A stretch of 64,000 nucleotides of DNA from Ignavibacteriota bacterium. Its GTDB lineage: Bacteria; Bacteroidota; Ignavibacteria; UBA10030; SZUA-254. The translations under genes and the position numbers were made by a program. This document shows positions 1 through 64,000 of the stretch, in pieces. Position 1 is the stretch's first letter, and the number at the start of each line of letters is the position of its first letter. The stretch is from positions 87,308 through 151,307 of the forward strand of contig CAVSHI010000001.1 of assembly GCA_963727845.1 (NCBI GenBank). The letters are read 5' to 3'. Below the pieces are notes generated by a model. It was given only the letters and a program-made list of their open reading frames with translations, did not search any database and was not told the DNA's origin.

Positions 1-17
1 GCATGACCATAGTTCAT
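1..17 (-). CDS. 5' end of the next gene of the operon (MNYGHA...), cut by the window edge
   Basis: ATG at 17-15 overlaps the DRTGG stop codon (ATGA overlap). Only about 5 codons are visible. Confidence 0.4.
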
Positions 18-397
18 TTCCCGGCATGGGTGGCCATGCTTTCTCCATATTCCATGGTGGAGATTAACCCCGATTTGTAAAGAATGCCGCATGCTTCGTA
101 CATCGAGAATGCGGTTCCAAGCAGGGGAATCTTCTTCTGTTTTGCGAGGGCGACAACATCCTGGTCGGGTTTCTTGCCGCGGACGAAGACTACGGCCTGG
201 ATTTCGGCGATGAAGGCGGTCTGGACTGTTTGAATATTCACAAGCCCCGTCAGGAGCACGGCTCCGGAGCGCGAGAATGCCAGAACGTCACTCATCAGGT
301 CGGAAGCGCAGCCATAAGCAATCCGGCCGTCCAGTTTTTCTTCTCCGGTGAAAACTTCGCAGAGAAGAAGGTCGCTAATTTCCAGCAACGACATCAT
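14..397 (-). CDS. DRTGG-domain protein (~127 aa)
   Basis: C-terminal part of ORF 14..769: ASDLMSDVLAF...VLLTGLVNIQTVQTA...VVFVRGKKP...IPLLGT, typical of DRTGG proteins. Start ATG at 397 (or 394) overlaps the HdrA end. Confidence 0.85.
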   Translation of the reverse strand: MMSLLEISDLLLCEVFTGEEKLDGRIAYGCASDLMSDVLAFSRSGAVLLTGLVNIQTVQTAFIAEIQAVVFVRGKKPDQDVVALAKQKKIPLLGTAFSMYEACGILYKSGLISTMEYGESMATHAGK

Positions 398-1286
398 GGC
401 TGACCTTTTCGTCCTTCGCCTTTGTTGAGATTTCGTTGATAAGCTGGTCGCCAAAGTAGACCGCACGACCCTCCGGAATGCGCGTGCCGGGACAGTTGCT
501 CCAGCATTGTCCGCATCCCGTACATTTCTCCGTATCGACGTAACGGGCTTTCTTCCGGATTTTGACTTTGAAATTGCCGATGTACCCGGAGACACTCTCA
601 ACTTCTGAGTACGAAAGGAGAGTGATATCCTTTCGATGTCCGACGGACACCATCTTCGGTGTGAGAATGCAGGCAGCGCAGTCGAGTGTCGGGAACGTTT
701 TATCGAAGGTCGCCATGCGCCCGCCAATGGACGGTTCCCGCTCGACGAGATATACATGGTATCCCGCATTCGCGATCTCCAGCGCCGCCTGGATGCCGGC
801 GATCCCGCCGCCGACGATCATGGTTGCCTTGTTCAAAGGTTGCCGTGTGATTTGCAGGGGCTGGTGGAGTGCCACACGCCGGACGGCCGCGTTCACGAGC
901 GCGATCGCCTTCTTTGTCGCCGCGTCACGGTCGTCATGGACCCATGAGCAGTGTTCCCGGATGTTCGCGATCTGAACGAGATATCGGTTGAGCCCGGCCG
1001 TTTCGGCAGCGACCCGGAACGTAAGCTCGTGCATCAATGGCGAACATGCGGCAACGACAACCCGGTTCACGCCAAGTTTCTGGATATCCTGTTTGATCAG
1101 TTCCTGGCCGGGGTCGGAACACATGAACTTGTAATCACGGGCCACCGCGACGTTCGGCTGTTGTGCGATGAAATCGCGCACTTCGGCGACATTTACCGTT
1201 GCGGAAATGTTCACGCCGCAATGACAGATGTACACGCCGATGCGGACCTGTCCGTTTCCATTGGTCGGTTTGGGATTTTCAGACAT
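375..1286 (-). CDS. hdrA: Heterodisulfide reductase subunit A-like protein, N-terminal/FAD part only (303 aa)
   Basis: RIGVYICHCG, VVVAACSP, FAD motif GGGIAGIQAAL...LVERE, KTFPTLDCAACILTPKM and a single CTGCGQCWSNCP ferredoxin motif; ends at TAG. Confidence 0.9.
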   Translation of the reverse strand: MSENPKPTNGNGQVRIGVYICHCGVNISATVNVAEVRDFIAQQPNVAVARDYKFMCSDPGQELIKQDIQKLGVNRVVVAACSPLMHELTFRVAAETAGLNRYLVQIANIREHCSWVHDDRDAATKKAIALVNAAVRRVALHQPLQITRQPLNKATMIVGGGIAGIQAALEIANAGYHVYLVEREPSIGGRMATFDKTFPTLDCAACILTPKMVSVGHRKDITLLSYSEVESVSGYIGNFKVKIRKKARYVDTEKCTGCGQCWSNCPGTRIPEGRAVYFGDQLINEISTKAKDEKVSHDVVAGN

Positions 1287-2160
1287 AGTGGCTCTCCGTC
1301 AATGTTGAAATTTTTTGTCCCATCGGGATAAACGCCGAGTCCAGGCCGATGGTCTTTGAGGGTAACCCCAGAACAATTCCCAGGAGCTGCGTAAAATACA
1401 GAATGGGAGTGTTGAAATGGGTGTTGAACTTTTTGTTGATCCGGTCCTGGTACGATTCCAGGTTGAAATGGCAGAGGGGGCACGTTGTCACGATCACATC
1501 GGCGCCGTTGTCCTGGGCGCACGCGAGGAGTTCCTTGTTGAGTTTCAGCGCGGTCTCCTCGAACGTCGTCATGAGCATGCCGCCGCAGCAGCGAACCTTC
1601 ATGGGGAAGTACACCATCTCCCCTCCGCATTTTCTGAAGAGCCTGTCCATGAGGACCGGATTTTCGTGGTCGTCGAACGTCTTGTCGGGGCGGACGATCT
1701 GGCAACCGTAATACGGTGCGATCTTCAACCCGTTGAGACTCTGTTTCTGCTTTTTGAGAATCGCGTCGATGCCGACATCATTCATGAGCACATCGAGAGG
1801 GTGACGGACGCTCGTTTTTCCGCTGTAGCTGAGTCCCCCATCCGCGAGCGCTTCGTTCACGTCCTTGTGCATCTCGGGAATCTCGTTGAGCACGCGGTTG
1901 GTCTTGGAAAGGACGGTGAAGCAGGAGCTGCATGGCGCCATGATGTCCATTCCCATTTTCTCGGCCAGGGCGAGGTTTCGTGAGGAAACGGCCAGCGAAA
2001 CAGTTTCCTTGACGGACATATACACGGTCGCACCGCAGCAATTCCAGTCGTCGATCTCGATCAGTTCCTGGTCAAGCGTTTTGAAAACTTCTCTGACCGA
2101 TGCGTCGTAGCCGCGCTGGGTCTTTTCGAGGCTGCATCCGGGGTAGTATGCGTACTTCAC
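1279..2160 (-). CDS. hdrB: Heterodisulfide reductase subunit B (two CCG domains)
   Basis: YAYYPGCSL, DWNCCG, APCSSC, APYYGCQ, RCCGG and TTCPLC motifs. Confidence 0.93.
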   Translation of the reverse strand: MKYAYYPGCSLEKTQRGYDASVREVFKTLDQELIEIDDWNCCGATVYMSVKETVSLAVSSRNLALAEKMGMDIMAPCSSCFTVLSKTNRVLNEIPEMHKDVNEALADGGLSYSGKTSVRHPLDVLMNDVGIDAILKKQKQSLNGLKIAPYYGCQIVRPDKTFDDHENPVLMDRLFRKCGGEMVYFPMKVRCCGGMLMTTFEETALKLNKELLACAQDNGADVIVTTCPLCHFNLESYQDRINKKFNTHFNTPILYFTQLLGIVLGLPSKTIGLDSAFIPMGQKISTLTESHYV

Positions 2161-2849
2161 GATTGTTCTCCTTTTCGCTGTTCAAGTTTCATTTCGCCGA
2201 GGCCCCGGTAACCGACGAATTCCGGGGCATATTCAAGTTTATCTTTCATGTGGCGTATCTCGATGTCTTGCGCTTTCTTGATGATGCGTGAAAGTGAGGC
2301 GTGTGCCTTAATTTTCTTCGGGAACATCGCGAGGCGCTTGGTTTTCCACATTTTCAAGGCGAGCGGGATGAGGTCGAGAAATTTCCAAACGCCGGTCTTT
2401 GTGTAGTACTTTCGGATGAGCGTCCCTTCATGCAGGCGGCCATAACTCATCAAATTATTGATGAAGAGGCTTGCCAGAGTCTGGACCTGGGGCGCCGTCG
2501 TTTCAAGATGTTTTTCCATTGCCGTCCGCTTGAGGGCATATATCGTATCGGTGATCTTGATTCCGGAAGGACATCTCGTTGTGCACGCATAGCAAGAGGC
2601 GCAAATCCAGATGGTGCGGCTTTTCATGATACGCTCCATTTCACCGGCACGGAAGAGCGCTATCAACTCGCGCGGTGAAATATCCATCGTGTAACTCACC
2701 GGGCACGACCCGGTACACGTCCCGCACTGAATGCACCGTTTGATGCGTTCCCCGGCAGGGACCGCCTTGACCTCATCCAGAAAGATGGCGCGCAGCTCGG
2801 TTTCTGTTTTACTCATGACGCCGGGTAGATAGTTGCTTAGTTCTGCCAT
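2157..2849 (-). CDS. hdrC: Heterodisulfide reductase subunit C (2x[4Fe-4S])
   Basis: CIQCGTCTGSCP and WICASCYACTTRCP; overlaps the hdrB start. Confidence 0.92.
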   Translation of the reverse strand: MAELSNYLPGVMSKTETELRAIFLDEVKAVPAGERIKRCIQCGTCTGSCPVSYTMDISPRELIALFRAGEMERIMKSRTIWICASCYACTTRCPSGIKITDTIYALKRTAMEKHLETTAPQVQTLASLFINNLMSYGRLHEGTLIRKYYTKTGVWKFLDLIPLALKMWKTKRLAMFPKKIKAHASLSRIIKKAQDIEIRHMKDKLEYAPEFVGYRGLGEMKLEQRKGEQS

Positions 2850-2863
2850 AGGAACTCCATTCG

Positions 2864-3529
2864 TTATAATTCAACAACTTCGAAATTCATGGTACTCCGC
2901 GTTCGCTGTGAACCGCGCTGCGGAAACTCCAGGGTGTGGATAGGCCCGGACCCGGGACCGTCCGGTTGCATTGCCAGATCACGCCAAACGAGATCGACCA
3001 CCCGCGGCAACGCTTTCTCGACTTCAGATGTACATCCGACGGAAAAGGTCGTTATGTCGCTCACCTCTATTCCATACACCGTAATTGCCAGAGGGATATT
3101 CACGTTGAGAAGCCTGGCGAGACCGAGAACCTCCGGGAGGTTGATCTGGTGAGATGATGCAAGTTTGACCGGCTCTTCCTGCCGGCGTTGCACAAAGCGA
3201 TAGATCGTCCCGGGAGGATGCGTGCCGGTCAGGACGGCGTCGATGATGAAACATCTCTGATATCCAGTAATAGCGTCAAGTATCTGAAGCCCGCCGGAGG
3301 CCATTTCCTCAATGGTGATGTCCCCGGGGAACCCGGCCACGCCTTCGCTCGCGTTGCGGTCAAGTAGAGAGATTCTGTCATTCAATTGCCGGACGGCGAA
3401 AATTCCCACACCGTCATCGCTAATGAATTCGTTTCCGAGGCCGATGATAATGAGTCTGCCCCCGGGAGGAGATGCCGGGCGGTCGCCGTTTCCGCCATTC
3501 GTTGTGGGATGTGACGTCCCGTTAATCAC
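2864..3529 (-). CDS. Hydrogenase maturation protease (HyaD/HycI family)
   Basis: IIGLGNEFISDDGVG, IIDAV, SSHQINL and YGIE motifs. Confidence 0.9.
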   Translation of the reverse strand: MINGTSHPTTNGGNGDRPASPPGGRLIIIGLGNEFISDDGVGIFAVRQLNDRISLLDRNASEGVAGFPGDITIEEMASGGLQILDAITGYQRCFIIDAVLTGTHPPGTIYRFVQRRQEEPVKLASSHQINLPEVLGLARLLNVNIPLAITVYGIEVSDITTFSVGCTSEVEKALPRVVDLVWRDLAMQPDGPGSGPIHTLEFPQRGSQRTRSTMNFEVVEL

Positions 3530-3953
3530 TTTCTACCTGTTTGGCTGACTGCGGAGTATTCCATAGCTGCCAGGCGAAACGGAGGGCTGAATCTCCGTAG
3601 AGGGATAATGCGTTGCCGATTTCGGTGTAAAGGGAGAGGATCTTCTCAGCCACCGCTTTGCCCTCATCCGTGAGAGATATTTGTTCTTTGCGGTGGTCGG
3701 CGCTGTCGAGTGTGCGTGTGACGGAACCCTGCCGCTCCAACGACAGCAGGATCTTTGAGGTACGGGTGGAGCTCAGGCCAAGGAAATCACTGAGGTTCTT
3801 AACGCAGGAAGGTCGTTCGAGAAAAAGGACGCCGAGGCAGTGCATTTCGTCGACCGTCAACTCGGTTCTGTCGGACAGATGCTTGTCGATTTCGCGACAC
3901 CGCAGCGTCTGTCTGAGTAAGTCGACCCCAGTTTTCCAATAACTCAATTCCAT
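3522..3953 (-). CDS. MarR-family transcriptional regulator
   Basis: Winged HTH pattern LSDFLGLSSTRTSKILLSLERQG...DHRKEQISLTDEG; first gene of the operon. Confidence 0.85.
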   Translation of the reverse strand: MELSYWKTGVDLLRQTLRCREIDKHLSDRTELTVDEMHCLGVLFLERPSCVKNLSDFLGLSSTRTSKILLSLERQGSVTRTLDSADHRKEQISLTDEGKAVAEKILSLYTEIGNALSLYGDSALRFAWQLWNTPQSAKQVESD

Positions 3954-3988
3954 AATAACCAGTTGACAGATTGACCCGCCATTTCATA

Positions 3989-4003
3989 TGCAAATATTGT
4001 GCA
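3989..4003. promoter_or_regulatory. Imperfect palindrome TGCA-N7-TGCA upstream of marR, possible operator
   Basis: TGCAAATATTGTGCA in the divergent intergenic region. The minus strand reads TTGCAC-N5-TTGCA, which is sigma-54-like but lacks the invariant GG. Confidence 0.3.
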
Positions 4004-4380
4004 AAGGAAACTATTGCCATAGTGTTCACCAAAAGGCAATTTCTGAGAGGTGAAAGCCAAGAAAGTGCTGAATAAATCAGCAATCTTGACAATTTCAACA
4101 CAATTTAGAGAATTGGAGAGATCGCGATTAATAATGTCCACCCTGGACGTCTCCTGCAAACTCCATTCGCGCTCGGCATTTCTCTTGGTCCGGATGATCT
4201 TTGATTCGACGATGCAGACTCATCTGCGACCGTAGATGCTGCGAACTTTGTTGGAATGAAATGCCGGTGTGGAGCATTGACCGAGGAATGATGGAACGTG
4301 GGCGCCCGACGGGTGTTGGATTTTTTGTTTTCTTTTCTGCATCTTTACTGGAAGTCTTAATCTGAAATCGTCAAAGCGAA

Positions 4381-6369
4381 ATGAGAAGAATATCCGCCAA
4401 GAGCATTCAGTCGCAGCTGATACTCTATTTTACGATTGCCATTCTGGTCCCGGCCATCATTACGAGTACCGTCGGGATGAAGTTAATTTATAATCAGATC
4501 ATCACGCGTGCAGAGACAAAAACCCTCTCCGACATTAATTCTGCAATGGAGATCTATCGAAACAAGATCATGCAGATCGAGAGCATTAGCCGGCTGACAG
4601 CTGCAAGAAGTTTGGTTATCGGCGCAGTTAGTCAGCGCGACCAGAAGTTCCTGCAAAAAGATTTGGCAAAGACTCTTCGTCGTGAAAAGCTCGACATCCT
4701 GACCGTGGTTGACCAGAACGGCAACGTCATTTGCCGGGGCCGCAACCCCGGTTTGTCTGGTGACAATCTCATGGGAGACAAGTTCATTGCACATGCAGTG
4801 CGGTCGAGGCAAATCGTGTCGGGAACCGATATCGTATCACGAGAACGGCTCCTTCAGGATTCACCCGACCTGGCTGCGCAGGCCCTGATGGACGTAACAC
4901 CAACACCGAAGGCAAAGCCCCGGGAGAGCCGGCAGGAAACCTCCGGGATGATGCTCAAGGCAGCTGTTCCGATTTTTGACGATGAGAACAACTTCCAGGG
5001 AGTTATGATGGGCGGCCTTCTTCTCAACCGGAACTTCGAGATTGTCGACAAGATCAAAGAGATTGTGCATGAGAAGGAAATCTACAAAGGACGTGAAATT
5101 GGAACGGCCACGATCTTCCAAAATGACCTGCGCATTTCAACGAATGTTAAGAATCAGGACGGATCGCGGGCGATCACGACGCTCGTGTCGGAGGAGGTTT
5201 TCGATGCCGTCCTCAATCGGGGTGAGAGGTTTGTGGGAGATGCGTTTGTCGTCAACGCGTGGTACATCGCCGCTTACGAACCGATACGCGACGTCGATAA
5301 CGCCATTATCGGCATCCTGTACGTAGGAGTGCTGAAACAGCCCTTCGATGACGTCCTGAGGAACACGCTCATCACATTTCTGGGGATCGCCCTGGGCGGG
5401 ATCATCCTCATCGTCTTGGTGTCCATCCAACTGGCGAAAAGAATATCACGCCCGCTGAAAAAACTAGAGGAGACGGCGAACAAAATTGCCGACGGTGAAT
5501 ACCGGCACGATTTCACGGTGCACGCGCCGAGCGAGATCGAGCACCTTGCCTCATCCCTCAGCAAGATGGCAAAGGATCTGGAAGCGGAAAAACGGGAGCT
5601 GGAAGAATGGGGGAATACGCTTGAGAAGAAAGTGGAGCAGCGCACCGAAGAGATCAGAAGGATCCACTCGCAGATGTTCCGGTCGGAGAAACTCGCATCA
5701 CTCGGCAAACTCGCGGCGGGAGTTGCCCACGAAATCAACAACCCGTTGACCGGAATTCTGACCAACAGCAGTCTACTGCTGGAAGACCTTGCGGCGGACG
5801 ATCCCCGCCGGGAAGATGTCGAAGTAATGGTCAATGAGACGATTCGCTGCCGCGAAATCGTGAAACGCCTCCTTGATTTCGCGAAACAATCAAAGCCGCA
5901 GAAGAAACTTACCGACATTAACTCCCTCATTGAGAACATCATCCTGCTGGTTCGGAACCAGGCATCCTTCCGGAATATCAGGATCGATAAAGACCTGGCC
6001 GCCGACATCCCCGGAATTCAGGCCGACGCCGACCAGGTTCAGCAAGTCTTCATTAATATCGTTCTGAATGCCGCTGAAGCGATGACCAAAGGAGGGATGC
6101 TGACGATTACCTCCCGGATATCGCGAAGCAAGGATTTCATAGAAATCATTTTCAAAGACAGCGGACCGGGAATTCCTGAAGCGATGAGAGAAAAAATCTT
6201 CGACCCCTTCTTCACGACCAAGGAACACGGCACAGGCCTGGGTCTTTCCATTAGTTACGGCATTATCGAACAGCATGGCGGAACAATAAGCGTTGATAGC
6301 ACCCCGGGCGAAGGCTCCGTGTTTACCATCGAGCTTCCCATCAAACCCACGGATTCGGAAGAAAGATAA
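4381..6369 (+). CDS. Membrane sensor histidine kinase (Cache-type sensor, HAMP, HisKA, HATPase_c)
   Basis: Two TM segments, H-box AHEINNPL, N-box [24 protein letters not shown]. Confidence 0.93.
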
Positions 6370-6371
6370 TC

Positions 6372-7772
6372 ATGACGGCGAATATCCTGATTGTTGACGA
6401 CGAGCTGGTCATTTGCAAAAGTTGCGAGAAGATCTTTCGGAGGGTGGGTCATGAGGTGACCTACAGCACTTCCGGCAAGCATGCAATTGAGCTCCTGGGG
6501 GCGGAGACGTACGATGTTGTGTTTACCGATTTGAAAATGATGGATATCGGCGGCATGGAGGTTCTTCAAACGATAAAACAGAAGTATCCCCAGACCGTTG
6601 TCGTCGTCATCACCGGTTACGCGACCATCGCTTCTGCCATCGAGACGATGCGGTCGGGCGCGTTCGACTATCTGCCGAAACCATTTACCCCCGCCGAGCT
6701 GTTGACGGTGCTGAACAGGGCGCTGGAACGACGGAAACTGATTCAGATTTCCATGGATGAGTATCAATACTCCAACGATACGGGTTTTGAAGGCCTGATA
6801 GGAAAAAGTCCCGCCATCCAGGACGTCTATCAGTTGATTCGCAAGGTCGCCCCGACCGATTCCACCGTGCTTATCATCGGAGAAAGTGGAACGGGGAAAG
6901 ACCTGACGGCAAAAGCGATCCACAACCGGAGCAAAAGGGCCGCCGAGAAGTTTTTTGCCATTGACCTTACGACACTGCAGAGCACACTCCTGGAGAGCGA
7001 GCTCTTCGGCCACGTCAAGGGGGCGTTCACCGGTGCGACGGTCGACAAGCCCGGAGTCTTCGAGGTGGCCGACCAAGGGACGATTTTCCTCGATGAGATC
7101 GGCAACCTGCCCCCCGAAACTCAGTCCCGGCTCCTGAGGGTTTTGCAGGAAAAGGAAATCCTGCCGGTCGGAGGAACGTCCGTGAAGAAGGTCGACGTGC
7201 GGCTGATCTTCGCGACGAACAAGGATCTCAAACAACTGGTGAACGCAGGCAAGTTCAGAGAGGATTTGTACTACCGGCTGAACGTGTTTCCCATCCGGCT
7301 TCCCTCACTCCGTGAACGAAGAGAAGATATTCCCGACCTTGCGCTTCATTTCTTGAAGAAATACTCTTCCCTCATGAAAAGGGGGATTCCGACGATCAAG
7401 ACGGAAGCAATGGAATTGTTGATGAACTATCACTGGCCCGGAAACGTCCGGGAGCTCGAACATACCATCGAGCGATTGATCATCATTGTCGAGGGCGACG
7501 AGATCGACCCGGCGCATATTTCGGCGGCTCTGTTTCGCACGGAATCGAATATCCGTTCAATAATTCCGAAAACGAGCGATGAGCTCAAGAACCTGAAGAA
7601 ACAAATCCGAGCCTCGGCAATTCATGAGATTGAAAAACTTTTCATCGAGGAAGCCCTCCTCCGGAACGATTGGAATATTTCCAAGGCAGCAAGGGAAGTT
7701 AATATGCAGAGGTCAAATTTTCAATCCCTCATGAGAAAGTACAATATCGAGAAACCGGCACCCCCTGCATAA
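6372..7772 (+). CDS. Sigma-54-dependent response regulator (NtrC/AtoC family)
   Basis: Receiver domain, Walker A GESGTGKD, GAFTGA, FLDEIG, DLYYRLNV, WPGNVREL and a Fis-type HTH. Confidence 0.95.
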   Translation: MTANILIVDDELVICKSCEKIFRRVGHEVTYSTSGKHAIELLGAETYDVVFTDLKMMDIGGMEVLQTIKQKYPQTVVVVITGYATIASAIETMRSGAFDYLPKPFTPAELLTVLNRALERRKLIQISMDEYQYSNDTGFEGLIGKSPAIQDVYQLIRKVAPTDSTVLIIGESGTGKDLTAKAIHNRSKRAAEKFFAIDLTTLQSTLLESELFGHVKGAFTGATVDKPGVFEVADQGTIFLDEIGNLPPETQSRLLRVLQEKEILPVGGTSVKKVDVRLIFATNKDLKQLVNAGKFREDLYYRLNVFPIRLPSLRERREDIPDLALHFLKKYSSLMKRGIPTIKTEAMELLMNYHWPGNVRELEHTIERLIIIVEGDEIDPAHISAALFRTESNIRSIIPKTSDELKNLKKQIRASAIHEIEKLFIEEALLRNDWNISKAAREVNMQRSNFQSLMRKYNIEKPAPPA

Positions 7773-7965
7773 GCGTTTGTGCACCCGTATATCATTCTTA
7801 TTCACCCCTCTCCCACCAATCTCTCCATTTTCATCGATTTTCTTCCGTTTTTCGATTCTTGCCAATAAGGCAATGGAATCGCAGGCAGAAACCATGAGAC
7901 ATATATCATCTCTATCCCTTTGATACTTATGTGCTTGCGAATATCGGACATAACAGTCTTTTCGA

Positions 7966-7982
7966 CTGGCATGTTCATTGTG
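7966..7982 (+). promoter_or_regulatory. Candidate sigma-54 promoter
   Basis: CTGGCATGTTCATTGTG matches TGGCAC-N5-TTGC spacing (-12 is GT rather than GC) and lies ~60 nt upstream of the 8039 gene. Confidence 0.5.
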
Positions 7983-8038
7983 GCATTACAGGTAGAAGTG
8001 ATTCAGAAGTCTCAACAATCGAATGAAAGGAATTAAAA

Positions 8039-9211
8039 ATGCTTACAAGTAAAATACTGGTCGTGGACGACGAAGAGAATGTGTGTCAGAGTGTCAAGAA
8101 GATACTCTCCCGAAAAGGATATGCTGTCGAAGACGCGCATGACGTTGAAAAGGCCGTAAAGAAGATCAACGAAACTGCATTCGACCTGGTGATTACCGAC
8201 CTCATGATGCCGAATACGAACGGAATAGAATTGTTGCGCATCATCAGGGAAAACTACCCGGAACTTGAAGTCATCATGATCACAGGATATGCATCCATAG
8301 AATCTGCGGTGCAGGCGACAAAGCTCGGGGCGGCAGGATACCTACCGAAGCCATTTACTCCTGCGGAACTCACGGAGCTGACCGAGAAAGCCCTGGCAAA
8401 CAGGAGTGTCCGGACAGAGAACAGGAAGAAGAGCGTCCCGGCGCGGGTAGCATCCGGTAGGAAGCCGGACGACATCATCGATGTCGATATGCCGTTCAGT
8501 GCGAAAGAAGTTGCCGAGCACACCGGAAAAGGGTACGTTGAATCCCTCACGCATTCCGACATCCCGATCGCGAAGAAGGCTCCCGACAAAGCGTATTGCA
8601 ACACGGGCAAGCGCGAATGCCGCCGGCTGGTTCTGGAAGGGAGAGAATGCGTCGGTGAATGTCCGATTGAAAAGAAAGAAAAAGCACGGGCGAAATCGGT
8701 GAAGCGCGTAAGCGGTCCGACGGTGGAAATTATCGACGCGGACCTGCCGTTCAATCTGTCCGAGGTGGAGCGCGTAACCGGTGCGGATTATATCAACTGC
8801 CTCGACCGTGATATGCCGCGAGCGGCTCTCTGGGGCAGAGATGCAACCGCAAAACATTCCGTTCTTGTCATCGATGACGAACCGATCGTGTGCCACAGCG
8901 TCCGGCGCATACTGTCGAAGAAGAGCTGTTCGGTTGAGGAAGTGTTTGATGTCGATGCCGCACTGCAGAAGATGAAGCTCGGCAAATACGACCTTGTCAT
9001 TCTGGATCTGAAGATGCCCAAGCGCTCCGGCATGGAAGTTCTCCGGGCGATCAGAACGGAATGGCCCGAAGTTCCGGTAGTGATGGTGACGGGATACGGA
9101 TCCATCGATACGGCCATCGAAGCAACGAAGCTCGGCGCCATGAATTTTCTGCCAAAGCCGTTCACTCCGGCTGAGCTGACAAAGGTGGCGGAGGAAGCTC
9201 TCGTTAGCTGA
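8039..9211 (+). CDS. Double-receiver response regulator (REC-linker-REC), no DNA-binding output domain
   Basis: N-terminal ILVVDDE...DLMMP...KPF and C-terminal VLVIDDE...DLKMP...KPF; the central linker is Cys-containing and internally duplicated. Confidence 0.85.
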   Translation: MLTSKILVVDDEENVCQSVKKILSRKGYAVEDAHDVEKAVKKINETAFDLVITDLMMPNTNGIELLRIIRENYPELEVIMITGYASIESAVQATKLGAAGYLPKPFTPAELTELTEKALANRSVRTENRKKSVPARVASGRKPDDIIDVDMPFSAKEVAEHTGKGYVESLTHSDIPIAKKAPDKAYCNTGKRECRRLVLEGRECVGECPIEKKEKARAKSVKRVSGPTVEIIDADLPFNLSEVERVTGADYINCLDRDMPRAALWGRDATAKHSVLVIDDEPIVCHSVRRILSKKSCSVEEVFDVDAALQKMKLGKYDLVILDLKMPKRSGMEVLRAIRTEWPEVPVVMVTGYGSIDTAIEATKLGAMNFLPKPFTPAELTKVAEEALVS

Positions 9212-9250
9212 GGCTGTTGTTCGAGAGATTTCACAACGTTTCAAGGTGTC

Positions 9251-9285
9251 AAGCCCCATCGCGGTAACAACGGGATGGGGCTTTT
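9251..9285 (+). terminator. Intrinsic terminator
   Basis: AAGCCCCATC / GATGGGGCTT stem followed by T residues. Confidence 0.7.
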
Positions 9286-9370
9286 GTCATGTCTTTCCCG
9301 CACGAGAACGATTGGGTTTTCGGTTTGGTGATATATGATTCCCATTCACACGTGTTATGGCAGACCATAA

Positions 9371-9417
9371 CCTCCCCTTTTATCCCGTCCTTACTAAGGA
9401 GGGGACACAGGGGTGGT
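9371..9417. repeat. REP-like palindromic element
   Basis: CCTCCCC...CCCGTCCTTACTAAGGAGGGG...GGGG, an imperfect nested inverted repeat in an intergenic region. Confidence 0.4.
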
Positions 9418-9548
9418 AGAATGGAGTAGGTTCCAACTGAGATACTGGTCGATTTGACATTCTGTGCATGAATGAGTACCTTTTCAATCGAGTGTGTCTT
9501 TTCAAGACATAGAGAATTTAATCCCAACCGCAGTTTCGAAGAAATGCC

Positions 9549-9944
9549 ATGGGTCTAAAACAACTTCTGTTTATTATTCTCGCGATCGTCCTGATCGGAC
9601 TTGCTATTACTCTAGGGATACAGCATTTCAATTATCAGCAAGCGCTCTCCAACAAAGATGGGATAGGTGCGAGCCTTGCCAACATTGCCGTCAATGCCTA
9701 CGAGTTTAAATCTCGCCCGGTCTCTATGAACGGAGGAGGCAACGTGTACGACAATTCGATGGGAGGCAAAAGCTATAGTATACCGAACGAGATGGCGGCC
9801 GATGGTTACGGGAAATACAGTCTGGTATCAGTAAGTCCGTCCTCGTGCACGATCAAGGGAATTTCAGTTATGGAAACAGCGTGGGCGGCGACGTGCACGG
9901 TCGATGAGAACGGCAAGACGTCATTTTCCTTTTCCGGGTGGTAG
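9549..9944 (+). CDS. Small pilin-like protein with N-terminal hydrophobic helix
   Basis: MGLKQLLFIILAIVLIGLAITLGI...RPVSMNGGGN resembles FCB-group MGQQQLL-type pilin-like proteins (recognised from memory). Confidence 0.6.
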   Translation: MGLKQLLFIILAIVLIGLAITLGIQHFNYQQALSNKDGIGASLANIAVNAYEFKSRPVSMNGGGNVYDNSMGGKSYSIPNEMAADGYGKYSLVSVSPSSCTIKGISVMETAWAATCTVDENGKTSFSFSGW

Positions 9945-10005
9945 GATCTAAGAGATCCGGAGAATGGGAGACCCGGGGAGGGAGTGTCTTCCAAAAAGAA
10001 CTTGG

Positions 10006-10128
10006 ATGCTGTCCAAGAGTTTCAGCGTCATGCTCGGTTCAGATCCTGACCAAGAGTGAGCGCCTTTGGCGCCATCCTGCTCCGCGGGACATGTCAGGGT
10101 GACGGGTTGTCTTACTTCTTGGACCACC
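10006..10128. ncRNA. Candidate rod-shaped structured RNA (unassigned)
   Basis: Nested stems GTCCAAGAG/TTCTTGGAC, ATCCTGAC/GTCAGGGT and GCGCC/GGCGC; no convincing CDS. Confidence 0.3.
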
Positions 10129-10137
10129 TTAAAAAAC

Positions 10138-10166
10138 AAATCCCAAACTCGGTGAGTTTGGGATTT
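10138..10166. terminator. Bidirectional intrinsic terminator
   Basis: Perfect 13-bp stem AAATCCCAAACTC-GGT-GAGTTTGGGATTT with an A-run on the left and a pyrimidine run on the right. Confidence 0.75.
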
Positions 10167-10218
10167 CTTCTTATTGTTACGGATAAGAAGTCGGGGGCTT
10201 GAAGCAAGCCTCTGAAAG

Positions 10219-10247
10219 AATATAGTGCGCACCGGATCGAATGTCAA
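10219..10247 (-). promoter_or_regulatory. Sigma-70-type promoter on the minus strand
   Basis: TTGACA-N17-TATATT read on the minus strand. Confidence 0.7.
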
Positions 10248-10474
10248 GTCTGCCCGGGAGGAGATTCTGTGATTTATATCAACGCAGGTACCCTGAACGA
10301 GGTGGCAGAAGGTTCACAGCCAGTTATCTACGCGATAAAGAGTTTTATGTCCGAATTACCGCCTTTCACCCACGCCAATCCCTCCATGAACACTGTTTCT
10401 GATGTGAGAGCAAGAACTTCCATTTGAACCACGCAGGAGATATCATCAGCTCGCTCATCGCGTTTCCCAATCAC

Positions 10475-10503
10475 TTGACTTTCCGCATTCGTTCCCGTAA
10501 ATT
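10475..10503 (+). promoter_or_regulatory. Sigma-70-type promoter, copy 1
   Basis: TTGACT-N17-TAAATT; identical hexamers and spacing at 14069. Confidence 0.7.
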
Positions 10504-10509
10504 ATTCGA

Positions 10510-10633
10510 GCAATCATAACGGTCGGAATTGTGGACCGGTAGGAAATTCCCAAAGTTCACTGATCCAGACCTGAGAACGTTTCCTACTGATTGTCTCATT
10601 TCTCAAACGCTCCCATCTCTTCTTCAGCGAACA
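10510..10633 (+). ncRNA. Candidate structured 5' leader, copy 1
   Basis: Homologous to 14104-14229. Stems CGGTC/GACCG, CGGTAGGAAA/TTTCCTACTG and GTTCACTGA/TCAGCGAAC. Confidence 0.45.
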
Positions 10634-10811
10634 GCTTCGCTCCCGGCCAACCCGCGGTGTAACCTTCCCAAGGTTCGGGTGGAAATGACACAGAGGTAAC
10701 CTTCGGAAGGTTCCTTGCGACGAACCGGCTGGAAGTAGGTGTTCGAAAACGATCTTGGAAAGTTCCGCAACTCTAACTCACAAAATCACTCACTTTCCTC
10801 ATGGAGGATGT

Positions 10812-13550
10812 ATGAGATATAAACTTTTGCTACAAACCTTGGCGGTTGGTTTGCTGGTGACGGCGCTGTATGTAACTCCCGCGCTCACCCAGTGGTCTAC
10901 CAACCCAAACTTCAATAACGCCATCTGCACGGCGACAAACGATCAACGGAATCCCACAATCGTTTCAGACGGCTCGGGCGGCGCCATCATTACATGGCAA
11001 GATGGGCGCGGCTCCGACAATGACATCTATGCTCAGCGCGTGAATGCTTCGGGAGCTGTGCAGTGGACGGCTAACGGTGTTGCCATCTGCACGGCGACAG
11101 GCGATCAAACGTATCCCATTATCGTTTCAGACGGCTCGGGCGGCGCCATCATTGCATGGCAAGACCATCGCGGCAGCAACATGGACATCTATGCCCAGCG
11201 GGTGAGCGCTACCGGCGCTGTGCTGTGGACGCCGGCCAACGGTGTTGCCATCTGCACGGCGACAGGCGATCAAACGAATCCCACCATCATTTCGGATGGC
11301 TCGGGCGGCGCTATCATTACTTGGCAGGACGGGCGAAACGGAAACGGCAACCCTGACATCTATGCTCAACGCGTAAATGCATCCGGCACAGTCGAGTGGA
11401 CGGCCAACGGTGTTGCCATCTGCACGGCGACGGGCAATAAAGAGTATCCCACTATCGTATCGGACGGCTCGGGCGGCGCCATCATTACATGGCAGGACGG
11501 GCGAAACGGCAACTCTGACATCTATGCTCAGCACGTGGATGCTTCCGGCACTCCGCAGTGGACGGACGGTCTCGCCATCTGCACGGCGACAGGCGATCAA
11601 ACGTATCCTACAATCGTTTCAGACGGCTCGGGTGGCGCCATCATTACTTGGCAAGACCTTCGCGACGGCGGCGACTTTTACATCTATGCTCAACGTGTGA
11701 ACGCTTCGGGCATGACCCTATGGGCGGACAACGGTGATTCCATCTGCACTACGACACTCAATCAAGAGGTGGCTCCCACTATTGGTCTCACTATCGTTTC
11801 AGACGGGTTCGGCGGCGCCATCATTATATGGCTCGACATCCGCAGCGACAACTGGGACATCTATGCTCAACGGGTCGATGCTTGGGGCAATATGCAATGG
11901 ATGGCCGGTGGTGCCGCCATCTGCACGGCGGCAGGCGGGCCGGCGTTCCCCACCATCGTCTCAGACGGCTCGGGCGGCGGCATCATTACATGGAACGACT
12001 TCCGCAACGGCGACTCCCACATCTATGCCCAGCGCTTGAATGCTTCCGGCGTAGTGCAGTGGACAACAAACGGTGCCGCCATGTGCACGGCGACAGGCGG
12101 TCAAGATAATCCGGCCATCGCTTCAGACGGCTTGGGCGGAGCCATCATTACATGGGGGGACTGGCGAAACGGCAACGACAATGACATCTACGCTCAAAAG
12201 GTAGATGCCTACGGCTACTTAGGAAACGTAGCGCCGCAGATAGCAAAAGTGAAGGATGTTGTCAATGACCAAGGCGGGAAAGTAACCGTTTCATGGAGTC
12301 CGTCATACCTTGACGTTTATCCAAAGACGACCATCAAATCGTACTATCTCTTCCGGGGCGTCAGTCAATCTATGGCGATGAAGAACATCAAAGCTCCGGG
12401 AGACTTCTTAAAGGAGATTTCAAGCGGAAAAGACCCCGGAAGCCTACTGCTAAAAACGCCCCGCTCTGCTCAGGGCGTAGATTCATACTACTGGGAATAC
12501 ATTGACAGCGTGCGAGCGCTCCGGCTGTCCGGATATTCCTACACAATGCCCACAGTTTCCGATTCCGGTCCGCAGGGCACGGCAATGTGTTATGCAATGC
12601 TGATGGCGCGAACGAGTGACGAGCTGACGTACTGGTTCTCAACCGCCGACAGCGGGTACTCGATTGACAACCTGCCCCCGATTTCTCCCCAGAACCCGGC
12701 GCTCCTTCCGTTGGTGAGTGGCTACACACAACTTCATTGGAACCCCGATAAGGTCGATCCGGATGTTGGACATTTCAGCGTCTATCGCTCGACATCCAGC
12801 GGTTTCCCACTGAACGACGGCACGCGACTGCAAACCACGATCGATACAACGGTCATCGACTCTTCAGCTGAGGTCGGCCAGCAGTATTTCTACCGTATTA
12901 CCGCGGTAGATATTCACGGCAACGAAAGCCAGCCAACGGCCGAGCTTCATACGGCGGCGTTGTCGGTCCAGCTTGCATCGATGACTGCCACAACGCTGAC
13001 AACCGGCGTGCAATTGAATTGGACAACGGTGAGCGAAACCAACAGTCTGGGCTTCTATGTCGAGCGACGGCCACAAAACGCAGGAGCATACGCAACCGTG
13101 AGCGATCTCATCCCCGGTGCCGGGACGTCGTTGCAGCAACACCGCTACGAATGGACGGATACGAAGGTAACGGACGGGAATTACAGCTATCGGCTGAGAC
13201 TCGTCGATTTGAGCGGTACCAACACATACTCGAATGCCATCGCGGTCACGGTGAGCGGTGTGACGGGAGTCAACGGGTCGTTGCCGACGGAGTTCGCTCT
13301 TCAGCAAAACTACCCTAATCCGTTCAATCCGACAACGGTTATCAGTTATCAGTTGCCGGTTGCCAGCTACGTCACGCTAAAGGTGTACGACATGCTCGGA
13401 CAGGAAGTGGAAACGCTCGTGAATGGAATCCTGGACGCAGGTTACAAATCCGTGCAGTTCAGCGCGACGAATTTTCCGAGCGGCATTTACACCTATAGAT
13501 TGACGGCGGGAACGTACGTCGAAGTGAAAAAGATGCTGATGCTAAAATGA
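10812..13550 (+). CDS. T9SS cargo protein: signal peptide, 8 x ~54-aa repeats (probable beta-propeller), FN3/Ig-like domains, C-terminal sorting domain
   Basis: GGAGG RBS before ATG 10812; eight IVSDGSGGAIITWxDxR...DIYAQRV repeats; ends FALQQNYPNPFNPTT...KKMLMLK. Confidence 0.88.
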   Translation: MRYKLLLQTLAVGLLVTALYVTPALTQWSTNPNFNNAICTATNDQRNPTIVSDGSGGAIITWQDGRGSDNDIYAQRVNASGAVQWTANGVAICTATGDQTYPIIVSDGSGGAIIAWQDHRGSNMDIYAQRVSATGAVLWTPANGVAICTATGDQTNPTIISDGSGGAIITWQDGRNGNGNPDIYAQRVNASGTVEWTANGVAICTATGNKEYPTIVSDGSGGAIITWQDGRNGNSDIYAQHVDASGTPQWTDGLAICTATGDQTYPTIVSDGSGGAIITWQDLRDGGDFYIYAQRVNASGMTLWADNGDSICTTTLNQEVAPTIGLTIVSDGFGGAIIIWLDIRSDNWDIYAQRVDAWGNMQWMAGGAAICTAAGGPAFPTIVSDGSGGGIITWNDFRNGDSHIYAQRLNASGVVQWTTNGAAMCTATGGQDNPAIASDGLGGAIITWGDWRNGNDNDIYAQKVDAYGYLGNVAPQIAKVKDVVNDQGGKVTVSWSPSYLDVYPKTTIKSYYLFRGVSQSMAMKNIKAPGDFLKEISSGKDPGSLLLKTPRSAQGVDSYYWEYIDSVRALRLSGYSYTMPTVSDSGPQGTAMCYAMLMARTSDELTYWFSTADSGYSIDNLPPISPQNPALLPLVSGYTQLHWNPDKVDPDVGHFSVYRSTSSGFPLNDGTRLQTTIDTTVIDSSAEVGQQYFYRITAVDIHGNESQPTAELHTAALSVQLASMTATTLTTGVQLNWTTVSETNSLGFYVERRPQNAGAYATVSDLIPGAGTSLQQHRYEWTDTKVTDGNYSYRLRLVDLSGTNTYSNAIAVTVSGVTGVNGSLPTEFALQQNYPNPFNPTTVISYQLPVASYVTLKVYDMLGQEVETLVNGILDAGYKSVQFSATNFPSGIYTYRLTAGTYVEVKKMLMLK

Positions 13551-13619
13551 CGGAGTCATTTTAGCAGAAGTCCCGCATTCTTTTGCGGGATTGATAGAAA
13601 CGCGGAGAAGTCACTTGAG

Positions 13620-13657
13620 CAGAAATCCCGTCTCGATAGCGCGGGACGGGATTTCTG
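13620..13657. terminator. Hairpin downstream of the T9SS gene (terminator or REP-like)
   Basis: CAGAAATCCCGTC / GACGGGATTTCTG, a perfect 13-bp stem. Confidence 0.5.
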
Positions 13658-13818
13658 TTGTTAGTTCCGTCTCTCAACCCGTCTTGCCGATACGTTTTTG
13701 ATCGGCATCTGAACTTAGGGAATGAGGAGCCCCGCCCAGATCCTGACCTAAAACGTGTCAGGACGACGAGTGAATGGCCGGGAATGGTGGGACCATGACT
13801 TCGGGTATCATGAGATTG

Positions 13819-13873
13819 CCATGATGGGTACAATCGAGGTAATCATGTGAATGAAGCGAATCACGGTTCAGAC
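13819..13873. repeat. Partial (right-half) copy of the 86-bp element at 22268/22367
   Basis: CAATCGAGGTAATCATGTGAAT..AGCGAATC..GGTTCAGAC is shared with those copies. Confidence 0.75.
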
Positions 13874-14068
13874 GGTACAGCATTCGCCCAATTATCGGAC
13901 GGCCTGATCAGCACGGATGAATGTCCGATTCAGAGTGTTATATCCGGATTATCGAATTCTTCCCGCCCAAATCCTTCAAGAAACCTCTGTTTTGATGTAA
14001 GTGCGAAAACCTGCGTCTGACCCTTCCCCAAAAAAGGACACCAATTCGTTCATCGCACCCCAATTTCC

Positions 14069-14097
14069 TTGACTTTCTACATTACGACCCGTAAATT
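14069..14097 (+). promoter_or_regulatory. Sigma-70-type promoter, copy 2
   Basis: TTGACT-N17-TAAATT. Confidence 0.7.
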
Positions 14098-14103
14098 GGT
14101 GAA

Positions 14104-14229
14104 GGAATCATAGCGGTCGGAATTGTGGGCCGGTGGGGATTTTCCGGATGTTCACTGATTCAGACCTGAGAACGTTTCCTATTGGTTGTCTCCCTGCTTG
14201 AACGCTCCCATCTCTCTTCTCAGCGAACA
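14104..14229 (+). ncRNA. Candidate structured 5' leader, copy 2
   Basis: Homologous to 10510-10633; several substitutions in the first two stems create G-U pairs on the + strand. Confidence 0.45.
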
Positions 14230-14517
14230 AAATGGCATGCGCATGCACCGCCGGGCGGTAAGAACGGTGATTGTGCCCTCATTCCGCCGCGATTGTCGTT
14301 ATCATATCTCAAAGCTCTTTTCCACATAAGACACTCTTCCTCGCCTGTATGATCTTGAGGAAGAGAAAGGACCCATAGTACGCGGGGGTACGTCCGTGAT
14401 GTCCCGGCCGTACGTCCCGGCGTCGTCATAAGATAATTTCAGGTGACAGATAGTTCTATCAGTATCTGGACACCATCTCGTAGTGAATATCTGATTGAAC
14501 ATTTTTCAGGAAGGGGA

Positions 14518-17500
14518 ATGTTTCGTATGAACTACAAGACGAAGTGGTGGACGCTTTCGATACTCGCAAGCGCCCTCCTGGCCCTCCCCCTGACTGCCCG
14601 GGGACAAGTACCGCAATCAGCAACTCACCTCGATAAAGTATACTCGGTCGTTCTTCAAACAATCGAGAAAATGAAAAGCGATGGCGTGACGGCAGACAAT
14701 GCACCTTTGAAAAACGTCCGGCAGCGATACGGCAGCATTGTGAACCGATTCGACAACCGAGGAAGGATCGGACTTCTCCTCGATGTGAAAGCTGTTTCAC
14801 AGAATCTTATCGCCAGACTCCGGGCATTCGGGGGCGCAATCGACCTCTCGTTGCCCGAGTCAAAACTGATCTCGGTGTATGTGCCGATCGACAAGGTCGA
14901 AGATGTCGCCTTGCTGGACGAAGTGAAAATCGTTCGCCCGATGGTGGGGGGAAGCGTGAACACCGGATCAAAGACCACCGAGGGCGATAGCATTCACCAT
15001 GCAATCAATGTCCGGACCGATTTCAACATCCTCGGAGACAGCGTCAACGTCGGTGTCATATCCGACGGCTGCGTCTCATGGCCGGCATCGGAGGGCTCGG
15101 GCGATCTTCCCGCGGGGTTCGGGCCGCCAAACTATACCTTCGGCGGTGTGAGCAGGGAAGGAACGGGAAACGAGGGAACCGCAATGATGGAAATCGTTCA
15201 CGACCTTGCCCCGAACGCAACGTTGTTTTTCTACGGAGCGCTGTACGATACTGTCGGAAATCATCTCAGCAGCGCGGCGATGATCGATGCTATTTATCGA
15301 TTGGTCAGAGAGAAGCATTGCAGGATCATCGTGGACAACCTCACATGGTACGACCAGCCGATGTTCGAAGACTGCGATGATGCAACCGCCGGCTATGTCG
15401 CGGCCGCGGCCAAGTGGGCAATAGACACCGGCGTCGTGTATATTAGCTCGGCCGGCAACTTCGGGGGTGATGGCTCGTGGGGACATACACACTTCCAGCA
15501 AGTGTACGATGACGCGAACCCTCAAAACAACATTGCGAAACCCATTCCCCCACCCTTTTCTCAGATGAACAATACCCAGCCCCTGCCGATCATGCCTGGA
15601 GTATTGAATCCGCCTCCATACACAGACTTGCACTATTATAGTACAACTCCGATAGACGATCCGGGTCTGCAAGTGGTCGTACCGGGTCATGTTCCCGGCC
15701 ACGAAACCACAACTCTGACGGTCATCCTTGAATGGAACGATCCCTGGGGAGCATCGACGAGCGATTACGACCTGTACCTGTATAGTGGAGATTATATGCG
15801 TCAACTGGCCCGGAGTATCTCGCCCCAAAACGGCGGCCAGAACCCCATTGAAACAGTTACTTGGGAAAATTACGGCGCGGGGGATTCAACGCTGCAGATT
15901 GTGATCAACCTCGTGGAGTCTCCCCGGGTTCACTCGCCGAAACTGCTTGGTATGTATATCTTCGGAGTTAACTCTGTGGAGTACTACACTCCCGAGAACA
16001 GCATCTGGGGCCAGCCCGGCGTCCCATTAGTTATTACAACCGGTGCCGTTCCCTACGACAACATCAGCACCATCGAGGGATTCAGCTCTCACGGTAATTA
16101 CGATGTGTATTTTCCTTCGTACGTCAGCAGACCGAAGCCGGATGTCGTTGCAATTGACAATGGCGTGATTACGGGAGCCGGTGGGTTTCGGCAACTGGGA
16201 TCCTGCAACGCTCAACTGGCGATTCCTCGGTACATCTGCCGCAGCGCCGCAGGTTGCCGGCATGGCTGCGCTCTTGTTATTGAAGTTTCCAAAGCTGACG
16301 CCCGCACAGGTGCATGCCAAATTCGAGCGGACGGCAGTTGCCCTCGGCGATCAGACAATCTATGGCAGCGGTCGTACCGATATCGAGCGCGCCATGCTCG
16401 AAGTGGACACCTCCGCGAGAGCATCCGGGCCGTACACGATGGGCAGCGCTCTCAACGTCCCGGCGTTTTTCGGAACCGACAGCGGGTTTGCCGTCAGCAA
16501 CATCAAAGTCACCGGCGGCGCACACCAACCGATGCAGGTCTCAAGCGGCGTGACGGTAACGGCGGGTAGTCCGTACACAAGCGCCGGAGTGGTGGACCTC
16601 GGCTGCCCATCCGTCAAGAGATGGTATCAATTGACTCAAACAGGAGGAACGAACGGGCAATTCAATGCCCAGGTCACAGCTTATGTCGCTGAGAGTGAAC
16701 GGGCGGCCAGCGGTGTTGCGGCAAATAACCTGCGCCTCCTCCATTGGAACGGGTCGTACTTCGATGTCCTGCCGCAAGCGATGGCGCCCGCTCAGGTCGC
16801 AAATACGTGGAAAGTCTTTGCCACATTCAACAACGCGTCATTCTCGCCCTTCTTTGTCGGCTATCTCACGAGGGGAATTTACGTGACAACCCAGTCAAAC
16901 AACAGCGGGATGCATGATAGCACCGTTTCCGTGAGCTTTTCGGTCGGGAATGCAGGAAACGGCTGGGATACTGTCAGGTCATCTGTTTCCGATAAACTCG
17001 GCTGGACGATTGCCCCCGCCGACTCCGCGTTCTCCGCGGCAGGAAGTCAACATGCTACTGTCGATGTCAACGTCACGATTCCATCTGGCGCTGCGGTCGG
17101 TACAATTGATACCATTCGACTCGTCGCGGTGTCTGTTTCCGATCCGACCTACAGGGACTCGTCAATTGCGACGGTTGAAGTGACAAGTCGTCAGGCTACT
17201 GTCGTTGCTGGGTTGACGGACAGCTGGAACATAGTTTCGCTCCCGGTGACCGTCACCAACCCTTCGGTCATGGCGGTCTATCCGACTGCGAAGTCGAACG
17301 CTTTCGGATACGCTCACGGATATTCCATCAAGACAGCACTTCAGTACGGCGTCGGATACTGGCTGAAATTTCAGGGCGCGCAGAACGACAGCATCACCGG
17401 CACGGTTCGGACGAGGGATACGTTTGCTCTTTCCCCCGGGTGGAGTATAATTGGTTCGATCTCGTATCCGGTCGACATTGACAGTATTGTCCAACTGCCG

Positions 17501-18328
17501 GGAGGGATTGTCACACATTACTTCGGTTACAACGGCAGCTACTACCTCGCCGATACGATCAAGCCAGGATGCGGGTATTGGGTGAAGTCAAGCAGCGGTG
17601 GTCAACTCGTGCTGAAGAAATCCGGGTCAGTTGCTTTTCCCCGAAGCAAGTCTGAAAAAGATAAGGTTCTACAGAGCATCAACTCTGTGACGGTTTCCGA
17701 CGCAGGACGCGGAACGACCACACTCTACTTCGGCAAGATGGAAGCCGTCGGCTCGATGTTGCCTCAATGTGAATTGCCGCCCGTTCCGCCCGCATCCTTG
17801 TTTGATGCGCGTTTCGCTTCACAACGATTTGTGGAGGGATACACGGCCGGGTCGGCGCCTTCGAGACTGGAGATTGACGTACAATCCGAATCGTTCCCGC
17901 TCACGTTGAGCTGGAAATTAGCAGACAAAGATACGCGGTTCTGGTTGGTCGCTGGCGATCAGTCACGGCAACCGCTGACGGGCGCTGGCGGCACGGCCGT
18001 CATTCAGCGTCCCGTGAAGGAGTTGGCGATTGAGATTCAGTCTGGGCCCGAATTGCAGCCGCCGAAGGAGTTTGCTCTCGGGCAAAACTATCCCAACCCG
18101 TTCAATCCGACGACAACAGTGTCATTTGCCATAAGTCATTTGTCATTTGTGACACTCAGCGTATACGACGTATTGGGACGGCAGGTGGCAACTCTGGTGA
18201 ATGGAATGCAGGAACCGGGATACAAGACGATAACGTGGGATGCATCGAGCATGCCGAGCGGTCTGTATTTTTACAAACTGACTGCGGGAACATATACATC
18301 CGTCCGGAAGATGGTTTTGATAAAGTAA
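14518..18328 (+). pseudogene. S8/S53-like serine peptidase with T9SS sorting domain, split by a +1 frameshift at ~16186-16189 (~1269 aa if joined); may be a sequencing error or recoding
   Basis: Frame 1 has a signal peptide, GVISDG, EGTAMMEIVHDLAP, ISSAGN and KPDVVA. The +1 frame has FLGTSAAAPQVAG (catalytic Ser) and the QNYPNPFNPTT tail. Confidence 0.8.
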
Positions 18329-18402
18329 CATTCAAAGCAGGCTTGCCTGCGAGCTTGCCCGACAATCGGAGCGTAGAATCCGTTCCCCAGAACGGATATC
18401 CG

Positions 18403-18525
18403 GTAGGTCCGGTCGTCATGTTTGTAGGTCCGGTCGCTGACCGGACACGGTGCCTCCGTTCGGGTCGGGAGTATGAACTCCCTCGCAGAGAGAAGGATAG
18501 CTGGGAGGGAGCTTCGCTCCCGACC
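18403..18525. repeat. GTAG-type REP/REPIN-like element, copy 1
   Basis: GTAG followed by hairpin TCCGGTC-GCT-GACCGGA, then a GGTCGGGAG...CTCCCGACC inverted pair; second copy at 22483. Confidence 0.7.
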
Positions 18526-18655
18526 TATTCACGGCTTGGCGGCGGTGACCTCGGCAGACAAAGGTTGGATGGCAAAGAGGGTTTTTGCAAAATCGCTAAA
18601 CAAACAGATACACCAATAATCATTTAACTATATCATCACTTTAAGGAGGGTTGCA

Positions 18656-19429
18656 ATGAAGAAGATATGGATTGCTTTGTTCGCTGTTGCGTTGCTTTGC
18701 TCTATCGCTATTAGTCAGGAAAGAATCGATGTTGTCTACCTGAAGAATGGCGACATCCGCAAGGGTGTCATCATTGAGAATGTCCCAAATGACCATATAA
18801 AGATTGAAATGGCAGATGGCTCCACATTTACAATCCCGTATTCGGACATCCAAAAAATGACAAAAGAAGGGAAGGAAATAAGCCAACAATCCGGCGGGAA
18901 TGCTGAAGCTTCCAAAGGTCTTATGTCCCGCCACTATGATGTCGGAATGACGCTGGCAGTTTGGGGCTCGGGAACTGTGGATTACAAGTTGGTATATTCC
19001 GCGGATGATCCCCAAAAATCAACGGGAGTGCTCTTCCATTTCTTCGTGGACGGTTACATAGCCGAACAATTGGCCATAGGCGCCTACATAAATGTTTCTC
19101 CCGTGTCATGGGACAACTATTCGGCAACATCGACGATGACCGAAATAGGGGTTGCTCTCAAAGGACGCTTTCCGATTGCCGATGGAGCCGCAGTGATAAA
19201 ACCGGGGGTAGGGCTCGGTCGTCGCGGATTCTCCTCGGACGACCCAATGGGGGATAAAATTAGTGCACTGGCGGTGAATCTCAGCTGCGAAGTTCAGTTT
19301 GATATCCACAGTACGGTTGTTCCGTTTGTCGAGATAGGAGGCCTTGGTCAGCCCAGCGGCAGCAATGATTATGATCCAGCAATTACCTTTCCGCCAATAC
19401 CATATTTCGGTATAGGGATTGTTTTCTAG
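18656..19429 (+). CDS. Secreted protein, probable outer-membrane beta-barrel with a small N-terminal domain
   Basis: Signal peptide, DVVYLKNG motif, amphipathic strands and terminal YFGIGIVF. Confidence 0.7.
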   Translation: MKKIWIALFAVALLCSIAISQERIDVVYLKNGDIRKGVIIENVPNDHIKIEMADGSTFTIPYSDIQKMTKEGKEISQQSGGNAEASKGLMSRHYDVGMTLAVWGSGTVDYKLVYSADDPQKSTGVLFHFFVDGYIAEQLAIGAYINVSPVSWDNYSATSTMTEIGVALKGRFPIADGAAVIKPGVGLGRRGFSSDDPMGDKISALAVNLSCEVQFDIHSTVVPFVEIGGLGQPSGSNDYDPAITFPPIPYFGIGIVF

Positions 19430-19509
19430 CCTCATAGATCAAAAACGCAATGACATGGCTTTCTGACAACATCTAGCCACACTAACTTACTAACTTCATG
19501 GAGGGCTGT

Positions 19510-22245
19510 ATGAAATTCAATCTTCTGCTTCAAATTCCTGCTGTTGGCCTCCTGCTGACGCTGCTGTATGTAACTCCCGCGCTCGCCCAGTGGTCGACCA
19601 ACCCAAACACCAACAATGCCATCTGCACCGCGACAGGCAATCAACAGTCCCCTATCATCGTTTCAGACGGCTCGGGCGGCGCCATCATTACATGGTACGA
19701 CTATCGTAGCGGAAACTCGGACATCTACGCTCAACGCGTGAATGCTTCGGGCCTTGTGCAGTGGACCACCAACGGTGCTGCCATTTGCACGGTGCCAAGC
19801 GATCAATATACTCCCACCATTGTTTCAGACGGCTCGGGCGGCGCCATCATTACATGGACAGACTTTCGCCTTGGCAATGCTGACGTCTATGCCCAACGCG
19901 TGGATGCCTCAGGCGATCCACTGTGGTTTGGCGAGGGTGTTCCTATCTGCACGGAGACACATCAGCAACAAAATCTCAACATCGTCTCAGACGGCTCTCA
20001 CGGCGCCATTATAACATGGATGGACCCTCGCGGCAGCTACCCGCACATCTATGCCCAACGCGTCGATTCTTCGGGCGTTCCGCGGTGGACAACCAACGGT
20101 ATTGCCATCGACACGGCGACAGGGGGTCAATATTCTCCCATCATCGTTTCAGACGGCTCGGGCGGCGCCATCATTACGTGGAGCGACCTTCGCAGCGGCA
20201 ACTCTGACATCTATGCTCAGCGCGTGGATGCTTCCGGTGCTCCCCAGTGGATGACCGACGGTGTTCCCGTCTGCACGGAGGCACACAATCAACAGGATCT
20301 CACTATCGTTTCAGACGGCTCGGGCGGCGCCATCATTGCATGGGAAGACCAACGCAGCGGTAACTATGACATCTATGCCCAGGGCGTAAGTGCGTCCGGC
20401 ACCAGATTGTGGACGACCGACGGTGTTTCCATCTGCACGGCGTCAGGCGATCAAACGTATCCCACTCTCGTTTCAGACGGCTCGGGCGGCGCCATCATTA
20501 CATGGCAAGACCATCGCGGCAGTACCAATGACATCTATGCTCAGCGCATGAATGCTTCCGGCACTGTGCAGTGGACGAGCGACGGCGTTGCCATCGACAC
20601 GGCAACAGGCAATCAGCTAAATCCCATTATCGTTTCAGACGGCTCGGGCGGCGCCATCATTACATGGCAAGACCATCGCGGCAGTGACTACGATATCTAC
20701 GCCCAACGCGTGAATGCTTCCAGCGCTACGCAATGGACGGCGGGCGGTGTTCCCGTCTGCACGGCGGTACACGATCAATTGATTCCCACCATCGTTTCAG
20801 ACGGTTCGGGGGGCGCCATCATTACATGGCTAGACACTCGCAGCAGCGACTATGACATCTACGCTCAAAAGGTAGATGTCTACGGCTACTTGGGAAACAT
20901 GGCGCCGCAGATAGCCAAAGTGAAAGATGTTATCAATGACCAGGGCGGTAAAGTGACAGTTTCCTGGAGTCCATCATGCCTTGATGTTTATCCAAACACG
21001 ACCATCAAATCGTACTACATCTTCCGCGGCGTCAATGAAGTCATGGGGATGAAGAACATCAAAGCTCCGGGAGACTTCTTAAAGGAGATTTCAAGCGGAA
21101 AAGACCCCGGAAGCCTACTGCTAAAAACGCCCCGCTCTGCTCAGGGCGTAGATTCATACTACTGGGAATACATTGACAGCGTGCGAGCGCTCCGGTTGCC
21201 CGGATATTCCTACACAATGCCCACAGTTTCAGATTCCGGTCCACAAGGCACGGCAATGTGTTATGTAATGGTGATGGCGCGAACAAGTGACGAGCTGACG
21301 TACTGGTTCTCAACCGCCGACAGCGGCTACTCGGTTGACAACCTACCGCCGATTACCCCGCAGAACGCCGCGCTTCTCCCGATGGTGAACGGTTCCATCA
21401 ACATCCATTGGAATCCCGATAAGACCGACCCGGATGTCGGACATTTCAGCGTCTATCGCTCGACATCGAGCGGTTTCCCGCTGAACAACGGTACACGCCT
21501 GCAAACCACGGTCGACACGACCGTCACAGACTCTTCAGCCGAGGTCGGCCAGCAGTATTACTACCGGGTAACGGCGGTGGATATCCACGGCAACGAAAGC
21601 CAGCCCACGGCCGAGCTTCATACGGCGGCGCTGTCGGTCCAGCTTGCGTCGATGACTGCCACAACTCTCGCAACCGGGGTGCAAATAGAATGGACAACAG
21701 TGAGCGAAACCAACAGTCTGGGCTTCTACGTTGAACGCCGGGTACAAAACACCGGAGCTTATGCCACGGTGAGCAATTTGATCCCCGGTGCAGGAACAAC
21801 CTTGCAGCAACACCATTACCAATGGACGGATACGAAGGTAACGGACGGGAACTACAACTATCGGCTGAGACTCGTCGATCTGAGTGGTACCTGCACATAC
21901 TCGAACGCCATCGCGGTCACGGTGAGCGGGGTGACGGGAGTTAACGGGTCTTTGCCGACAGAGTTTGCCCTTGAGCAAAACTATCCTAATCCATTCAACC
22001 CGACAACGGTTATCAGTTATCAGTTGCCGGTTGCCAGTTACGTCACGCTAAAGGTGTACGACATGCTCGGGCAGGAAGTGGCAACACTCGTGAATGGAGC
22101 CCGAGATGCAGGTTACAAATCCGTGCAGTTCAGCGCGACGAATCTTCCGAGCGGTATTTACACCTACAGACTGACCGCCCGCCCAACAGACGGCGGGCAA
22201 GCGGGGACGTATGTGGAAGTGAAAAAAATGTTGCTCTTGAAGTGA
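19510..22245 (+). CDS. T9SS cargo protein, paralogue of 10812..13550 (8 repeats, FN3/Ig-like domains, sorting domain)
   Basis: GGAGGG RBS, eight SDGSGGAII repeats and an EQNYPNPFNPTT tail. Confidence 0.88.
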   Translation: MKFNLLLQIPAVGLLLTLLYVTPALAQWSTNPNTNNAICTATGNQQSPIIVSDGSGGAIITWYDYRSGNSDIYAQRVNASGLVQWTTNGAAICTVPSDQYTPTIVSDGSGGAIITWTDFRLGNADVYAQRVDASGDPLWFGEGVPICTETHQQQNLNIVSDGSHGAIITWMDPRGSYPHIYAQRVDSSGVPRWTTNGIAIDTATGGQYSPIIVSDGSGGAIITWSDLRSGNSDIYAQRVDASGAPQWMTDGVPVCTEAHNQQDLTIVSDGSGGAIIAWEDQRSGNYDIYAQGVSASGTRLWTTDGVSICTASGDQTYPTLVSDGSGGAIITWQDHRGSTNDIYAQRMNASGTVQWTSDGVAIDTATGNQLNPIIVSDGSGGAIITWQDHRGSDYDIYAQRVNASSATQWTAGGVPVCTAVHDQLIPTIVSDGSGGAIITWLDTRSSDYDIYAQKVDVYGYLGNMAPQIAKVKDVINDQGGKVTVSWSPSCLDVYPNTTIKSYYIFRGVNEVMGMKNIKAPGDFLKEISSGKDPGSLLLKTPRSAQGVDSYYWEYIDSVRALRLPGYSYTMPTVSDSGPQGTAMCYVMVMARTSDELTYWFSTADSGYSVDNLPPITPQNAALLPMVNGSINIHWNPDKTDPDVGHFSVYRSTSSGFPLNNGTRLQTTVDTTVTDSSAEVGQQYYYRVTAVDIHGNESQPTAELHTAALSVQLASMTATTLATGVQIEWTTVSETNSLGFYVERRVQNTGAYATVSNLIPGAGTTLQQHHYQWTDTKVTDGNYNYRLRLVDLSGTCTYSNAIAVTVSGVTGVNGSLPTEFALEQNYPNPFNPTTVISYQLPVASYVTLKVYDMLGQEVATLVNGARDAGYKSVQFSATNLPSGIYTYRLTARPTDGGQAGTYVEVKKMLLLK

Positions 22246-22267
22246 TACTCCCAGCTTCATCGTCAAA

Positions 22268-22452
22268 TCTGAACCGTGATTTATAGGATTAAAGGATTAC
22301 CATGATTAAATCAATCGAGGTAATCCTGTGAATCAAGCAAATCGTGGTTCAGACGGCAAAGAAAAATCTGAACCATGATTTATAGGATTGGAGGATTACC
22401 ATGATAAAATCAATCGAGGTAATCATGTGAATCGAGCGAATCGTGGTTCAGA
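22268..22452. repeat. Two tandem ~86-bp elements with inverted ends (22268-22353 and 22367-22452), MITE/REP-like
   Basis: TCTGAACC(G/A)TGATT...AATCGTGGTTCAGA termini; the two copies are near-identical. Confidence 0.8.
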
Positions 22453-22482
22453 CAGCGCTGGCGTTCCTGAAGCGCCTTGCCT

Positions 22483-22612
22483 GTAGATCCGGTCGCTGAC
22501 CGGACACGGAGCCACCGGTCGGGTCGGGAGCGAATTTATCCGCCGATCTTCATGGCGGAGCTCCCTCCCAGCGGGGTCTATGAAGCTGGGAGGGAGTTCC
22601 TACTCCCGACCC
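22483..22612. repeat. GTAG-type REP/REPIN-like element, copy 2
   Basis: GTAGATCCGGTCGCTGACCGGACACGG...GGGTCGGGAG...GCTGGGAGGGAG...CTCCCGACCC. Confidence 0.7.
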
Positions 22613-22683
22613 ATCATCGTTGCAGGAGGCGATCCCGGAGTTGATTTTCTCTCCGACAAAAGCTACCTTAATCCCCGACAACC

Positions 22684-23241
22684 ATGAAGGAACAATCTTC
22701 CATGAAAGTAACACTTGAAGAAAACATCCGTATTGATACTGTCCGAACTGTGGCAGAACACATGCTTGTCGCCGCCCGAACTGCTCCCAAAGCAAGAGGG
22801 ATCGACAATTTATCAATCGCAATGGTGGACAAAGAGGGAATTAAGAAACTTTCCGACAAGCTGAAGGAAATGGCCGGTCGTGCGGAAACGATGGCGCATC
22901 TCATGCGCGACGCGAACAATATCCTTGCGGCAGACCAGCTCGTGCTGATTGGAACGAGAGTGAAAAGCATCGGTCTCCGATCCTGCAATATGTGCGGGTT
23001 TCGAAATTGTGACGAGAAAGACAAACATCCGGAAGTTCCATGCGTCTTTAACCCCGGGGATCTGGGAATCGCCATCGGTTCGGCGGTGAGCGTTGCAATC
23101 GATGCGAGAGTTGACAATAGGATCATGTACAGTGTCGGACAGGCGGCGCTGGAAATGAAACTGCTGGGAGAAGATGTGAGGATCGCATTCGGCATCCCGT
23201 TGAGTGTGAGTGCGAAGAATCCCTTTTTCGACAGAAAGTGA
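22684..23241 (+). CDS. DUF2148 ferredoxin-like (nitroreductase-fold) protein
   Basis: AARTAPKARG, CNMCGFRNC, DLGIAIGSA and VDNRIMYSVG. The start may be 22702. Confidence 0.85.
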   Translation: MKEQSSMKVTLEENIRIDTVRTVAEHMLVAARTAPKARGIDNLSIAMVDKEGIKKLSDKLKEMAGRAETMAHLMRDANNILAADQLVLIGTRVKSIGLRSCNMCGFRNCDEKDKHPEVPCVFNPGDLGIAIGSAVSVAIDARVDNRIMYSVGQAALEMKLLGEDVRIAFGIPLSVSAKNPFFDRK

Positions 23242-23303
23242 AGGAAGTGATGTGAAGGGCAATCGAAACCCGGGTCATTGGTTTAATATTTAGAGGCAAC
23301 ACA

Positions 23304-23711
23304 ATGGGGCAGATCAGAACATTAATTACCATCGTATCCTTACTCCTTGTCGGCGCCGGACTGTTCTTCGGAATCCGGATGCTGATGTTTGTTCACTCGG
23401 CTGAACATGCCAGTGGAACCGTAACCTCTGTCGGCCGACTTTCAGAGCCGGGGAGTGGGTTTCCCGCCTTGATCTCTTTTCACGACAGAAGCGGGTATCC
23501 GTACGAATTCAAAATATATACGCGATTCCGGTTGCCCGGAACAACTTTCACGGAGGGCGAGGCAGTCGATGTGCTCTACGATGCCAAAGACCCGAAGGGC
23601 TCGGCGGAGGTGAACAACATCATCAGGTTATGGGCCAGGCCGGCGATCTGCCTCCTGGTAGGTCTTTTGTTCTTGATGCTGCGCATGCGCCTGCCGGCCG
23701 GCGTCATATAA
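23304..23711 (+). CDS. DUF3592-like membrane protein
   Basis: N-terminal TM, ASGTVT...GEAVDVLYDAKDP, C-terminal TM. Confidence 0.7.
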   Translation: MGQIRTLITIVSLLLVGAGLFFGIRMLMFVHSAEHASGTVTSVGRLSEPGSGFPALISFHDRSGYPYEFKIYTRFRLPGTTFTEGEAVDVLYDAKDPKGSAEVNNIIRLWARPAICLLVGLLFLMLRMRLPAGVI

Positions 23712-23738
23712 TGAAAAGATCTTCTATACAGTAGGAGG

Positions 23739-24008
23739 TTGACCTTCTTGGATCGGGAAACCGGGACACACGATGGGAAAGGGAAAACCGTACGCGTATC
23801 GCTCGACACGAAAGGCAGAAAGGGGAAAACCGTAACCCTGATCTCCGGTCTACGGCATAATCCCGCAACCATGGAAGGCATTGCGCGAATACTGAAACAG
23901 TATTGCGGTGCGGGCGGTACGGTGAAAGAGGGAAATATTGAAATCCAGGGAGACCAGCGCGTCAAGGTGGCCGAAAAACTCCGCGGATTGCGGTATGTTG
24001 TCAAGTGA
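23739..24008 (+). CDS. yciH: Translation initiation factor SUI1/YciH
   Basis: KGRKGKTVTLISG...LKQYCGAGGTVKEGNIEIQGDQR. The start may be the TTG at 23748, 9 nt after AGGAGG. Confidence 0.88.
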   Translation: MTFLDRETGTHDGKGKTVRVSLDTKGRKGKTVTLISGLRHNPATMEGIARILKQYCGAGGTVKEGNIEIQGDQRVKVAEKLRGLRYVVK

Positions 24009-24019
24009 GCGCATCCTGA

Positions 24020-24910
24020 ATGTCCTTTCTCGGTGAGTTCAGTGCGCTGCTCACTGCCTGCTTCTGGTCCGGAAGCTCGATGGCGTTCGCGTCTGCCGCC
24101 AGACGCGCGGGTGCGTTCCAGGTCAACGTCACGCGGCTGATCCTGGCGGCCGGGTATCTCGTTCTTCTGATCGGCGTGATGCGGTTCGACCTTACGATGT
24201 CTGCCACGCAAGTCATCAGCCTTTCTGCCAGCGGCATCATCGGACTTTCCCTTGGCGATACCTTCCTGTTCAAAGCCTACGAGCGGGTCGGCGCGCGCAT
24301 TACGATGCTCTTCATGTCCATGGCTCCCGCCATCGCGGCGGGACTCGCTTTCTGGTTGTTGGATGAAGGAATCTCCACAACCGGCGTTTTCGGAATGCTC
24401 ATCACGTTGATTGGAATCAGTATCGTCGTATTTGAGCCGGGACTGAATGCATCCCCGGGAGTCTCGCTTACCGCCGCCGGGATCGTGTATGCTCTTTTGG
24501 CGGCATTCGGCCAGGGTGCCGGGCTGGTCGTGGCGAAAATGGCTTTCCGTGAATCTGCGCTCAATGGATTTGTCGCAACGGCGGTTCGAATTCTGGCTTC
24601 GCTGGTCGTTCTTCTTCCTTTTGCGCTGTTGACCAAGCGGTACAGTCATCCGTACACGACCTTCTCGAGCGATCGGAAAGCTTTTCTCCTGACGGTGATC
24701 GGTTCCGTACTTGGACCCTTTCTCGGGATAACATCCAGTCTTATTGCCATTCAACACACCAGTGTCGGTGTCGCAGCTACGCTTATGGCGACCGTCCCCA
24801 TTCTCATGCTGCCGCTGGTCAGAATCATCTATAAGGAAAAGCTGACGCGGCGGGCTATCACGGGGGCATTCATAGCGGTCGCCGGGGTTGCGGTATTGTT
24901 CCTGAGATAA
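24020..24910 (+). CDS. DMT/EamA-family transporter
   Basis: About ten hydrophobic helices in two EamA-like halves. Confidence 0.85.
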   Translation: MSFLGEFSALLTACFWSGSSMAFASAARRAGAFQVNVTRLILAAGYLVLLIGVMRFDLTMSATQVISLSASGIIGLSLGDTFLFKAYERVGARITMLFMSMAPAIAAGLAFWLLDEGISTTGVFGMLITLIGISIVVFEPGLNASPGVSLTAAGIVYALLAAFGQGAGLVVAKMAFRESALNGFVATAVRILASLVVLLPFALLTKRYSHPYTTFSSDRKAFLLTVIGSVLGPFLGITSSLIAIQHTSVGVAATLMATVPILMLPLVRIIYKEKLTRRAITGAFIAVAGVAVLFLR

Positions 24911-25140
24911 TGTTGCAATGGTCCGGGTAATGGCCGATTGCGTGTCTTTGTGCCTTTGTGGTTTGAAGTATTATCTCATTATCAGCCGGAGGCCGGAAGA
25001 TGGGGTGGCACCGCACTCACGATTGAAATTGCTACACCATCCAGGTTTGCATATCTTGCAATCCTCGCAAATTCTTCCTACAATGTATGCCACAATTGAC
25101 AACCAACCAAAAGAATTGAATCACAATTTAAATATGGCCT

Positions 25141-27183
25141 ATGAAAAACCACATTCTCTTCCTCTTTGTTGTACTGCCCCTGGCAGCCGCGCTCATATCA
25201 AGCTGTCGTAATGCACCCATGAACGAAGATATTCTTCAAAAAAACCTTGATACGACTGTCAGTCCCGGAAAGGACTTCTTCAAGTACGCCAACGGGACAT
25301 GGCTGAAACAAAATCCGATCCCCGCATCGGAAAGCCACTGGGGAATAGGCAACCTCGTGCAGGAAGAAACGTACACCCGGCTGAGAGAAATAAGCCGGAA
25401 CGCCGCGAAGGACATGAATGCCAAACCCGGGACGGCGCTCCAGAAAATCGGCGACTTCTATTATACGGGAATGGATTCAGCGGGAATCGAGGAGAATGGA
25501 ATCCGTCCCCTTCAACCGGAGTTCGACAGGATCAATGCAATAACCGACCTGAAAAGCCTCCTGGACGTTGTGTCGCTTTTCAAGACATACCGGATCAGCG
25601 TGATGTTCAGTCTTCCCATTTACCAGGACGAAAAGAACAGCGACAAGATGGCTATGCACATCTGGCAGGGAGGACTGGGACTGCCGAACCGGGATTACTA
25701 CTTCAACAAAGACGCGAGAACCGAGAACATCCGGAAGCAGTATATAGCTCATGTGACCCGCATGATGCAGCTGCTCGGGGAGGATTCCGCGACGGCCGGC
25801 AAACACAGCGCGACAAATATGAAGATCGAGACGGACCTTGCCGCGCAGTCACGCAAACTGGAAGACCTCCGCGATCCATACAAAAACTACAACAAGATGG
25901 CGGTGAATGCACTGGGAAAACTCACGCCCTCGCTCAACTGGAAGGAATTGCTCGGTAAAGCCGGGATGAAGAACCCCGATACCGTCATCGTTGGACAACC
26001 GGAATTTTTCAAAGAACTGGAGCGCTCCCTGAAAGCCGTCAGCATCGACGACTGGAAAACATACCTGCGCTGGCATCTCGTCCACGCTTTCGCGGATAAG
26101 CTGAGCACCCCATTCGACAACGAACATTTTCGATTCTACGGTCAGGTGCTGGAAGGCAAGAAGACGCAGCGTGAGCGCTGGAAACGGGTTCTCGATAACG
26201 AAGAGAATGCCATGGGCGAGCTGCTGGGACAATTGTACGTTGAAAAGTACTTCTCCGTGGCGACGAAAAAGAGGTATGAAACTCTCGTCAACAATATCCT
26301 GGAGACGTACAAAGAACGCATTCAACAACTCGACTGGATGTCGCCTGCCACGAAGGAGAAGTCTCTTGCCAAGCTGGCCTCCGTCATGAAGAAGGTCGGC
26401 TATCCCGATAAATGGAAAGACTACTCAGCGCTGAGTATAAGCCGGGATTCCTATGTGATGAACGTCCTGAGGGCGAACGTTTGGTCGTTCAACTATGAAA
26501 TGAATAAACTTGGCAAGCCCGTAGACCGGACAGAATGGGACATGACGCCGCAGACGTACAATGCCTACTACAATCCGAGCAATAACGAGATCGTGCTCCC
26601 GGCGGCAAGTTTCATCATACCGGGCGTCCCCGATTCGCTCGCGGACGACGCGCTCATTTACTCCTATGCCGGCGGATCCACCATCGGACATGAAATCACG
26701 CACGGATTTGACGATGAGGGGAGACAGTATGATGCCCAGGGAAATCTCAGGAACTGGTGGACGAAAGACGATGAGAAGAAGTTCAACGACCGGGCAGCGG
26801 TAATGGTGAAACAATTCAACGACTATGTGGTTCTGGATAGCATGCACATTAATGGCAAGGCGTGTCTCGGCGAAAATATCGCCGACCTTGGCGGTGTGAT
26901 CCTGGGATATGAAGCGTTCCAGAAAACTGAACAAGCAAAATCCGGGCAACTGATCGGCGGACTGACCCCCGACCAGCGGTATTTCCTCGGCTATGCGCTC
27001 TCGTGGCTCGGCCACCAGCGTGATCAGCGGCTTGCCAGGCAGGTCATGACCGATGTGCACTCTCCCGAATTTCTACGGGTGAACGGCCCGCTTGCCAACG
27101 TACCGGAATTTTACAAAGCGTTTAATGTCAAGCCGGGCGATCCGATGTATTTGCCGGAGAATCAGAGGGTCAGGATCTGGTGA
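25141..27183 (+). CDS. M13-family metallopeptidase (neprilysin/PepO-like) lipoprotein
   Basis: Lipobox LISSC, VNA-like YNAYY, HEITH, GENIAD and DVHSP. Confidence 0.93.
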   Translation: MKNHILFLFVVLPLAAALISSCRNAPMNEDILQKNLDTTVSPGKDFFKYANGTWLKQNPIPASESHWGIGNLVQEETYTRLREISRNAAKDMNAKPGTALQKIGDFYYTGMDSAGIEENGIRPLQPEFDRINAITDLKSLLDVVSLFKTYRISVMFSLPIYQDEKNSDKMAMHIWQGGLGLPNRDYYFNKDARTENIRKQYIAHVTRMMQLLGEDSATAGKHSATNMKIETDLAAQSRKLEDLRDPYKNYNKMAVNALGKLTPSLNWKELLGKAGMKNPDTVIVGQPEFFKELERSLKAVSIDDWKTYLRWHLVHAFADKLSTPFDNEHFRFYGQVLEGKKTQRERWKRVLDNEENAMGELLGQLYVEKYFSVATKKRYETLVNNILETYKERIQQLDWMSPATKEKSLAKLASVMKKVGYPDKWKDYSALSISRDSYVMNVLRANVWSFNYEMNKLGKPVDRTEWDMTPQTYNAYYNPSNNEIVLPAASFIIPGVPDSLADDALIYSYAGGSTIGHEITHGFDDEGRQYDAQGNLRNWWTKDDEKKFNDRAAVMVKQFNDYVVLDSMHINGKACLGENIADLGGVILGYEAFQKTEQAKSGQLIGGLTPDQRYFLGYALSWLGHQRDQRLARQVMTDVHSPEFLRVNGPLANVPEFYKAFNVKPGDPMYLPENQRVRIW

Positions 27184-27192
27184 TCCAATTGA

Positions 27193-27298
27193 TTGTCATT
27201 CTGAACGGAACGAAGTGGAGTGAAGAATCTCACTCCCATTCGAACAGAGAGATGTTTCTCCCGTCGCATGAAAAACTGCGACGGGATCAACATGACAA
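27193..27298. repeat. Degenerate GTCATTCTGA...GAAGAATCT-type REP-like palindrome
   Basis: TGTCATTCTGAACGGAACGAAGTGGAGTGAAGAATCTC...GAGATGTTTC...CATGACA. Confidence 0.5.
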
Positions 27299-27385
27299 GA
27301 TAAAAGACTTTTTGGTCAGCTACTAGGGGCGATATCTTGCGTGGAGTTCTGTAGTTTAGAACTGATACGCACCGAAACATGCATT

Positions 27386-27418
27386 AATAAAGAACCCCGG
27401 CCATTTCTGACCGGGGTT
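27386..27418 (-). terminator. Terminator between convergent genes
   Basis: AACCCCGG / CCGGGGTT stem; the minus strand is followed by CTTTATT. Confidence 0.6.
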
Positions 27419-27517
27419 TGCTATCTATGCTCCGTTCGGCGTCCCCGCCGAAACGTTCAAAGCAGACCAAGCCTTATAGAGAATGGCCGCTGAGCGGCGC
27501 TCCCTGGCGACTGCGTT

Positions 27518-30500
27518 CTATTCCTGCTTCCATTCCGGCATTCTTCCCGGTGTCCACGGTGAACCAGCCCTTTCCATCGCTTTCTCGAGCCCCGCAAGGT
27601 CGACATCCACGAGCGCGTGGAGTTTCTCAAGCTCTTTGCCGAACGACTCGGCGCTCATCGTGTAAGCGTCAATGTCCGTTTGCGTCGGGCGTGATGTTGA
27701 AGTTCGTCCATCATCAACGCTTCTGCTGATCCGGTCGCCGATGGAAACCGGCGAGTTCTCATTTCGTGAACGCAGCGTATTGTCGCCCTGCAGATTGCGG
27801 AGGATGGTTGTCAACCGGCTTTCTATTGAAAGTTCCTCGGTGATGAGGTTGTCAACAGGTGCGGCTGTTTCCTGCAACGCGCGTTTAATTGAGCCAAGCC
27901 GGGATTTTACTTCGTTTGCAACCTGAACTGCGCCGTGAAAAGCACGCTGGAGCCGGGCGGCCTTTTGCTGGAATTCAACGAGAGCTTTTCTATCCTCTGT
28001 TTGCATTGTTGCCTGTCCGGGTACGTACACGGTAAACGTTTGCGGTTCACCAAGTTGCGTGACAATCCCCGAGACCCGTTTGGCAAGGGTGACGGTATAT
28101 TTCCCGGGCATCACCAGCGGACCGCCTTCGGGCGTTTCATCGCTTCCGGGGGGCGGGGCTGAAGAAAGCGTCGGTAACGGGTACCGGAGATCCCATGTCG
28201 TTCGGTGCACGCCTTTTGAGCTCGAGCCTGCGAGCCTGCGGACAACTTTTCCCTCACTGTCGGTAATCGTTAGAATGACCGACGGCGTTTCTTCTTCATC
28301 TTCCGCCCGCAGTTCCTCCGCTGTAGGATATCGAACGGGCTGCTTTTTCTTCTCGGCTTCTTTTTCAGCGTCCCGGCGGATTTCCCTCCTGGTTTTCAGA
28401 GCGTCCTTCAAATAGTACGTCACCGTGGCGCCGAAGGAAGGATTGGGTGCGGTGAAGAACGATTCGCCCTGGTCTGCTTTTCCGGATCCGCCAAGCGGCT
28501 GGGCAAGGATAAACATCGGTGCATCCTTGACCGGGAATGTCAGCGCGTCACCGGCGAGCAATTCGGGTCTGAGTGATCGCAGTGGAGTATAATCGTCTAG
28601 GACATAAAATCCTCTGCCAAATGTTGCCGCGACAAGGTCGTTTTCTCTCTTCTGAATTGCAAGGTCGCGTACGGCGATCGTAGGCAGTCCGCCTTTGAGC
28701 TGGATCCACTTCGTTCCGCCGTCGACCGTGAAGAAGAGTCCGAATTCAGTACCCGCAAATAGCAGATTCCGGTTCACATGATCCTCGGCGATCGCGAGCA
28801 CAGGTCCGTTGGGAGGAAGGTTCCCCGCGACCGATTCCCAGGATTTGCCGGCGTCGGTGCTTCTCAAGACGTATGGAGCGAAATCGCTGTTCTTGTGGTT
28901 ATCGAAGGCCGCGTACACTGTATTCACATCAAGCTGCGATGCCAGGAGACGGCTCACGTAGGTACGCTCGGGAACGCCGGGAAATTTCTCGATCTTGGTC
29001 CAGGTTAAACCGCCATCCTGTGTGACATGAATCAGGCCGTCATCCGTCCCGACGTAGATCAGTCCTTCTTTCATCGGAGATTCAAAGAGCGCGGTGCAGT
29101 TTCCGTACAACGAGGTCGACGCATTTTTTGCCACCGCTTCCGCTCCCCACACTTTTCCCATTACCGGGAGAGCATTCCGGTCGATCTGGCGGCTGAGGTC
29201 GTCACTGATAGCCTTCCATGTGTCTCCACGGTCGTCGCTGCGAAACAGCTTGTTTGCCGCATAATACAATCGTGTGTGACTGTGCGGGCTGACAATCAAC
29301 GGCGAATCCCAATTCCACCGCAAACCCATCGCACCTTGTTCCGGCAGCGGCTGAATGCCCAGCTCTTCTCCTGTGCGGCGGTCATAACGCACGAGCCCGC
29401 CGTACTGGCTTTCACTATAGACGATATTCGGATCCTCGGGGTCGACACGCGACTGGAATCCGTCGCCGCCGGTCGTGACAAACCAGTCAGCGTTTGTAAT
29501 TCCCGATGCGTTGCGGGTCCGGGAGGGTCCCCCAACGGAGGCATTGTCCTGGGTGCCACCGTAGACAAAGTAAAAGGGGGTTGAATTGTCGACGCACACG
29601 TCATAGAATTGAGTGACGGGAAGATTTGCTTTGAATGCCCATGACTGTGCGCGGTCGAAACTTTCGTACAATCCTCCATCGCATCCGACCAGGTAATGGC
29701 TGGTATTGGCCGGATCAATCCACATGGCGTGATTGTCGACGTGTTTCGATTTCTCACCCAGTCGTGAGAAGGTTTTTCCGCCGTCGTCGGTCACCATGAT
29801 AAGCATATCCATCAGATAAACGCGGTCGACGTTCCTGGGGTCCGGCACGATCGTTCCGTAGTACATGGGCGCGCTTGCGACGAAGTCGTTTCGCTTTTCC
29901 CAGCTTGCTCCATAATCAAGGCTACGGAAGAAACCTCCGTTCTTCGAAGCCGCTTCGATTGTCGCGTACACGACCCGGGAGTCGACGGGCGATATTGCCA
30001 GCCCGATTCGACCGACATCATCGGAGGGCAAGCCATTTTTCAGCTTCGACCATGTTGCTCCCGCGTCGGTGGATTTGTAAATGGCCGATTCGGGACCTCC
30101 ATCGATCAGTGTCCACACGTGCCGCCGGCGCTGATACGATGCGGCATAGAGGACATCAGGATTCTTCGGATCGAAGACGATATCGGTGACGCCCGTGTTC
30201 TCACTGATGAAGAGAACATTTTTCCACGACGTCCCGCCGTCCGTGCTCTTGAACAATCCGCGCTCGCCGCCCGGTCCCCAGAGCGGTCCTTGAGAAGCGA
30301 CGTAGACGATGTTACTGTTCCGCGGGTCGACGAGAACGCGGGCAATGTGCTCGGATTTCTTGAGACCCATATTTTTCCAGGATTTTCCCCCGTCATCCGA
30401 ACGATACACGCCATCGCCATAGCCGACGCTGCGCTGGCTGTGGTTCTCTCCCGTTCCTACCCAGACGACCATGGGATTGTTTGGGTCGATACTCACGCAC

Positions 30501-30829
30501 CCGATGGAATACGATCCTTCATTGTCAAAGATGGGCGTCCACGTCGTTCCTGCATTCGTCGTTTTCCAGACACCGCCCGATGCGGCCGCGATATAATAGT
30601 TGGTGTTGTCGTAGGGATTCACGGCGATCGACGATATCCTTCCGGCGTTCAGAGCCGGTCCGATGGAACGCAGTTTCAGACCGCCAAATGTCTCCGTCGA
30701 CATGGGGTCCTTCGATTTGGCTGCATCATCCTGCGGCGACCCCGTCTTCGGCATGTCACCGCTGATGAGCGCATGATTTAAAATCAGGCAGATGGGCATC
30801 AAAAGGATGAATCTTGAGAGGGTTTTCAT
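27518..30829 (-). CDS. Large secreted VPS10/BNR-repeat (sortilin-like) putative glycosyl hydrolase
   Basis: Signal peptide, RSIGPA...GRI, many S/TxDxGxTW Asp-box repeats and a coiled C-terminus. Confidence 0.88.
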   Translation of the reverse strand: MKTLSRFILLMPICLILNHALISGDMPKTGSPQDDAAKSKDPMSTETFGGLKLRSIGPALNAGRISSIAVNPYDNTNYYIAAASGGVWKTTNAGTTWTPIFDNEGSYSIGCVSIDPNNPMVVWVGTGENHSQRSVGYGDGVYRSDDGGKSWKNMGLKKSEHIARVLVDPRNSNIVYVASQGPLWGPGGERGLFKSTDGGTSWKNVLFISENTGVTDIVFDPKNPDVLYAASYQRRRHVWTLIDGGPESAIYKSTDAGATWSKLKNGLPSDDVGRIGLAISPVDSRVVYATIEAASKNGGFFRSLDYGASWEKRNDFVASAPMYYGTIVPDPRNVDRVYLMDMLIMVTDDGGKTFSRLGEKSKHVDNHAMWIDPANTSHYLVGCDGGLYESFDRAQSWAFKANLPVTQFYDVCVDNSTPFYFVYGGTQDNASVGGPSRTRNASGITNADWFVTTGGDGFQSRVDPEDPNIVYSESQYGGLVRYDRRTGEELGIQPLPEQGAMGLRWNWDSPLIVSPHSHTRLYYAANKLFRSDDRGDTWKAISDDLSRQIDRNALPVMGKVWGAEAVAKNASTSLYGNCTALFESPMKEGLIYVGTDDGLIHVTQDGGLTWTKIEKFPGVPERTYVSRLLASQLDVNTVYAAFDNHKNSDFAPYVLRSTDAGKSWESVAGNLPPNGPVLAIAEDHVNRNLLFAGTEFGLFFTVDGGTKWIQLKGGLPTIAVRDLAIQKRENDLVAATFGRGFYVLDDYTPLRSLRPELLAGDALTFPVKDAPMFILAQPLGGSGKADQGESFFTAPNPSFGATVTYYLKDALKTRREIRRDAEKEAEKKKQPVRYPTAEELRAEDEEETPSVILTITDSEGKVVRRLAGSSSKGVHRTTWDLRYPLPTLSSAPPPGSDETPEGGPLVMPGKYTVTLAKRVSGIVTQLGEPQTFTVYVPGQATMQTEDRKALVEFQQKAARLQRAFHGAVQVANEVKSRLGSIKRALQETAAPVDNLITEELSIESRLTTILRNLQGDNTLRSRNENSPVSIGDRISRSVDDGRTSTSRPTQTDIDAYTMSAESFGKELEKLHALVDVDLAGLEKAMERAGSPWTPGRMPEWKQE

Positions 30830-30940
30830 ATTCGTGGATTCCTTAAGAAATGAGATATACTTCTCTATTATAGAACGGTTCTTTGGAAATTGATAGGGAA
30901 ATTTACACTATTGAAAATAGATTAGCAAGCCATCACTCAC
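30814..30940. repeat. 127-bp direct repeat, copy A
   Basis: Matches 32944-33070. The 58-bp core (30883-30940) differs at 2 positions. It contains the MKTLS start, the RBS region and a minus-strand TATAAT. Confidence 0.9.
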
Positions 30941-31221
30941 GCGTTCACCTTCTCAGACTGTTCCTTGCTGATCTCAACTTCGTAATCTTTTGTTACTGTG
31001 AGGTAACGTTCATCCAGCAGGATCATACCGACTTTTTCATTATGCCGGCTGGCTTTCATCCCTGTTCACGGACATAGACACCGTGTCTATGTTGGTGTCT
31101 ATGTATGCTGTCCCAAAGGGCAATTGGGGAAGCGCTCTTATCTGGACACTTTGTCCAGATTTATGTCCAGATTCCACCTTTGGTCAAATCTCTTAGCGAT
31201 AATCGGGTCACAATGTCCCGA

Positions 31222-32772
31222 TTACTGAGCAGATTTTTTACGAGCGCCAGGCCCAAGCATATACTTTGACGAAGGTCCCTTACCGAGGAGATGGATGAGT
31301 TGAAGCTCCGCAAACCAGGCTAAGTGTCTTTGCGCTTTTTTATCGTTGTAATTAAAATGACCTGCATATTGTTTCTTGGTGACTTCGCCAATTGATTTAA
31401 TCCACTCAAAACCCTTTAGTTCTTCGATTGACAATTTAGAGAGCGATGGCTCTCCCGAGACCCTCCTGACGGCTTCAAGACTTCTTGGAAACGTGAGGGT
31501 GAGAAAAGGGTCGTTGAAAGCATACTCAGGCGAAGGCAAACCGTATTTCTCAGTCATTTCCTTAAACGTTCTCATGCCAAATCCAGTTTCTTCCATGTAT
31601 CCCATGAGATTGAACACGTATGTAAGAATCGGATTCCGACTGATTGACGGTGCCTTGAACGAATTCAACTGCTCCAATGAGATGGATGGTAAAGGTGCAC
31701 CAGGACTCTTCACGACAATCTTCTCGTTGTCAATTTCAAGAGAGCATTTGGCACCTTCAATTGCGTAATCTCTATGTACCAAAGCGTTGATCACTGCCTC
31801 ACGAAGCACTTCTATCGGGAAGTCGGGAACATCTTTGCGCTTGAATGAGGATGTGTCTTTATAATGCGGTAATGACTTCTTCAGCCATTCATTTACGAGA
31901 TCGGGGATTAGAACCAATGGCTGGTCAAAATCCTCTGGTTCGATCTTACCGCTACCATAGTTAACGTGTGCTTTCAGTACCGCTTGCTTGAACTTCACCC
32001 GTGGGTCCTTACCAAAAAGGAGAAGACCCGCACCGGTGGGACAGTACGTATTTCCTTTCTCGTCCAATTCCATTGACCCAAGATCCGCAAGGTAACTTTG
32101 GAAGTCACTGTCATTGAGGCGAAAATTGAGCTTGGCCTCTTTGACAAACTTTTGCAGAGCTTCCTCAGAGAATTGGGCGAAGTCGTACCTTGCAATTGGC
32201 TGCTTCAAGAAAGCAACTCCTCCTCTGCGTTTTGCCTCCTTGGCTCTTTGCTGGGCTTGTCTTAGATACTTCATATTCTCCTTCTCGATGATCTTCTGGT
32301 ATTCACGGTCGAACATGAGAACTTTGGCGCCTCGGTTCTCCATGAATTCAATCCCTTCACCTGCGACGGTTGGATCACGGTCCTGTATTCCCACGTAGAC
32401 AGTCCTGATACGAGCGTTTGTCACTCTTTTGCAACAACCTTTCTTCGGCAGATTCCTTTTTACACATGGCTCCAGCGTTGTAAAAAGGATGCAATTGTCC
32501 AGTTTTTTGTTGTGCAGCTTCCTTTCCAGCAGAGTATACTCAGCGTGATCGCCCTCCCTGAGTTCACCCCTATAAGCTGTTTCATGGGTGCCGTCGGCAT
32601 GAACCAGCACGGCGCCAACCTTTGGGCTGATCTTGCCATCATCTCTCTGCTCAGGCACGGATTTCTTCATTTCTTCCACGGCGATCTTCATGAACCTCTG
32701 TGGTTCGAACGTGGTGCTTCTTCTAGCCATTTTCGTGAATTGGTTGCGATAGAATGTGGTTTCAGTACTCAA
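31222..32772 (-). CDS. Fusion of a Zn-dependent cytidine/RibD-like deaminase domain, an HATPase_c_4 ('RecG C-terminal') domain and a winged HTH
   Basis: KVGAVLV...HAE...TTLEPC...C deaminase motifs; LREAVINALVHRDY...PG...RNP...MEETGFG ATPase-like motifs; C-terminal wHTH. The start may be the ATG at 32730. Confidence 0.8.
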   Translation of the reverse strand: MSTETTFYRNQFTKMARRSTTFEPQRFMKIAVEEMKKSVPEQRDDGKISPKVGAVLVHADGTHETAYRGELREGDHAEYTLLERKLHNKKLDNCILFTTLEPCVKRNLPKKGCCKRVTNARIRTVYVGIQDRDPTVAGEGIEFMENRGAKVLMFDREYQKIIEKENMKYLRQAQQRAKEAKRRGGVAFLKQPIARYDFAQFSEEALQKFVKEAKLNFRLNDSDFQSYLADLGSMELDEKGNTYCPTGAGLLLFGKDPRVKFKQAVLKAHVNYGSGKIEPEDFDQPLVLIPDLVNEWLKKSLPHYKDTSSFKRKDVPDFPIEVLREAVINALVHRDYAIEGAKCSLEIDNEKIVVKSPGAPLPSISLEQLNSFKAPSISRNPILTYVFNLMGYMEETGFGMRTFKEMTEKYGLPSPEYAFNDPFLTLTFPRSLEAVRRVSGEPSLSKLSIEELKGFEWIKSIGEVTKKQYAGHFNYNDKKAQRHLAWFAELQLIHLLGKGPSSKYMLGPGARKKSAQ

Positions 32773-32959
32773 AATTTGTAATTGTCTTTATCTTCATCGT
32801 AATGCCGGTCGTCATCATCCTGGTCATGATCGTCCTCGTCACTGGGCCCATTGTCGCCCCCCACCGCCGCCGTCTGTCGTTGTCTTCACTGCTGACGGCC
32901 GCATCATGCAAAAGCAAACGTGTGAATATCGGGAGGCAGGTTTTTGAGAGGGTTTTCAT
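32762..32959 (-). pseudogene. Short ORF starting like the VPS10 gene (MKTLS); probable remnant
   Basis: The start lies within repeat copy B. An alternative frame encodes the acidic run GDNGPSDEDDHDQDDDDRHYDEDKDNYKF. Confidence 0.35.
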
Positions 32960-33070
32960 ATTCCTTGATCCTTGAGAAATGAAAGATGGTTCTTTATTAT
33001 AGATGAGATTTCTTGGAAATTGATAGGGAAATCTACACTATTGAAAATAGATTAGCAAACCATCACTCAC
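32944..33070. repeat. 127-bp direct repeat, copy B
   Basis: Matches 30814-30940. Confidence 0.9.
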
Positions 33071-33260
33071 ACTTTTGCCTTCTCGTACTCCACGTTGTCC
33101 ATTTCAAATCTCGGGTCGCCCTGGACAATTGTGCACTCGGGGCGAAAGTCGACCACCCGGTTGCCTGTAACGCCGAGGTAAAATTTCGTCAAAATAAGCT
33201 TTCGTCGGAAGCCCTTTTTTTGTCCCTCGCTAGTTTGAGGGCATCGATAACGACCGCCAT
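33067..33260 (-). pseudogene. Small frameshifted ORF after the STAS gene (MAVVIDA...IVQGDPRFE...)
   Basis: GGAGG RBS before ATG 33260 and a stop after 23 codons; one extra A in the A7 run would give a 64-aa ORF ending at 33067. Confidence 0.3.
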
Positions 33261-33268
33261 TTGCCTCC

Positions 33269-33625
33269 TTAAGCGGGTATCAACGATGCGTAGTATTCCT
33301 TGGGATTGATACCCCTTTTTATCAGAGACCGCCTTGTCTGTGCATTGTCGATCGCAAGCTCAAGTTCTTCGGCGTCGTCCTGATCAAGACCGACGATTTT
33401 CACTTTTTGGTGGAACACATCCGCGTGCCAATCGAGATCGATGCACAACTGACCGAAGGCATGGTTGAGGAACGCGCTCGACAAAAACTCGTAATCTGTA
33501 AAGTCTACCGAAATAGTTTTTGTTGATGCTAACACCTTTCTGATTTCATCTGCCAATAACTTGCCCTTCTCAGGTGCGAGCAAGCGCGGTGTTTCCAGCA
33601 GCTTTACGACGAGGATGTTTCTCAT
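33269..33625 (-). CDS. STAS-like domain protein (DUF4325 type)
   Basis: GKLLADEI...ISVDFTDYEFLSSAFLNHAFGQL; start ATG at 33625. Confidence 0.8.
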   Translation of the reverse strand: MRNILVVKLLETPRLLAPEKGKLLADEIRKVLASTKTISVDFTDYEFLSSAFLNHAFGQLCIDLDWHADVFHQKVKIVGLDQDDAEELELAIDNAQTRRSLIKRGINPKEYYASLIPA

Positions 33626-33668
33626 AACTTTTCGCCTTTCATCGTGGTAAGGTTGCCATCGCAGTTTG

Positions 33669-34607
33669 CTAAAGACCAAAGATGATTCTCACAAGTATCC
33701 CAATTCCTAATGCGGTCATGATGCTTCCAGAAGTACCCAAGAGATAGTACTCAGCAAAGTCCTTGCTCTGTTCAAGTTCCTTGAAGCGGGCTATTGATTT
33801 GGCCGTCAGCACGAACGCAATTGCAGTGAAATTACCCGTGAGTACCAGTGTCAGGGTGATAATGCGCTCAAGTATCCCAATCCACTCTCCGACGTTTTCC
33901 TCGTTCTTTTTATCATCGCTGACGTTGCATGTGGTATCGCCTGCGCCGGCGCTCGTGGCGGTGGTCGTCGTCGTGGTCTCCGTCCTCGTTGTCACGTTGT
34001 TTATTATCGCGGTGCTGATGCTCGTTGTGGTTGTCGTATCGCTCTTTCCATTACTTAGGTTTTCGATGACCCGGCTGTAGAGTCCTGGAAATTTAGCGAG
34101 AATTCCCCGAACTATGAGCGTCCCGCCGTCGATGATGAAGAGATAGGCCGTGGTAATTGCGAGGAAGAGTGTGAATCTATCTCTGAGCATCACGGCGAGC
34201 TTCCCTGTTCCGGAAAGCACATAGGTTTCAGCGTCGACATACCAATCGTGTGGCGTAACGGGTAAGGCATATCGCCACAAAGTGTAAATCAATACACCCA
34301 TGAGAAGTTGTTTCGTCAGGAACACTTCGAGCGACTTCTGTGCGAATACATCCTTTGTCGGTTTTTTACCTGCCAAGTCGTAGAGTATGCAGACTGCGCC
34401 AATTGCGATATAGCCCGCAACGAGCTTGAGAGACAAAAACCCCAGTGTCCCCACCGTTAGTATGGCTAACAGCAGTGCCGCGCGGGCGATTATATTCCTG
34501 CTAGATAGGTTGTTTGATGGTGTCCAGATTGCACGCTTGAGGAAAAACTCATTCAGCGAGTACAAACAGACAAGTACAGCCAAGTATGTAAGATCGTGTT
34601 CGGTCAT
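33669..34607 (-). CDS. DUF3307-type multi-pass membrane protein
   Basis: About six TM helices and the C-terminal signature GEWIGILER...TAKSIARF...AEYYLLGT; adjacent to SatD. Confidence 0.8.
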   Translation of the reverse strand: MTEHDLTYLAVLVCLYSLNEFFLKRAIWTPSNNLSSRNIIARAALLLAILTVGTLGFLSLKLVAGYIAIGAVCILYDLAGKKPTKDVFAQKSLEVFLTKQLLMGVLIYTLWRYALPVTPHDWYVDAETYVLSGTGKLAVMLRDRFTLFLAITTAYLFIIDGGTLIVRGILAKFPGLYSRVIENLSNGKSDTTTTTSISTAIINNVTTRTETTTTTTATSAGAGDTTCNVSDDKKNEENVGEWIGILERIITLTLVLTGNFTAIAFVLTAKSIARFKELEQSKDFAEYYLLGTSGSIMTALGIGILVRIIFGL

Positions 34608-34648
34608 GCAAGATGCCTCGATGCAACCAGGTAATGTTGATTTAGCTG

Positions 34649-34722
34649 ATTCAACCTTTTAAGGTTGAATCTTGGAAAACAACCTTTTAAGGTTGAATCT
34701 CGAAAAACAACCCTTTGGGGTT
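34649..34722. repeat. Tandem 28-bp units each containing palindrome CAACCTT-TT-AAGGTTG (2 full copies, 1 degenerate)
   Basis: ATTCAACCTTTTAAGGTTGAAT at 34649-34670; second copy at 34680; degenerate third copy at 34708. Confidence 0.85.
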
Positions 34723-35347
34723 AATTGACTGTTGCGAGGAGTTGTCGCAGCACTTCAGATGCTTCCTCCACCTCCACAACCGCCGACGACCGCTTTGCCT
34801 TTGAGATTGCCTGAACAGAGATCCGTAAACGACGGGCAACTTCCTTCGGGCTTTGCTCTTTCAAGAGTTGGTTGATCTGCCGCTGTCGTGGTGTGAGCCG
34901 GGACCATTCCCGATCCATCAGGGCAACAAGGGCATTGGCCACTCGTTCCTTGTCAGAGTCAAAGGAGTAGCAGAGAGTTCGCTTCAGGCGTTTTGCGTCA
35001 CTCAAAGCTTGGCGCGCACGATGAAATGCCTCGCCGTCCATACCCAGAGCTGAGTCTTTTTTCAGCGGTGTAGAGAGTGAGCCTATCCCGACCCCGAATG
35101 CAAACGGTATCGGCTCCATGAGATCCTCAAACCGCCGCACCAGATCGTAGCTCTCCTCCGGCGTATTGAGCAGCCCCTGGAACTCGTCTCCAAGCGTAAC
35201 GAGAAATTTTGAGGCGATTGACCTCTTGAACTCTTCATTGATCGTTTCTATGGCAGCAGCAAAATTCCGCTGAACCTTTGCCCGCTCAAGAAGTGACCGA
35301 GAACGATTGATATCGCCGATGATGGCACAGTATGTTTTCTGTCTCAT
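34721..35347 (-). CDS. SatD-family protein (cyclase-like N-terminal fold plus C-terminal HTH)
   Basis: AIIGDINRS, TLGDEFQG, GVGIGSL, GMDGEAFHRAR and LTPRQ...PKEVARRLRISVQAISK. Confidence 0.85.
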   Translation of the reverse strand: MRQKTYCAIIGDINRSRSLLERAKVQRNFAAAIETINEEFKRSIASKFLVTLGDEFQGLLNTPEESYDLVRRFEDLMEPIPFAFGVGIGSLSTPLKKDSALGMDGEAFHRARQALSDAKRLKRTLCYSFDSDKERVANALVALMDREWSRLTPRQRQINQLLKEQSPKEVARRLRISVQAISKAKRSSAVVEVEEASEVLRQLLATVN

Positions 35348-35384
35348 ATAAATCTCTGTAGTTTGAATTTTTATAATTTCTTGG

Positions 35385-38300
35385 TTAACCCTTCACTCTG
35401 TCCGCCACCCACTTTGTCAGGTTCTGTCCTTCGAGTTTCGGAGATTGGTTCCCCTCTCTCACGAACACCTCATCGTCAAGGAGAACAATCTCCGGCTTTG
35501 CGACTGGAGTGAACCTCACGACACCTACCGTTCCCTCCGGCAGTTCCTCAAAAGTAACGTCGACTGAGCCCAACGGTTGAGGTTTGAAGCGCGATGAGAT
35601 CATCGCTCTAAGCTTCAACTCAAACCCATCCTTGTCGTGCTTATTGCAAAGCTTGTAATCTCCTCCCAGCCCTTTTACTTCGCCGGAATCTGAGACGCCA
35701 ATTAGTAATGTTCCTCCATTCGTGTTCAGAAAAGCACAGATGGTCTTGAGTGACGAGTGAACGACATCCTTCACCGTCTCTGCGTACCTTTGATTAATTT
35801 GGGCTTCAGGAACATGTTTAGCGCGAAGCGGTTGCTTGTACGCTTCCTGATCCACGTATTCGAGCGTTTCCTTAAACTCAAGTTGCGCTCCTTCGCCTTG
35901 TGATATCAGCATGAGTATGGGATGCGATTTCCAGTAGCCGGGCGGTTTCGACAGGATCATCTCACAGCGGGCCAGATGCGCTGCATATCTTTCTCCTACC
36001 GCATTCAGCACCCCTTGCGCCTCGGCAAGCTTTGGATATCGGCGGCAAAACCAAAGCTCAATCTCTTTGATATCTTCCTCAATCAACCCGTACAATTCGT
36101 AGATAAGATGATCTATTTCAGCTTGCTCATTGAGATGATAGCGATACGCCGGCTCCTTCTTTTGTTTCTCAACTATCGCGCCCACGAGTCTGCTTATTGT
36201 CTCGCTATGTTTTTCTGAGGAAAGTGCCAAGCCAAAATCCAGTACGTCGCCTTCTTGTGTGTGAACGGTGTGGTTATGATAAACCTTGAAGAGGTGTCTC
36301 GCCAAGAGAGAACATAGACACCCCAACAAGTATTCGTAACCAAGAATTTCAGTGAAAATTCCCGATCCGGTGTTCTGGAAAACAGACTCAGCGTTTAATC
36401 TGAAACTCGGACTATATTGGCCTGTCGGTGAAAACGAGATTCCACGTGTGAACCAGAAATCCTCATTGCGCAGTGCGGAGGCAAGTTTCTTATCGTCGCC
36501 ATCTCTGATTTTTCCCTTTTCTCCATAGTATCTTTTTCTGTCAGAAATCGTCAGAGACTTCATCCTCTTTATTGATTTGTATGACCAGTCTATGAAGTAG
36601 TCACAGGGGACGTAGTAGTTTGGCAACCAGCCGACTTCCGTGTCCGCTTCACCCCCCTTGTCGAACGGGACAAAGTGTTTTCCACCAAACCTGCTTGTAG
36701 GAATCCCATTGAGTTGCTCCTCTTCAGTGAGATCTCGGAGTTCTCTCTGTGTCAGAATGAGTTTTGCATCGACCTGTTCGTAACTTCCACCGATACCTTC
36801 TCGTTTGCGAACGTAGTACTCATTATCACCGGTTGAGATACCCTGGACGATAGATGCAATATCACCAAAACGTACAATCTCCACAGATTTACCGTTGATT
36901 TGGAGATTGCGGGCATCAACCGCTTTTTTTTCTATGAGGCCAACTTCTTTCTTCTTCTTATTCACTTGCTTGTCATCCATTGTCAGCGCAAAGAGCTTCG
37001 GGCTACCAATGAAGAACGGAAGGTTAGAGTTACGACCAACCAAGGCCTGTGCGTAAGTGTATCGCGCATAAGTTGCTGTTTGAAGGTCAACGCCGTGTGC
37101 TGCTACAGCGCCAAGGTTTGCATCAAGCGTGGTCCAGTCACCTGCTGGCAATGAGTGGAGATCGCCAGCAACTATATAATGCTTCTCATGGGCTCGCTCG
37201 TTTCTAAGTGAGAGGATGCAGGTGTTTACGGTCGCCTTGAAGATCCATGAAGGCAGATCGAGCACGTGCAAGACAGTCTTGGTCAGGAGATGTTTTCTCA
37301 GAGGTTTGTGCGTGCGAATGGTTCGCCAAGTGTCAGACACGATGAATGTGAAGAATCCTCCGGGCTTGAGCAGTTGGAGAGCACGGGCCATGAATAGCCC
37401 GTAGCTGTCCTTGCTTTGCGGAACTTCTCCCTTCACCTTGGGAAAATACTGGAACCGGAGCGGGTCTTCACACGCAACGCCGTATGGCGGGTTTGCAAGT
37501 ACAACATTGAAGCCGTCATGCCTGAATACCTCCGCAAACTTCACCCGCCAATCAAAAGAGTCCTTCGGTGCAGGACTATCCCTGAGCGCTTTAGTAAGTT
37601 GTTCCTCCTCTTTGAGAATCTCAGCAGCGCGTTGTTTTTTCACTTCATGGTGTGCGCGCATGTGCTCGCCTTTTAGCACGGCAATCTTGTCGGCGTGTTC
37701 AAGCAACACCTGCCGAAACAGATCAGGAATATCTTGTGGGTTTGGGGCAGTAAGGCTGTCACCAACTTCAATCTTGAAATCGAGATTCGGAAGTGGCGGT
37801 GGATCGTTGCCCTCAAAATCCACGGCGAGAGAAAGCCAAAGCCGCAGACGCGCAATGTTGGTTGCAAATGGATCGATGTCTACGCCGTACAGAGTGTTCT
37901 GGATGATATTGAGTTTTCGTTCGTAATCATCCTTTGCCGAGGGTTTATCCGTCCGGGTGTCGAGCAACCGGGTGATGTCATGTAACTCATGCAGCATGCC
38001 GAGCAGGTAAGCGCCGCTGCCGCAGGCCGGGTCAACTACGGTAATCTTCGCGATTTGGGTAAGCAACTCACGCGCTTGCGGAACGATGATCCCACTCGCA
38101 TCCCGTTCCTCGATGAGTTTCTCCCAGCCACCGAGGTATCCTTTGAGCGCCTCCCGGCACATGAAGGACACAATAGTGCGGGGTGTGTAGTAACTGCCGG
38201 TCTCGTGGCGGCCAGTTACCAGTTCCTCGAAGATCCGTCCAAGCATTTCCGGGTCAACAGCGACAGTGACATCGAGCGGCGTACTCTCGGTGACTGTGAA

Positions 38301-39329
38301 GTTAAAATGATAGAACAGCTCTGTGAATGCCGGTTCAATAGCCTTGTCGGGAACAATGATCTTATCGTCCTGATCGGTTTCGTCTTGTTCGAATAGCCCG
38401 CCGTTCAGATATGGCACTCTGCCGATCACCTTCGCAAGGAATCCTCCACGGTTGATGCCGATCTGATTGACTTCATTGGGGGCATTCAAGCCGGAGAAGA
38501 ACAGAAGACGCAGACGATCACGATAGAAGCTGCTTTCCTTTGTCGCCTCCTTCTTGTAGTCTTCCCAGAGTGAACGCAAATAATCAGTGCGGTCGTTCAA
38601 CTTTAGCCAATCCTTCTTTTCAAGAAACCTCACAAAAAGAAGTCGATTGAAAAGCTTTTGTGTGAAGAGCCGCTTTTCGTCGCCCTTGACGCCGCGAATG
38701 AGATCCTCTGCGTTCTCGAAAACGCGTCTGTATTCTCTGAAGAACTCCGCAGTAACCTTTTCTACATCAAATGCAGTTGACCAAAGGTGAAGCCAGTTTG
38801 AAGGATCAATGCCAATCAGATTTTCTTCGGGCCATCCAAGCGCGGGGAGGTTGAACTCACACAAAGTACGAACCGGCTCTTCAGGCGACCACGAGAAGCG
38901 CGCCAGCTTTGCCCGTTCGGGTTTCTCGCCACGGAAGTGAGCGAACGTGAACTCTTGATTGGCGGTCATGCAGATAAAGAGGAGGTTTTCATGCTGCCAG
39001 CCGGGGAGCTTTGCATCTCGGCGGCGTTTTGGCACAAGTCCGCGCAGGACTTGTCGCAGGGCAGTTTTGTACACCTGGCCGTCGGTGAAGTTTACGAGGA
39101 AGATTCCCCAGGGTTGACCGTCTACCATCGGACGCAATTGTTTGATTGATCCATGGGCAAGGCGCTGCTGAGCGGCCGTACTCAACCGGAGATCTGCCGC
39201 TGTCCACTCAAATGTGACATCGTCAATGACAGGGTTTTCCGGCAAAGGCCAGTGAAGCTCATGCTCAAAAAACTCCAGAAGTGTTTTCTGGTCCCTGATT
39301 CTTCGGACAGCTTCTTCAGTAATCGCCAT
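35385..39329 (-). CDS. Eco57I/type IIG-like N6-adenine DNA methyltransferase with TRD and a C-terminal Schlafen/AlbA_2 domain
   Basis: YLNGGLF, GSYYTP, DPACGSGAYL, NPPY; C-terminal LEFKETL...TICAFLNTNGGTLLIGVSD. Start ATG at 39329. Confidence 0.88.
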   Translation of the reverse strand: MAITEEAVRRIRDQKTLLEFFEHELHWPLPENPVIDDVTFEWTAADLRLSTAAQQRLAHGSIKQLRPMVDGQPWGIFLVNFTDGQVYKTALRQVLRGLVPKRRRDAKLPGWQHENLLFICMTANQEFTFAHFRGEKPERAKLARFSWSPEEPVRTLCEFNLPALGWPEENLIGIDPSNWLHLWSTAFDVEKVTAEFFREYRRVFENAEDLIRGVKGDEKRLFTQKLFNRLLFVRFLEKKDWLKLNDRTDYLRSLWEDYKKEATKESSFYRDRLRLLFFSGLNAPNEVNQIGINRGGFLAKVIGRVPYLNGGLFEQDETDQDDKIIVPDKAIEPAFTELFYHFNFTVTESTPLDVTVAVDPEMLGRIFEELVTGRHETGSYYTPRTIVSFMCREALKGYLGGWEKLIEERDASGIIVPQARELLTQIAKITVVDPACGSGAYLLGMLHELHDITRLLDTRTDKPSAKDDYERKLNIIQNTLYGVDIDPFATNIARLRLWLSLAVDFEGNDPPPLPNLDFKIEVGDSLTAPNPQDIPDLFRQVLLEHADKIAVLKGEHMRAHHEVKKQRAAEILKEEEQLTKALRDSPAPKDSFDWRVKFAEVFRHDGFNVVLANPPYGVACEDPLRFQYFPKVKGEVPQSKDSYGLFMARALQLLKPGGFFTFIVSDTWRTIRTHKPLRKHLLTKTVLHVLDLPSWIFKATVNTCILSLRNERAHEKHYIVAGDLHSLPAGDWTTLDANLGAVAAHGVDLQTATYARYTYAQALVGRNSNLPFFIGSPKLFALTMDDKQVNKKKKEVGLIEKKAVDARNLQINGKSVEIVRFGDIASIVQGISTGDNEYYVRKREGIGGSYEQVDAKLILTQRELRDLTEEEQLNGIPTSRFGGKHFVPFDKGGEADTEVGWLPNYYVPCDYFIDWSYKSIKRMKSLTISDRKRYYGEKGKIRDGDDKKLASALRNEDFWFTRGISFSPTGQYSPSFRLNAESVFQNTGSGIFTEILGYEYLLGCLCSLLARHLFKVYHNHTVHTQEGDVLDFGLALSSEKHSETISRLVGAIVEKQKKEPAYRYHLNEQAEIDHLIYELYGLIEEDIKEIELWFCRRYPKLAEAQGVLNAVGERYAAHLARCEMILSKPPGYWKSHPILMLISQGEGAQLEFKETLEYVDQEAYKQPLRAKHVPEAQINQRYAETVKDVVHSSLKTICAFLNTNGGTLLIGVSDSGEVKGLGGDYKLCNKHDKDGFELKLRAMISSRFKPQPLGSVDVTFEELPEGTVGVVRFTPVAKPEIVLLDDEVFVREGNQSPKLEGQNLTKWVADRVKG

Positions 39330-39381
39330 CAGGAAACCTCCGATACCTTGACGGAGTGGAGGCGCTCGATGTCTGAGGGTT

Positions 39382-40482
39382 TCATGACGGTCGGGCCTGT
39401 TTCTTTTCCGGGATTCCACGCTGTGCAAGCCGCTCGCGCGCAGCAACAACCGCCCGGTGCAGTTTCTTCTCAAGAAGTTTCCGTGGCGGCAGCTCGGTCA
39501 TGTACTCCGCTACGCGGATGCTGCTCTTTTCAAGTTGCAGCAGCTCTACTTGCTCGGTGGATTTGCCGGCACAGAGAATCAAGCCGACGGGTGAGTCTTC
39601 ACCGTCTTGTTGCTCATGCTTCTCCAGCCAGCGGAGGTATAGCTCCATCTGCCCTTTGTCGGCGGCTCTGAACGCGCCAAGCTTCAGGTCAACCACGACG
39701 AGCCTGTGCAACTTGCGATGGTAGAAGAGAAGGTCGATATAGTAGTCCTCGTTGTCAACGGTGATCCGCTTCTGTCGGGCGACAAAGCTGAACCCCACGC
39801 CAAGCTCAAGGATGAATGACTCCATCTCCCGGAGGATCGCGGCTTCGAGGTCTTTTTCGCTGTAGGCATCCTTGAGGCCGAGGAAGTCAAGAAAGTAAGG
39901 ATCACGGAAAACAAGATCTGGCGTGAGCTTGTCTTCATTGCGCAGGGATTTCAGTTCCTGCTTGATCAGCTTGTCCGGTTTCTTTGAGATGGCGGTGCGC
40001 TCATAGAGCATGCTTCCAATCTTCTCACGGAGTGTACGAACGCTCCACCGTTCGATGCGGCACATTTCGGCGTAGAAATCCCTTTTGAGTGTGTCCTCAA
40101 CTGTGATTAACTCGATGAAGTGGCTCCACCCCAATTGTTGCGACAGTGTCGCAACAATCTTCAGTCGGGGGAACATTTCAGAAAATGTAATCATGCGCGT
40201 AAGAGCGCTATATGAGAAACCCTTCCCGTATTCCTGCATTAATTGTGCAGACAGTGTCTGCACAATCTGACGACCATATTCTGCACGCTTTTCACCGAGT
40301 ACGTCCTTGTGAATCCGTGCCCCGATCTGCCAGTAGAGCATAGAGGTTGTTGAGTTTACTGCGACCGCAAAATGTTGGCGTACAGTATTAACGAGTTCCC
40401 GGATTTCACCGAATAGCCGCACAGCAACCTCGTTTGTCTTCTCCTGCCTAACGATGAGCGAAACGACTCTTCTCTTCTTCAT
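39382..40482 (-). CDS. DUF1016/YhcG PD-(D/E)XK nuclease-domain protein
   Basis: YWQIG, LGWSHF, RDPYFLDFL, ELGVGFSFVARQ, IDLLFYHR...VDLK and PVGLILC. Confidence 0.92.
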   Translation of the reverse strand: MKKRRVVSLIVRQEKTNEVAVRLFGEIRELVNTVRQHFAVAVNSTTSMLYWQIGARIHKDVLGEKRAEYGRQIVQTLSAQLMQEYGKGFSYSALTRMITFSEMFPRLKIVATLSQQLGWSHFIELITVEDTLKRDFYAEMCRIERWSVRTLREKIGSMLYERTAISKKPDKLIKQELKSLRNEDKLTPDLVFRDPYFLDFLGLKDAYSEKDLEAAILREMESFILELGVGFSFVARQKRITVDNEDYYIDLLFYHRKLHRLVVVDLKLGAFRAADKGQMELYLRWLEKHEQQDGEDSPVGLILCAGKSTEQVELLQLEKSSIRVAEYMTELPPRKLLEKKLHRAVVAARERLAQRGIPEKKQARPS

Positions 40483-43400
40483 CAACTTAACTCCATCCAC
40501 GCTTTGAGTTTTGCCTTAACCCCTATCGGCGCCTGGACACTCTTGAAATATGTGTTCTGGATATACCGTTCCACTTTGGCGCGAATCTCAGTGAGTGATT
40601 TTTTCTCCATAGCGCAGTGTCGCGGAGTCTTAGGAGTGCATCTGATCAGCTTAATGATCTCACTTGGTTCTTCAACCACCCTCTCACCGGCAAGATCAAA
40701 AAGATACCAGCGAGAAGAGCCTGCGTCTTCCGTCCAAACCATCGCATCGGTTTTCCCTTTATCACTGTCCTCAGCTTTTGGCGCAGGCAGCGAGTAACAA
40801 AGGAACACTGCGCGTGAACCTTTGCATTCATGCTCCTTACCACTAAAGACTTTTCCGGGCAAAGCGTCAAGCCTGGCAACCAATCCTGCATCGTCCTGCA
40901 GAAGCTTGTTATATTCGAGCCGCATAGCTTCGAGCTCGCTCGTGGTCCCTTCGAGTTCATGCGTAAACTCTTTCAAAGCATCAAAATCGTCCTTTGGTGT
41001 GAGGAGCTTCTTTCCTTCAATGCCGAAAACTTTGGAGATCCTAAGCGTCTTATGCGATACTTTTGCGTACAGATTGAGCAGCCGATCAAGTTCGTCGGGC
41101 GGAAGGAAGTTCCAGTATGCCACAGTCCGGCGGACGTCCTTCTGATCTGGGTGATCCAAAAGTATGCGTTCTTCAATGTCTGGGTTTAATCGTCGGTCCA
41201 CGCGTCCAATACGCTGCATCAGCCGGACAGGATTCCAATGCAAGTCGTAGTTGATAAGCCGGGTGGCATCCTGCAGGTTGAGTCCTTCGGAAAGAACGTC
41301 CGTTGAAACTAAAACCCGAGTTTCTGACAACCCCTCACTGGCAAGTTCTTTTGAAGACGATCCGTTGTAGTACGGAGAGAACTGACGTATAGTCTTGCCT
41401 CTGTCCTTGTCCACCGCGCTATCAACTTCGTCGATGTTCTCAATACCTGCGCGCTCGAGCTCGCCTCGAAGATAGCGCGCGGTTGCCATGTACTCTGAGA
41501 AAATTAGCACCTTATGACGCTTGAGTACAGGATCGTCCTTGAGCAACTGGATGAGCCTCTTCAACTTGTCATCGTTCGAAACTTTGAACTTCTTCAGTTC
41601 TACGAGAAACTCAGCTATTTGGTCAAGATCCTGGTAGGTCTCGTTCATGATCTCTTCAACCTTATACTCCTGACGCGAGAGAGACTCAATGTCGTCCAGC
41701 ATCTCGTCGGTGATTACGTCCTCATCAATCTCCTGCTCTGGATCAGACCCGAACAACTCGAGCTGGTGTTTCTTCAAGCTTCCGATAACCTCTGCATGCT
41801 TCAGCTTCCAATGATCCAGTTTATCCTTCTCCGCTGGAGTGATGCTTTGTTTTTCAATCCACGCCAGGAGCCTCAGAAGAAGGCTTTCGCAGGACATCTC
41901 GAATGCCTTCGCAGAACTTTCAAAACGCTTAAGAAACTGGGTGCGGATAAGTCCGACGACCTGTTTCTGTCGTCCCTTCTCAAAAGGATCGACTTTCGTG
42001 TCGGGACCTTTGTAGTAAGCCAGGGGGAAGTAGACAGCGAGTGAGAAGAGTGGCTTCTCTTTGGAGAAGGCCGTTTCGATCATCTCGAGCAACCGGCCGT
42101 ATGTTTTCTTTACAGAGTAGTCGGCGACAATCGGATCCTGGCGAACTGGAAAAATGGCAAGGCGACCGCCATGCTGAAGCTGATTTGCCTTAACATACGC
42201 GCGGCTACGCTGGACCACGAGTGCCCTGAAGAGGTTATCGCTGAACAAGACCTTCTCAGCTTCGGCTTGGTTGGTCTCGAACTCCATCTCAACCTGAGGA
42301 TTATCCTTGCCGCCCAGAAATTTTTCAAGAACGTTTTCCATTTTCCTAAAATGACCGGACAGCGAGTGAATGCCCAGTGGGGCGACCTTGAAATAGTCTG
42401 GCCTTTCACGACGGGAAAACAACTCAATCATGTGTTGCAAATCTCTGAGACTGTTGTTGATCGGCGTGGCAGTCAACATGAAAAGGGTCTTACCCTCTGC
42501 GATTTCGTAGAGCTTCCAGTAACGGGACTTCTCTTTGACGCCGGGGTTCCGGAAGTGGTGTGCCTCGTCGATCACGATCACATCGGCTTGCTCTGTCATC
42601 CTCTTCATCTCATCCGCATACTCGCCACCTCGCATGAGATCAGTGTGGCTGAAAATACGTAGGTTAGTGAAGCCACCACCGAGATCAGGGAGATAACGAT
42701 CCAAAGACATTTGCCAAACGGGCTTCAAGGCAGCCTTCGGTACCAACAGCATCACACGCTTGCGTTCGTACTTTATGAGACGTTCAATCAACATCATACC
42801 GATAAAGGTCTTGCCCAGGCCTACTCCGTCGCAAAGCAAAGCCCCTCCCCATTTATCCCCGATTTTCATCAAAGCCTGGTATCCCTCGCGTTGATATCGA
42901 TCCAACTGTGGAAAAACCTTCGAATGCGTCAACTCCCACTCTCCAACCGTCATCTCATGTCCGCGAAAGAACTCCTGAAGAGCTTTCGCGTACACTTCGA
43001 ACGGTGAATAATCTCGTGTGTGCCGTTCAATGACTTTCAAGATGTCATCCGTGATGTCCTCCGCTTGGTTCCAATGACGGTCGAACCATTCTTGAAGAAT
43101 CTCGACCTCACGTCGAATCTGGACGTTAAGTTCGACGTTCTTTGTCAAACCCGGAAATGTGAAGTTGCTTGATCCTACCAGAGCAGATGACCCAACAACA
43201 GCAGACTTTGCATGAGTAATGTACGCCTTCGCGTGGAACTTGTCTTTGGTGTATACCTTACAGAGCATTGTTTTCTTTTGAAGGGCATCAACAATGCCCG
43301 GTACACCGGCAAGGAAGTCGTTCGTTTCTTTTTCTCTCTCAATGCTTGCATCGAGAACAGCCTTCACATGCTCGACGCCTTCGAGGAGAGCTTTCTTGGT

Positions 43401-43619
43401 TCTCCGGGAGACCTCATCACCCATGAGGATCCGAAGTTTGTCGAGTTTCTGCCATTGACCATCAAGAGCGAGCAGTGCACCGATCTCAAAGTAGCCCGTC
43501 GCAATGTCGAACGAATTGGCGATGTCAGTCCATTCGTGGAGGTAGTTCAGGACTTTCCAGTCAGAGTCGCTGTTGTCAACGATGAAGAGTTCTGAGCCAG
43601 CCTTGTTGGGTTTAGTCAT
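40482..43619 (-). CDS. PLD-nuclease / SNF2-like helicase fusion
   Basis: HAK...GSSNFT PLD motif, DGVGLGKT, DEAH, LTATPINN, STDVLSEGLNLQ and QRIGRVDR. Start ATG at 43619. Confidence 0.9.
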   Translation of the reverse strand: MTKPNKAGSELFIVDNSDSDWKVLNYLHEWTDIANSFDIATGYFEIGALLALDGQWQKLDKLRILMGDEVSRRTKKALLEGVEHVKAVLDASIEREKETNDFLAGVPGIVDALQKKTMLCKVYTKDKFHAKAYITHAKSAVVGSSALVGSSNFTFPGLTKNVELNVQIRREVEILQEWFDRHWNQAEDITDDILKVIERHTRDYSPFEVYAKALQEFFRGHEMTVGEWELTHSKVFPQLDRYQREGYQALMKIGDKWGGALLCDGVGLGKTFIGMMLIERLIKYERKRVMLLVPKAALKPVWQMSLDRYLPDLGGGFTNLRIFSHTDLMRGGEYADEMKRMTEQADVIVIDEAHHFRNPGVKEKSRYWKLYEIAEGKTLFMLTATPINNSLRDLQHMIELFSRRERPDYFKVAPLGIHSLSGHFRKMENVLEKFLGGKDNPQVEMEFETNQAEAEKVLFSDNLFRALVVQRSRAYVKANQLQHGGRLAIFPVRQDPIVADYSVKKTYGRLLEMIETAFSKEKPLFSLAVYFPLAYYKGPDTKVDPFEKGRQKQVVGLIRTQFLKRFESSAKAFEMSCESLLLRLLAWIEKQSITPAEKDKLDHWKLKHAEVIGSLKKHQLELFGSDPEQEIDEDVITDEMLDDIESLSRQEYKVEEIMNETYQDLDQIAEFLVELKKFKVSNDDKLKRLIQLLKDDPVLKRHKVLIFSEYMATARYLRGELERAGIENIDEVDSAVDKDRGKTIRQFSPYYNGSSSKELASEGLSETRVLVSTDVLSEGLNLQDATRLINYDLHWNPVRLMQRIGRVDRRLNPDIEERILLDHPDQKDVRRTVAYWNFLPPDELDRLLNLYAKVSHKTLRISKVFGIEGKKLLTPKDDFDALKEFTHELEGTTSELEAMRLEYNKLLQDDAGLVARLDALPGKVFSGKEHECKGSRAVFLCYSLPAPKAEDSDKGKTDAMVWTEDAGSSRWYLFDLAGERVVEEPSEIIKLIRCTPKTPRHCAMEKKSLTEIRAKVERYIQNTYFKSVQAPIGVKAKLKAWMELS

Positions 43620-44112
43620 CAATGCTGAAGATAAGTGGTAATAGTCACATGCCAACCTTTGCAAAACAAAGAGCCCGTAGAGTATCGGGATGCTTGCTGG
43701 ATGCCACCCTACGGTTTCAGTTGTTCATTCCGTCGAATGGAGGTTCTCAAATCCTTGCTTGGAGACCAGCAAACTTCGCAGGGAATATACGAAAAAAAGA
43801 AGAAACAATGAAGGGCACTCATCTCTTGGCTAGTCCCGGTGTAGATCCACCAAGGTCAATCCCGGGTGAGTTTGTCTTTCTTCCTTTCCCGAAAATATCG
43901 TATCTTCCTATAATTCGAGGCAGCTCAAAAATCCCAATAGCTTGTCATGCCCGAATGTTCCGCTTTTCAGAATCCCGCCTACGTAAGCGGAATCCAGATG
44001 CCGGGACTTTAGTCGGACATCTTAATTGGATTCCCGCTTAAGACGTGCGGGAATGGCAAGCGTGTTGACCCGATCATGCGAAGCATGAATTAACAATTCA
44101 GAAGTCTCATTT

Positions 44113-47100
44113 TTGAAATTCCACTATCATCACTTTCTCGTGTCCATAAAAAGTACGCTTCTGATTCTTGCACTGCTTCTCGCCGGGTGCAGTCGTAACC
44201 CGATGGAAAAGAAACCCATCACGCTCGACGAGCTGATGATCGAGGTCAAAGCCCCGTCGCGGGAAATTGCCTATACGAACAAACAGGCGGGCTATTTCTA
44301 TACGGAAACGAACGGCGATCTTCGCACCGGTTGGCAGGGATGGCATATCATGTCGACAAAGATGATGGACGATTACATCCTGACGATTGACGGCAAGCCG
44401 CTGATAAAAAAAGAAGCCCGGCTTGCGCGCGTATTTCCGCACCAATTGATTCGCGTGTACCCGGATGAAGTGCTGGAAACCGTTACGCTGCTTGATTCCA
44501 TCGACGCGCTCGTTGTTGAGCTTGACGGCACAAAAGGGAAGGATCTGACCGTTGCCCCTCTGTTCGGAGATTCACATCTCTCCGGCGATTATGTTACCAG
44601 ATTGGAAGAGAACGTCCTTCTCATCGCTAAGAGTCGCCACCTTCGTCGCACCGCGAAAGAGAACTATCCGGTCTGGATCGGACTGACGGCCGCTCTGACA
44701 ACTTCCAATTCCCGCGCCCGGTTCGATTCATTGAATTTCGGCGCCAGGTTCAGTCCGGCACAATTTTCTGCCGAGATCTCCAATTCCTCGGCGGCGATGA
44801 TTTTAGTCGCCGGGGATTCCGCCTCTCAGGTTGTCAGCGCCGCGCATGAGGTTGCGGCAAGCTACAGGCAGTTGATTCAAAAACGAAAAGACCGGATGGA
44901 GCGCCTTCTCAACAGGTCGTATCTCCGGACAGACAATGAACGGTTCACCAAGGCCATCAATTGGGCAAAGATCTCCATGGATGCTCTCATCATGAATCAG
45001 ATGAAGAAAGGCATCTACGCCGGCCTTCCGTGGTTTGACGATTACTGGGGAAGGGATTCGTACATCTCGCTCACAGGTGCAACGCTGGTGACGGGGGATT
45101 TTGCCGTCGCAAAGCAAATCCTGCAATCGTTCTCCGACTGGCAGGACCGGAATGCCGGCAGCCCGACGTTCGGAAGAATCCCGAATCTCGTGACGACCAA
45201 CTCCATCGTGTACAACACGGCCGACGGCACGCCCCGGTTTAGTATCGCGCTCAACGATTACATAAAGTATTCCAACGATACGGCCTTCGCGCGCGAGATG
45301 TATCCAACGATGTACGTTGCCATCGAAGGGGCAATCTCTAATCATACCGATATGCACGGGTTCCTGATGCACGGCGATGCCGAAACATGGATGGATGCCG
45401 TCGGTCCCGACGGAGCGTGGAGCCCGCGGGGAAACCGGGCGAACGACATTCAGGCGTTGTGGTACCGGCAATTGCAGGTTGGCGTCTGGCTGGCGACACT
45501 TGAAGGGGATCGTCAGACGGTGGTGCGCTGGGACGGCTACGCGCAGACACTCATTTCCAGTTTCAACAGGTATTTTGTCAATGGCGATTCGGGTTTCGTA
45601 TACGACCATCTCATGCCCGATGGAACGCCGGACCGGCAGATGCGCCCGAATCAACTCTTCACATTGAATATGATACTTGACCCGGATGTGAAGGCGAAAG
45701 TCTTCCGGACGGTAACCGAGCGGCTCGTTTATCCGCACGGTGTCGCGTCGCTCTGGCAGGAAGATCGGAATTTTCATCCCTATCATCATCACGAGCCGTA
45801 CTACGTTCAGGATGCGGCATATCATAACGGCATCGTCTGGACATGGCTCGCCGGGCGATGGGTCGATGCGGCGACCGGCTATGGATTGTCCGATCTCGCA
45901 TTCACCGTGAGCGACAACATGGCGACTCAGATGCTCGACCGTGGCGCGGTTGGGACGCTCTCGGAGCTTCTTGACGCGGCTCCGCATCCCGGAGAGTCGG
46001 AGCCGCGCCTCTCGGGCGCATTCTCGCAGGCCTGGAGTCTTGCGGAATTCGTCCGCTCGTTCTACCAGTCGTATCTTGGAGTCACCGTCGATGCCGCCGC
46101 TCCGCGAATCTACCTCCGCCCCCGTCTTCCATCGTCAATACAGCAAGCGGACTTCACTGTTCCGGTTGGCCAGTTCTGCGTCGAGGTGCATTATCACATT
46201 GAAAAAAGTGATGGGGAAATCGTTTTGAAATCACCGTCCGACGCTCGCGACGTTGAGGTCCAGCTTGAGTGGCCGTTTCCGGATGGAGCCGCCAGGGTCT
46301 TTATGGCACGATTGCGCCCGAACAATCCTGTGACTCTTGAAATCAACCATCGTGGCGTGATGGAAAAAACCGCGACTTTTTCACAACAGCTCGATACGAC
46401 GTTCCGAAAGCCCATGGAATCCGTTTCGGCGCTTCAAGGGATCTGCCTCGCAACGCCGGTGGTTCATCCCGATCTCAAAGCCCTTCAGCAACCAACACAC
46501 CGGATTTTGACAAACGCAGAGGTGAAAAGTCCGTCCTCCGGCACCTCGGTCCTCTATGAAATAACAGATCCGGTCGGAGATGACAAAGGGACGGGGTCAT
46601 ACACCTACCCACTCACACCGAACCTGAAACCGGGGAGTCTGGACATCACGTATTTCAAAGTCTCAGCCGATGAGAAAAATGTTCACTTCTTGTTGCGATT
46701 CAGGAATCTCTCCAATCCCGGCTGGCATCCGGAATATGGTTTTCAACTGACGTTCGGAGCCATCGCAATCGATAAAGATGGAATACCGGGCTCCGGCCAG
46801 ACACTGGTCGGTCGAAATGCGCGATATGTTCTGAACAGATCGCATGCTTTCGAGAACATCATATATTTCGGGGGCGGGGTAAGCGTTGAGGATGCGAAGG
46901 GGAATATCCTGGCCGAATACCGTCCAGTCCCAGGCGATGAACGAAATCCTTTGGGAAGTGTCGACACCAAAACGGTGTCTTTTGCGATTCCCGTCGAGAT
47001 TCTTGGGATGCCGAAATCGAGCTGGAGATACACGGTCCTCATCGGCGCCCAGGACGACCATGGGGGAGCGGGAATTGGAGAGTTCCGGAATGTCGGCTTT

Positions 47101-47181
47101 GAGGCAGGCGAGTGGGTCGGCGGAGGGAAGAGGAAGTCCGATGATCCGAACGTATACGATGTTATTCTACCCCGGAGATAG
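44113..47181 (+). CDS. Amylo-alpha-1,6-glucosidase (glycogen debranching, GDE-C type) lipoprotein with C-terminal glucodextranase DOMON-like domain
   Basis: Lipobox LLAGC, IYAGLPWF...WGRD, GRIPN, YNTADGT, TWMD, YHNGIVWTWL, QAWS; C-terminal DPVGDDKGTGSYTYP. Confidence 0.85.
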   Translation: MKFHYHHFLVSIKSTLLILALLLAGCSRNPMEKKPITLDELMIEVKAPSREIAYTNKQAGYFYTETNGDLRTGWQGWHIMSTKMMDDYILTIDGKPLIKKEARLARVFPHQLIRVYPDEVLETVTLLDSIDALVVELDGTKGKDLTVAPLFGDSHLSGDYVTRLEENVLLIAKSRHLRRTAKENYPVWIGLTAALTTSNSRARFDSLNFGARFSPAQFSAEISNSSAAMILVAGDSASQVVSAAHEVAASYRQLIQKRKDRMERLLNRSYLRTDNERFTKAINWAKISMDALIMNQMKKGIYAGLPWFDDYWGRDSYISLTGATLVTGDFAVAKQILQSFSDWQDRNAGSPTFGRIPNLVTTNSIVYNTADGTPRFSIALNDYIKYSNDTAFAREMYPTMYVAIEGAISNHTDMHGFLMHGDAETWMDAVGPDGAWSPRGNRANDIQALWYRQLQVGVWLATLEGDRQTVVRWDGYAQTLISSFNRYFVNGDSGFVYDHLMPDGTPDRQMRPNQLFTLNMILDPDVKAKVFRTVTERLVYPHGVASLWQEDRNFHPYHHHEPYYVQDAAYHNGIVWTWLAGRWVDAATGYGLSDLAFTVSDNMATQMLDRGAVGTLSELLDAAPHPGESEPRLSGAFSQAWSLAEFVRSFYQSYLGVTVDAAAPRIYLRPRLPSSIQQADFTVPVGQFCVEVHYHIEKSDGEIVLKSPSDARDVEVQLEWPFPDGAARVFMARLRPNNPVTLEINHRGVMEKTATFSQQLDTTFRKPMESVSALQGICLATPVVHPDLKALQQPTHRILTNAEVKSPSSGTSVLYEITDPVGDDKGTGSYTYPLTPNLKPGSLDITYFKVSADEKNVHFLLRFRNLSNPGWHPEYGFQLTFGAIAIDKDGIPGSGQTLVGRNARYVLNRSHAFENIIYFGGGVSVEDAKGNILAEYRPVPGDERNPLGSVDTKTVSFAIPVEILGMPKSSWRYTVLIGAQDDHGGAGIGEFRNVGFEAGEWVGGGKRKSDDPNVYDVILPRR

Positions 47182-47187
47182 CAAATG

Positions 47188-47305
47188 GGTTGTAGGTGGT
47201 AGGTGATAGGTAGTAGAAACTGGATGTGGCAAACAAAGGGAGTTGATATGATTGATTCCATTATGCATGGCCAACCTATTCCCTATTTCCTACCACCTAT
47301 TACCT
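47188..47305. repeat. Inverted pair of 7-nt periodic low-complexity arrays
   Basis: GTAGGTG/ATAGGTA units on the left and CCTATT/CCTACCA units on the right. Confidence 0.5.
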
Positions 47306-47493
47306 GGAAGATCCCCCGATGTCTGGCAGACCGACAGAAACATCATATGGAAGTAAGAGGATCAAATTGAGGATTTTTCCGTGCATTGAGTCGACACAAA
47401 GCGCGAGCGGCTGCAATCGCCGGCCGCAATTTGAATCTCACCCCCGCCTTTCGTATCTTTTCTGAAACAAAAATTGTGAAAAGGTGAGATTTT

Positions 47494-48156
47494 ATGGTTG
47501 CCGATCATTTAAAACTGGCCGATAAATACATTCTTCAGAACGAATTTGATGCCGCGGAGGAAGAAGTAAACCAAGCCGTCGATCTCGACCCGGGAAATAT
47601 CTACGCTCTCGCATATCTGGAACGTGTCAAGCTCTACAGGGTTCAATATGAGAAAAAGAAGCGCGAAGGGGATCAGCCGCGCGGAGCCGGTCAACAACAT
47701 CTCCCGGGGCCGGCCAAGGCTTCAGGCAAGGTAAAGGAACCGGGCACTGCTTCAAAAATCATTGTTATCGACGACGAGTCGGACTACCGTGAGATACTCG
47801 GGTTGTTGCTTTCGGGAGCGGGATACAAGGTGGAGTCGGCTTCATCGCCCGAAGAGGCAATCGAGAAATTGAAATCATTTGTTCCGGACCTCATTCTGTG
47901 CGACATTCATTTTGATAACTCCGGCATGGACGGTTTCTCTCTCTACAGCCATGTTCGCAAAACTCCCAGTCTCGTAGCCGTTCCCTTCATCTTCATCACG
48001 GGAGTAAAAGACGAAAAGATACATCAATCGAGCCTGGAAATCGGCGTGGATGATTTCATCGCCAAGCCGTTTAGCGGCAGCACGTTGTTGGCCGCGGTCG
48101 GGGGGAAAATCAAGAGATTCAGTGAATTGAGGAAAACGGGTAAGGGGCCATCCTAG
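47494..48156 (+). CDS. Response regulator with a short N-terminal TPR-like segment
   Basis: AVDLDPGNIYALAYL TPR-like helix pair; IIVIDDE...LCDI...KPF receiver. Confidence 0.8.
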   Translation: MVADHLKLADKYILQNEFDAAEEEVNQAVDLDPGNIYALAYLERVKLYRVQYEKKKREGDQPRGAGQQHLPGPAKASGKVKEPGTASKIIVIDDESDYREILGLLLSGAGYKVESASSPEEAIEKLKSFVPDLILCDIHFDNSGMDGFSLYSHVRKTPSLVAVPFIFITGVKDEKIHQSSLEIGVDDFIAKPFSGSTLLAAVGGKIKRFSELRKTGKGPS

Positions 48157-48449
48157 GAAAACACCCGGTCGCATTTCTTCTCTGCAAGGAAATCTGGCCA
48201 TGCGATGATCGTGCCGAGGTGAGTACCGTCCCGATCAATGAATATATTTATCAGAACAGCTCCCGGATCAACCTCCCCCAATGAAAGCCATATGACCCGG
48301 CATCGGGTTTCCGTTCATCTTGACAATCTTTGAAAATCTGCCTATCTTTTGACGGCTGCTTGTTCTTTTGAAGAGCGCAGAATTCGCCGCATAATCAAAA
48401 ACGCACGGCGTGCAAATCTTTGACATTTCATACTGAGGAAATCAATCCC

Positions 48450-48941
48450 ATGGATCATTTTTGGGGAATTGCGAAGAAGCAGAAGAAGAACGGAGAAATC
48501 AAAGAACTCCTTCGGGGCATTCCGCTGTTTGAACAACTCACCGACCGTGAATTATCCGGCGTTGAACGAATACTGCATGAACGCGTTTACACACCGAAAG
48601 AAGTGATTTTTCGACAAGGTGAGCCGGGGATCGCTATGTATATTATGGAGAGCGGCTCGGTTCTAATTGAAGTCGGGAGCGACGGGAAAGTCCTGGCGGA
48701 ATTACAGGAAGGAGAGTTTTTTGGCGAACTGGCGCTGTTGGACGAATCCCCTCGGTCGGCAAGCGCAATCGCGAAAACCGAATCTAAGATATTCGCTTTT
48801 TCACAGCCCGACCTCTTTTCAATGATAGAACGAAATCCCCGCCTCGGGATAAAGATTATCGTGTCCCTGGCTCGTATTATCGGCGATCGTTTGAAGCACA
48901 TGAACGAACAACTCCATGAGTTAACGAAGGAGAAGACGTAG
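48450..48941 (+). CDS. Cyclic-nucleotide-binding domain protein
   Basis: IFRQGEPG.AMYI..SG.V, FFGELALLDESPRSASA; no HTH. Confidence 0.88.
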   Translation: MDHFWGIAKKQKKNGEIKELLRGIPLFEQLTDRELSGVERILHERVYTPKEVIFRQGEPGIAMYIMESGSVLIEVGSDGKVLAELQEGEFFGELALLDESPRSASAIAKTESKIFAFSQPDLFSMIERNPRLGIKIIVSLARIIGDRLKHMNEQLHELTKEKT

Positions 48942-48942
48942 T

Positions 48943-49983
48943 ATGTCTGATCTTTCCACTCGGTATACGAAAATATTTTTCATTCTGCTCTTGCTGACGG
49001 CGGCTGGATTCTTTCTTTTTGCCATCGGTGAAATCGTCCGTCTCTTGATTATCGCGGCGCTGCTTGCGTACATTCTTGACCCAATCGCAACCGGACTGGA
49101 ATCACGGGGCCTGAGCCGCCTGGCCGCCACCGGGATAGTTTTTGTGGGAATAGGTCTTGCGATATACGCCTTTGGCTTCTTCGTCGTGCCGGCGCTTATT
49201 CGTGAAATCCAAAACCTTCAGGCAAGCGCCTCGATGAATCAAACGAGCGCGATCGTCTCTGAACTTCAGACATACATTAATCAGAAACTTGCATTCTTCG
49301 GGATGCAGGGGATTGATTTGGCCGAGAGAATCCGGGAAGCGAAAAGCGGGGTCAGTGAACGGCTTCTCGGCTATGTCGTGGCCCAGGCCGTGCCATTTGT
49401 CACGCAGGCGGTGGCTCTTCCATTTGTGATTTTCTTCCTGCTGAAAGACGGCAGGGAAATGAAAAAGACGCTCCTGGCTGTTGTCCCGAACAGGTACTTC
49501 GAGTTCTCTCTCAATCTCATCTACAAAATGGACATGCAGTTGGGTTCATACTTGCGCGGGCAGTTTCTCGATGCGTTCATCTTCGGTATCCTCTCAACTC
49601 TCGCCATGTGGATACTGGATGTGAAGTACTTCTTTTTCATCGGCATCTTTGCCGGGCTGGCAAATTTGATCCCCTATGTCGGCCCGCTGGCCGGCGGAAT
49701 CCTGGCGAGCGTCATGACCATCCTCACCACCGGCGATCTCTCTCGCCTTCTGTACGTTGTCCTCGCATTCATCATTGTAAAGCTTGTCGACGATTCGATT
49801 ATCCAGCCGATCGTCATCGCGAAGAGCGTTGACATGCACCCGCTCCTTGTGCTCCTGGTCGTGATCATCGGCGGAGAATTCTTCGGGGTCATGGGAATGC
49901 TGCTCTCCGTGCCTGTGGCGGGTTTTGCGAAGGTTGTGATCCGGGAGAGCAGAATCGTTTTGCGTCGCTACAGGTTTGTTTGA
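48943..49983 (+). CDS. AI-2E family transporter
   Basis: LAYILDP, FFLLKDG, YLRGQ, NLIPYVGP, IIQP and MHP...GG...G..GMLLSVP. Confidence 0.9.
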   Translation: MSDLSTRYTKIFFILLLLTAAGFFLFAIGEIVRLLIIAALLAYILDPIATGLESRGLSRLAATGIVFVGIGLAIYAFGFFVVPALIREIQNLQASASMNQTSAIVSELQTYINQKLAFFGMQGIDLAERIREAKSGVSERLLGYVVAQAVPFVTQAVALPFVIFFLLKDGREMKKTLLAVVPNRYFEFSLNLIYKMDMQLGSYLRGQFLDAFIFGILSTLAMWILDVKYFFFIGIFAGLANLIPYVGPLAGGILASVMTILTTGDLSRLLYVVLAFIIVKLVDDSIIQPIVIAKSVDMHPLLVLLVVIIGGEFFGVMGMLLSVPVAGFAKVVIRESRIVLRRYRFV

Positions 49984-50111
49984 TTCCCGCGTTGCAGGCC
50001 TGGGGGGGTCGTCTACGAAAAAGTGCCATTGAAGAAAATGCCCCAAAATGCCCGGATTCGCGAATTTTCGAGCATTCTAAGCTTTTCCAGGCCATTATTT
50101 TTGATCGCCAG

Positions 50112-50140
50112 TTGACAATCCACGACACTCTTATTATATT
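50112..50140 (+). promoter_or_regulatory. Sigma-70-type promoter
   Basis: TTGACA-N17-TATATT. Confidence 0.65.
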
Positions 50141-50309
50141 TGAGTTATCGCTATGTCGAGATGCTCTTAGATTCCCGAGAGAACCCTGTACATGTTTCTA
50201 TCCTGGAAATGTGTCGGTGGGTTCCTCTCCCCCATTTTAGAGAAAACTAACTTCACACAAATCGCGGATTTTTTTCCTGAACAATTCAAACGAAAGGAGC
50301 AAAGTCGTT

Positions 50310-53300
50310 ATGAAGAGAATATACCTTTTGCTATGCGTTTTTTTGTTGGGCAGCTTTGCGGTTGCTCAGCAAGAGCGAATGCTCGTTGGGATCAACGGCG
50401 ACGTCGTTCGCTTGAAGAAAGGAGAAAGCGCATCACACGCGCTGCAGCAATTTCAAAAAGAAAAGGGGCTGAGGCAAATCTCGGAGGCCACGTGCACCAA
50501 CCCGTTGCAGTTTGGCTATGACCCCGCCGATTATCCACCAAGCGGTACTGTCTGGGTCTCCTCTTTCAAAGACATGTTCGGAGAGTGGTTCACCGTGCCC
50601 TCCGATGGCGTGATAGATACGTTTTATATGTATAATCCCGGAACTTACATGAATCAAGATTCAACGCTCGCGCTGCGATTGATGGAATCCCGTCTAAATG
50701 ACAGCACGGGACCGGGGTACGGTGCCTTGGCGCCTTACGCTCCGGGTCCGGCTGATCCTACCCTTGGCTATGGTCCCCGTTGCTGGGGGTACTTCACGAA
50801 CACTAATGACCTGGAAGGTCAGGAATACAACATTAGCCCGCAAATTGGCGGCGTCGCCGCATTCGTTACGGACGCGACCCCGCCGGACACAACCGCCTGG
50901 GTTTCGACGCTGCAAAAACAATTTCCGAATGCACCGCTGACGGTATCTCCGGCAGGAGACGAGATCTGGGGACTTGGAGGATATCCGTTCCGGCATCTTC
51001 AAGTCAATGCAGTTAACAAGTTCAATTTACATATCATTGGCGCACCGGCGGTCCATGCGGGTCAAGCGGTCCTCCTAGCGCTTATCGTTCCGGGTGCTCA
51101 CCCGGTGGGGACTGATAATACAGTAACAGGGGTTTACGATTGGCCTTCTCAGGCTGACGCCAATGGATTCTACCATACGCATGCCTGGAAATTCTATGAA
51201 CACAACAGTACGTGCGGCATTCCTGGATGGGTCGACCGCGGATACTGGGAAGTCAATATCTGGTACTCGATGACGGTATCGGGCAACACACCGCCGCGCG
51301 TAACGAGTATCACCAACCTGGGAACAACGCTTGGCGGATCTCCCCGCGATGTACTTGTCAATCTCGAGGATTGTGACTTTGCTAATGAAGCTGCGGCCGG
51401 CGTCGCCTCGGCGCACATGGCGTACTCCGTCGATGGAGGACCGTTCCAGGTGCTTCCCTTGGACTTCTTCGGCGGGACCACGTACCACGGCCAGATTCCG
51501 GCTATCGCTCCGACGACCGGCCGGCCGTATTCGCGTACCGTCCAATTCTATGTGGCGGCAGCCGATTCTCAAGGATTGGTGATGGATAGCGGCGTCGTGC
51601 ATTCGTATAAAATTATCTCGTTCGGCGATGAGTGGTATTATCCTGATACGGCGGTTGCGTGCGTTCCCCAGAGTATCAAGGATACGCCGGGCTATCAGCA
51701 ACTTGATACGACGAGCACACTGGGGGTTCACGTCCACCCGACATGGTTCGAGCCTCCATACTCGGGATCCGGTAGCGCTCCCAAGGATGATGGGACTGCA
51801 GGGCCGTTCGCGCTCGGTGGACCGTTCATTTACTTCGGGGATACGGTGAACTACGCCTGGATCGGGATGAACGGTGCGATGTCGCTCTCCAAATTCGCGA
51901 ACGATACAATCGATGTGAGCGACAACGGATTTTATACCGACTATGATTATTATTATCAAGAGGCTGAGCATCTCGGACGCGGAGATACGGCAGGTGCAGG
52001 CAACATACCGAGGAACTTTATCGCGACGCTATGGTACGACCTCATCTACGTCGATACAAGCAACGTCCAGTATGGCCGCATCTGCTGGAAGAGCGATAGT
52101 TGCCGTTTCATCTCAGAGTTCGACTCCATCGGCATCAACTATGACGTAGGAACGGGGGAAACCGGGGCCTTTTTACAGTCTCCGACGACGTTCCGCACGA
52201 TACTGAACAAGTGCGATGGCACGATCCAAATGCAATGGGACAATGTTCAGGAGTCTGGCGCTCCTGTGGATTCGATTTCGAGTGTGGGCCTCACGGGGAA
52301 CTATGGAAGGATTATCCGGCCTGATTCGGTGGCAACGCAGGTGGGTTCAAATCCCGGCTTCCTGAAGTTTTTCCGCGGGTCCGAGAACGGCCCTTATCAG
52401 CTCAAACCTCGCGACGGATGGTGCGTCGAGTTCCATCCGACCGCCGGCTCCGTGGCGGCGAGCGGCTGGAATATCCTGTCGTTGCCTGTGACGCCGCAAG
52501 GGAACAATAACGCGAAGACGACTTTGTATCCGTCGGCAGTTTCGCAGGCGTTCACGTACCGAGGCGGATATGTGCAGAGCGGGACGCTGGCGCCGGGGAT
52601 GGGTTACTGGCTGAAATTCCCCGCTGCGAATACGTACGCAACGGCGGGATTGCCTGTCTACAACGGAGTCGACAGTGTGAAGACTGACTGGAACCTCGTG
52701 GGATCGATTGTGAAACCGGTCCTGACGTCGGCGATCGTTCAGTCCCCGACGAATATCGTAACGTCGAATTACTACGGTTACAACCACGGGTACGTCATTG
52801 CGACAGAGATCGACCCGGGCAAAGGATACTGGGTGAAGTCGAACCAGACAGGCGCCCTGCAGTTGACGGCGAGCTCGATCCCGAAGGCAACGCCGGGAAT
52901 CACGGACCTGACGGTTCTGAACAAGATCACGGTGAGCGACGCTGCGAAATACCAGCAGCCGTTGTACGTTGGCAGTGAAAGCCAGCTCAAGACGCCGGCG
53001 AGCTTCTATGAACTTCCGCCGACGGTACCCGACGGCGTGTTCGATGTGCGGTTTGCGTCGCAGCGGATGCTGGAGACGTATCCGGACAATATGGCAGCCG
53101 GGAAGGTGTACGAGTACCCGATCAGTCTGCAGTCGAGTTCGTATCCAGTGACGGTTCAGTGGGATATCAAGAACACGAACGGCCGGACGCTGACATTGAC
53201 AGACGGACTGGGTGGTCGGATAGTGAACAACGTGGTGTTGAACAACACGGGATCGATCCAAATAACGAACGCGAGCGTGAAGTCGCTGGTGCTGAGACTG

Positions 53301-53600
53301 GTGGACGGAGTGGCGGTGCCGAAGGAGTTCGCGTTGAGTCAGAACTATCCGAACCCGTTCAACCCGACGACGCGGTTCAATGTGGATGTACCGAAGACGA
53401 CGAACGTCGACGTAATCGTGTACAACATACTGGGCCAGAAGGTGGCAACGTTGATGACCGGGCTGCAATCGGCCGGTTACCACACGGTGGAATGGGACGG
53501 TCGAGACGCGCATGGATTGGTGGTGCCGAGCGGGATGTACTTTGTTCGGATGTCTGCCGACCAGTTCTCGTCAGTTCGCAAGGCCATGATGCTGAAATAG
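50310..53600 (+). CDS. Large T9SS cargo protein of unknown function (FlgD-type sorting tail)
   Basis: Signal peptide; C-terminal GWNILSLP...GMGYW repeats, ELPP...FDVRF and SQNYPNPFNPTT...WDGRD...SGMYF. Confidence 0.85.
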   Translation: MKRIYLLLCVFLLGSFAVAQQERMLVGINGDVVRLKKGESASHALQQFQKEKGLRQISEATCTNPLQFGYDPADYPPSGTVWVSSFKDMFGEWFTVPSDGVIDTFYMYNPGTYMNQDSTLALRLMESRLNDSTGPGYGALAPYAPGPADPTLGYGPRCWGYFTNTNDLEGQEYNISPQIGGVAAFVTDATPPDTTAWVSTLQKQFPNAPLTVSPAGDEIWGLGGYPFRHLQVNAVNKFNLHIIGAPAVHAGQAVLLALIVPGAHPVGTDNTVTGVYDWPSQADANGFYHTHAWKFYEHNSTCGIPGWVDRGYWEVNIWYSMTVSGNTPPRVTSITNLGTTLGGSPRDVLVNLEDCDFANEAAAGVASAHMAYSVDGGPFQVLPLDFFGGTTYHGQIPAIAPTTGRPYSRTVQFYVAAADSQGLVMDSGVVHSYKIISFGDEWYYPDTAVACVPQSIKDTPGYQQLDTTSTLGVHVHPTWFEPPYSGSGSAPKDDGTAGPFALGGPFIYFGDTVNYAWIGMNGAMSLSKFANDTIDVSDNGFYTDYDYYYQEAEHLGRGDTAGAGNIPRNFIATLWYDLIYVDTSNVQYGRICWKSDSCRFISEFDSIGINYDVGTGETGAFLQSPTTFRTILNKCDGTIQMQWDNVQESGAPVDSISSVGLTGNYGRIIRPDSVATQVGSNPGFLKFFRGSENGPYQLKPRDGWCVEFHPTAGSVAASGWNILSLPVTPQGNNNAKTTLYPSAVSQAFTYRGGYVQSGTLAPGMGYWLKFPAANTYATAGLPVYNGVDSVKTDWNLVGSIVKPVLTSAIVQSPTNIVTSNYYGYNHGYVIATEIDPGKGYWVKSNQTGALQLTASSIPKATPGITDLTVLNKITVSDAAKYQQPLYVGSESQLKTPASFYELPPTVPDGVFDVRFASQRMLETYPDNMAAGKVYEYPISLQSSSYPVTVQWDIKNTNGRTLTLTDGLGGRIVNNVVLNNTGSIQITNASVKSLVLRLVDGVAVPKEFALSQNYPNPFNPTTRFNVDVPKTTNVDVIVYNILGQKVATLMTGLQSAGYHTVEWDGRDAHGLVVPSGMYFVRMSADQFSSVRKAMMLK

Positions 53601-53628
53601 CTTCTGTGTCAGAGAGGTCTGTAACGGG

Positions 53629-53665
53629 ACAGCCCCAACCGGAGATGGTTGGGGCTGTTTCATTT
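53629..53665. terminator. Intrinsic terminator between convergent genes
   Basis: ACAGCCCCAACC / GGTTGGGGCTGT perfect 12-bp stem followed by TTCATTT. Confidence 0.75.
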
Positions 53666-53759
53666 GAGATTGGAACCGGTGTTTGCAGCTTCTTCAATTA
53701 GAACGAGCAGCCACGCTCCTCCAACGCACGCGCAAAAAAAACGAGATACCTCTGGAAAA

Positions 53760-54638
53760 CTAACTTACAGCTTTCTTAATCGCGAAAATATGCTCGGGGG
53801 TCGTCCCGCAACAGCCGCCGATAATTTTCACGCCGAGCTTTTTCAGCGCCAGACTTTTTTCTGCCATGAATTCCGGCGATTCCGGGAAAACGGACATCCC
53901 GTCTTTCAATGCAGGTATCCCAGCGTTTGATTGGATAATGATGGGCAGCGTTGTGTGCTTTGCGAATTCTTCCGCTATCTTCACCATATTCAGGATCCCG
54001 TTTCCGCAATTCGACCCGACAACGCCGGCACCAGCTGCGGCAAGCCCTTCCGCTGCCTGCGCGACGGTCGTTCCCATCACAGTATAAAATCCACGGGGAG
54101 TGCTGTCGAAAGTCATTGTCGCGAGGACCGGAATGGAGGACGAAATCGACCTTGCGGCCTTGACCGCCAGCGTCGCCTCGTTCAAATCTGTCATGGTTTC
54201 AACGCAAATAACATCTATGCCCTCGTCGACAAGTACCTTCAATTGCCTCCTGAAAGAGTCGAACACTTCCTCCGGTGCGGTGTCGCCGTACGGTTGAAGG
54301 ATTCTACCGCACGGGCCACACGATGCAGATACATAGGCGCGGTCTCCGACAGCTTTTCTGACAGAATGAATAGCCCGGGCGTTGATCTCCTCGGTCTTGC
54401 TCTCCAGACCGTAGGACGAGAGCTTCAGCGGTGAACCGCCGAAGGTGTTTGTTTGAATGATTTCCGCCCCCGCATAGAGGTACAGGCCGGCGATTGCCTC
54501 GAGTACTTCGAGATGGTCAAGGTTCATCCTCTCCGGACATTCACCCGGGTTCAATCCCCGCTGAAAGAGCATCGTTCCCATCGCCCCGTCGGCAATGATG
54601 ACTCCGGGCATCCCGAGTCGTTCCCTGAATGGCCGCAT
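53760..54638 (-). CDS. Homocysteine S-methyltransferase (MetH N-terminal-like domain)
   Basis: IADGAMGT, TNTFG, ETM, GSNCG, QSNAG and GGCCGTTP zinc ligands; start ATG at 54638. Confidence 0.9.
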   Translation of the reverse strand: MRPFRERLGMPGVIIADGAMGTMLFQRGLNPGECPERMNLDHLEVLEAIAGLYLYAGAEIIQTNTFGGSPLKLSSYGLESKTEEINARAIHSVRKAVGDRAYVSASCGPCGRILQPYGDTAPEEVFDSFRRQLKVLVDEGIDVICVETMTDLNEATLAVKAARSISSSIPVLATMTFDSTPRGFYTVMGTTVAQAAEGLAAAGAGVVGSNCGNGILNMVKIAEEFAKHTTLPIIIQSNAGIPALKDGMSVFPESPEFMAEKSLALKKLGVKIIGGCCGTTPEHIFAIKKAVS

Positions 54639-55277
54639 CAGGTTCTCTTGACGAATTTCTTCACGCAATCAACGGCGCTGACACCGTCGAAACAATACGA
54701 ATCCGCTCCGATTTCCCGGGCATATTCCATCGACAACGGAGCGCCGCCCACAATGATCCTGGTTTTTCCATACAGCCGACGTTCCTTTGCCAGCTCGACG
54801 ACCTTTTTCATGACCGGCATTGTCGTTGTCAGCAGCGCCGACATCCCGATGACGTTCCGCATGTTCCTTCTCGGCAGTTTCGATGAATTGCTGCGGCGAT
54901 ACGTCATTGCCGAGATCGATCACTTCGAAGCCGGCGCCCTTGAGCATGATGGCGACGAGATTCTTGCCGATGTCGTGGAGGTCGCCCTGGACGGTGCCTA
55001 TTACCACCTTGCCGATCGTTTTCACTCCATCTCTGATAAGAAGCGGTTTCAGCAAATCCATGCCTGCGTACATTGCTTTGGCGGCAAGAAGAACCTCCGG
55101 TAAGAATATTTCGTGGTGTTTAAACTGCTCTCCCACAATCGACATTCCCGCGATAAGCCCGTCGTCCAAGATTATCCTTGGCTCGAGTCCTTTTCCGATC
55201 GCGAGTTGGGTGGCCTCTGCAGTTTTCTTTACATCGCCGCTCCGGAGACTGCCGGCTAATTGTTCAAGAATTTCCAT
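54638..55277 (-). pseudogene. Corrinoid (B12-binding) protein with a +1 frameshift at 54851-54857 (212 aa if corrected)
   Basis: Cap domain, GDLHDIGKNLV (DxHxxG); IGMSALLTTT and IVGGAP are in the next frame, whose stop overlaps the downstream ATG. Confidence 0.85.
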
Positions 55278-55291
55278 TGTCTCTTGCTTGT

Positions 55292-56005
55292 CTATTGTTC
55301 TATGACGGACTTAATTCTTTCCCGGCAACTATGCGTTGTGCAATCTCTGCAGAAGGGGAAAGTATCCTCGAATGAAAAAATTTCCTTCTTCCCGGAAATG
55401 ATCACACCGCTGATTGATTTCAGAGGTTGCATGAGAAAACTTTCGTTGAGCGTTATTCCGATGTCAGCCGGGGTGAGATGTGCAAAGAGTCGTTTTTGTC
55501 CGCTGATGTCCCAACCGCAGTAGCCGGGACTAAACCGGAGTATGCCAGTGTTGTGGTCGTGCCGGTGTGACTCGTTCAGCGATCGGCGATAGACGTTTTG
55601 AACGGCCTGGGCTGCCATCTCGGCGCCTTCGGAAGCCGTCGAGTCGAGCATGGAGCCAAGAGCAAAGTCGTTCGACTGGAAAAGTCGAGAAATTTCATCT
55701 GAAACGCTCTTGCCGAGAGTAGCTGCATACAGGGCAAGAGTTCCCGATGCCCCGGCGATGGGTTTGACGGGCGATGCGTCATCGTTCAGACCTTCGCCTT
55801 CAAAAACATTCCTGAAATCCCCCGGGGAGATTTCAACGTACATTCCCGCTGGTTGGGCATGTTGCCTGTAAATAGAGATTGCGTCCCGTGCGAGTTGCAG
55901 GATATGCTCGCCCGGCTGACGCCAGGCAGGGATCCCCTGGGCTTCAAGAACGGCGCTCACGCCAGGAATAACATCTGCAACCGGTATTTCGAGAATACGT
56001 TTCAC
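55292..56005 (-). CDS. B12-dependent methionine synthase activation-domain-like protein
   Basis: LYAATLG, RFSPGYCGW, GITLNESFLMQPLKSISGVI and the C-terminal CRDC...C motif. Confidence 0.85.
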   Translation of the reverse strand: MKRILEIPVADVIPGVSAVLEAQGIPAWRQPGEHILQLARDAISIYRQHAQPAGMYVEISPGDFRNVFEGEGLNDDASPVKPIAGASGTLALYAATLGKSVSDEISRLFQSNDFALGSMLDSTASEGAEMAAQAVQNVYRRSLNESHRHDHNTGILRFSPGYCGWDISGQKRLFAHLTPADIGITLNESFLMQPLKSISGVIISGKKEIFSFEDTFPFCRDCTTHSCRERIKSVIEQ

Positions 56006-57463
56006 GATAGATTCTCGGGCAATCGTGCCATTCCGTAACGCCGCGCTTCAGTTTCTATGAGCTTCGTAAGATCCCTTTTGATTTCTTTTGGAAGAGCGGT
56101 GGGCCGGTAAGAACCGAGCAGACCTTCAATTTGCTGCCGGGCCCGATCCTGGAGCCCCGAGCTTCCTTCTTCTTCCCATCGTGCCCTGTTGGCGCGGTTG
56201 ATGACGGGCCCTGGAAAATAATCCTCCTGTTTCAGATATTTGCGTGTATGGTCGGCGATGAGGAGATGCTTTTCCCGAAGAAGTTCATCGAAGATCGGCC
56301 GAGCCGGGAAATCTTCCTTCGGCTCAATTCCTCTGATCATCCGGAAAGTCATGCCGCAGATCTCATTATCGACGACCAGCTTTTCAAGGCTGAAGCAACT
56401 TTCAAAATCGAGCATCCCCGGCCCTGAGATGTTGTTGATCCCGGAAAGCGCCGCAAGAGTTGCTCCCATCGAGGATTCAAGACCGGCCTGCGCGTCGAGA
56501 GACTTTGAATCGCTCAACCCGATGTATGCCTGTGTCGGCAGGCCCAGGTATTTCCCGATTTCATTGTATGCACAATCGATCATCATCGTGCCGATGGCGC
56601 CCATGGGCGTGGTTTCGTATCGGACGTTCGAAGAATGCGGGCGACCCGCCGTACAGAACCGGCGTGCCCGGATTTGTAAGCTGGCTCATCACCAGCCCGC
56701 TGAGGGTCTCAGCCGTGTGCTGGACGAGCGAGCCGACAAGCGTCACCGGAGACATGAAACCCGAAAGCGGCATTGAGATGTATTCGACAGGGATTGAGTA
56801 TCGTGCGCAATCGATAAGGTTTTGCGATGTGACATCGCTCCACTTCAGCGGCGAAGTGGGACAGCACGAAAATATCGTCAATGGCCGCGATGCAAGATTC
56901 TCCTTCGAGCCCCGCACCGCAAGCTGCAGCTCTTTCATAATTTCGAACGCTTCGATGGTAAACGCGCCCGTCACAACGGGTTTTTCACAATACGACAGGC
57001 TGAGGTACAGGCGGTAGCTGTCGGATATCCGCTCATGAACATCCGCCGGAATCATTGCCGTTGATTGTGAAGCGATGTTGTTCATACCCGACATCAGCTT
57101 TGCGTATCTGATGTAGTCAGCGGTGGTCGGTTTTCGAATCTTGTTCGTCGTGCCGTCCAGGACGTTGATTGCCGCCGAGCCGGGAGTGAAATTCACGGTG
57201 AAACCGGAAAGGTCGACGGCCTCCTCGCCCAGAACGTCAAAAAGCTTAAACGCATGGGGCGCTGCGGCCAATGCGTTATCGATCAAACTTTGTGTGAAAT
57301 AAACACGCCGGGTACTTTTGTCGATGCGCGCACCGGAGTCCGACAGCATGGAGAGAGCGGTATCATTGTGAATCTCCATGCCGAGGCTGCACAAGAGATC
57401 TCTTCCTTCTCCGACGATTCTCTCAATAAGGTCATCGCTGAGAAATTTTACAACGGGTCTCAC
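56002..57463 (-). pseudogene. mttB: MttB-superfamily (non-pyrrolysine) corrinoid methyltransferase with a +1 frameshift at 56623-56629 (486 aa if corrected)
   Basis: LCSLGMEI, SPLKW, GSLVQHTAETLSG, PGTPVLYG, DAQAGLES and GMLDF; the two ORFs join as FDVRYETTPMGA. Confidence 0.85.
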
Positions 57464-57521
57464 ATGAAATTCCTTTCAACTTTACAGATTGCATCTAATA
57501 TGTGAATATTTCAAATGTATT

Positions 57522-58883
57522 TCAATCTGTGGAATATAAGGCTCTTTTCTTCCAATAAAAATATGCCGGCAATCCCAAAAGAATAATCCCGAGTCCGATG
57601 ACGGCATCTCTCGGGTCTTCAACGATCGTCGTGATCACGAGATAAAGCGAAAACAGGATAAAAATAACCGGCGTAAACGGATATCCCCATGTTCTGTACG
57701 ACCTGGGAAGCTCCGGCGACCGCCTACGCAGCACCATCACAGCCCCCGCCGCCATTGCGTAAAATATCCAGGAAGCGAAAATGGCATAGGTGAACAGTTG
57801 ATTGAAAGTGCTCGTGACGACAAGGAAACTCGCCCAGAGTCCCTGGCCGACCAGTGACGGCACGGGCGTATGGTACTTCGGGTGGATCCTGGCGAACGAC
57901 TTGAAGAACACTTTCTCCGACGCCATAGCGTAGTAGATGCGCGCGCCCGTCAGGATAAATCCGTTGTTGCATCCCACCATGGCGATGATGACACCGATGA
58001 CCGCCATCGTGGCGCCGATGGGTCCAACGATCGCCGTCGCGGCATCGGCGGCAACGAGCGTTGATTTTGAGATTGCATCGAGCGAGAGAACCGAAATGTA
58101 CGTGAAATTGGTCAAGGCGTAAATGACGATGACGATGAATGTCGAGAGAATCACCGACCTCGGAATGTTCCTCTGAGGGTTCTTCACCTCGCCCGCGACG
58201 TAGGTGATCTCGATCCACCCGTCATACGCCCAGAGCACGGCCACCAGCGCCAGACCGAGCGGCCCCGCAATACCTGATAATGCCGGAAAACTCGTGAGAG
58301 TTGGCCAGCCGACAGAGTTCACGGCATGAAGGAAAAAACCGAGAATGACAAGGAGAAGAAGCGCCGCCATTTTTGAAAACGTGAAGATATTCTGGACCAG
58401 AGCACCCGCCTTCACGCCAAAACAATTGATGGCGGTGAGCGTTGCGATGGAAGCAATGGCAACGATCTTTATTCCCGCAGGCGAAAGCGGGACAAAATAG
58501 CCGAGGTAGGTGGCGAATCCCACTGCGACCGCAGAGATCGAAGCGCCCATGATCACCGCGAACGCAGTCCAACCGTAGAGGAATCCCCACAGTTGTCCGT
58601 AAGCGTCCGAGAGGTACACATACTGACCGCCCGCCTTCGGGTACATTGCTCCCAGCTCGGCAACTGAAAGCGCACCCAGGAGGCTCACGCCGCCCCCGAT
58701 GATCCATACAAATATCACCAGAGAAGACGAGTGAAGATAAAGCGCTATGGTTGCCGGGACCAGAAAAATGCCCGAGCCGATAATGCTTCCGACGTTGACC
58801 ATCGTCGAATCCAGCAACGATAGTTCGCGCCGGAGCTCCGGCCGGCTTTCCAAGGGCTGCGTATGTTCTGCAGTCTGATTCAA
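57522..58883 (-). CDS. APC-family amino acid permease
   Basis: GSIIGSGIF, ELGAMYPKAGG.Y, WAYDGW and EVKNPQRNIP; about 12 TM helices. Confidence 0.92.
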   Translation of the reverse strand: MNQTAEHTQPLESRPELRRELSLLDSTMVNVGSIIGSGIFLVPATIALYLHSSSLVIFVWIIGGGVSLLGALSVAELGAMYPKAGGQYVYLSDAYGQLWGFLYGWTAFAVIMGASISAVAVGFATYLGYFVPLSPAGIKIVAIASIATLTAINCFGVKAGALVQNIFTFSKMAALLLLVILGFFLHAVNSVGWPTLTSFPALSGIAGPLGLALVAVLWAYDGWIEITYVAGEVKNPQRNIPRSVILSTFIVIVIYALTNFTYISVLSLDAISKSTLVAADAATAIVGPIGATMAVIGVIIAMVGCNNGFILTGARIYYAMASEKVFFKSFARIHPKYHTPVPSLVGQGLWASFLVVTSTFNQLFTYAIFASWIFYAMAAGAVMVLRRRSPELPRSYRTWGYPFTPVIFILFSLYLVITTIVEDPRDAVIGLGIILLGLPAYFYWKKRALYSTD

Positions 58884-58890
58884 TCAGGTT

Positions 58891-59781
58891 CTACTTGGTG
58901 TCGAGAATGACCGGCAAACCATCCTTTCCGCTTCCGACGATGACGACCTTCGCATTGGTGGACTCCGCGATCTTCATCGTCGCTTCAATTCCCTTCCATC
59001 GGAGGAGGTTATCGCTGATACTCTGCGCCACGATCTTCTGGAAATCGGAGATACCCTGAGCCTCAATGCGTTTCCTGCTGGCTTCCTGGCTCTCCTTGGT
59101 GAGAATGAATTGCATCCTCTGGCTTTCCTGCTCGGCGCGCAGTTTTTCCTCGATCGCCGCCGTCAGCCCGGAAGGAAGTCCGACCTTTCGTAGAGGAGTC
59201 GATTCGATGACAACACCGCGGGGCGCCACGATTTCGATCAGATCCTTCATGATCACCTGTGCAAGGACTTCGCGCTCGGAAGTGTAGAGTGCCTTTGCTT
59301 CGTACGAGGCCGTCACGCCACGGCTCACGGACCGGAATTGTGGCTCGAGGATGACCTCGACATACTCCTCCCCGACGGTTTTGTAAATCTGGGATGCACG
59401 CTCGGGGTCGAGGTGATATAACACGCTGATCTCCATCTCCACCGTCAATCCCTCCTTCGATGGGACATCCATGACCTCCTTGAGCTCTTGCGTTTTGATC
59501 GACATTTTTGTGACGACCGCAAGGGGATTCACACCGTTGATTCCCGCCTTCAGGGTCATTTCGGACACCGTTCCGAATACATCTATGACGCCAACGTGGC
59601 CGGCCGGTATGACTGTCAGACATTGAGACAGGGCTATGACGATGGCAAGCAGCGCGATCGCTCCGCTCACGGTCATCGCGCTCCGATACGTAACGTTATG
59701 CTGGCCGACGAACTTTTTCCGCGCCGCCCACCAGCTCATGGAGGCGGCGATTGCAACGAGCACAAAGAATATGAATATCAT
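58891..59781 (-). CDS. SPFH/prohibitin (band 7) family protein
   Basis: IPAGHVGV, SKEGL, AIEEKLRAEQE and IEAQGI. Confidence 0.9.
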   Translation of the reverse strand: MIFIFFVLVAIAASMSWWAARKKFVGQHNVTYRSAMTVSGAIALLAIVIALSQCLTVIPAGHVGVIDVFGTVSEMTLKAGINGVNPLAVVTKMSIKTQELKEVMDVPSKEGLTVEMEISVLYHLDPERASQIYKTVGEEYVEVILEPQFRSVSRGVTASYEAKALYTSEREVLAQVIMKDLIEIVAPRGVVIESTPLRKVGLPSGLTAAIEEKLRAEQESQRMQFILTKESQEASRKRIEAQGISDFQKIVAQSISDNLLRWKGIEATMKIAESTNAKVVIVGSGKDGLPVILDTK

Positions 59782-60104
59782 GGCAGATCCTTTCTATAAT
59801 TGTAGGATAAGAATCAGAAACGAAGGTGAGTTAGGCAGCTTTAAGGTAGTGAAGCTCTGTATGAGTTCCAAGGGAGAGAAAATGTGCACAAATGATGTCC
59901 TCCTGACCGTTATTTCACGCCCGCCGACTGAATTCGACAGCGTTTGTCGCTATCGTGAATTTTTCGTACTTTCTTCCCAGTGAATACCTGTCAGGATGGC
60001 AAGTGGGTTAGAGTTTCCCCGCGAGAGGCGGGTGCGCCTCTGGCGCAGATATTTGGATTTGGGAATCGCATTAACTGATGAAGACATTCAAGCTAATGCC
60101 ACCG

Positions 60105-60231
60105 GACCAACACCAAAGAACCACCAGCCAATAGCCAGAACTGATGACGAATAACCAATGATTAATGAACAATGACAACGAACTGACAACTAAGAACCAA
60201 CAACCAAGAACTAAGAACAAGGAACAACATC
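60105..60231. repeat. Degenerate 7-nt periodic A/C-rich array directly upstream of the TlpA gene
   Basis: Units such as ACCAATG, AACAATG, ACTAAGA, ACCAACA, ACCAAGA, ACAAGGA. Confidence 0.65.
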
Positions 60232-62169
60232 ATGAAAAACACCCTCTGTTTTCTCATCCTCCTGATAAGCACTCTCTCCCGCGCTCAAGAATCCCGGGAC
60301 GTTTTCACGCTCTTCCCCGACCATCCTAAATTCGGGGAAACAATCTCCGTCGTGTATAATGCGGAAAGTCCGAAGGCTGTCCTGCGGGATACAAAGGAAG
60401 TAACTCTGGATGTGTTCATGTATTCGGGAGATTTTACGAAGGATTACCTCAGCGAGCTTCCGATGAAGAGCGATGGGAAAGTTTGGAAAACTTCATTCGT
60501 TTTGGACAACCCGAAAGTGAAGCTATTACTGTTCCGGTTTGTGTCGGGTGAGAAGGTTGACGATAACGACGACAACGTCTGGGCTTCGATGGTTTATGCG
60601 AACGACGGCCTGCCGGTGAAGGGAGCCCACCCCGGGCTATCACAACTCTACCGGTACGGAATCAGGTCGTTCAAACGCACGCGCGATGAGAATGCTGCGA
60701 GAGCAGAACTACTCGCCGAGAAGGAACGGTTTCCCGACGATTGGGATGCCGCCTCCACTCTGTGGGATATGACATTGCAAAAAGATCCGTCCGATTCGTC
60801 AAAGGCGCGGATAAAGGCCGAGCTGAATGTATTCTATGAAAGAGATAAGATGAACGACTCGCTTCTCTCCAGATACGTGGCCTGGTACAACGCTGTGGGC
60901 GACTCGGGCAAAGCACGGGAGATCCGCGAGACCGGAATTGCCCGCAACCCCAAGGGGTTTCTCGCGCGATCCATGCGATGGAGTGACATGAGGAAGGAAG
61001 CGACACCGCAGAAAAAGGTGGATTTCGCCGAGAAGTACTTCGCGGAATTCCCGGTTCTCGACAGCGCGGACAATCAAAATAAACTCTCCACCGTCTTCTA
61101 TTATTGTATCCAGGCAAATGATGTCGACAAAGCGATAAAGATCGTTTCCCAGATGACGAAGCCGACGGCGTACAACTATTCCCAGATCGTTACGAAACTC
61201 ATGGCGAAGGATGACCGTCTGCGCGAAGCAGTGGTCTTTGCGAAGAAGGCTGTTGATGTGAGCAATGCTGTCGACACCTCTTCCCGTTCGTACTACAAAA
61301 CCAGGAAGGAATGGAACGAAAGCGTCGAGGAAGAAAGAGCAACGAGCTATGATAAATACGGTCAGGCTCTTTTGAAATCTGGCGATGTGACGGGGGCAGA
61401 GGTGAGTTTCGGGGAGGCATACAAGCTTTCTCAGGGAGATGACGTCGACCTCGACGCACGATATCTCGGATGCCTGGTAAGCGACAAGAAGTTCGGTATG
61501 GCAATGGAGGTCGGTCGTAGCTGCATTGTCAAAGGAAAGAGCAACGACAACCTGGTGAACTATTTCAAGGAAGCCTTTGCGAACAAGGAGGGAGCGAAGG
61601 AAGGTTTCGAAAAGTTACCAGCCGATAAACAGAAAGAGTTCGACGGAATCATGGCTGATGCCCACAACGAGATGGTGGCTGCGATGAAGAAGAAGGTCGG
61701 CGAGAGCAGAATCAGCAAGCCTTCGATCGATTTCACGCTCAAGGATCTCGACGGGACGCCGGCGGTATTGTCTGCCCTGAAAGGGAAGGTGGTCATCCTC
61801 GACTTCTGGGCGACGTGGTGCGGGCCGTGCAAAATGTCGTTCCCGTTCCTACAGAAAGTTTACGACAAGTACAAGACCAATCCCAAAGTGGTTTTTCTGG
61901 CGATCAATACGTGGGAGCGCCAGAAAGATTACGACGCAACGGTTGCGAATGCAAAGAAGTTCATCGTGGATAACAAATATAGTTTTCCGGTCTTTATCGA
62001 CGCAGACAACAGTGTTATCGACAAATACGGCGTGGAGGGTATTCCCACGAAATTCGTTATTGACGCGAAGAGCACCATTGCTTTTAAAACTGTCGGATTT
62101 GACGGACCGGAAATGGAAGAAGAGCTGACACAACAGATAGAATTGCTTCTTGCGGAAGCGGTCAATTGA
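60232..62169 (+). CDS. TlpA-family thioredoxin with a large N-terminal TPR-like region
   Basis: Signal peptide; FTLKDLDG...LDFWATWCGPC...IPTKFVID. Confidence 0.88.
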   Translation: MKNTLCFLILLISTLSRAQESRDVFTLFPDHPKFGETISVVYNAESPKAVLRDTKEVTLDVFMYSGDFTKDYLSELPMKSDGKVWKTSFVLDNPKVKLLLFRFVSGEKVDDNDDNVWASMVYANDGLPVKGAHPGLSQLYRYGIRSFKRTRDENAARAELLAEKERFPDDWDAASTLWDMTLQKDPSDSSKARIKAELNVFYERDKMNDSLLSRYVAWYNAVGDSGKAREIRETGIARNPKGFLARSMRWSDMRKEATPQKKVDFAEKYFAEFPVLDSADNQNKLSTVFYYCIQANDVDKAIKIVSQMTKPTAYNYSQIVTKLMAKDDRLREAVVFAKKAVDVSNAVDTSSRSYYKTRKEWNESVEEERATSYDKYGQALLKSGDVTGAEVSFGEAYKLSQGDDVDLDARYLGCLVSDKKFGMAMEVGRSCIVKGKSNDNLVNYFKEAFANKEGAKEGFEKLPADKQKEFDGIMADAHNEMVAAMKKKVGESRISKPSIDFTLKDLDGTPAVLSALKGKVVILDFWATWCGPCKMSFPFLQKVYDKYKTNPKVVFLAINTWERQKDYDATVANAKKFIVDNKYSFPVFIDADNSVIDKYGVEGIPTKFVIDAKSTIAFKTVGFDGPEMEEELTQQIELLLAEAVN

Positions 62170-63449
62170 TGCGATACTTCATTATTGCAGCAATTCTATT
62201 GTCGGCAGGCATTCTCGCCCCGGCACAAACCGTTCCATCTCAATCCCCGCCGGACACGGTACAACTTCAAAATGTTCCGGTACCGGTCCCGGAGCCAACC
62301 CAGAAGGCGCTCGACTATCATGCTGGCGGCGACATCCTCTGGATGGTCGATGTGGTCTGGGGACTTCTGCTGCCGGCGGTTTTTCTCTTCACGGGCTTCT
62401 CATCGAAGATTCGAGGATGGGCAGAGAAAATGGGCAGGCACTGGTTCTTTACGATCGGCATCTATTTCATTATTTTCTCCGCGATCTTTTTCGTTATTAA
62501 CCTTCCTTTAAGCTACTACGAAGACTTCGTCAGGCAGCATGCGTACGACCTCTCCAACCAGACATTCGGCAAATGGTTCAATGACGCTCTTAAGGGGCTG
62601 ATGGTCGGGATCATCATCGGGTTTTTCTTCCTGTGGATTCCCTACCTCCTCCTGAAAAAGAGCCCAAAACGCTGGTGGCTGTACGTGGGGATTCTCATGA
62701 TACCGTTTACCATCCTCGCGATGATCGTCTCGCCCATTTGGATCGCGCCGCTGTTTAACGACTTCGGTCCGATGAAAAATAAAGTTCTCGAGGCAAAGAT
62801 TCTTGCCCTCGCAGACCGTGCCGGGATCGAGGGGGGCCGCGTGTTTGAGGTGAATAAGAGTGTCGACACAAAAAAGGTGAACGCCTACGTCACCGGATTC
62901 ATGGGGTCGAAACGAATTGTCCTATGGGACAATACCATTAACAAGCTTAATGAGAAGGAAGTGCTCTTCGTTATGGCCCACGAGATGGGGCACTACGTGC
63001 TCGGCCACGTCTGGAAACTCATCGCTTTCATCTCGCTCATCAGTATGCTGACGCTGTACCTCGCTTACCTGACAGCCGGAGCGTTCGTCAACCGGTTCAA
63101 GCAGCGTTTCGGTTTCGACCGGCTTTCGGATATTGCGTCGCTGCCGCTTATTCTTTTGCTCATCAATTTCTTCGGATTTCTCATCACGCCATTTGCCAAC
63201 TGGTACTCACGCTCCATCGAGCACGAAGCCGACCGCTTCGGCCTTGAGATTACGCGGAGCAATCACGATGCCGCAACCGCATTCGTGAAGCTCCAGATGG
63301 AAAATCTCAGCGTTCCCCGGCCGGGCACGTTGTACAAGCTCTGGCAAGCGGACCATCCCGTTCTCGGAGACCGGATCGATTTTGCGAATGAATATAAGCC
63401 GTGGGAAAAAGGTGAACCTCTCATGTACGGCGAATACTTCAAACCGTAA
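62169..63449 (+). CDS. M48-family (Ste24p-like) membrane metallopeptidase
   Basis: NAYVTG, HEMGH, EHEADRFG and HP motifs; TM helices. Confidence 0.92.
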   Translation: MRYFIIAAILLSAGILAPAQTVPSQSPPDTVQLQNVPVPVPEPTQKALDYHAGGDILWMVDVVWGLLLPAVFLFTGFSSKIRGWAEKMGRHWFFTIGIYFIIFSAIFFVINLPLSYYEDFVRQHAYDLSNQTFGKWFNDALKGLMVGIIIGFFFLWIPYLLLKKSPKRWWLYVGILMIPFTILAMIVSPIWIAPLFNDFGPMKNKVLEAKILALADRAGIEGGRVFEVNKSVDTKKVNAYVTGFMGSKRIVLWDNTINKLNEKEVLFVMAHEMGHYVLGHVWKLIAFISLISMLTLYLAYLTAGAFVNRFKQRFGFDRLSDIASLPLILLLINFFGFLITPFANWYSRSIEHEADRFGLEITRSNHDAATAFVKLQMENLSVPRPGTLYKLWQADHPVLGDRIDFANEYKPWEKGEPLMYGEYFKP

Positions 63450-63524
63450 ATTCTCGCTGGACAATATTCAGCACGGCTGTCGTGATGTATCAGATATTCA
63501 GTGACGTAATGTTCCGGCCTTTTA

Positions 63525-63578
63525 CCCTCACCTCTTCAATTCCCCTCTCCCACTGGGAGAGGGGAAAGGGGTGAGGGT
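63525..63578. repeat. CCCTCACC...CCCCTCTCCC/GGGAGAGGGG...GGTGAGGG REP-like palindrome
   Basis: Nested inverted repeats in the intergenic region. Confidence 0.65.
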
Positions 63579-63700
63579 AGGGAATGCATCTTAAGGATGT
63601 GAAACGGCCCACGATTCCAGGAATTTATTCAACAGAGTTGAGGTGCAGAACACTATACCGTCAGCTCTCAAATATATTTCACGTGATGAAACAGGACAAC

Positions 63701-64000
63701 ATGAAGATCAAACTCAAACAACAATCCTTGCCGTGGATATCGGCAGCATTTTTCTTTCTCCTTCAATCTGCCCTCAAGGCGCAGGTCGGAGACACGCTTC
63801 TTCTGCGGGAAGGTCTCGCGCTTTCGTTACCCAAGGGCTACCTGGAAACATTTGTAGTTACCAATCCTGTTGAGGCAAATCTCATTCTGGGGAAATGGAA
63901 GGCGCCGAAGCTGCATGAAAAAGTCGCGTTCCGGGGTGCCGCGGAGAAAGAATGGCAATCCATCAAGGCTGATGAGAAAGGGTGGTTTGAGGATTCCGTT
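63701..64000 (+). CDS. 5' part of a secreted protein running off the window (MKIKLKQQ...WQSIKADEKGWF)
   Basis: Open for 100 codons to the window edge, with a signal-peptide-like start. It is absent from the ORF track; product uncertain (possibly a prolyl-oligopeptidase-family N-terminus). Confidence 0.6.
   Translation, partial: MKIKLKQQSLPWISAAFFFLLQSALKAQVGDTLLLREGLALSLPKGYLETFVVTNPVEANLILGKWKAPKLHEKVAFRGAAEKEWQSIKADEKGWFEDSV

Follow-up and report, generated by a model that had tools for sequence, protein, structure and literature searches.

Riboswitches for c-di-GMP precede a wide range of genes whose products act outside the cell, adhesins and proteases among them, and one genome often has several copies. 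[quoted passage not shown] The element is also comparable to orphan riboswitch candidates and cis-regulatory leader motifs (Rfam 'Cis-reg; leader/riboswitch'; the Weinberg/Breaker collections), as it lies in a 5' UTR after a promoter. It shares with motifs of the Weinberg/Breaker type the covarying helices around invariant internal-loop nucleotides, the several copies per genome before related genes, and the mutually exclusive pairings. Nevertheless, the competitor strand is found upstream, at the very 5' end, and not in a downstream expression platform, which is an unusual design, and the element differs further in having no Rfam match, no intrinsic terminator and no ligand that could be guessed from the genes.

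Two groups of attenuators are related in logic. The leaders subject to Rho-dependent attenuation (Salmonella mgtA, E. coli ribB) are likewise long and untranslated and lack an intrinsic terminator, and one of their conformers exposes a C-rich, G-poor tract that the other hides; Rho is encoded in the genome studied here as well. They differ from our case, in which Rho dependence is purely what we infer and the tract is only ~46 nt long, and they are related to it neither by lineage nor by sequence. A 1:2 / 2:3 logic is followed by the classical attenuators of the trp, pyr/PyrR and T-box type, and in the same manner a segment of the present element (strand X plus GACCU) has conserved, exclusive partners both upstream and downstream; in contrast to these attenuators, it comes with no leader peptide, no terminator hairpin with a U-tract and no T-box match. 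Finally, Matus-Garcia et al. reportedly described, in 2012, putative mobile promoters, that is, promoter-leader duplications before unrelated genes. Within the genus studied here the situation is alike, one cassette being placed before propeller and protease genes, but two families of one order have kept this cassette while its helices underwent compensatory change.

To our knowledge, very little is known about the regulation of T9SS cargo genes except in a few Bacteroidia, and hardly anything about how the Ignavibacteria regulate their genes. The latter are abundant in peat, wetland and sediment, and their secreted hydrolases matter for carbon turnover. Here we analysed a stretch of 64,000 nucleotides from an Ignavibacteriota bacterium (hereafter the window), and propose that the element found in it is probably a cis-acting, switch-like leader RNA, which forms the promoter-proximal part of the 5' UTR and is restricted to one order of uncultured Ignavibacteria. 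It belongs to no catalogued Rfam family and would represent a new family of a known kind of RNA. The element would define a post-initiation regulon, in which one conserved RNA device is placed on a small, presumably highly expressed subset of cargo genes and on some envelope kinases. At ~120 nt it is a compact and testable object; two conformers are predicted for it, and three of its boxes are invariant.

Two copies of a promoter-leader cassette in the window

The first-pass annotation of the window described a promoter and leader shared by two genes, and alignment placed the two copies at 10475-10636 (copy A) and 14069-14232 (copy B), where they had been reported. Over 159 nt the two share 81% identity, far above chance, and a consensus scan recovered the same TTGACT-17-TAAATT promoter in both. 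The alignment of the two copies runs from the -35 box to TCAGCGAACA, beyond which similarity drops sharply. The promoters and the genes that follow them are listed below; all are on the + strand.

10475..10503, +, promoter of copy A: TTGACT (-35), 17-nt spacer, TAAATT (-10), from the consensus scan
10812..13550, +, gene after copy A: signal peptide, 54-aa repeats and Por_Secre_tail (PF18962, 33.4 bits); T9SS cargo
14069..14097, +, promoter of copy B: TTGACT-17-TAAATT, from the consensus scan
14518..18328, +, gene after copy B: S8 subtilase ending up in two frames in this assembly (break near 16.19-16.29 kb); carries Por_Secre_tail

Upstream of both promoters, a weaker similarity of ~65% extends over ~130 nt (10345-10474; 13940-14068). 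The boxes ACCTGCRTTTGACC and CAATCAACTCGTTTAT, which are common to several copies of the sister species, occur 20-60 nt before the -35 box. This similarity and these boxes may represent a shared upstream activator or UP region.

Domain and sequence comparisons agreed that the two downstream genes are unrelated, copy A preceding a propeller-type and copy B an S8-protease T9SS cargo gene. The two halves of the protease gene are overlapping frames (14443-16569 and 16181-18328) with the frame change near 16190-16290. An intact orthologue, a single ORF of 1267 aa on the metagenome contig L050, aligns to frame 2 and then to frame 3; the split is either an assembly error or the mark of a pseudogene. 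The propeller genes comprise ~8-15 tandem repeats of 162 nt (54 aa), which are 65-88% identical (10906-12227; 19548-20901) and for which we found no good Pfam model. A third propeller paralog in the window (19498-22245) carries no copy of the element. The substitutions between the copies that had been quoted as preserving base pairs (GACCG/GGCCG and AGGAAA/GGGGAT) are present, and the long-range complementarity of GTTCACTGA and TCAGCGAAC is found in both leaders (10555-10563 with 10624-10632; 14150-14158 with 14220-14228).

Distribution of the element

We identified four copies in the window's genome and eight in the sister species, which is the only other species of the genus. The 12 copies are 79-87% identical, and several of them extend ~60-130 bp upstream of the promoter; their borders are sharp, and the promoter hexamers and spacing are identical in all 12. 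The notion of 'two unrelated genes' holds for the pair in the window but understates the pattern in the genus, where ten of the 12 copies precede members of one family of propeller paralogs. The other two are orthologous copies before the protease gene, and this gene lies directly downstream of a leader-bearing propeller gene in both species. In the order as a whole, the genes served encode dozens of exported proteins that are unrelated to each other.

BLAST retrieved no copies outside the genus, and these were reached solely by covariance models and motif patterns. The model built from the twelve genus copies (R1) gave weak matches in three further genera of the family, in which the boxes UCCAGACCUGAGA and ACGCUCCCAUCUCU are kept. 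A pattern made from these boxes matched eight metagenome contigs, all of them true copies, and all 11 matches of a second genome pattern were true copies in Ignavibacteria/Bacteroidota MAGs. The MAGs with pattern matches came from peat, fen and sediment. Matches of the first genome pattern to contigs of Proteobacteria and Firmicutes were discarded as chance matches.

Within the order, a second model, made from 22 sequences (R2), found copies in 27 of 277 genomes. These represent 19 of 110 genera, almost all in two families, and the number of copies found in one genome reached six. Among 401 genomes (175 genera) of the class, true copies were seen solely in one order of the Ignavibacteria. The single R2 match outside this order (L158) possesses neither the 5' box nor the promoter and was regarded as spurious, and a weak match in genome G115 is doubtful. 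In genome G210 (L088), two copies (1501-1581 and 1790-1867) are arranged in tandem, 290 nt apart, with a promoter-like site before each and one gene downstream.

The first-pass annotation had compared the leader by eye with seven riboswitch consensus sequences and matched it to none. A cmscan of the window from 9500 to 15500 placed nothing on either copy at E values up to 10, using the 4227 models of Rfam 15, including those for TPP, glycine, FMN, cobalamin, SAM, c-di-GMP-I/II, ydaO/c-di-AMP, T-box and ribozymes. For the diverged copies (10 loci, E up to 1), the only hits were tRNAs and Acido-Lenti-1 RNA elsewhere in the loci. The latter correspond to two matches to RF01687 on the minus strand of L084 (947-991 and 552-596; genome G161, of the Ignavibacteria), one of them above the gathering score, which lie ~500-950 nt upstream of the switch-element copy. 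A full-text literature search found no description of a leader of this kind for T9SS cargo genes.

Anatomy of the element

Three near-invariant boxes characterize the element, namely AUAGGUCG at or next to the predicted 5' end of the RNA, CCAGACCUGAGAG and CUCCCAUCUCUCC. When the copies were lined up from their promoters, the 5' box, (C)AUAGGUCG(G)AAU.G.G, was found 8-16 nt after the -10 box and kept across the order. The parts follow one another as 5' box (AGGUC and strand U), a variable loop or small hairpin, strand X, the core 5' box (Y)CAGACCUGAGAG, the hairpin HP2, the core 3' box CUCCCAUCUCUCC and strand D. Their positions in copies A and B are given below, together with the evidence and with their predicted partners in the two states (A and B) considered in the following section.

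10516..10536, +, 5' box of copy A, AUAACGGUCGGAAUUGUGGAC: GGUC(GGA) would be the 5' arm of P0, and GUGGAC is strand U, the predicted partner of X in state B (RNAfold P0 and U:X; covariation)
10542..10550, +, small apical hairpin of copy A, GGAAAUUCC: predicted tip of the state-B hairpin, variable among lineages (RNAalifold pairs 39-41/45-47 with AU/GC/GU exchanges)
10555..10563, +, switch strand X of copy A, GUUCACUGA: predicted to pair with U in state B and with D in state A (cognate duplex test; double changes)
10564..10579, +, core 5' box of copy A, UCCAGACCUGAGAACG: GACCU would pair with the 5' box, and AGA, UG and GA with the 3' box in state A (near-invariant in 61 distinct copies)
10580..10607, +, inner helix and pyrimidine-rich terminal loop of copy A (HP2), predicted in both states: CGUUU/AAACG starts at 10578 (covarying pairs)
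10608..10622, +, core 3' box of copy A, CGCUCCCAUCUCUUC: CU-rich 'tail', predicted to pair in state A and to be left free in state B (near-invariant across the order)
10624..10632, +, strand D of copy A, UCAGCGAAC: 3' arm of the predicted closing helix P3 (covariation; cognate test)
10661-10675 and 10698-10712, +, second leader module of copy A: two AACCUUC-NNN-GAAGGUU hairpins (loops ccc/cgg)
14110..14131, +, 5' box of copy B, AUAGCGGUCGGAAUUGUGGGCC
14150..14174, +, strand X (14150-14158) and core 5' box (14159-14174) of copy B (R2 match at 14145-14233, 90.2 bits)
14203..14228, +, core 3' box (14203-14216) and strand D (14220-14228) of copy B

The small apical hairpin is replaced by a 6-bp hairpin in L055 and is missing in family f7, and the core 3' box contains CUCC, which is complementary to GGAG. 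Strands X and D occur in compensatory variants, such as GUUCACAAG/CUUGUGAGC in L055 and GUUCGC/GCGAGC in L056. The second leader module belongs to copies A, C and D, ahead of propeller paralogs only; copy B does not have it, and it lies outside the order-wide motif. Two stems of the first-pass annotation, the CGGTC/GACCG hairpin and the CGGTAGGAAA/TTTCCTACTG stem, are confined to this genus and found no counterpart in other lineages, so that they were dropped from the model. Pairing alone does not account for the invariance of the three boxes. As these boxes stay invariant while X, U and D covary freely, the pattern suggests that at least one of the boxes is read sequence-specifically, by a protein, a ligand or a ribosome-binding site.

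Two predicted, mutually exclusive folds

The element is predicted to have two mutually exclusive folds, both with covariation support, and strand X and GACCU are used by both. The first, state A, is modelled as one long hairpin, in which X would pair with D (the GTTCACTGA/TCAGCGAAC stem) and the 5' box would be single-stranded. The core boxes then pair imperfectly (AGA:UCU, UG:CA and GAG:CUC), interrupted by an A.C mismatch and by a 2x2 loop of pyrimidines. The long-range stem proposed earlier proved to be correct, and it is the helix best supported by covariation and by the cognate test. In alignment A6 (61 distinct copies), which like alignment A8 was fitted to the structures that it tests, double changes were seen at nine of the nine X:D pairs; one example pair is GC in 19 copies, AU in 17, CG in nine and UA in seven. 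In the rest of the hairpin, GAG:CUC covaries to GAA:UUC and AGG:CCU (pairs 28-100 and 29-99), and the inner-helix pairs 35-92, 36-91 and 37-87 covary as well (UA/CG/AU/GC). The covariation score of state A was 0.325 against 0.126 ± 0.008 in shuffles, with none of 500 shuffles reaching it and slid partners staying at or below 0.094, and double-change cells numbered 178 against 61 in shuffles; since the sequences are related to one another, these shuffle statistics overstate the significance. The cognate test, which is alignment-free, gave -9.95 kcal/mol for X with its own D and -6.99 ± 0.52 kcal/mol for non-cognate pairs (p ~2e-4).

The second fold, state B, is modelled as a 5'-terminal hairpin (HP1), in which (U)AGGUC of the 5' box would pair with GACCU(G) of the core box, so that the 3' box CUCCCAUCUCUCC and strand D would be single-stranded. 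Its stem is extended by an inner U:X helix, for example GUGRAC:GUUCAC, GCGGG:CCCGC or AUGCGG:CCGUAU, and the extension of P0 covaries by lineage (GGA:UCC, GACA:UGUC, UAUGC:GUAUG). A covariance model was made for this hairpin (R3), and unconstrained RNAfold of the sub-region returned HP1 in nearly all of 30 representatives. The covariation score was 0.223 against 0.152 ± 0.009 in shuffles (0 of 500; slid partners at most 0.092), a comparison in which significance is again overstated by the relatedness of the sequences. U:X passed the cognate test at p ~0.005, and U:D, the control, gave nothing (p 0.82); the support for U:X is weaker than that for X:D. The idea of alternative pairings in the first-pass annotation was right in spirit, yet the true competitor of the long-range stem is the 5' box, AUAGGUCGGAAUUGUGG, which had not been singled out.

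Covariation was uninformative within the genus (one compensatory pair of 30, RNAalifold) and became clear for both folds once copies from other genera were added. The most conserved pairs, AGGUC:GACCU, AGA:UCU and UG:CA, never vary, and are uninformative for or against pairing.

Folding of the two whole leaders of the window gave no extra stability over shuffled sequence (z -0.27 and +0.96), which we initially read as evidence against structure. This reading was dropped, as competing folds account for the z values: against dinucleotide shuffles, the HP1 region had a mean z of -2.19 and the region from X to D one of -1.96, but the whole element one of -0.25. Whole leaders are unremarkable in folding energy because their two halves compete. 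The folding energy of the whole leader, with z near 0, would dismiss this RNA, and the signal is visible in the separate halves. The constrained minimum energies of states A and B differ by -0.1 ± 3.9 kcal/mol in 56 sequences (taken as raw predicted values), and the gap is at most 3 kcal/mol in 33 of the 56.

These data bear on the reading that one of the two folds is used and no switching occurs, the leader being a constitutive mRNA-stabilising 5' stem-loop or the docking site of one RNA-binding protein. In its favour, covariation is strongest for X:D together with the core helix, and HP1 resembles protective 5' hairpins in starting only a few nucleotides from the predicted transcription start. 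The invariance of the three boxes also suggests that a protein recognises their sequence. On the other hand, complementarity is cognate-specific in both folds, with the shared strand X changing along with both partners; the halves are unusually stable alone and the whole element is not; and the two states are predicted to be near-isoenergetic in the 56 sequences. Besides, a simple stabiliser needs no three invariant boxes. We therefore consider a static structured leader unlikely.

Far less credible is an element acting at the level of DNA, that is, a promoter region with operator sites that was duplicated or gene-converted as a 'mobile promoter' and whose RNA is functionless. What speaks for it comes from the genus, where the 79-87% identity and the sharp borders include the promoter and, in several copies, ~60-130 bp upstream, and where the ten copies on paralogs were possibly duplicated along with the upstream regions of these genes. 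Across genera, however, pairing is kept while the helix sequence is replaced, unlike in DNA operators, and such compensatory change indicates selection on RNA pairing and not mere copying. Moreover, conservation is found past the -10 box, in a part that is transcribed along with the gene, and arms spaced by 30-60 nt with variable loops between them do not fit a protein-bound inverted repeat.

Genomic context and transcription

A sigma-70-like promoter site of the form TTGACN-17-TANNNT was found at a near-fixed distance upstream of 53 of the 62 copies across the order, where ~8% would be expected by chance. A same-strand ORF follows nearly every copy that is not truncated by a contig end, at 10 to ~490 nt from element to start codon. 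The orientation of the copies is accordingly not random, with a promoter behind and a same-strand gene ahead.

Outside the genus, 16 of 30 downstream proteins carry Por_Secre_tail, against ~4% of genes in the window's genome (binomial p 5e-15). The other domains of these 16 proteins are unrelated to each other, including beta-lactamase-like domains, M1 and S8 peptidases, an esterase, FG-GAP, BNR/sortilin, DUF3160 and metallo-beta-lactamase, and the rest of the 30 include a hybrid two-component sensor and a Ser/Thr kinase. The window's genome has ~148 ORFs with Por_Secre_tail, four of which bear the leader. The regulon thus appears to be a small subset of the T9SS cargo genes (4 of ~148 here) plus some envelope sensor kinases.

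For the window's own copies, a search turned up no RNA-seq run. At one copy of family f7, single metatranscriptome contigs from wetland/peat contain both the leader and the coding sequence, and no depth was found further upstream. The RNA contigs at L134 (160-580, 180-647 and 200-435) extend across the start codon at 337, with which extra short transcripts remain compatible, and in two runs the first contig position is 98-115, which is upstream of the start that we predict. At ~206-270 of L134 (runs X4 and X5), loose contig ends contain further versions of the element (AGATAGGTCGACGGGCGG and CCCGTGCCAGACCTGAGAAGG, for example), which shows that several copies from related organisms are expressed in the same wetland/peat samples.

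The context of promoter and orientation, together with the contigs that join leader to coding sequence, indicates that the element is part of the mRNA, and neither a random repeat nor a separate small RNA. An independent small RNA gene that is merely located upstream of other genes would have a strong promoter of its own, a conserved part of just ~120 nt and a long and variable spacer to the ORF (10-490 nt), all of which are seen here. Nevertheless, we regard such a gene as highly improbable: no terminator-like site follows the element, the element is co-oriented with the downstream gene, RNA contigs continue from it into the coding sequence, and no further promoter was noted between element and gene in the copies read. 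Attenuation by a leader peptide was rejected, as no frame survives the indels (1 and 7 nt) that distinguish the copies and ORFs start inside the element in some copies only. The absence of an Rfam match, the covariation and the non-random orientation, the three points on which the first-pass annotation had said that its inference might fail, support what it had proposed, a novel cis-regulatory leader RNA for genes of secreted proteins.

Possible outputs and effectors

In the mechanism that we propose for the switch-like leader, transcription is predicted to start a few bases before AUAGGUCG, and the first 100-125 nt of the RNA would adopt either state A or state B, which exclude each other and have HP2 in common. 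An effector, be it a protein, a small molecule, an RNA or temperature, would shift the balance between the two states, and the state of the fold would set expression of the gene. The most plausible outputs would depend on whether the C-rich, G-poor tail, or else the 5' end, is accessible or hidden, and three options can be considered.

First, state B would free a C-rich, G-poor tract of ~46 nt in a long untranslated leader, onto which Rho may load. The 3' half of the element has on average 39% C and 14% G (median C/G ratio 2.9), and a rho gene is present in the genome (an ORF with Rho_RNA_bind, 115.8 bits). A scan of the window from 9900 to 14600 for intrinsic terminators, i.e., a GC-rich hairpin and a U-tract, detected none on the + strand in 10504-10811 or 14098-14517. 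Second, CUCC of the freed tail may cover a GGAGG ribosome-binding site. The served genes have canonical GGAGG sites, and the tail pairs with them at -8.45 kcal/mol against -7.23 kcal/mol for a background taken from one genome (p 0.009), a statistical hint that makes masking of the Shine-Dalgarno sequence one option, weakly. Third, the mRNA may decay differently in the two states, as a 5'-terminal hairpin (B) and a single-stranded 5' end of 30-45 nt (A) would differ in 5'-end-dependent decay.

By our rough estimates, the effector may plausibly be a protein; temperature, kinetics or the lack of any effector is possible; a small molecule is conceivable with lower likelihood; and an RNA is improbable. 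Should the effector be a protein, it would point to an RNA-binding regulator dedicated to secretion; should it be a small molecule, the element would constitute a new class of riboswitch, unusual in that the competitor lies upstream. A search of the genome for RNA partners in trans to the tail or the 5' box yielded nothing beyond chance matches with two mismatches. A look-alike of the 5' box at 59330 of the window has no promoter near and was set aside as a chance match.

It is conceivable, if rather speculative, that the element is both aptamer and switch of a new riboswitch class. The long hairpin would bind a small signalling molecule, e.g., a nucleotide second messenger, displace the 5' competitor hairpin and thereby set transcription read-through or translation of a dedicated sub-regulon of the Ignavibacteria, made up of enzymes and adhesin-like proteins that leave by type IX secretion and of sensor kinases of the envelope. 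The binding surface might be the invariant internal loops AGA-CC-UG-A-GAG opposite CUC-C-CA-UC-UCU. The element does have a structured 5'-UTR domain with covarying helices, as a riboswitch class should, and the set of served genes (T9SS cargo and kinases) points to no metabolite.

Neighbouring features

Just upstream of copy A, the minus strand of 10138-10247 has a near-consensus promoter, TTGACA-17-TATATT (11/12), an ORF-free stretch, and a 13-bp stem followed by GTTTTTT. Judged from these signals, this region is a candidate for a small RNA. Palindromic, REP-like repeats, such as GTAGGTCCGGTCGCTGACCGGACAC, were noticed downstream of T9SS genes at 13784-13876, 18414-18471, 22265-22456 and 22473-22530. 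In copies C and D (leaders L002 and L003 on contig C3 of the same genome), repeats of this type also occur as insertions after the switch element and before the ORF.

Follow-up and report, generated by a model that had tools for sequence, protein, structure and literature searches.

A RibD-like zinc deaminase on a Schlafen-type GHKL-winged-helix scaffold in restriction-modification islands, and the repeat arrays that follow its gene

Introduction

Deaminases serve as antiviral effectors on the nucleotide pool in DCD/AvcD, Cad1 and RADAR RdrB. The dCTP deaminase DCD/AvcD has the CDA fold, and Cad1 and RdrB have the adenosine-deaminase fold. PrrC and RloC are anticodon nucleases that occur as optional toxic effectors among the hsd genes of type I RM operons and are considered a back-up for blocked restriction. 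A previous report showed that the sRNA AvcI keeps the deaminase AvcD in check (PMC10511110).

The closest described relatives of the protein studied here are the Schlatpases. According to the preprint that describes them (bioRxiv 10.64898/2026.05.29.728809), a Schlatpase is a GHKL and HTH body that normally carries a SLFN_AlbA_2 domain. ATP-dependent tetramerisation was shown for the module, and E314 of RzAgo, the counterpart of the N-box Glu, was needed for ATP hydrolysis. The homologous body bears nuclease or Argonaute effectors in proven defence proteins. In this study, we analysed a window of 64,000 nucleotides from an Ignavibacteriota bacterium, in which such a body carries a deaminase at its N-terminus.

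Results

Gene and domain architecture

An open reading frame at 31222..32772 on the minus strand had been named in a preliminary description made from the sequence alone. The frame is present and has homologues, and from its first TTG it encodes 516 aa. However, that start is probably 42 nt too far upstream. Every close homologue begins at the position of ATG 32730, 14 codons downstream of the TTG and with a start that reads 'MA...', as does P0001, the copy in the database with 502 aa; the coding sequence is therefore most likely 31222-32730. The features of the locus are listed in Table 1.

An AlphaFold model of the protein (pLDDT 85) consisted of three domains, a head, a body and a tail. Pfam matched dCMP_cyt_deam_1 at aa 25-128 (E 4e-13; 49.6 bits for PF00383 against a cut-off of 25), Inv-AAD at aa 79-162 and HATPase_c_4 (PF13749) at aa 340-428 (E 4e-16); the matches to Inv-AAD and MafB19 deaminases were weak. 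In Foldseek, the deaminase domain of RibG/RibD (2b3z/4g3m) matched the head with E 2e-9 and an rmsd of 2.5 A, the top match of the body was DIP2311 (3lmm, E 4e-13), and the tail matched MarR/ArsR-type winged helices. The GHKL-containing SLFN-pAgo and Aga models of PADLOC matched the body (aa 174-427). PADLOC contains no model for the deaminase-GHKL-wHTH family, and none of its models matched over the deaminase head.

In 36 homologues with 56-83% identity, H62, A63, E64, P88, C89, C99, E311, N315 and the SPG and GxGM boxes were invariant. The N-terminal HAE and PC-x(n)-C motifs of the preliminary description were therefore confirmed, the latter as PC-x9-C, and its order of an ATPase-like domain followed by a wHTH was recovered in the model, the ATPase-like domain also by Pfam. 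As judged from its intact catalytic motifs, the head is a zinc deaminase. The ATP-site motifs of the GHKL body are also intact, and ATP binding and hydrolysis are predicted. AlbA_2 (PF04326) and RibD_C were absent from the protein in Pfam searches down to E = 1, which agrees with the earlier statement that there is no RibD reductase domain.

Table 1. Coordinates of the features at the deaminase locus and in its surroundings, in positions of the window
Feature	Position	Strand	Basis or remark
Probable CDS of the deaminase-GHKL-wHTH protein, 502 aa and stop	31222..32730	minus	Homologue starts; frame open upstream to TTG 32772
RibD-like CDA-fold zinc deaminase, aa 10-152 (502-aa form)	32275..32703	minus	PF00383 E 4e-13; RibD/RibG best in PDB profile search; Foldseek 2b3z/4g3m
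H62-A63-E64, zinc ligand and catalytic glutamate (motif)	32539..32547	minus	Translation; invariant in 36 homologues
P88-C89-x9-C99 zinc loop, PCVKRNLPKKGC, invariant R92 and K96	32434..32469	minus	Counterpart in B. subtilis RibG: C74...K79...C83
Long basic linker helix between head and body, aa 153-176	32203..32274	minus	Secondary structure of model
GHKL (Bergerat-fold) ATPase body, PF13749/HATPase_c_4, aa 177-430	31441..32202	minus	Pfam E 4e-16; PADLOC; Foldseek 3lmm
N-box REAVINALVHRDY, E311 and N315, ATP/Mg site of GHKL fold	31765..31803	minus	Sequence motif, invariant in homologues
C-terminal winged helix-turn-helix, 'DKKAQRHLAWF' class	31246..31440	minus	Model helices 435-475 and wing; Foldseek MarR/CadC/ST1889
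Site A, near-palindrome TAATCGGGACAttgTGACCCGAT overlapping the stop codon	31202..31224	minus	Dyad ~61 bp from site B dyad, as in same-class arrays elsewhere
Site B, cognate array ATCTGGACA-taa-ATCTGGACA-aag-TGTCCAGAT, two direct and one inverted	31140..31172	minus	Sequence
Site C, foreign-class array CATAGACAC-caa-CATAGACAC-ggt-GTCTATG	31073..31103	minus	Class accompanies 'RTASRHL...KSPKLRY' tails elsewhere
Upstream copy of ~140-220-bp direct repeat	32969..33107	minus	Duplicates BNR/sortilin promoter region and first codons (MKTLS...)
Downstream copy of the same direct repeat: functional promoter/start region of BNR/sortilin gene (ATG 30829)	30840..30977	minus	Sequence repeat
Type IIG (Eco57I/MmeI-type) RM methylase, extra C-terminal SLFN_AlbA_2	35385..39473	minus	Member of recurrent upstream cluster
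YhcG nuclease	39382..40500	minus	Defence block
PLD-SNF2 helicase/nuclease	40482..43664	minus	Member of recurrent neighbour cluster

Comparison with Schlatpases and RibD

The protein has the GHKL body of the Schlatpase-HTH proteins (COG2865; DIP2311, 3lmm; the RzAgo module), recognised as PF13749 with a Glu/Asn N-box, together with their C-terminal winged-helix tail and their conserved ATP-site motifs. Both also lie in or beside restriction-modification (RM) systems and defence islands. In contrast to the Schlatpases, an N-terminal SLFN_AlbA_2 domain was not found, and a RibD-like zinc deaminase replaces this nuclease-like domain, occupying its position in the model. The earlier view that the scaffold usually carries an N-terminal Schlafen/AlbA_2 domain was supported by the PF13749 body, by 3lmm as the closest structure and by the Schlatpase paper. 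The same description proposed that the effector slot had been swapped for a deaminase. A deaminase does lie in the Schlafen slot, but the architecture is old and family-wide (more than 3,000 proteins) and not a local event.

The head has the HxE and PCx(n)C motifs of the CDA superfamily on a deaminase fold, and this fold matched RibG, dCMP deaminase and cytosine deaminase. Its best NCBIfam and PDB matches were RibD. RibD/RibG proteins (2b3z, 4g3m, 2hxv) were closest in both sequence and fold, with 27% identity and an rmsd of 2.5 A, and share with the head HxE, PC...C with a zinc-loop insert, a DPxPxVxGxG-like segment and the ribose-binding Asp. It has been reported that D101 and N103 of RibG contact the ribose hydroxyls and K79 the phosphate (PMC8256712). 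In our alignment, D101/N103 correspond to the family-invariant D117/D119, and K79 to R92/K96 of the zinc loop; unlike RibG with D-P-N, the head has D-x-D.

Previous reports described a conserved His in the zinc-loop insert of RibD (PMC3239186) and a RibD-like clade defined by a CxxC insert with this His and by an extended insertion that separates strand 4 from helix 4 (Iyer et al. 2011). The head has an x9 insert without the His, in which an invariant Arg/Lys occurs, and a DPxVxG segment after strand 4. It also differs from RibD/RibG in many extra invariant basic residues, in its fusion to GHKL-wHTH, in its location in RM islands, in the lack of a reductase domain in the protein and in a score far under the family cut-off (45.2 bits for TIGR00326 against a curated 156.35, with the alignment covering the deaminase part only). 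On these comparisons, the head is best called a derived sister of RibD.

A role in riboflavin synthesis, which the preliminary description had regarded as unlikely, was rejected on the basis of this sub-cut-off score and the missing RibD_C domain.

Since the ribose-binding Asp pair and the basic zinc-loop residue are kept, the substrate would most likely be a free ribonucleotide-like molecule and not a polymer, and the specifically RibD-like character of the head also favours a free nucleotide over nucleic acid. RibD-likeness may be compatible with a base in RNA or DNA as well. Thus, for the earlier proposal of a nucleotide or nucleic-acid deaminase, the intact motifs support the enzyme class, and the free nucleotide is the favoured one of its two substrates.

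Distribution of the family and its neighbouring genes

More than 3,000 homologues were found, and PF13749 and PF00383 were present in all of the top 120. An alignment-based scan of genome contigs detected the family in at least 295 of 185,579 species genomes at 45-80% identity; a query with a single protein over the same contigs gave two loci only. The spread is patchy, mostly in Bacteroidota and also in Acidobacteriota, Ignavibacteria, Proteobacteria and others. Literature searches that combined HATPase_c_4 with deaminase, or RibD-like with restriction, yielded no paper on it.

By a raw count, 38 of 82 loci have the gene within a type IIG or type I RM operon and in the same direction, where its partners are type IIG methylase, PLD-SNF2, HsdM/S/R, GmrSD, OLD-like ATPase or mini-DprA. 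In other loci, GmrSD, OLD-like ATPases, DarG, SoFic, DRT or TIR-APAZ lie beside the gene, and various PADLOC families adjoin it in further ones. About half of the 82 loci have no recognised defence neighbour, and many of those contigs are short. In 17 other loci, the gene directly upstream of the deaminase gene belonged to the type IIG methylase cluster; the PLD-SNF2 cluster was the second recurrent neighbour (9 loci), and mini-DprA was the commonest downstream partner. The survey of homologues for defence-gene context that the preliminary description had proposed was therefore positive, and from this context we infer a defence function for the family.

Loci in which the deaminase gene is flanked by hsdS and hsdR, or by hsdR and hsdM, follow the genomic logic of PrrC/RloC. 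Unlike PrrC/RloC, however, the protein is unrelated and has no ABC-ATPase or anticodon-nuclease domain; its gene also occurs with type IIG systems and alone, and we saw no sign of physical coupling to the RM enzyme.

The defence island recognised earlier in the window is real, with the PLD-SNF2 helicase, the YhcG nuclease and the type IIG methylase on the same strand, and this defence block is lower in G+C. A SatD-DUF3307-STAS cassette separates the deaminase gene from the RM genes, and the frequent mini-DprA partner is absent from the window locus. The gene and its arrays lie in a unit between two direct-repeat copies that are 83% identical and spaced by 2,130 bp. The upstream copy probably now drives the deaminase gene, and a remnant ORF of 65 aa (32762-32959) begins with MKTLSK. 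Because of the intervening SatD cassette, the missing mini-DprA and this repeat-bounded 2.1-kb unit of its own, the gene may act alone here.

A scan of the locus for promoter and terminator consensus gave background levels. No RNA-seq runs with the locus were found and only a low-coverage sediment metagenome matched, whose contigs at the locus were fragments with no empty site or variant joint. We also asked whether the STAS-like DUF4325 protein, whose gene lies just upstream, could pair with the GHKL domain in partner switching, and rejected it as a general partner because it is a singleton among the 82 loci.

Repeat arrays 3' of the stop codon

Repeat arrays, which are absent from the preliminary description, lie 3' of the stop codon. 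Each array is composed of two direct repeats and one inverted repeat of 9-12 bp, and the arrays start at or just after the stop. About 57 of 82 loci had an exact triple in the 260 nt that follow the stop, compared to ~12 scattered matches in the remaining ~1.3 Mb. Bacterial arrays are almost always on the sense strand and usually have no T-run. The repeats recur every 11-12 bp, and 61-63 bp separate arrays of one class, so that the predicted sites would all lie on one helix face. From this helical phasing only, we infer double-stranded DNA rather than RNA as the bound form. In the accessible text of the Schlatpase preprint (bioRxiv 10.64898/2026.05.29.728809), a term search found no mention of triple-repeat arrays 3' of the stop.

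Three sites were found in the window (A to C in Table 1). L003, which encodes a protein with 79% identity, has an array identical to site B at an equal offset, and stacked arrays of mixed class also occur in L141, L151 and L127. We compared arrays with the proteins encoded beside them. A shared core was predicted better by identity of the tail (AUC 0.95) than by identity of the body (0.79). Tails were also swapped, as between L064 and L075, in which the bodies are 88% identical, the tails 44% identical and the cores different. The ATAGACA triple was found 26 times in genomes, in at least 19 cases 3' of a GHKL-wHTH gene with the cognate class of tail. This co-variation could partly be due to physical linkage, as tail and array are ~100 bp apart and would be swapped together.

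Arrays in viral contigs

Viral contigs contained 104 array matches (39 + 48 + 12 + 5), compared to 0 + 0 for two permuted cores. Twenty-nine viral arrays lie 8-25 nt 3' of an SSB gene and before a UvsX-like gene. The phage arrays were sense in 39 cases and antisense in 5, and are followed by T-runs. In related phages, either the ATAGACA or the TTGGACA class occupies the same ssb-uvsX position, and in viral contig L085 one array class is nested in another. No array lay beside a GHKL-wHTH gene in the viral contigs examined, a scan of viral contigs found no ATAGACA-class wHTH, and a phage-encoded array reader was not found. Cultured phages (INPHARED) had neither arrays nor a close relative of the array-bearing phage SSB. 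As the arrays also occur in uncultured phage genomes, phage DNA may trigger the protein or titrate it as a decoy.

Discussion

Our preferred reading, held with moderate confidence, is that the protein is a modular, horizontally mobile accessory effector of RM islands, namely an ATP-gated nucleotide deaminase with an array-reading tail. The tail would bind the arrays as double-stranded DNA, and the array phasing would fit a dimer of dimers that resembles the tetramer which ATP drives in the related Schlatpase module. On binding ATP, the GHKL body would switch the oligomeric state and so gate the deaminase. The head would then deaminate a free ribonucleotide-like molecule, and the poisoned or depleted nucleotide pool would provide abortive or back-up defence upon restriction failure. 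Arrays in phages would be either a trigger of the protein or a decoy that titrates it. Against this reading, an array beside the protein's own gene is awkward for a pure model with phage DNA as the trigger, and a role as RNA or as terminator would be equally compatible with the sense-strand bias and the T-runs of phage arrays.

The protein shares with DCD/AvcD, Cad1 and RADAR RdrB the concept of an antiviral deaminase. Unlike those systems, it has no detectable homology to their PADLOC models and falls into the RibD-like clade, and its control modules are a GHKL ATPase and a wHTH in place of a kinase-like domain, CARF or AAA+ partner.

A more specific proposal, which we regard as tentative and rather doubtful, is that tail and array together act as an interchangeable specificity module in the arms race between bacteria and phages, making the protein a phage-DNA sensor or a decoy target. 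Each tail class would read a 9-12-bp core that is also found, likewise as two direct copies and an inverted one, at conserved intergenic sites of uncultured phages such as ssb-uvsX. The sensor would be coupled through the ATP-driven GHKL switch to a nucleotide-deaminating effector, or the protein would be the target of phage-borne decoys.

Control at the RNA level, as in type III toxin-antitoxin systems, seems unlikely. Here, the arrays would be transcribed as the mRNA 3' end, and a hairpin of the second and the inverted repeat around a 3-nt loop would, together with the single-stranded first copy, bind the protein and keep the deaminase off; phage arrays after the highly expressed ssb would be antitoxin mimics comparable to pseudo-ToxI. 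Such control is consistent with arrays that start at or a few nt from the stop codon and are nearly always sense, and with phage arrays that lie 8-25 nt 3' of ssb, 39 sense against 5, before T-runs. The presence of either the ATAGACA or the TTGGACA class at one ssb-uvsX position suggests selection for an array there, and AvcD, also restrained by a locus-encoded nucleic acid, the sRNA AvcI, is a precedent (PMC10511110). However, the 11-12-bp period and the 61-63-bp spacing amount to whole turns of the helix, a constraint that RNA folding does not impose, and conservation is as strict in the first direct repeat as in the stem. Among imperfect stems, G.U-compatible mismatches were not in excess on the sense strand (23 vs 23, a test of low power, as the core stems are perfect), and the outer mismatches mostly stay unpaired. 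The MarR/ArsR-type tail fold is that of a typical dsDNA binder, and bacterial arrays usually miss the T-run. That the protein is a transcription regulator of its own operon, a controller-protein analogue for RM or mini-DprA genes whose head senses a ligand or moonlights, is improbable in our estimate. Operator-like cognate arrays do precede the next gene (HsdR, HsdM/S, mini-DprA) in many loci, and COG2865-type proteins are routinely named regulators in annotations. Against this, the downstream gene varies in kind and orientation, the window arrays face the duplicated promoter of an unrelated BNR gene, and the homologous body bears nuclease or Argonaute effectors in proven defence proteins. Because all catalytic deaminase residues and the ribose/phosphate contact residues are invariant over 45-80% identity, catalysis is argued for and the regulator is disfavoured.

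The gene and its arrays might also be a selfish, addictive or mobile cassette that inserts into and persists in RM islands and phage-like DNA, with the arrays as recombination or landing sites. We consider this quite improbable, since neither the protein nor its consistent neighbours include a recombinase, transposase or nuclease domain, the long flanking repeats in the window are host sequence and not array, and three identical, strictly conserved cores per array suit read-out by a protein better than scars. In its favour are the mixed-class stacks behind one gene, the 3'-end remnants of older genes before retained arrays (L127, L141, L151), the foreign-class site C, the nested classes in L085, the exchange of tail plus array independently of the body, and the 2,130-bp unit with 83%-identical direct repeats, as after single-crossover insertion of circular DNA. 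Site-directed editing of nucleic acid, a natural 'base editor', would fit a deaminase fused to a DNA-binding domain with defined sites. The wHTH would tether the head at array-bearing DNA, in its own locus or in a phage genome, where nearby single-stranded DNA or RNA would be deaminated and phage DNA mutated or marked. Phage arrays adjoin the ssDNA-handling genes ssb and uvsX, ssDNA-binding mini-DprA is the most frequent downstream partner, and Pfam gave the weak Inv-AAD and MafB19 matches. It is nevertheless very improbable: the nearest relatives in sequence and fold (RibD/RibG, Rib2, dCMP and cytosine deaminases) are all small-molecule enzymes, APOBEC-type matches were marginal (E about 1e-2), and the head conserves the residues with which RibG contacts the free 2'/3'-OH of ribose. 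Scarcely credible is an ordinary metabolic enzyme, a paralogue of a riboflavin-pathway or pyrimidine-salvage deaminase fused by chance to a regulator. RibD does top the NCBIfam and PDB matches, but its score is 45 vs 156 bits, the reductase domain is absent, N103 of RibG is replaced by Asp, the RibD zinc-loop His is missing, and the patchy distribution within RM operons is HGT-like.

If the preferred reading of an ATP-gated, array-reading nucleotide deaminase is true, a RibD-derived nucleotide deaminase is a new effector chemistry on the widespread Schlafen-type ATP-switch scaffold, whose head would be an exchangeable 'warhead' slot. The matched DNA repeats would give a concrete handle on control or sensing, as tail, array and phage counterpart can be swapped, and a compact array-reading deaminase protein may be of interest for enzyme and tool development. 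If tail and array are in fact a specificity module, the family would represent an undescribed defence principle, in which swappable modules read phage cis-elements and a copy of the site is kept beside the gene. Under the preferred reading, the thousands of proteins of this family, in environmental Bacteroidota and beyond, would be a probable back-up immunity of restriction systems.

Results

The minus-strand ORF is real and encodes 516 aa counted from its first TTG. Every close homologue, like the copy in the database, starts at 'MA...', 14 codons inside this TTG, so the coding sequence is likely the shorter one of 502 aa (Table). A Pfam search detected a cytidine/deoxycytidylate-type zinc deaminase domain at aa 25-128 (E 4e-13). 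At aa 340-428 it matched HATPase_c_4/PF13749 (E 4e-16); AlbA_2 and RibD reductase domains were not detected in the protein. The AlphaFold model (pLDDT 85) has three domains. With 27% identity and an rmsd of 2.5 A, the head superposes on the deaminase domain of RibG/RibD (2b3z/4g3m), the body matches DIP2311 (3lmm, E 4e-13), which is an AlbA_2-GHKL-HTH protein, and the tail is a MarR/ArsR-like winged helix. Pfam and the model thus confirmed the Zn-deaminase joined to an HATPase_c_4 body and a wHTH proposed in the preliminary description, and its statement that the RibD reductase domain is absent agreed with Pfam. The motifs that it quoted were found in the translated ORF; they are invariant among 36 homologues (56-83% identity), as are the GHKL fold's SPG and GxGM boxes.

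Features of the gene and its surroundings (window positions)
Feature	Position	Strand	Remark
ORF from first TTG	31222-32772	-	516 aa
Likely coding sequence	31222-32730	-	502 aa
HAE motif	32539-32547	-	read from sequence
PC-x9-C motif	32434-32469	-	read from sequence
REAVINALVHRDY motif	31765-31803	-	read from sequence
Site A, TAATCGGGACAttgTGACCCGAT	31202-31224		overlaps stop codon
Site B, ATCTGGACA-taa-ATCTGGACA-aag-TGTCCAGAT	31140-31172		after stop codon
Site C, CATAGACAC-caa-CATAGACAC-ggt-GTCTATG	31073-31103		after stop codon
Direct repeat, downstream copy	30840-30977		similarity reaches ~30760, into coding start
Direct repeat, upstream copy	32969-33107		similarity reaches ~32890
BNR/sortilin gene	27518-30829
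65-aa remnant ORF	32762-32959		ahead of deaminase start
SatD - multi-TM protein - DUF4325 (STAS-like) cassette	33269-35347	-	between type IIG and deaminase genes
Type IIG Eco57I/MmeI-type methylase	35385-39473	-	SLFN_AlbA_2 at aa 1194-1347
YhcG/DUF1016 PD-(D/E)xK nuclease	39382-40500	-	PADLOC candidate PDC-S02, E 4e-132
PLD-SNF2 protein	40482-43664
Island	~30.8-43.7 kb		lower G+C than flanks

Compared with NCBIfam and PDB profiles, the head matched the deaminase half of RibD best. For B. subtilis RibG, contacts to the ribose hydroxyls come from Asp101 and Asn103, and Lys79 in its zinc loop binds the phosphate (PMC8256712). In the profile alignment, Asp101/Asn103 align with D117 and D119, which are invariant in the family, and Lys79 aligns adjacent to the invariant R92/K96. 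These correspondences suggest that the substrate would be a free ribonucleotide-like molecule and not a base in a polymer. No PADLOC model matched the head; the sole PADLOC matches were pAgo-associated proteins, over the GHKL body.

A protein search returned more than 3,000 matches. The best 120 of these were all about 500 aa with PF13749 and PF00383, and were named only 'ATP-binding protein' or 'RecG'. A pattern scan located relatives of 45-80% identity in 295 of 185,579 species genomes, mostly of Bacteroidota, with scattered occurrences in Acidobacteriota, Ignavibacteria, Proteobacteria and others. Some members (P0025, P0028, P0059 and those at loci L058 and L129; 594-624 aa) are extended at the N terminus by an unannotated domain of about 100 aa ahead of the deaminase ('...PKFPGVYVPTT...KVGYFEY...').

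We then clustered the neighbours from ORFs called in 80 loci and the window and annotated them with Pfam. The recurrent neighbours were all co-directional with and close to the deaminase gene. A type IIG Eco57I/MmeI-type methylase ends 6-24 bp ahead of it in 17 loci, a PLD-SNF2 helicase is found in nine, and HsdM, HsdS and HsdR in about 18, where the gene lies between hsdS/hsdR or hsdR/hsdM. A mini-DprA of about 150 aa directly follows in 12 loci, and an OLD/SMC-like ATPase and GmrSD also recur. HMMs made from these clusters recognised such neighbours in 38 of 82 loci; neighbours in the remainder include PifA, DarG, SoFic, DRT, type IV REase, TIR-APAZ and YhcG. This survey of homologues for defence context had been proposed with the preliminary description. 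The mini-DprA (DNA_processg_A-like), which lies about 90-180 nt past the deaminase gene (L006, L013, L021, L022, L028, L038, L041, L042, L053, L069, L070 and L001), directly follows the arrays described below more often than any other gene.

The canonical block consists of PLD-SNF2, type IIG, deaminase and mini-DprA genes. The window's type IIG and PLD-SNF2 genes belong to the recurrent clusters, and its block is broken by YhcG and the SatD-DUF3307-STAS cassette and lacks mini-DprA. YhcG separates the PLD-SNF2 and type IIG genes, which adjoin in other loci, and the SatD cassette occurs at this position in none of the 81 others. The window's methylase has an additional C-terminal SLFN_AlbA_2 domain, absent from its homologues of about 1,100 aa in other loci; the window therefore holds a Schlafen head on an RM enzyme and a deaminase on the nearby GHKL-wHTH body.

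In about 57 of 82 loci, the 260 nt 3' of the stop codon contain an array of two direct and one inverted core repeats, nearly always on the sense strand; the remaining ~1.3 Mb had only about 12 stray matches. Repeats recur every 11-12 bp, and arrays of one class are 61-63 bp apart; since both are integral helical turns, they favour reading of the arrays as double-stranded DNA. The core varies by lineage (ACATAGACA, CTTGGACA, ATCTCGCCA, ATCGCGACA, TCCCGACA, TATCGTGACA, ATCTGGACA and others) and tracks the class of the C-terminal tail, and these classes cut across host orders. A shared core was predicted by tail identity with an AUC of 0.95 and by body identity with 0.79. Loci L064 and L075 present a clean swap, having bodies 88% identical, tails 44% identical and different cores; converse cases also exist. 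A genome-wide scan located 26 loci with the ATAGACA triple; in at least 19, the triple immediately follows a GHKL-wHTH gene with the cognate '...RTASRHL...KSPKLRY' tail. About 100 bp separate tail and array, so linkage contributes to the co-variation of tail and core; it leaves unexplained why an array's three cores stay strictly identical in each class while spacer sequence drifts.

In several loci, including L141 and L151, a single gene is followed by stacked arrays of different classes. L141 (1794-3320 and downstream), L151 and L127 have as many as five arrays, from three or four core classes. The AlbA_2-headed Schlatpase gene at L127 has behind it the 3' coding remnant of an older tail ('...GSGPSTYYEII') with its arrays. 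Such stacks look like layers from successive replacement of tail-array modules, and site C of the window is a foreign-class array of the same kind. The window gene and its arrays lie inside a 2,130-bp unit between direct repeats of 83% identity, in which the promoter region of the downstream BNR/sortilin gene is duplicated along with its first codons (MKTLS...). The unit looks like a single-crossover (Campbell-type) insertion of circular DNA, and the upstream repeat copy probably now supplies the promoter. A remnant ORF also precedes the deaminase start.

Exact triples were also found in IMG/VR viral contigs: 39 of ATAGACA, 48 of TTGGACA, 12 of CTCGCCA and five of the window's CTGGACA, of which about three are convincing. 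Neither of two permuted cores of matched composition gave any match. None of the 104 viral matches adjoins a GHKL-wHTH gene, a scan of viral contigs found no cognate-class wHTH, and no cultured phage in INPHARED has the arrays. Twenty-nine viral arrays lie 8-25 nt past an SSB gene (acidic ...DD(L/M)PF tail) and about 40 nt ahead of a UvsX-like recombinase gene, in a replication module that also encodes an exonuclease and a DnaB-like helicase. At this position, the array of related phages is of the ATAGACA or of the TTGGACA class. These uncultured phages with a T4-like module carry one triple array there (viral loci L083-L121 and L153-L198, e.g. L111:10294-10376); at L085, an ATAGACA array is nested within a TTGGACA array.

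Discussion

A 2026 preprint (bioRxiv 10.64898/2026.05.29.728809) names the SLFN_AlbA_2 and GHKL combination 'Schlatpase' and reports it in 58.6% of ~103,000 prokaryotic Schlafen proteins, with a C-terminal HTH in >90%, tetramerisation driven by ATP binding of the GHKL part, and swapping of the module among pAgo, NACHT and RM systems. The window protein has the Schlatpase body and tail, whereas its head is a deaminase; it resembles that family in working, yet is not a member. Our literature searches found no published description of a deaminase version. Both the Schlatpase-type scaffold and deaminase effectors are kinds already known. The preliminary description spoke of a swapped effector slot: the deaminase head on a Schlatpase body holds, and, the family being old and large, the swap is not a local one. 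Its overall reading, a deaminase in the Schlafen slot of a candidate defence protein, is supported with two refinements, the RibD-like head and this age and size.

We consider it slightly more probable than otherwise that the protein is an accessory effector of RM islands, in which the winged-helix tail would read cognate arrays, the GHKL ATPase would switch assembly, and the deaminase head would attack the nucleotide pool. A rival is control at the RNA level, by an antitoxin with phage mimics. In phages, most intergenic arrays lie in sense orientation (39 vs 5), and T-runs follow them; however, G.U-tolerant stems showed no sense-strand bias (23 vs 23), which argues weakly against a role purely as RNA. 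The protein may instead be a pure regulator.

A tethered nucleic-acid editor is a further rival. 'Nucleotide or nucleic-acid deaminase' was the original wording; the deaminase stands, and a nucleotide is the more likely substrate because the head is RibD-like. APOBEC-type matches were marginal. Against a role in metabolism stand the RibD family score of the head, 45 bits, far under the cut-off of 156 bits, and the family's patchy, transfer-like distribution. A selfish cassette is another rival. The cassette decays as well as spreads. Truncated or split copies occur in several loci, including L001:10013-10642, L028 and L065; that at L001 is a 209-aa stump, 86% identical, between HsdR and mini-DprA.

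The arrays have two habitats, behind the deaminase-GHKL-wHTH family in bacteria and in intergenic regions of phages. Such a distribution suggests that protein and phage interact, in which case the phage array would be a trigger or a decoy.

Follow-up and report, generated by a model that had tools for sequence, protein, structure and literature searches.

The five genes on the minus strand at positions 53760-58883 of the analysed window (a 64,000-nucleotide stretch of contig CAVSHI010000001.1 in assembly GCA_963727845.1 of an Ignavibacteriota bacterium) include a further member of a cassette already proposed in 2022. On balance, the cassette probably encodes a four-protein corrinoid methyl relay to methionine that would be accessory to MetH, with the two frameshifts in the deposited sequence being assembly errors. 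From the gene content and order, conservation, residues and indel pattern observed at this locus, we infer what each chemical step would be, which way methyl groups would flow and what kind of donor would be used, as follows. An MttB-family enzyme would demethylate a donor other than folate, most likely an N-methyl cation without the betaine carboxylate, and load the methyl group onto Co(I) of a small corrinoid protein, and a MetH-type zinc enzyme would hand it to homocysteine to yield methionine. Oxidised Co(II) could be rescued by the activation-domain protein as it is in MetH, through reductive methylation with S-adenosylmethionine, and reactivation would proceed without an ATP-dependent RamA-type activator. 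The LAT-type permease may import or exchange an alpha-amino acid, be it the donor, homocysteine or methionine. For an Ignavibacteria-type sediment bacterium with an intact MetH, this would be an accessory route capturing methyl groups from outside.

Gene content and layout of the operon

All five genes proposed by the sequence-only reading were found in place, each with Pfam support, and the operon that it described stands in gene content, with the reservation that the MttB and corrinoid genes are frameshifted as deposited. The first gene (57522-58883, minus strand, as are all features below) encodes a 453-aa APC amino-acid permease, putatively of the LAT/SLC7 type (Pfam AA_permease_2, 188 bits). 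It is followed by a non-pyrrolysine methyltransferase of the MttB superfamily (56002-57463; 486 aa without the extra base), the proposed MT1 (methyl donor:corrinoid), a stand-alone homologue of the AdoMet-binding activation domain of MetH (55292-56005; 237 aa), a corrinoid protein with a B12 cap and a Rossmann domain (54638-55277; 212 aa without the extra base), and a MetH-type homocysteine S-methyltransferase (HMT), the proposed MT2 (methylcorrinoid:homocysteine). The HMT gene (53760-54638; 292 aa) starts at the conserved ATG at 54638, and a TTG at 54668 was rejected as its start. The genes are tightly packed, the MttB and activation genes overlapping in GTGA and the corrinoid and HMT genes in TGATG.

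The activation protein gave a weak match to Pfam Met_synt_B12 (PF02965; 34.8 bits against a cut-off of 25). Its only solved relative is the 214-aa chain 1j6r (31.6 bits), which bears the deposition name 'methionine synthase' and which we take to be TM0269 of T. maritima. The RFSPGY of the activation protein aligns with RISPGY of 1j6r, the putative AdoMet-binding motif RxxxGY; the arginine is not kept in most orthologues, and SPGY is. SPGYCGW and FCxxCxxxSC, with four conserved cysteines, recur in 61 activation-protein sequences. The corrinoid protein matched Pfam B12-binding_2 (PF02607, 67 bits) and B12-binding (PF02310), in two pieces either side of the frameshift; the gene as deposited runs out of frame after residue about 140. 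Against the NCBIfam MtgC-type and pyl_corrinoid models it reached 190-208 bits, under their cut-offs, and it likewise stays under the MtgC, MtbC and MtaC equivalog cut-offs; the motifs DLHDIGKN (DxHxxG, His-on), SALLTTTM and GGAP are conserved. HMT matched Pfam S-methyl_trans (PF02574) with 214.5 bits, and its best solved relative is the 1q7m chain (172 bits), deposited as 5-methyltetrahydrofolate S-homocysteine methyltransferase. Its NCG and GGCCGTTPEH motifs (Cys211, Cys276-Cys277) align with NCS and GGCCGTTPEH of 1q7m, whose cysteines are presumably the zinc ligands, and DGAMGT, ETMTD, GSNCGNG and GGCCGTTP are conserved in 45 HMT orthologues. HMT thus retains the three predicted zinc cysteines and the putative homocysteine-binding motifs of MetH.

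The architecture is therefore that of the sequence-only reading, with three MetH modules and an MttB-family protein in the place of the folate module. The homocysteine-binding, B12-binding and AdoMet-activation modules are homologous to those of MetH and keep its cysteine motifs, DxHxxG and (R)xxxGY; in contrast to MetH, they are separate proteins, and an MttB-family TIM barrel replaces the pterin-binding module.

Conservation of the cassette and relation to known systems

The order MttB, activation protein, corrinoid protein and HMT is common to nine relatives of the same order and recurs in the majority of 80 loci, whose labels include Ignavibacteria, Zixibacteria, Planctomycetota, Acidobacteriota, Fermentibacteria, WOR-3 and Elusimicrobiota, so that the four-gene unit is kept across many phyla. 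A pterin-binding module, stated to be missing, was found neither in nor beside the operon, nor in most of the 80 related loci. Clustering of all open reading frames (ORFs) of the 80 loci revealed no conserved neighbour beyond the four genes, and no transporter or regulator conserved with the cassette that could hint at the donor; no cobalamin, SAM or other riboswitch was found around the operon, nor in any of 11 related loci.

The same cluster, with the same hypothesis, was published from genomes by Williams et al. (2022; Environ Microbiol 24:2576, PMC9324843), who proposed corrinoid-dependent methionine synthesis from an unknown donor in Ca. Electryoneota MAGs and noted that the cluster co-occurs with full MetH and is present in diverse bacteria. 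Like the locus described here, the Ca. Electryoneota cluster comprises a non-Pyl MttB/MtgB homologue, a homocysteine S-methyltransferase, a corrinoid protein and an activation protein, and the features of their cassette, four adjacent genes without a pterin-binding gene, are found here and in most of the 80 loci. What differs here is the Ignavibacteria-type host, the adjacent LAT-type permease (shared with four related loci) and the two apparent frameshifts. A literature search returned no biochemical or genetic test of any member of the cassette or clade.

Demethylation of a methylated amine would be tied to methionine synthesis also in MtgBCDE of Ruegeria pomeroyi and the split MetH of Phaeobacter inhibens (Mausz et al. 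2025, PMC12478193), for which an MttB-family enzyme and a homocysteine-binding subunit were proposed to share a corrinoid protein. In that system, the genes are dispersed, MtgB acts on glycine betaine, the pterin-binding MtgD is essential for methionine synthesis, and RamA and DUF1638 serve reactivation, whereas here MtgD and RamA are missing, the four genes are joined in one operon and other residues stand at the betaine-binding positions. MtgB/MtgC/MtgA of Desulfitobacterium hafniense and MtpB/MtcB/MtyB/MthB of Eubacterium limosum resemble the cassette in having PF06253, no pyrrolysine and a small corrinoid protein that is methylated first, but their acceptor enzyme is a methylcorrinoid:THF methyltransferase instead of a homocysteine methyltransferase. 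In the 'core' methionine synthases core-MetE and MesA-D (Price et al. 2021; Deobald et al. 2020), methylated corrinoid rather than methyl-folate donates to homocysteine as well, giving folate-independent methionine; those enzymes have the MetE fold (PF01717-like), whereas the acceptor enzyme here has the MetH/BHMT fold and the genome has no PF01717 match, hence no MetE.

Origin of the two frameshifts

As deposited, the MttB gene is divided between two reading frames, as ORFs 57463-56561 and 56604-56002, and Pfam MTTB (PF06253) matches it in two pieces flanking the break (141.5 bits over profile positions 29-296 and 105.3 bits over 316-495). Its relatives (74-93% identity) have a single open 486-aa frame, over which the profile is matched. 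Both frameshift sites read GAACGTC, with one extra A at window position 56627 in the MttB gene (site 1, 56623-56629) and at 54856 in the corrinoid gene (site 2, 54851-54857); each switches the frame, while relatives are ungapped and read TTC GAT/GAC GTN at site 1 and GCG GAC/GAT RTN at site 2, with Asp in either case. Apart from the extra base, the two genes are 88-95% identical to those of a same-genus genome, and each half is open.

We consider both breaks most likely to be single-base insertion errors of the consensus, neither pseudogenes nor recoding, judging from the comparison of sequences, because a single extra base breaks 4 of 24 orthologues of this assembly relative to the same-genus genome and LepA is broken twice. 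The operon is accordingly probably intact in the cell. Two genuine insertions could instead have inactivated the MttB and corrinoid proteins, leaving a pseudogene relic that MetH perhaps makes dispensable; this is unlikely. The deposited sequence is indeed frameshifted at both sites, an intact MetH is present and no covering read contradicts the extra bases. The read check was limited to the only run that contains this organism, apparently a shallow short-read run (Nextera adaptor) covering about a quarter of the sequence, whose reads reached neither of the operon sites nor two other known sites. Within the covered stretches there was one indel against the assembly, where a short-read contig lacks the extra A at C1:685644, so that one of the assembly's insertions is contradicted. 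Moreover, about one broken gene in six would be far too many for a 4.1-Mb genome that is 97.6% complete, LepA carries two breaks of the same single-base kind, and the high identity and open halves of the operon genes also speak against decay.

Programmed recoding at GAA-CGU-C in the two genes, by a +1 ribosomal shift or quadruplet decoding, is an alternative that we regard as extremely improbable and have rejected. The identical in-frame heptamer GAA CGT C at both sites would suit such a shift, as would its enrichment at +1 ORF junctions genome-wide (7 cases, against 1.6 expected). However, the reverse complement is equally enriched (6 cases, 1.6 expected), and this strand symmetry indicates an event at the level of DNA or consensus rather than of translation. 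Every relative examined, including the same-genus genome, is uninterrupted with Asp at the site, the other frameshifts of this assembly lie in unrelated sequence contexts, and the genome has tRNA-Arg(ACG) and no tRNA with an unusual anticodon.

That one heptamer should mark the two sites by coincidence is improbable, and a consensus error tied to a k-mer fits only loosely. Of 952 GAACGTC sites, 44 yield fused ORFs when the A is deleted, compared with 0.7-2.6% for control heptamers; a first k-mer screen was too noisy to reveal this bias. A blanket error at every GACGTC, for instance at a methylation motif, was rejected, as 899 intact GACGTC sites occur in the genome and 13 in the window; a weaker, context-dependent bias at GAACGTC is possible. 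Given the frequency of single-base insertions, split genes of this assembly are unsafe to take as pseudogenes or recoding.

The MttB-family enzyme and its methyl donor

The best NCBIfam model for the MttB-family enzyme is TIGR02369, the trimethylamine MttB equivalog (369 bits), and identity to the Pyl-containing MttB of Methanosarcina is locally high around the active-site strands. Unlike in that enzyme, the position of Pyl334 in M. barkeri MttB is occupied by Leu316 (a leucine shared by 69 of 70 clade members), the gene has no in-frame TAG, and the enzyme is partnered with something other than the CoM methyltransferase MtbA. No tRNA-Pyl occurs in the tRNA set of the genome; the Rfam PYLIS_3 model has a match in the DNA that follows the Pyl-equivalent codon. 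Identity as a trimethylamine MttB was rejected on the score, which lies under the cut-off of 525, and on the leucine.

The glycine-betaine-binding residues of MtgB are Y97, R312, H348 and F356 (Picking et al. 2026), and they align here with S96, Q311, S346 and E354. S96, Q311 and E354 are invariant in 70 clade sequences, S346 is kept in 67 of 70, and the match to MtgB amounts to only 192 bits. With all four residues changed from Y/R/H/F to S/Q/S/E, identity as a glycine betaine MtgB was rejected, and the donor is probably not a betaine; glycine betaine, proline betaine and carnitine, which the sequence-only reading had cited as precedent, are judged unlikely.

The permease had been suggested to import the donor. 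Its best NCBIfam model is TIGR00911 (L-type amino acid transporter subfamily; 286 bits, far under the cut-off of 701.8), and its best solved relatives are 6f2g (248 bits), deposited as 'putative amino acid/polyamine transport protein' and presumably BasC, followed by human SLC7 transporters (190-244 bits). For a putative LAT/SLC7-type amino-acid exchanger, homocysteine or methionine is as plausible a cargo as a methyl donor. The clustering of the 80 loci placed the permease in five, and four loci besides this one (L023, L024, L025 and L030) have an orthologue immediately upstream of MttB; in the same-genus genome (L019), it is 4.8 kb away with three unrelated genes between. The permease does stand beside the cassette here, but it lies outside the conserved unit and its linkage is limited to a few Ignavibacteria-type genomes, so that the proposed five-gene order holds across phyla for the four-gene core only.

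A bolder reading, which we put forward tentatively and think rather unlikely, is that the deeply conserved clade with Ser/Gln/Ser/Glu and Leu at the Pyl position activates a donor class new to the superfamily without pyrrolysine. The LAT-type exchanger beside MttB in the Ignavibacteria-type lineage would then point to a donor of the alpha-amino-acid type, and the cassette would represent a fifth kind of methionine synthase. Amino acids N-methylated on the side chain would be one example of such a donor, and the fifth kind would be B12-dependent, folate-independent and fed from the environment.

Methionine synthesis in the host genome

The genome encodes an intact MetH of 1178 aa, which makes the cassette accessory in this organism and rules it out as the sole methionine synthase. 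A stand-alone pterin-binding methyltransferase is absent, the only PF00809 matches in the genome being the full-length MetH and a 291-aa ORF, presumably FolP, and the genome likewise lacks RamA. MetH or MetE occurs in nine of the ten cassette genomes of this order, and the only relative without both is G023, a 230-contig draft.

This co-occurrence could also suit a catabolic demethylase with homocysteine as a recyclable sink, or a reverse flow from methionine or another thioether to corrinoid, methionine supply then not being the purpose of the cassette, and the characterised non-Pyl MttB relatives do serve catabolism. We nevertheless hold this to be quite unlikely: the genome has no methylcorrinoid:THF methyltransferase to feed C1 oxidation and only a single MttB-family gene, and thioethers are, by the established chemistry of MetH, poor methyl donors for a reverse flow. 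Binding of one of the cell's own C1 carriers, such as methyl-tetrahydrofolate, by the MttB-like protein would make the cassette a split alternative MetH, but is very unlikely. Conservation of the clade between phyla is unusually strong (at least 95% at 202 of 486 positions), which, together with the absence of a conserved transporter, suits a housekeeping substrate, and G023 shows neither MetH nor MetE. Folate binding, however, is known for no member of the MttB family, most carriers of the cassette, this genome included, already have MetH, and the G023 assembly is a draft. The accessory relay from a non-folate donor to methionine remains our preferred explanation.

Implications

If this chemistry is true, many uncultured bacteria of sediments and anoxic waters would draw on an environmental methyl donor for their methionine and thereby for SAM, and no reduced folate C1 units would be spent on methionine. 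The present locus adds one clue to the donor, namely that a putative LAT-type amino-acid exchanger is tied to the cassette in one lineage. The turnover of methylated amines, the demand for vitamin B12 and the supply of sulfur amino acids would thereby be linked in these organisms.

Gene content and layout of the cassette

Five co-directional genes occupy the minus strand at 53760-58883, and the gene list of the sequence-only reading was correct, with a Pfam match for each gene, while two frameshifts in it had been overlooked. An APC permease gene (58883-57522; AA_permease_2, 188 bits) is followed by genes for an MttB-family methyltransferase (57463-56002; MTTB in two pieces, 141.5 bits over profile positions 29-296 and 105.3 bits over 316-495), a 237-aa stand-alone homologue of the MetH activation domain (56005-55292; Met_synt_B12, 34.8 bits against a cut-off of 25), a corrinoid protein (55277-54638; B12-binding_2 and B12-binding, the latter in two pieces), and a MetH-type homocysteine S-methyltransferase, HMT (54638-53760; S-methyl_trans, 214.5 bits). 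Coupling between the genes is tight: the MttB and activation genes overlap by GTGA, and the corrinoid and HMT genes by TGATG. HMT starts at a conserved ATG at 54638 rather than at the TTG at 54668 proposed by the ORF finder. Just downstream, on the opposite strand (50310-53600, plus), lies a gene whose 1096-aa product ends in a type IX secretion sorting domain (Por_Secre_tail, 37.7 bits), which fits a Bacteroidota/Ignavibacteria-type host.

Origin of the two frameshifts

Three-frame translation located the frame changes after ...GGSPAFF in MttB and after ...AEKEHA in the corrinoid protein, and the heptamer GAACGTC lies at both junctions (56623-56629 and 54851-54857, respectively). Relatives have TTC GAT/GAC GTN at the MttB site and GCG GAC/GAT RTN at the corrinoid site, so that at each site an Asp codon of the assembly contains a surplus A. 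MttB is a single open frame of about 486 aa in all nine relatives found within the same taxonomic order.

When a syntenic 100-kb contig from the congeneric genome G001 was compared with the assembly, a single extra base was found to break 4 of the 24 orthologous genes here, namely the MttB and corrinoid genes of the cassette plus two further, large genes at C1:188535 and C1:152443 (coordinates of contig C1; about 790 and 844 aa, respectively, the latter site 1.1 kb past the window end). LepA is broken twice in the same manner, at C1:677170 and C1:677505. If the breaks were real, the cassette genes would be true pseudogenes; this is improbable, since a break in about every 7 kb of conserved coding sequence is far above what real pseudogenes could give in a 4.1-Mb genome of six contigs scored as 97.6% complete. 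The sole public run containing the organism is apparently shallow and short-read, and in the parts that it covers, which exclude both cassette sites, a short-read contig has one A fewer than the assembly, within an AAA run at C1:685644. The breaks at the cassette sites, at the two large genes and in LepA indicate that insertion-type consensus errors are pervasive in the assembly, and they speak clearly for error-prone assembly as the cause of the split genes.

The heptamer common to both sites is not pure chance. Deleting its A fused long ORFs at 44 of 952 GAACGTC sites, compared with 0.7-2.6% for control heptamers, and strict +1 ORF junctions across the whole genome contained GAACGTC seven times and its reverse complement GACGTTC six times (1.6 expected each; 13 against about 3 together), with neither enriched at −1 junctions. 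Such a recurrent context might recall recoding at GAACGTC, by which the two frames would be joined during translation; however, the enrichment is equal on both strands, which points to an event at the DNA or consensus level rather than translation, and the tRNA set is ordinary, with tRNA-Arg(ACG) present, so that recoding is very unlikely. The data suggest instead an insertion bias specific to context at GACGTC, and the 899 normal GACGTC sites left in the genome mean that this bias is context-dependent rather than absolute. Consensus errors are thus the most likely origin of the two cassette breaks, with real pseudogenes a distant second.

Conservation of the four-gene unit and the permease

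One genome per species was scanned, which yielded 153 loci encoding relatives; the best 80 of these, 68-95% identical in their N-terminal 280 residues, carried record labels of Ignavibacteria/Bacteroidota, Zixibacteria, Planctomycetota (Phycisphaerae), Acidobacteriota, Fermentibacteria/Aegiribacteria, WOR-3/Stahlbacteria, Elusimicrobiota, Gemmatimonadales, and Deltaproteobacteria. In 49 of these best 80 loci, MttB is followed by the activation protein, the corrinoid protein and HMT, in that order; most of the remainder are truncated at a contig end, and a few truly depart from this arrangement. Clustering of all ORFs in the same 80 loci revealed no other conserved neighbor, be it a pterin-binding gene, RamA, a regulator or a common transporter, and no riboswitch was found near the operon or in 11 related loci. 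Conservation of the five-gene order, proposed earlier as a check, held for the four-gene core and not for the permease, which is directly upstream of MttB in only four other loci, all Ignavibacteria-type. In the congener G001, three unrelated genes separate the two. Locus L030 (recorded as Bacteroidetes bacterium UBA10030) has the permease and MttB adjacent at 644-3365, but the 5 kb that follow contain no gene for the activation protein, corrinoid protein or HMT; in that genome the pair stands apart from the other cassette genes.

The permease appears to be of LAT/SLC7 type, with 6f2g as its best solved relative (248 bits; presumably the bacterial Ala-Ser-Cys exchanger BasC), followed by human xCT, y+LAT, and LAT1. 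This suggests an alpha-amino acid as cargo, and the methyl donor, homocysteine or methionine could fit equally well, so that import of the methyl donor, as first supposed, is too specific and is one of several options.

Homocysteine methyltransferase, corrinoid and activation proteins

HMT most resembles the homocysteine-binding part of 1q7m, a solved methionine synthase chain (172 bits), and retains Cys211, Cys276, and Cys277, which we take to be the zinc ligands, together with the DGAMGT and ETMTD motifs, all kept in 45 orthologues; homocysteine is thus its likely acceptor. The corrinoid protein carries the His-on motif DLHDIG. For the activation protein, the sole solved relative is 1j6r, whose 214-aa chain carries the deposited name 'methionine synthase' and is presumably the free-standing T. 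maritima protein TM0269; its RISPGY aligns with RFSPGY here. Four cysteines are conserved in the activation protein (55292-56005, minus) and 60 orthologues (SPGYCGW ... FCxxCxxxSC), of which only one, close to the GY motif, is matched in the MetH of the same genome (FGYPACP). The four are candidate ligands of a metal or iron-sulfur site through which electrons might enter during reactivation.

The MttB homologue and its predicted methyl donor

The MttB homologue scores about equally against the glycine betaine:corrinoid methyltransferase MtgB (192 bits) and the pyrrolysine-containing trimethylamine methyltransferase (Pyl-MttB; 180 bits), and its 369 bits on the TMA-MttB model fall short of the cut-off of 525. 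Leu316 stands in the pyrrolysine column. The known glycine betaine-binding residues of MtgB, Y97, R312, H348, and F356, align with S96, Q311, S346, and E354, which are conserved over 70 clade sequences (S346 in 67), whereas Pyl-MttB has Gly, Tyr, Tyr, and Gly at these positions; the pocket is thus distinct from either characterized type, and the betaine precedent had been trusted too far. Both basic residues are lost and a Glu is gained, with an invariant D352 nearby, which argues for a donor that would be cationic and without a nearby carboxylate.

The Rfam model PYLIS_3, the pyrrolysine insertion sequence of mttB, matches inside this non-Pyl gene at 56418-56517 (minus, 34.5 bits), and matches above gathering (38.6-48.5 bits) occur in related loci L021, L022, L026, L034, and L044 at about 6945-7045. 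By coordinate arithmetic the match begins at the Leu316 codon, aligned with Pyl334, and there is no TAG, so that the match represents coding sequence conserved with Pyl-type mttB rather than a working insertion element.

Genomic context and comparison with published systems

The genome encodes an intact MetH of 1178 aa with all four modules, and no MetE, RamA-type activator or stand-alone pterin-binding methyltransferase was found in it; PF00809 matches only MetH and a 291-aa ORF, probably FolP. Homocysteine is hence the only evident exit for a methyl group on the cassette corrinoid protein, and the cassette plays an accessory part beside MetH. Of the 10 relatives that carry the cassette, MetH is present in eight, MetE in one and neither in one, G023 (same family, genus g3), in which MetH (E<=1e-50) and MetE (PF01717) were not found in a 230-contig draft that makes the absence insecure; in that relative alone might methionine synthesis depend entirely on the cassette. 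Elsewhere in the assembly, at C3:97579-103093 (contig C3), the third of its stand-alone corrinoid proteins (222 aa, C3:100702-101370) adjoins proteins of 421, 462 and 473 aa; by sequence, the 421-aa protein reads as a uroporphyrinogen-decarboxylase-like methyltransferase and the other two as MFS sugar-type transporters. This region may be a separate corrinoid-dependent O-demethylation system.

Exactly this cluster has been described in Ca. Electryoneota, where its presence in diverse bacteria and its coexistence with MetH were also pointed out (Williams et al. 2022, PMC9324843). In Ruegeria, one corrinoid protein has been shown by genetics to serve both glycine betaine demethylation and methionine synthesis (Mausz et al. 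2025, PMC12478193), but that system requires the pterin-binding MtgD and RamA, whereas the present genome has no equivalent of either. Our literature search found no biochemical test of the present MttB clade. Overall, the observed gene set stands once corrected, and the sequence-only reading of a split methionine synthase fed by MttB was reasonable, though previously published, too specific on the permease and too trusting of betaine. What the window adds is a lineage-specific link of the cassette to an apparent LAT-type exchanger, its coexistence with MetH, and the evidence of error-prone assembly behind its split genes.
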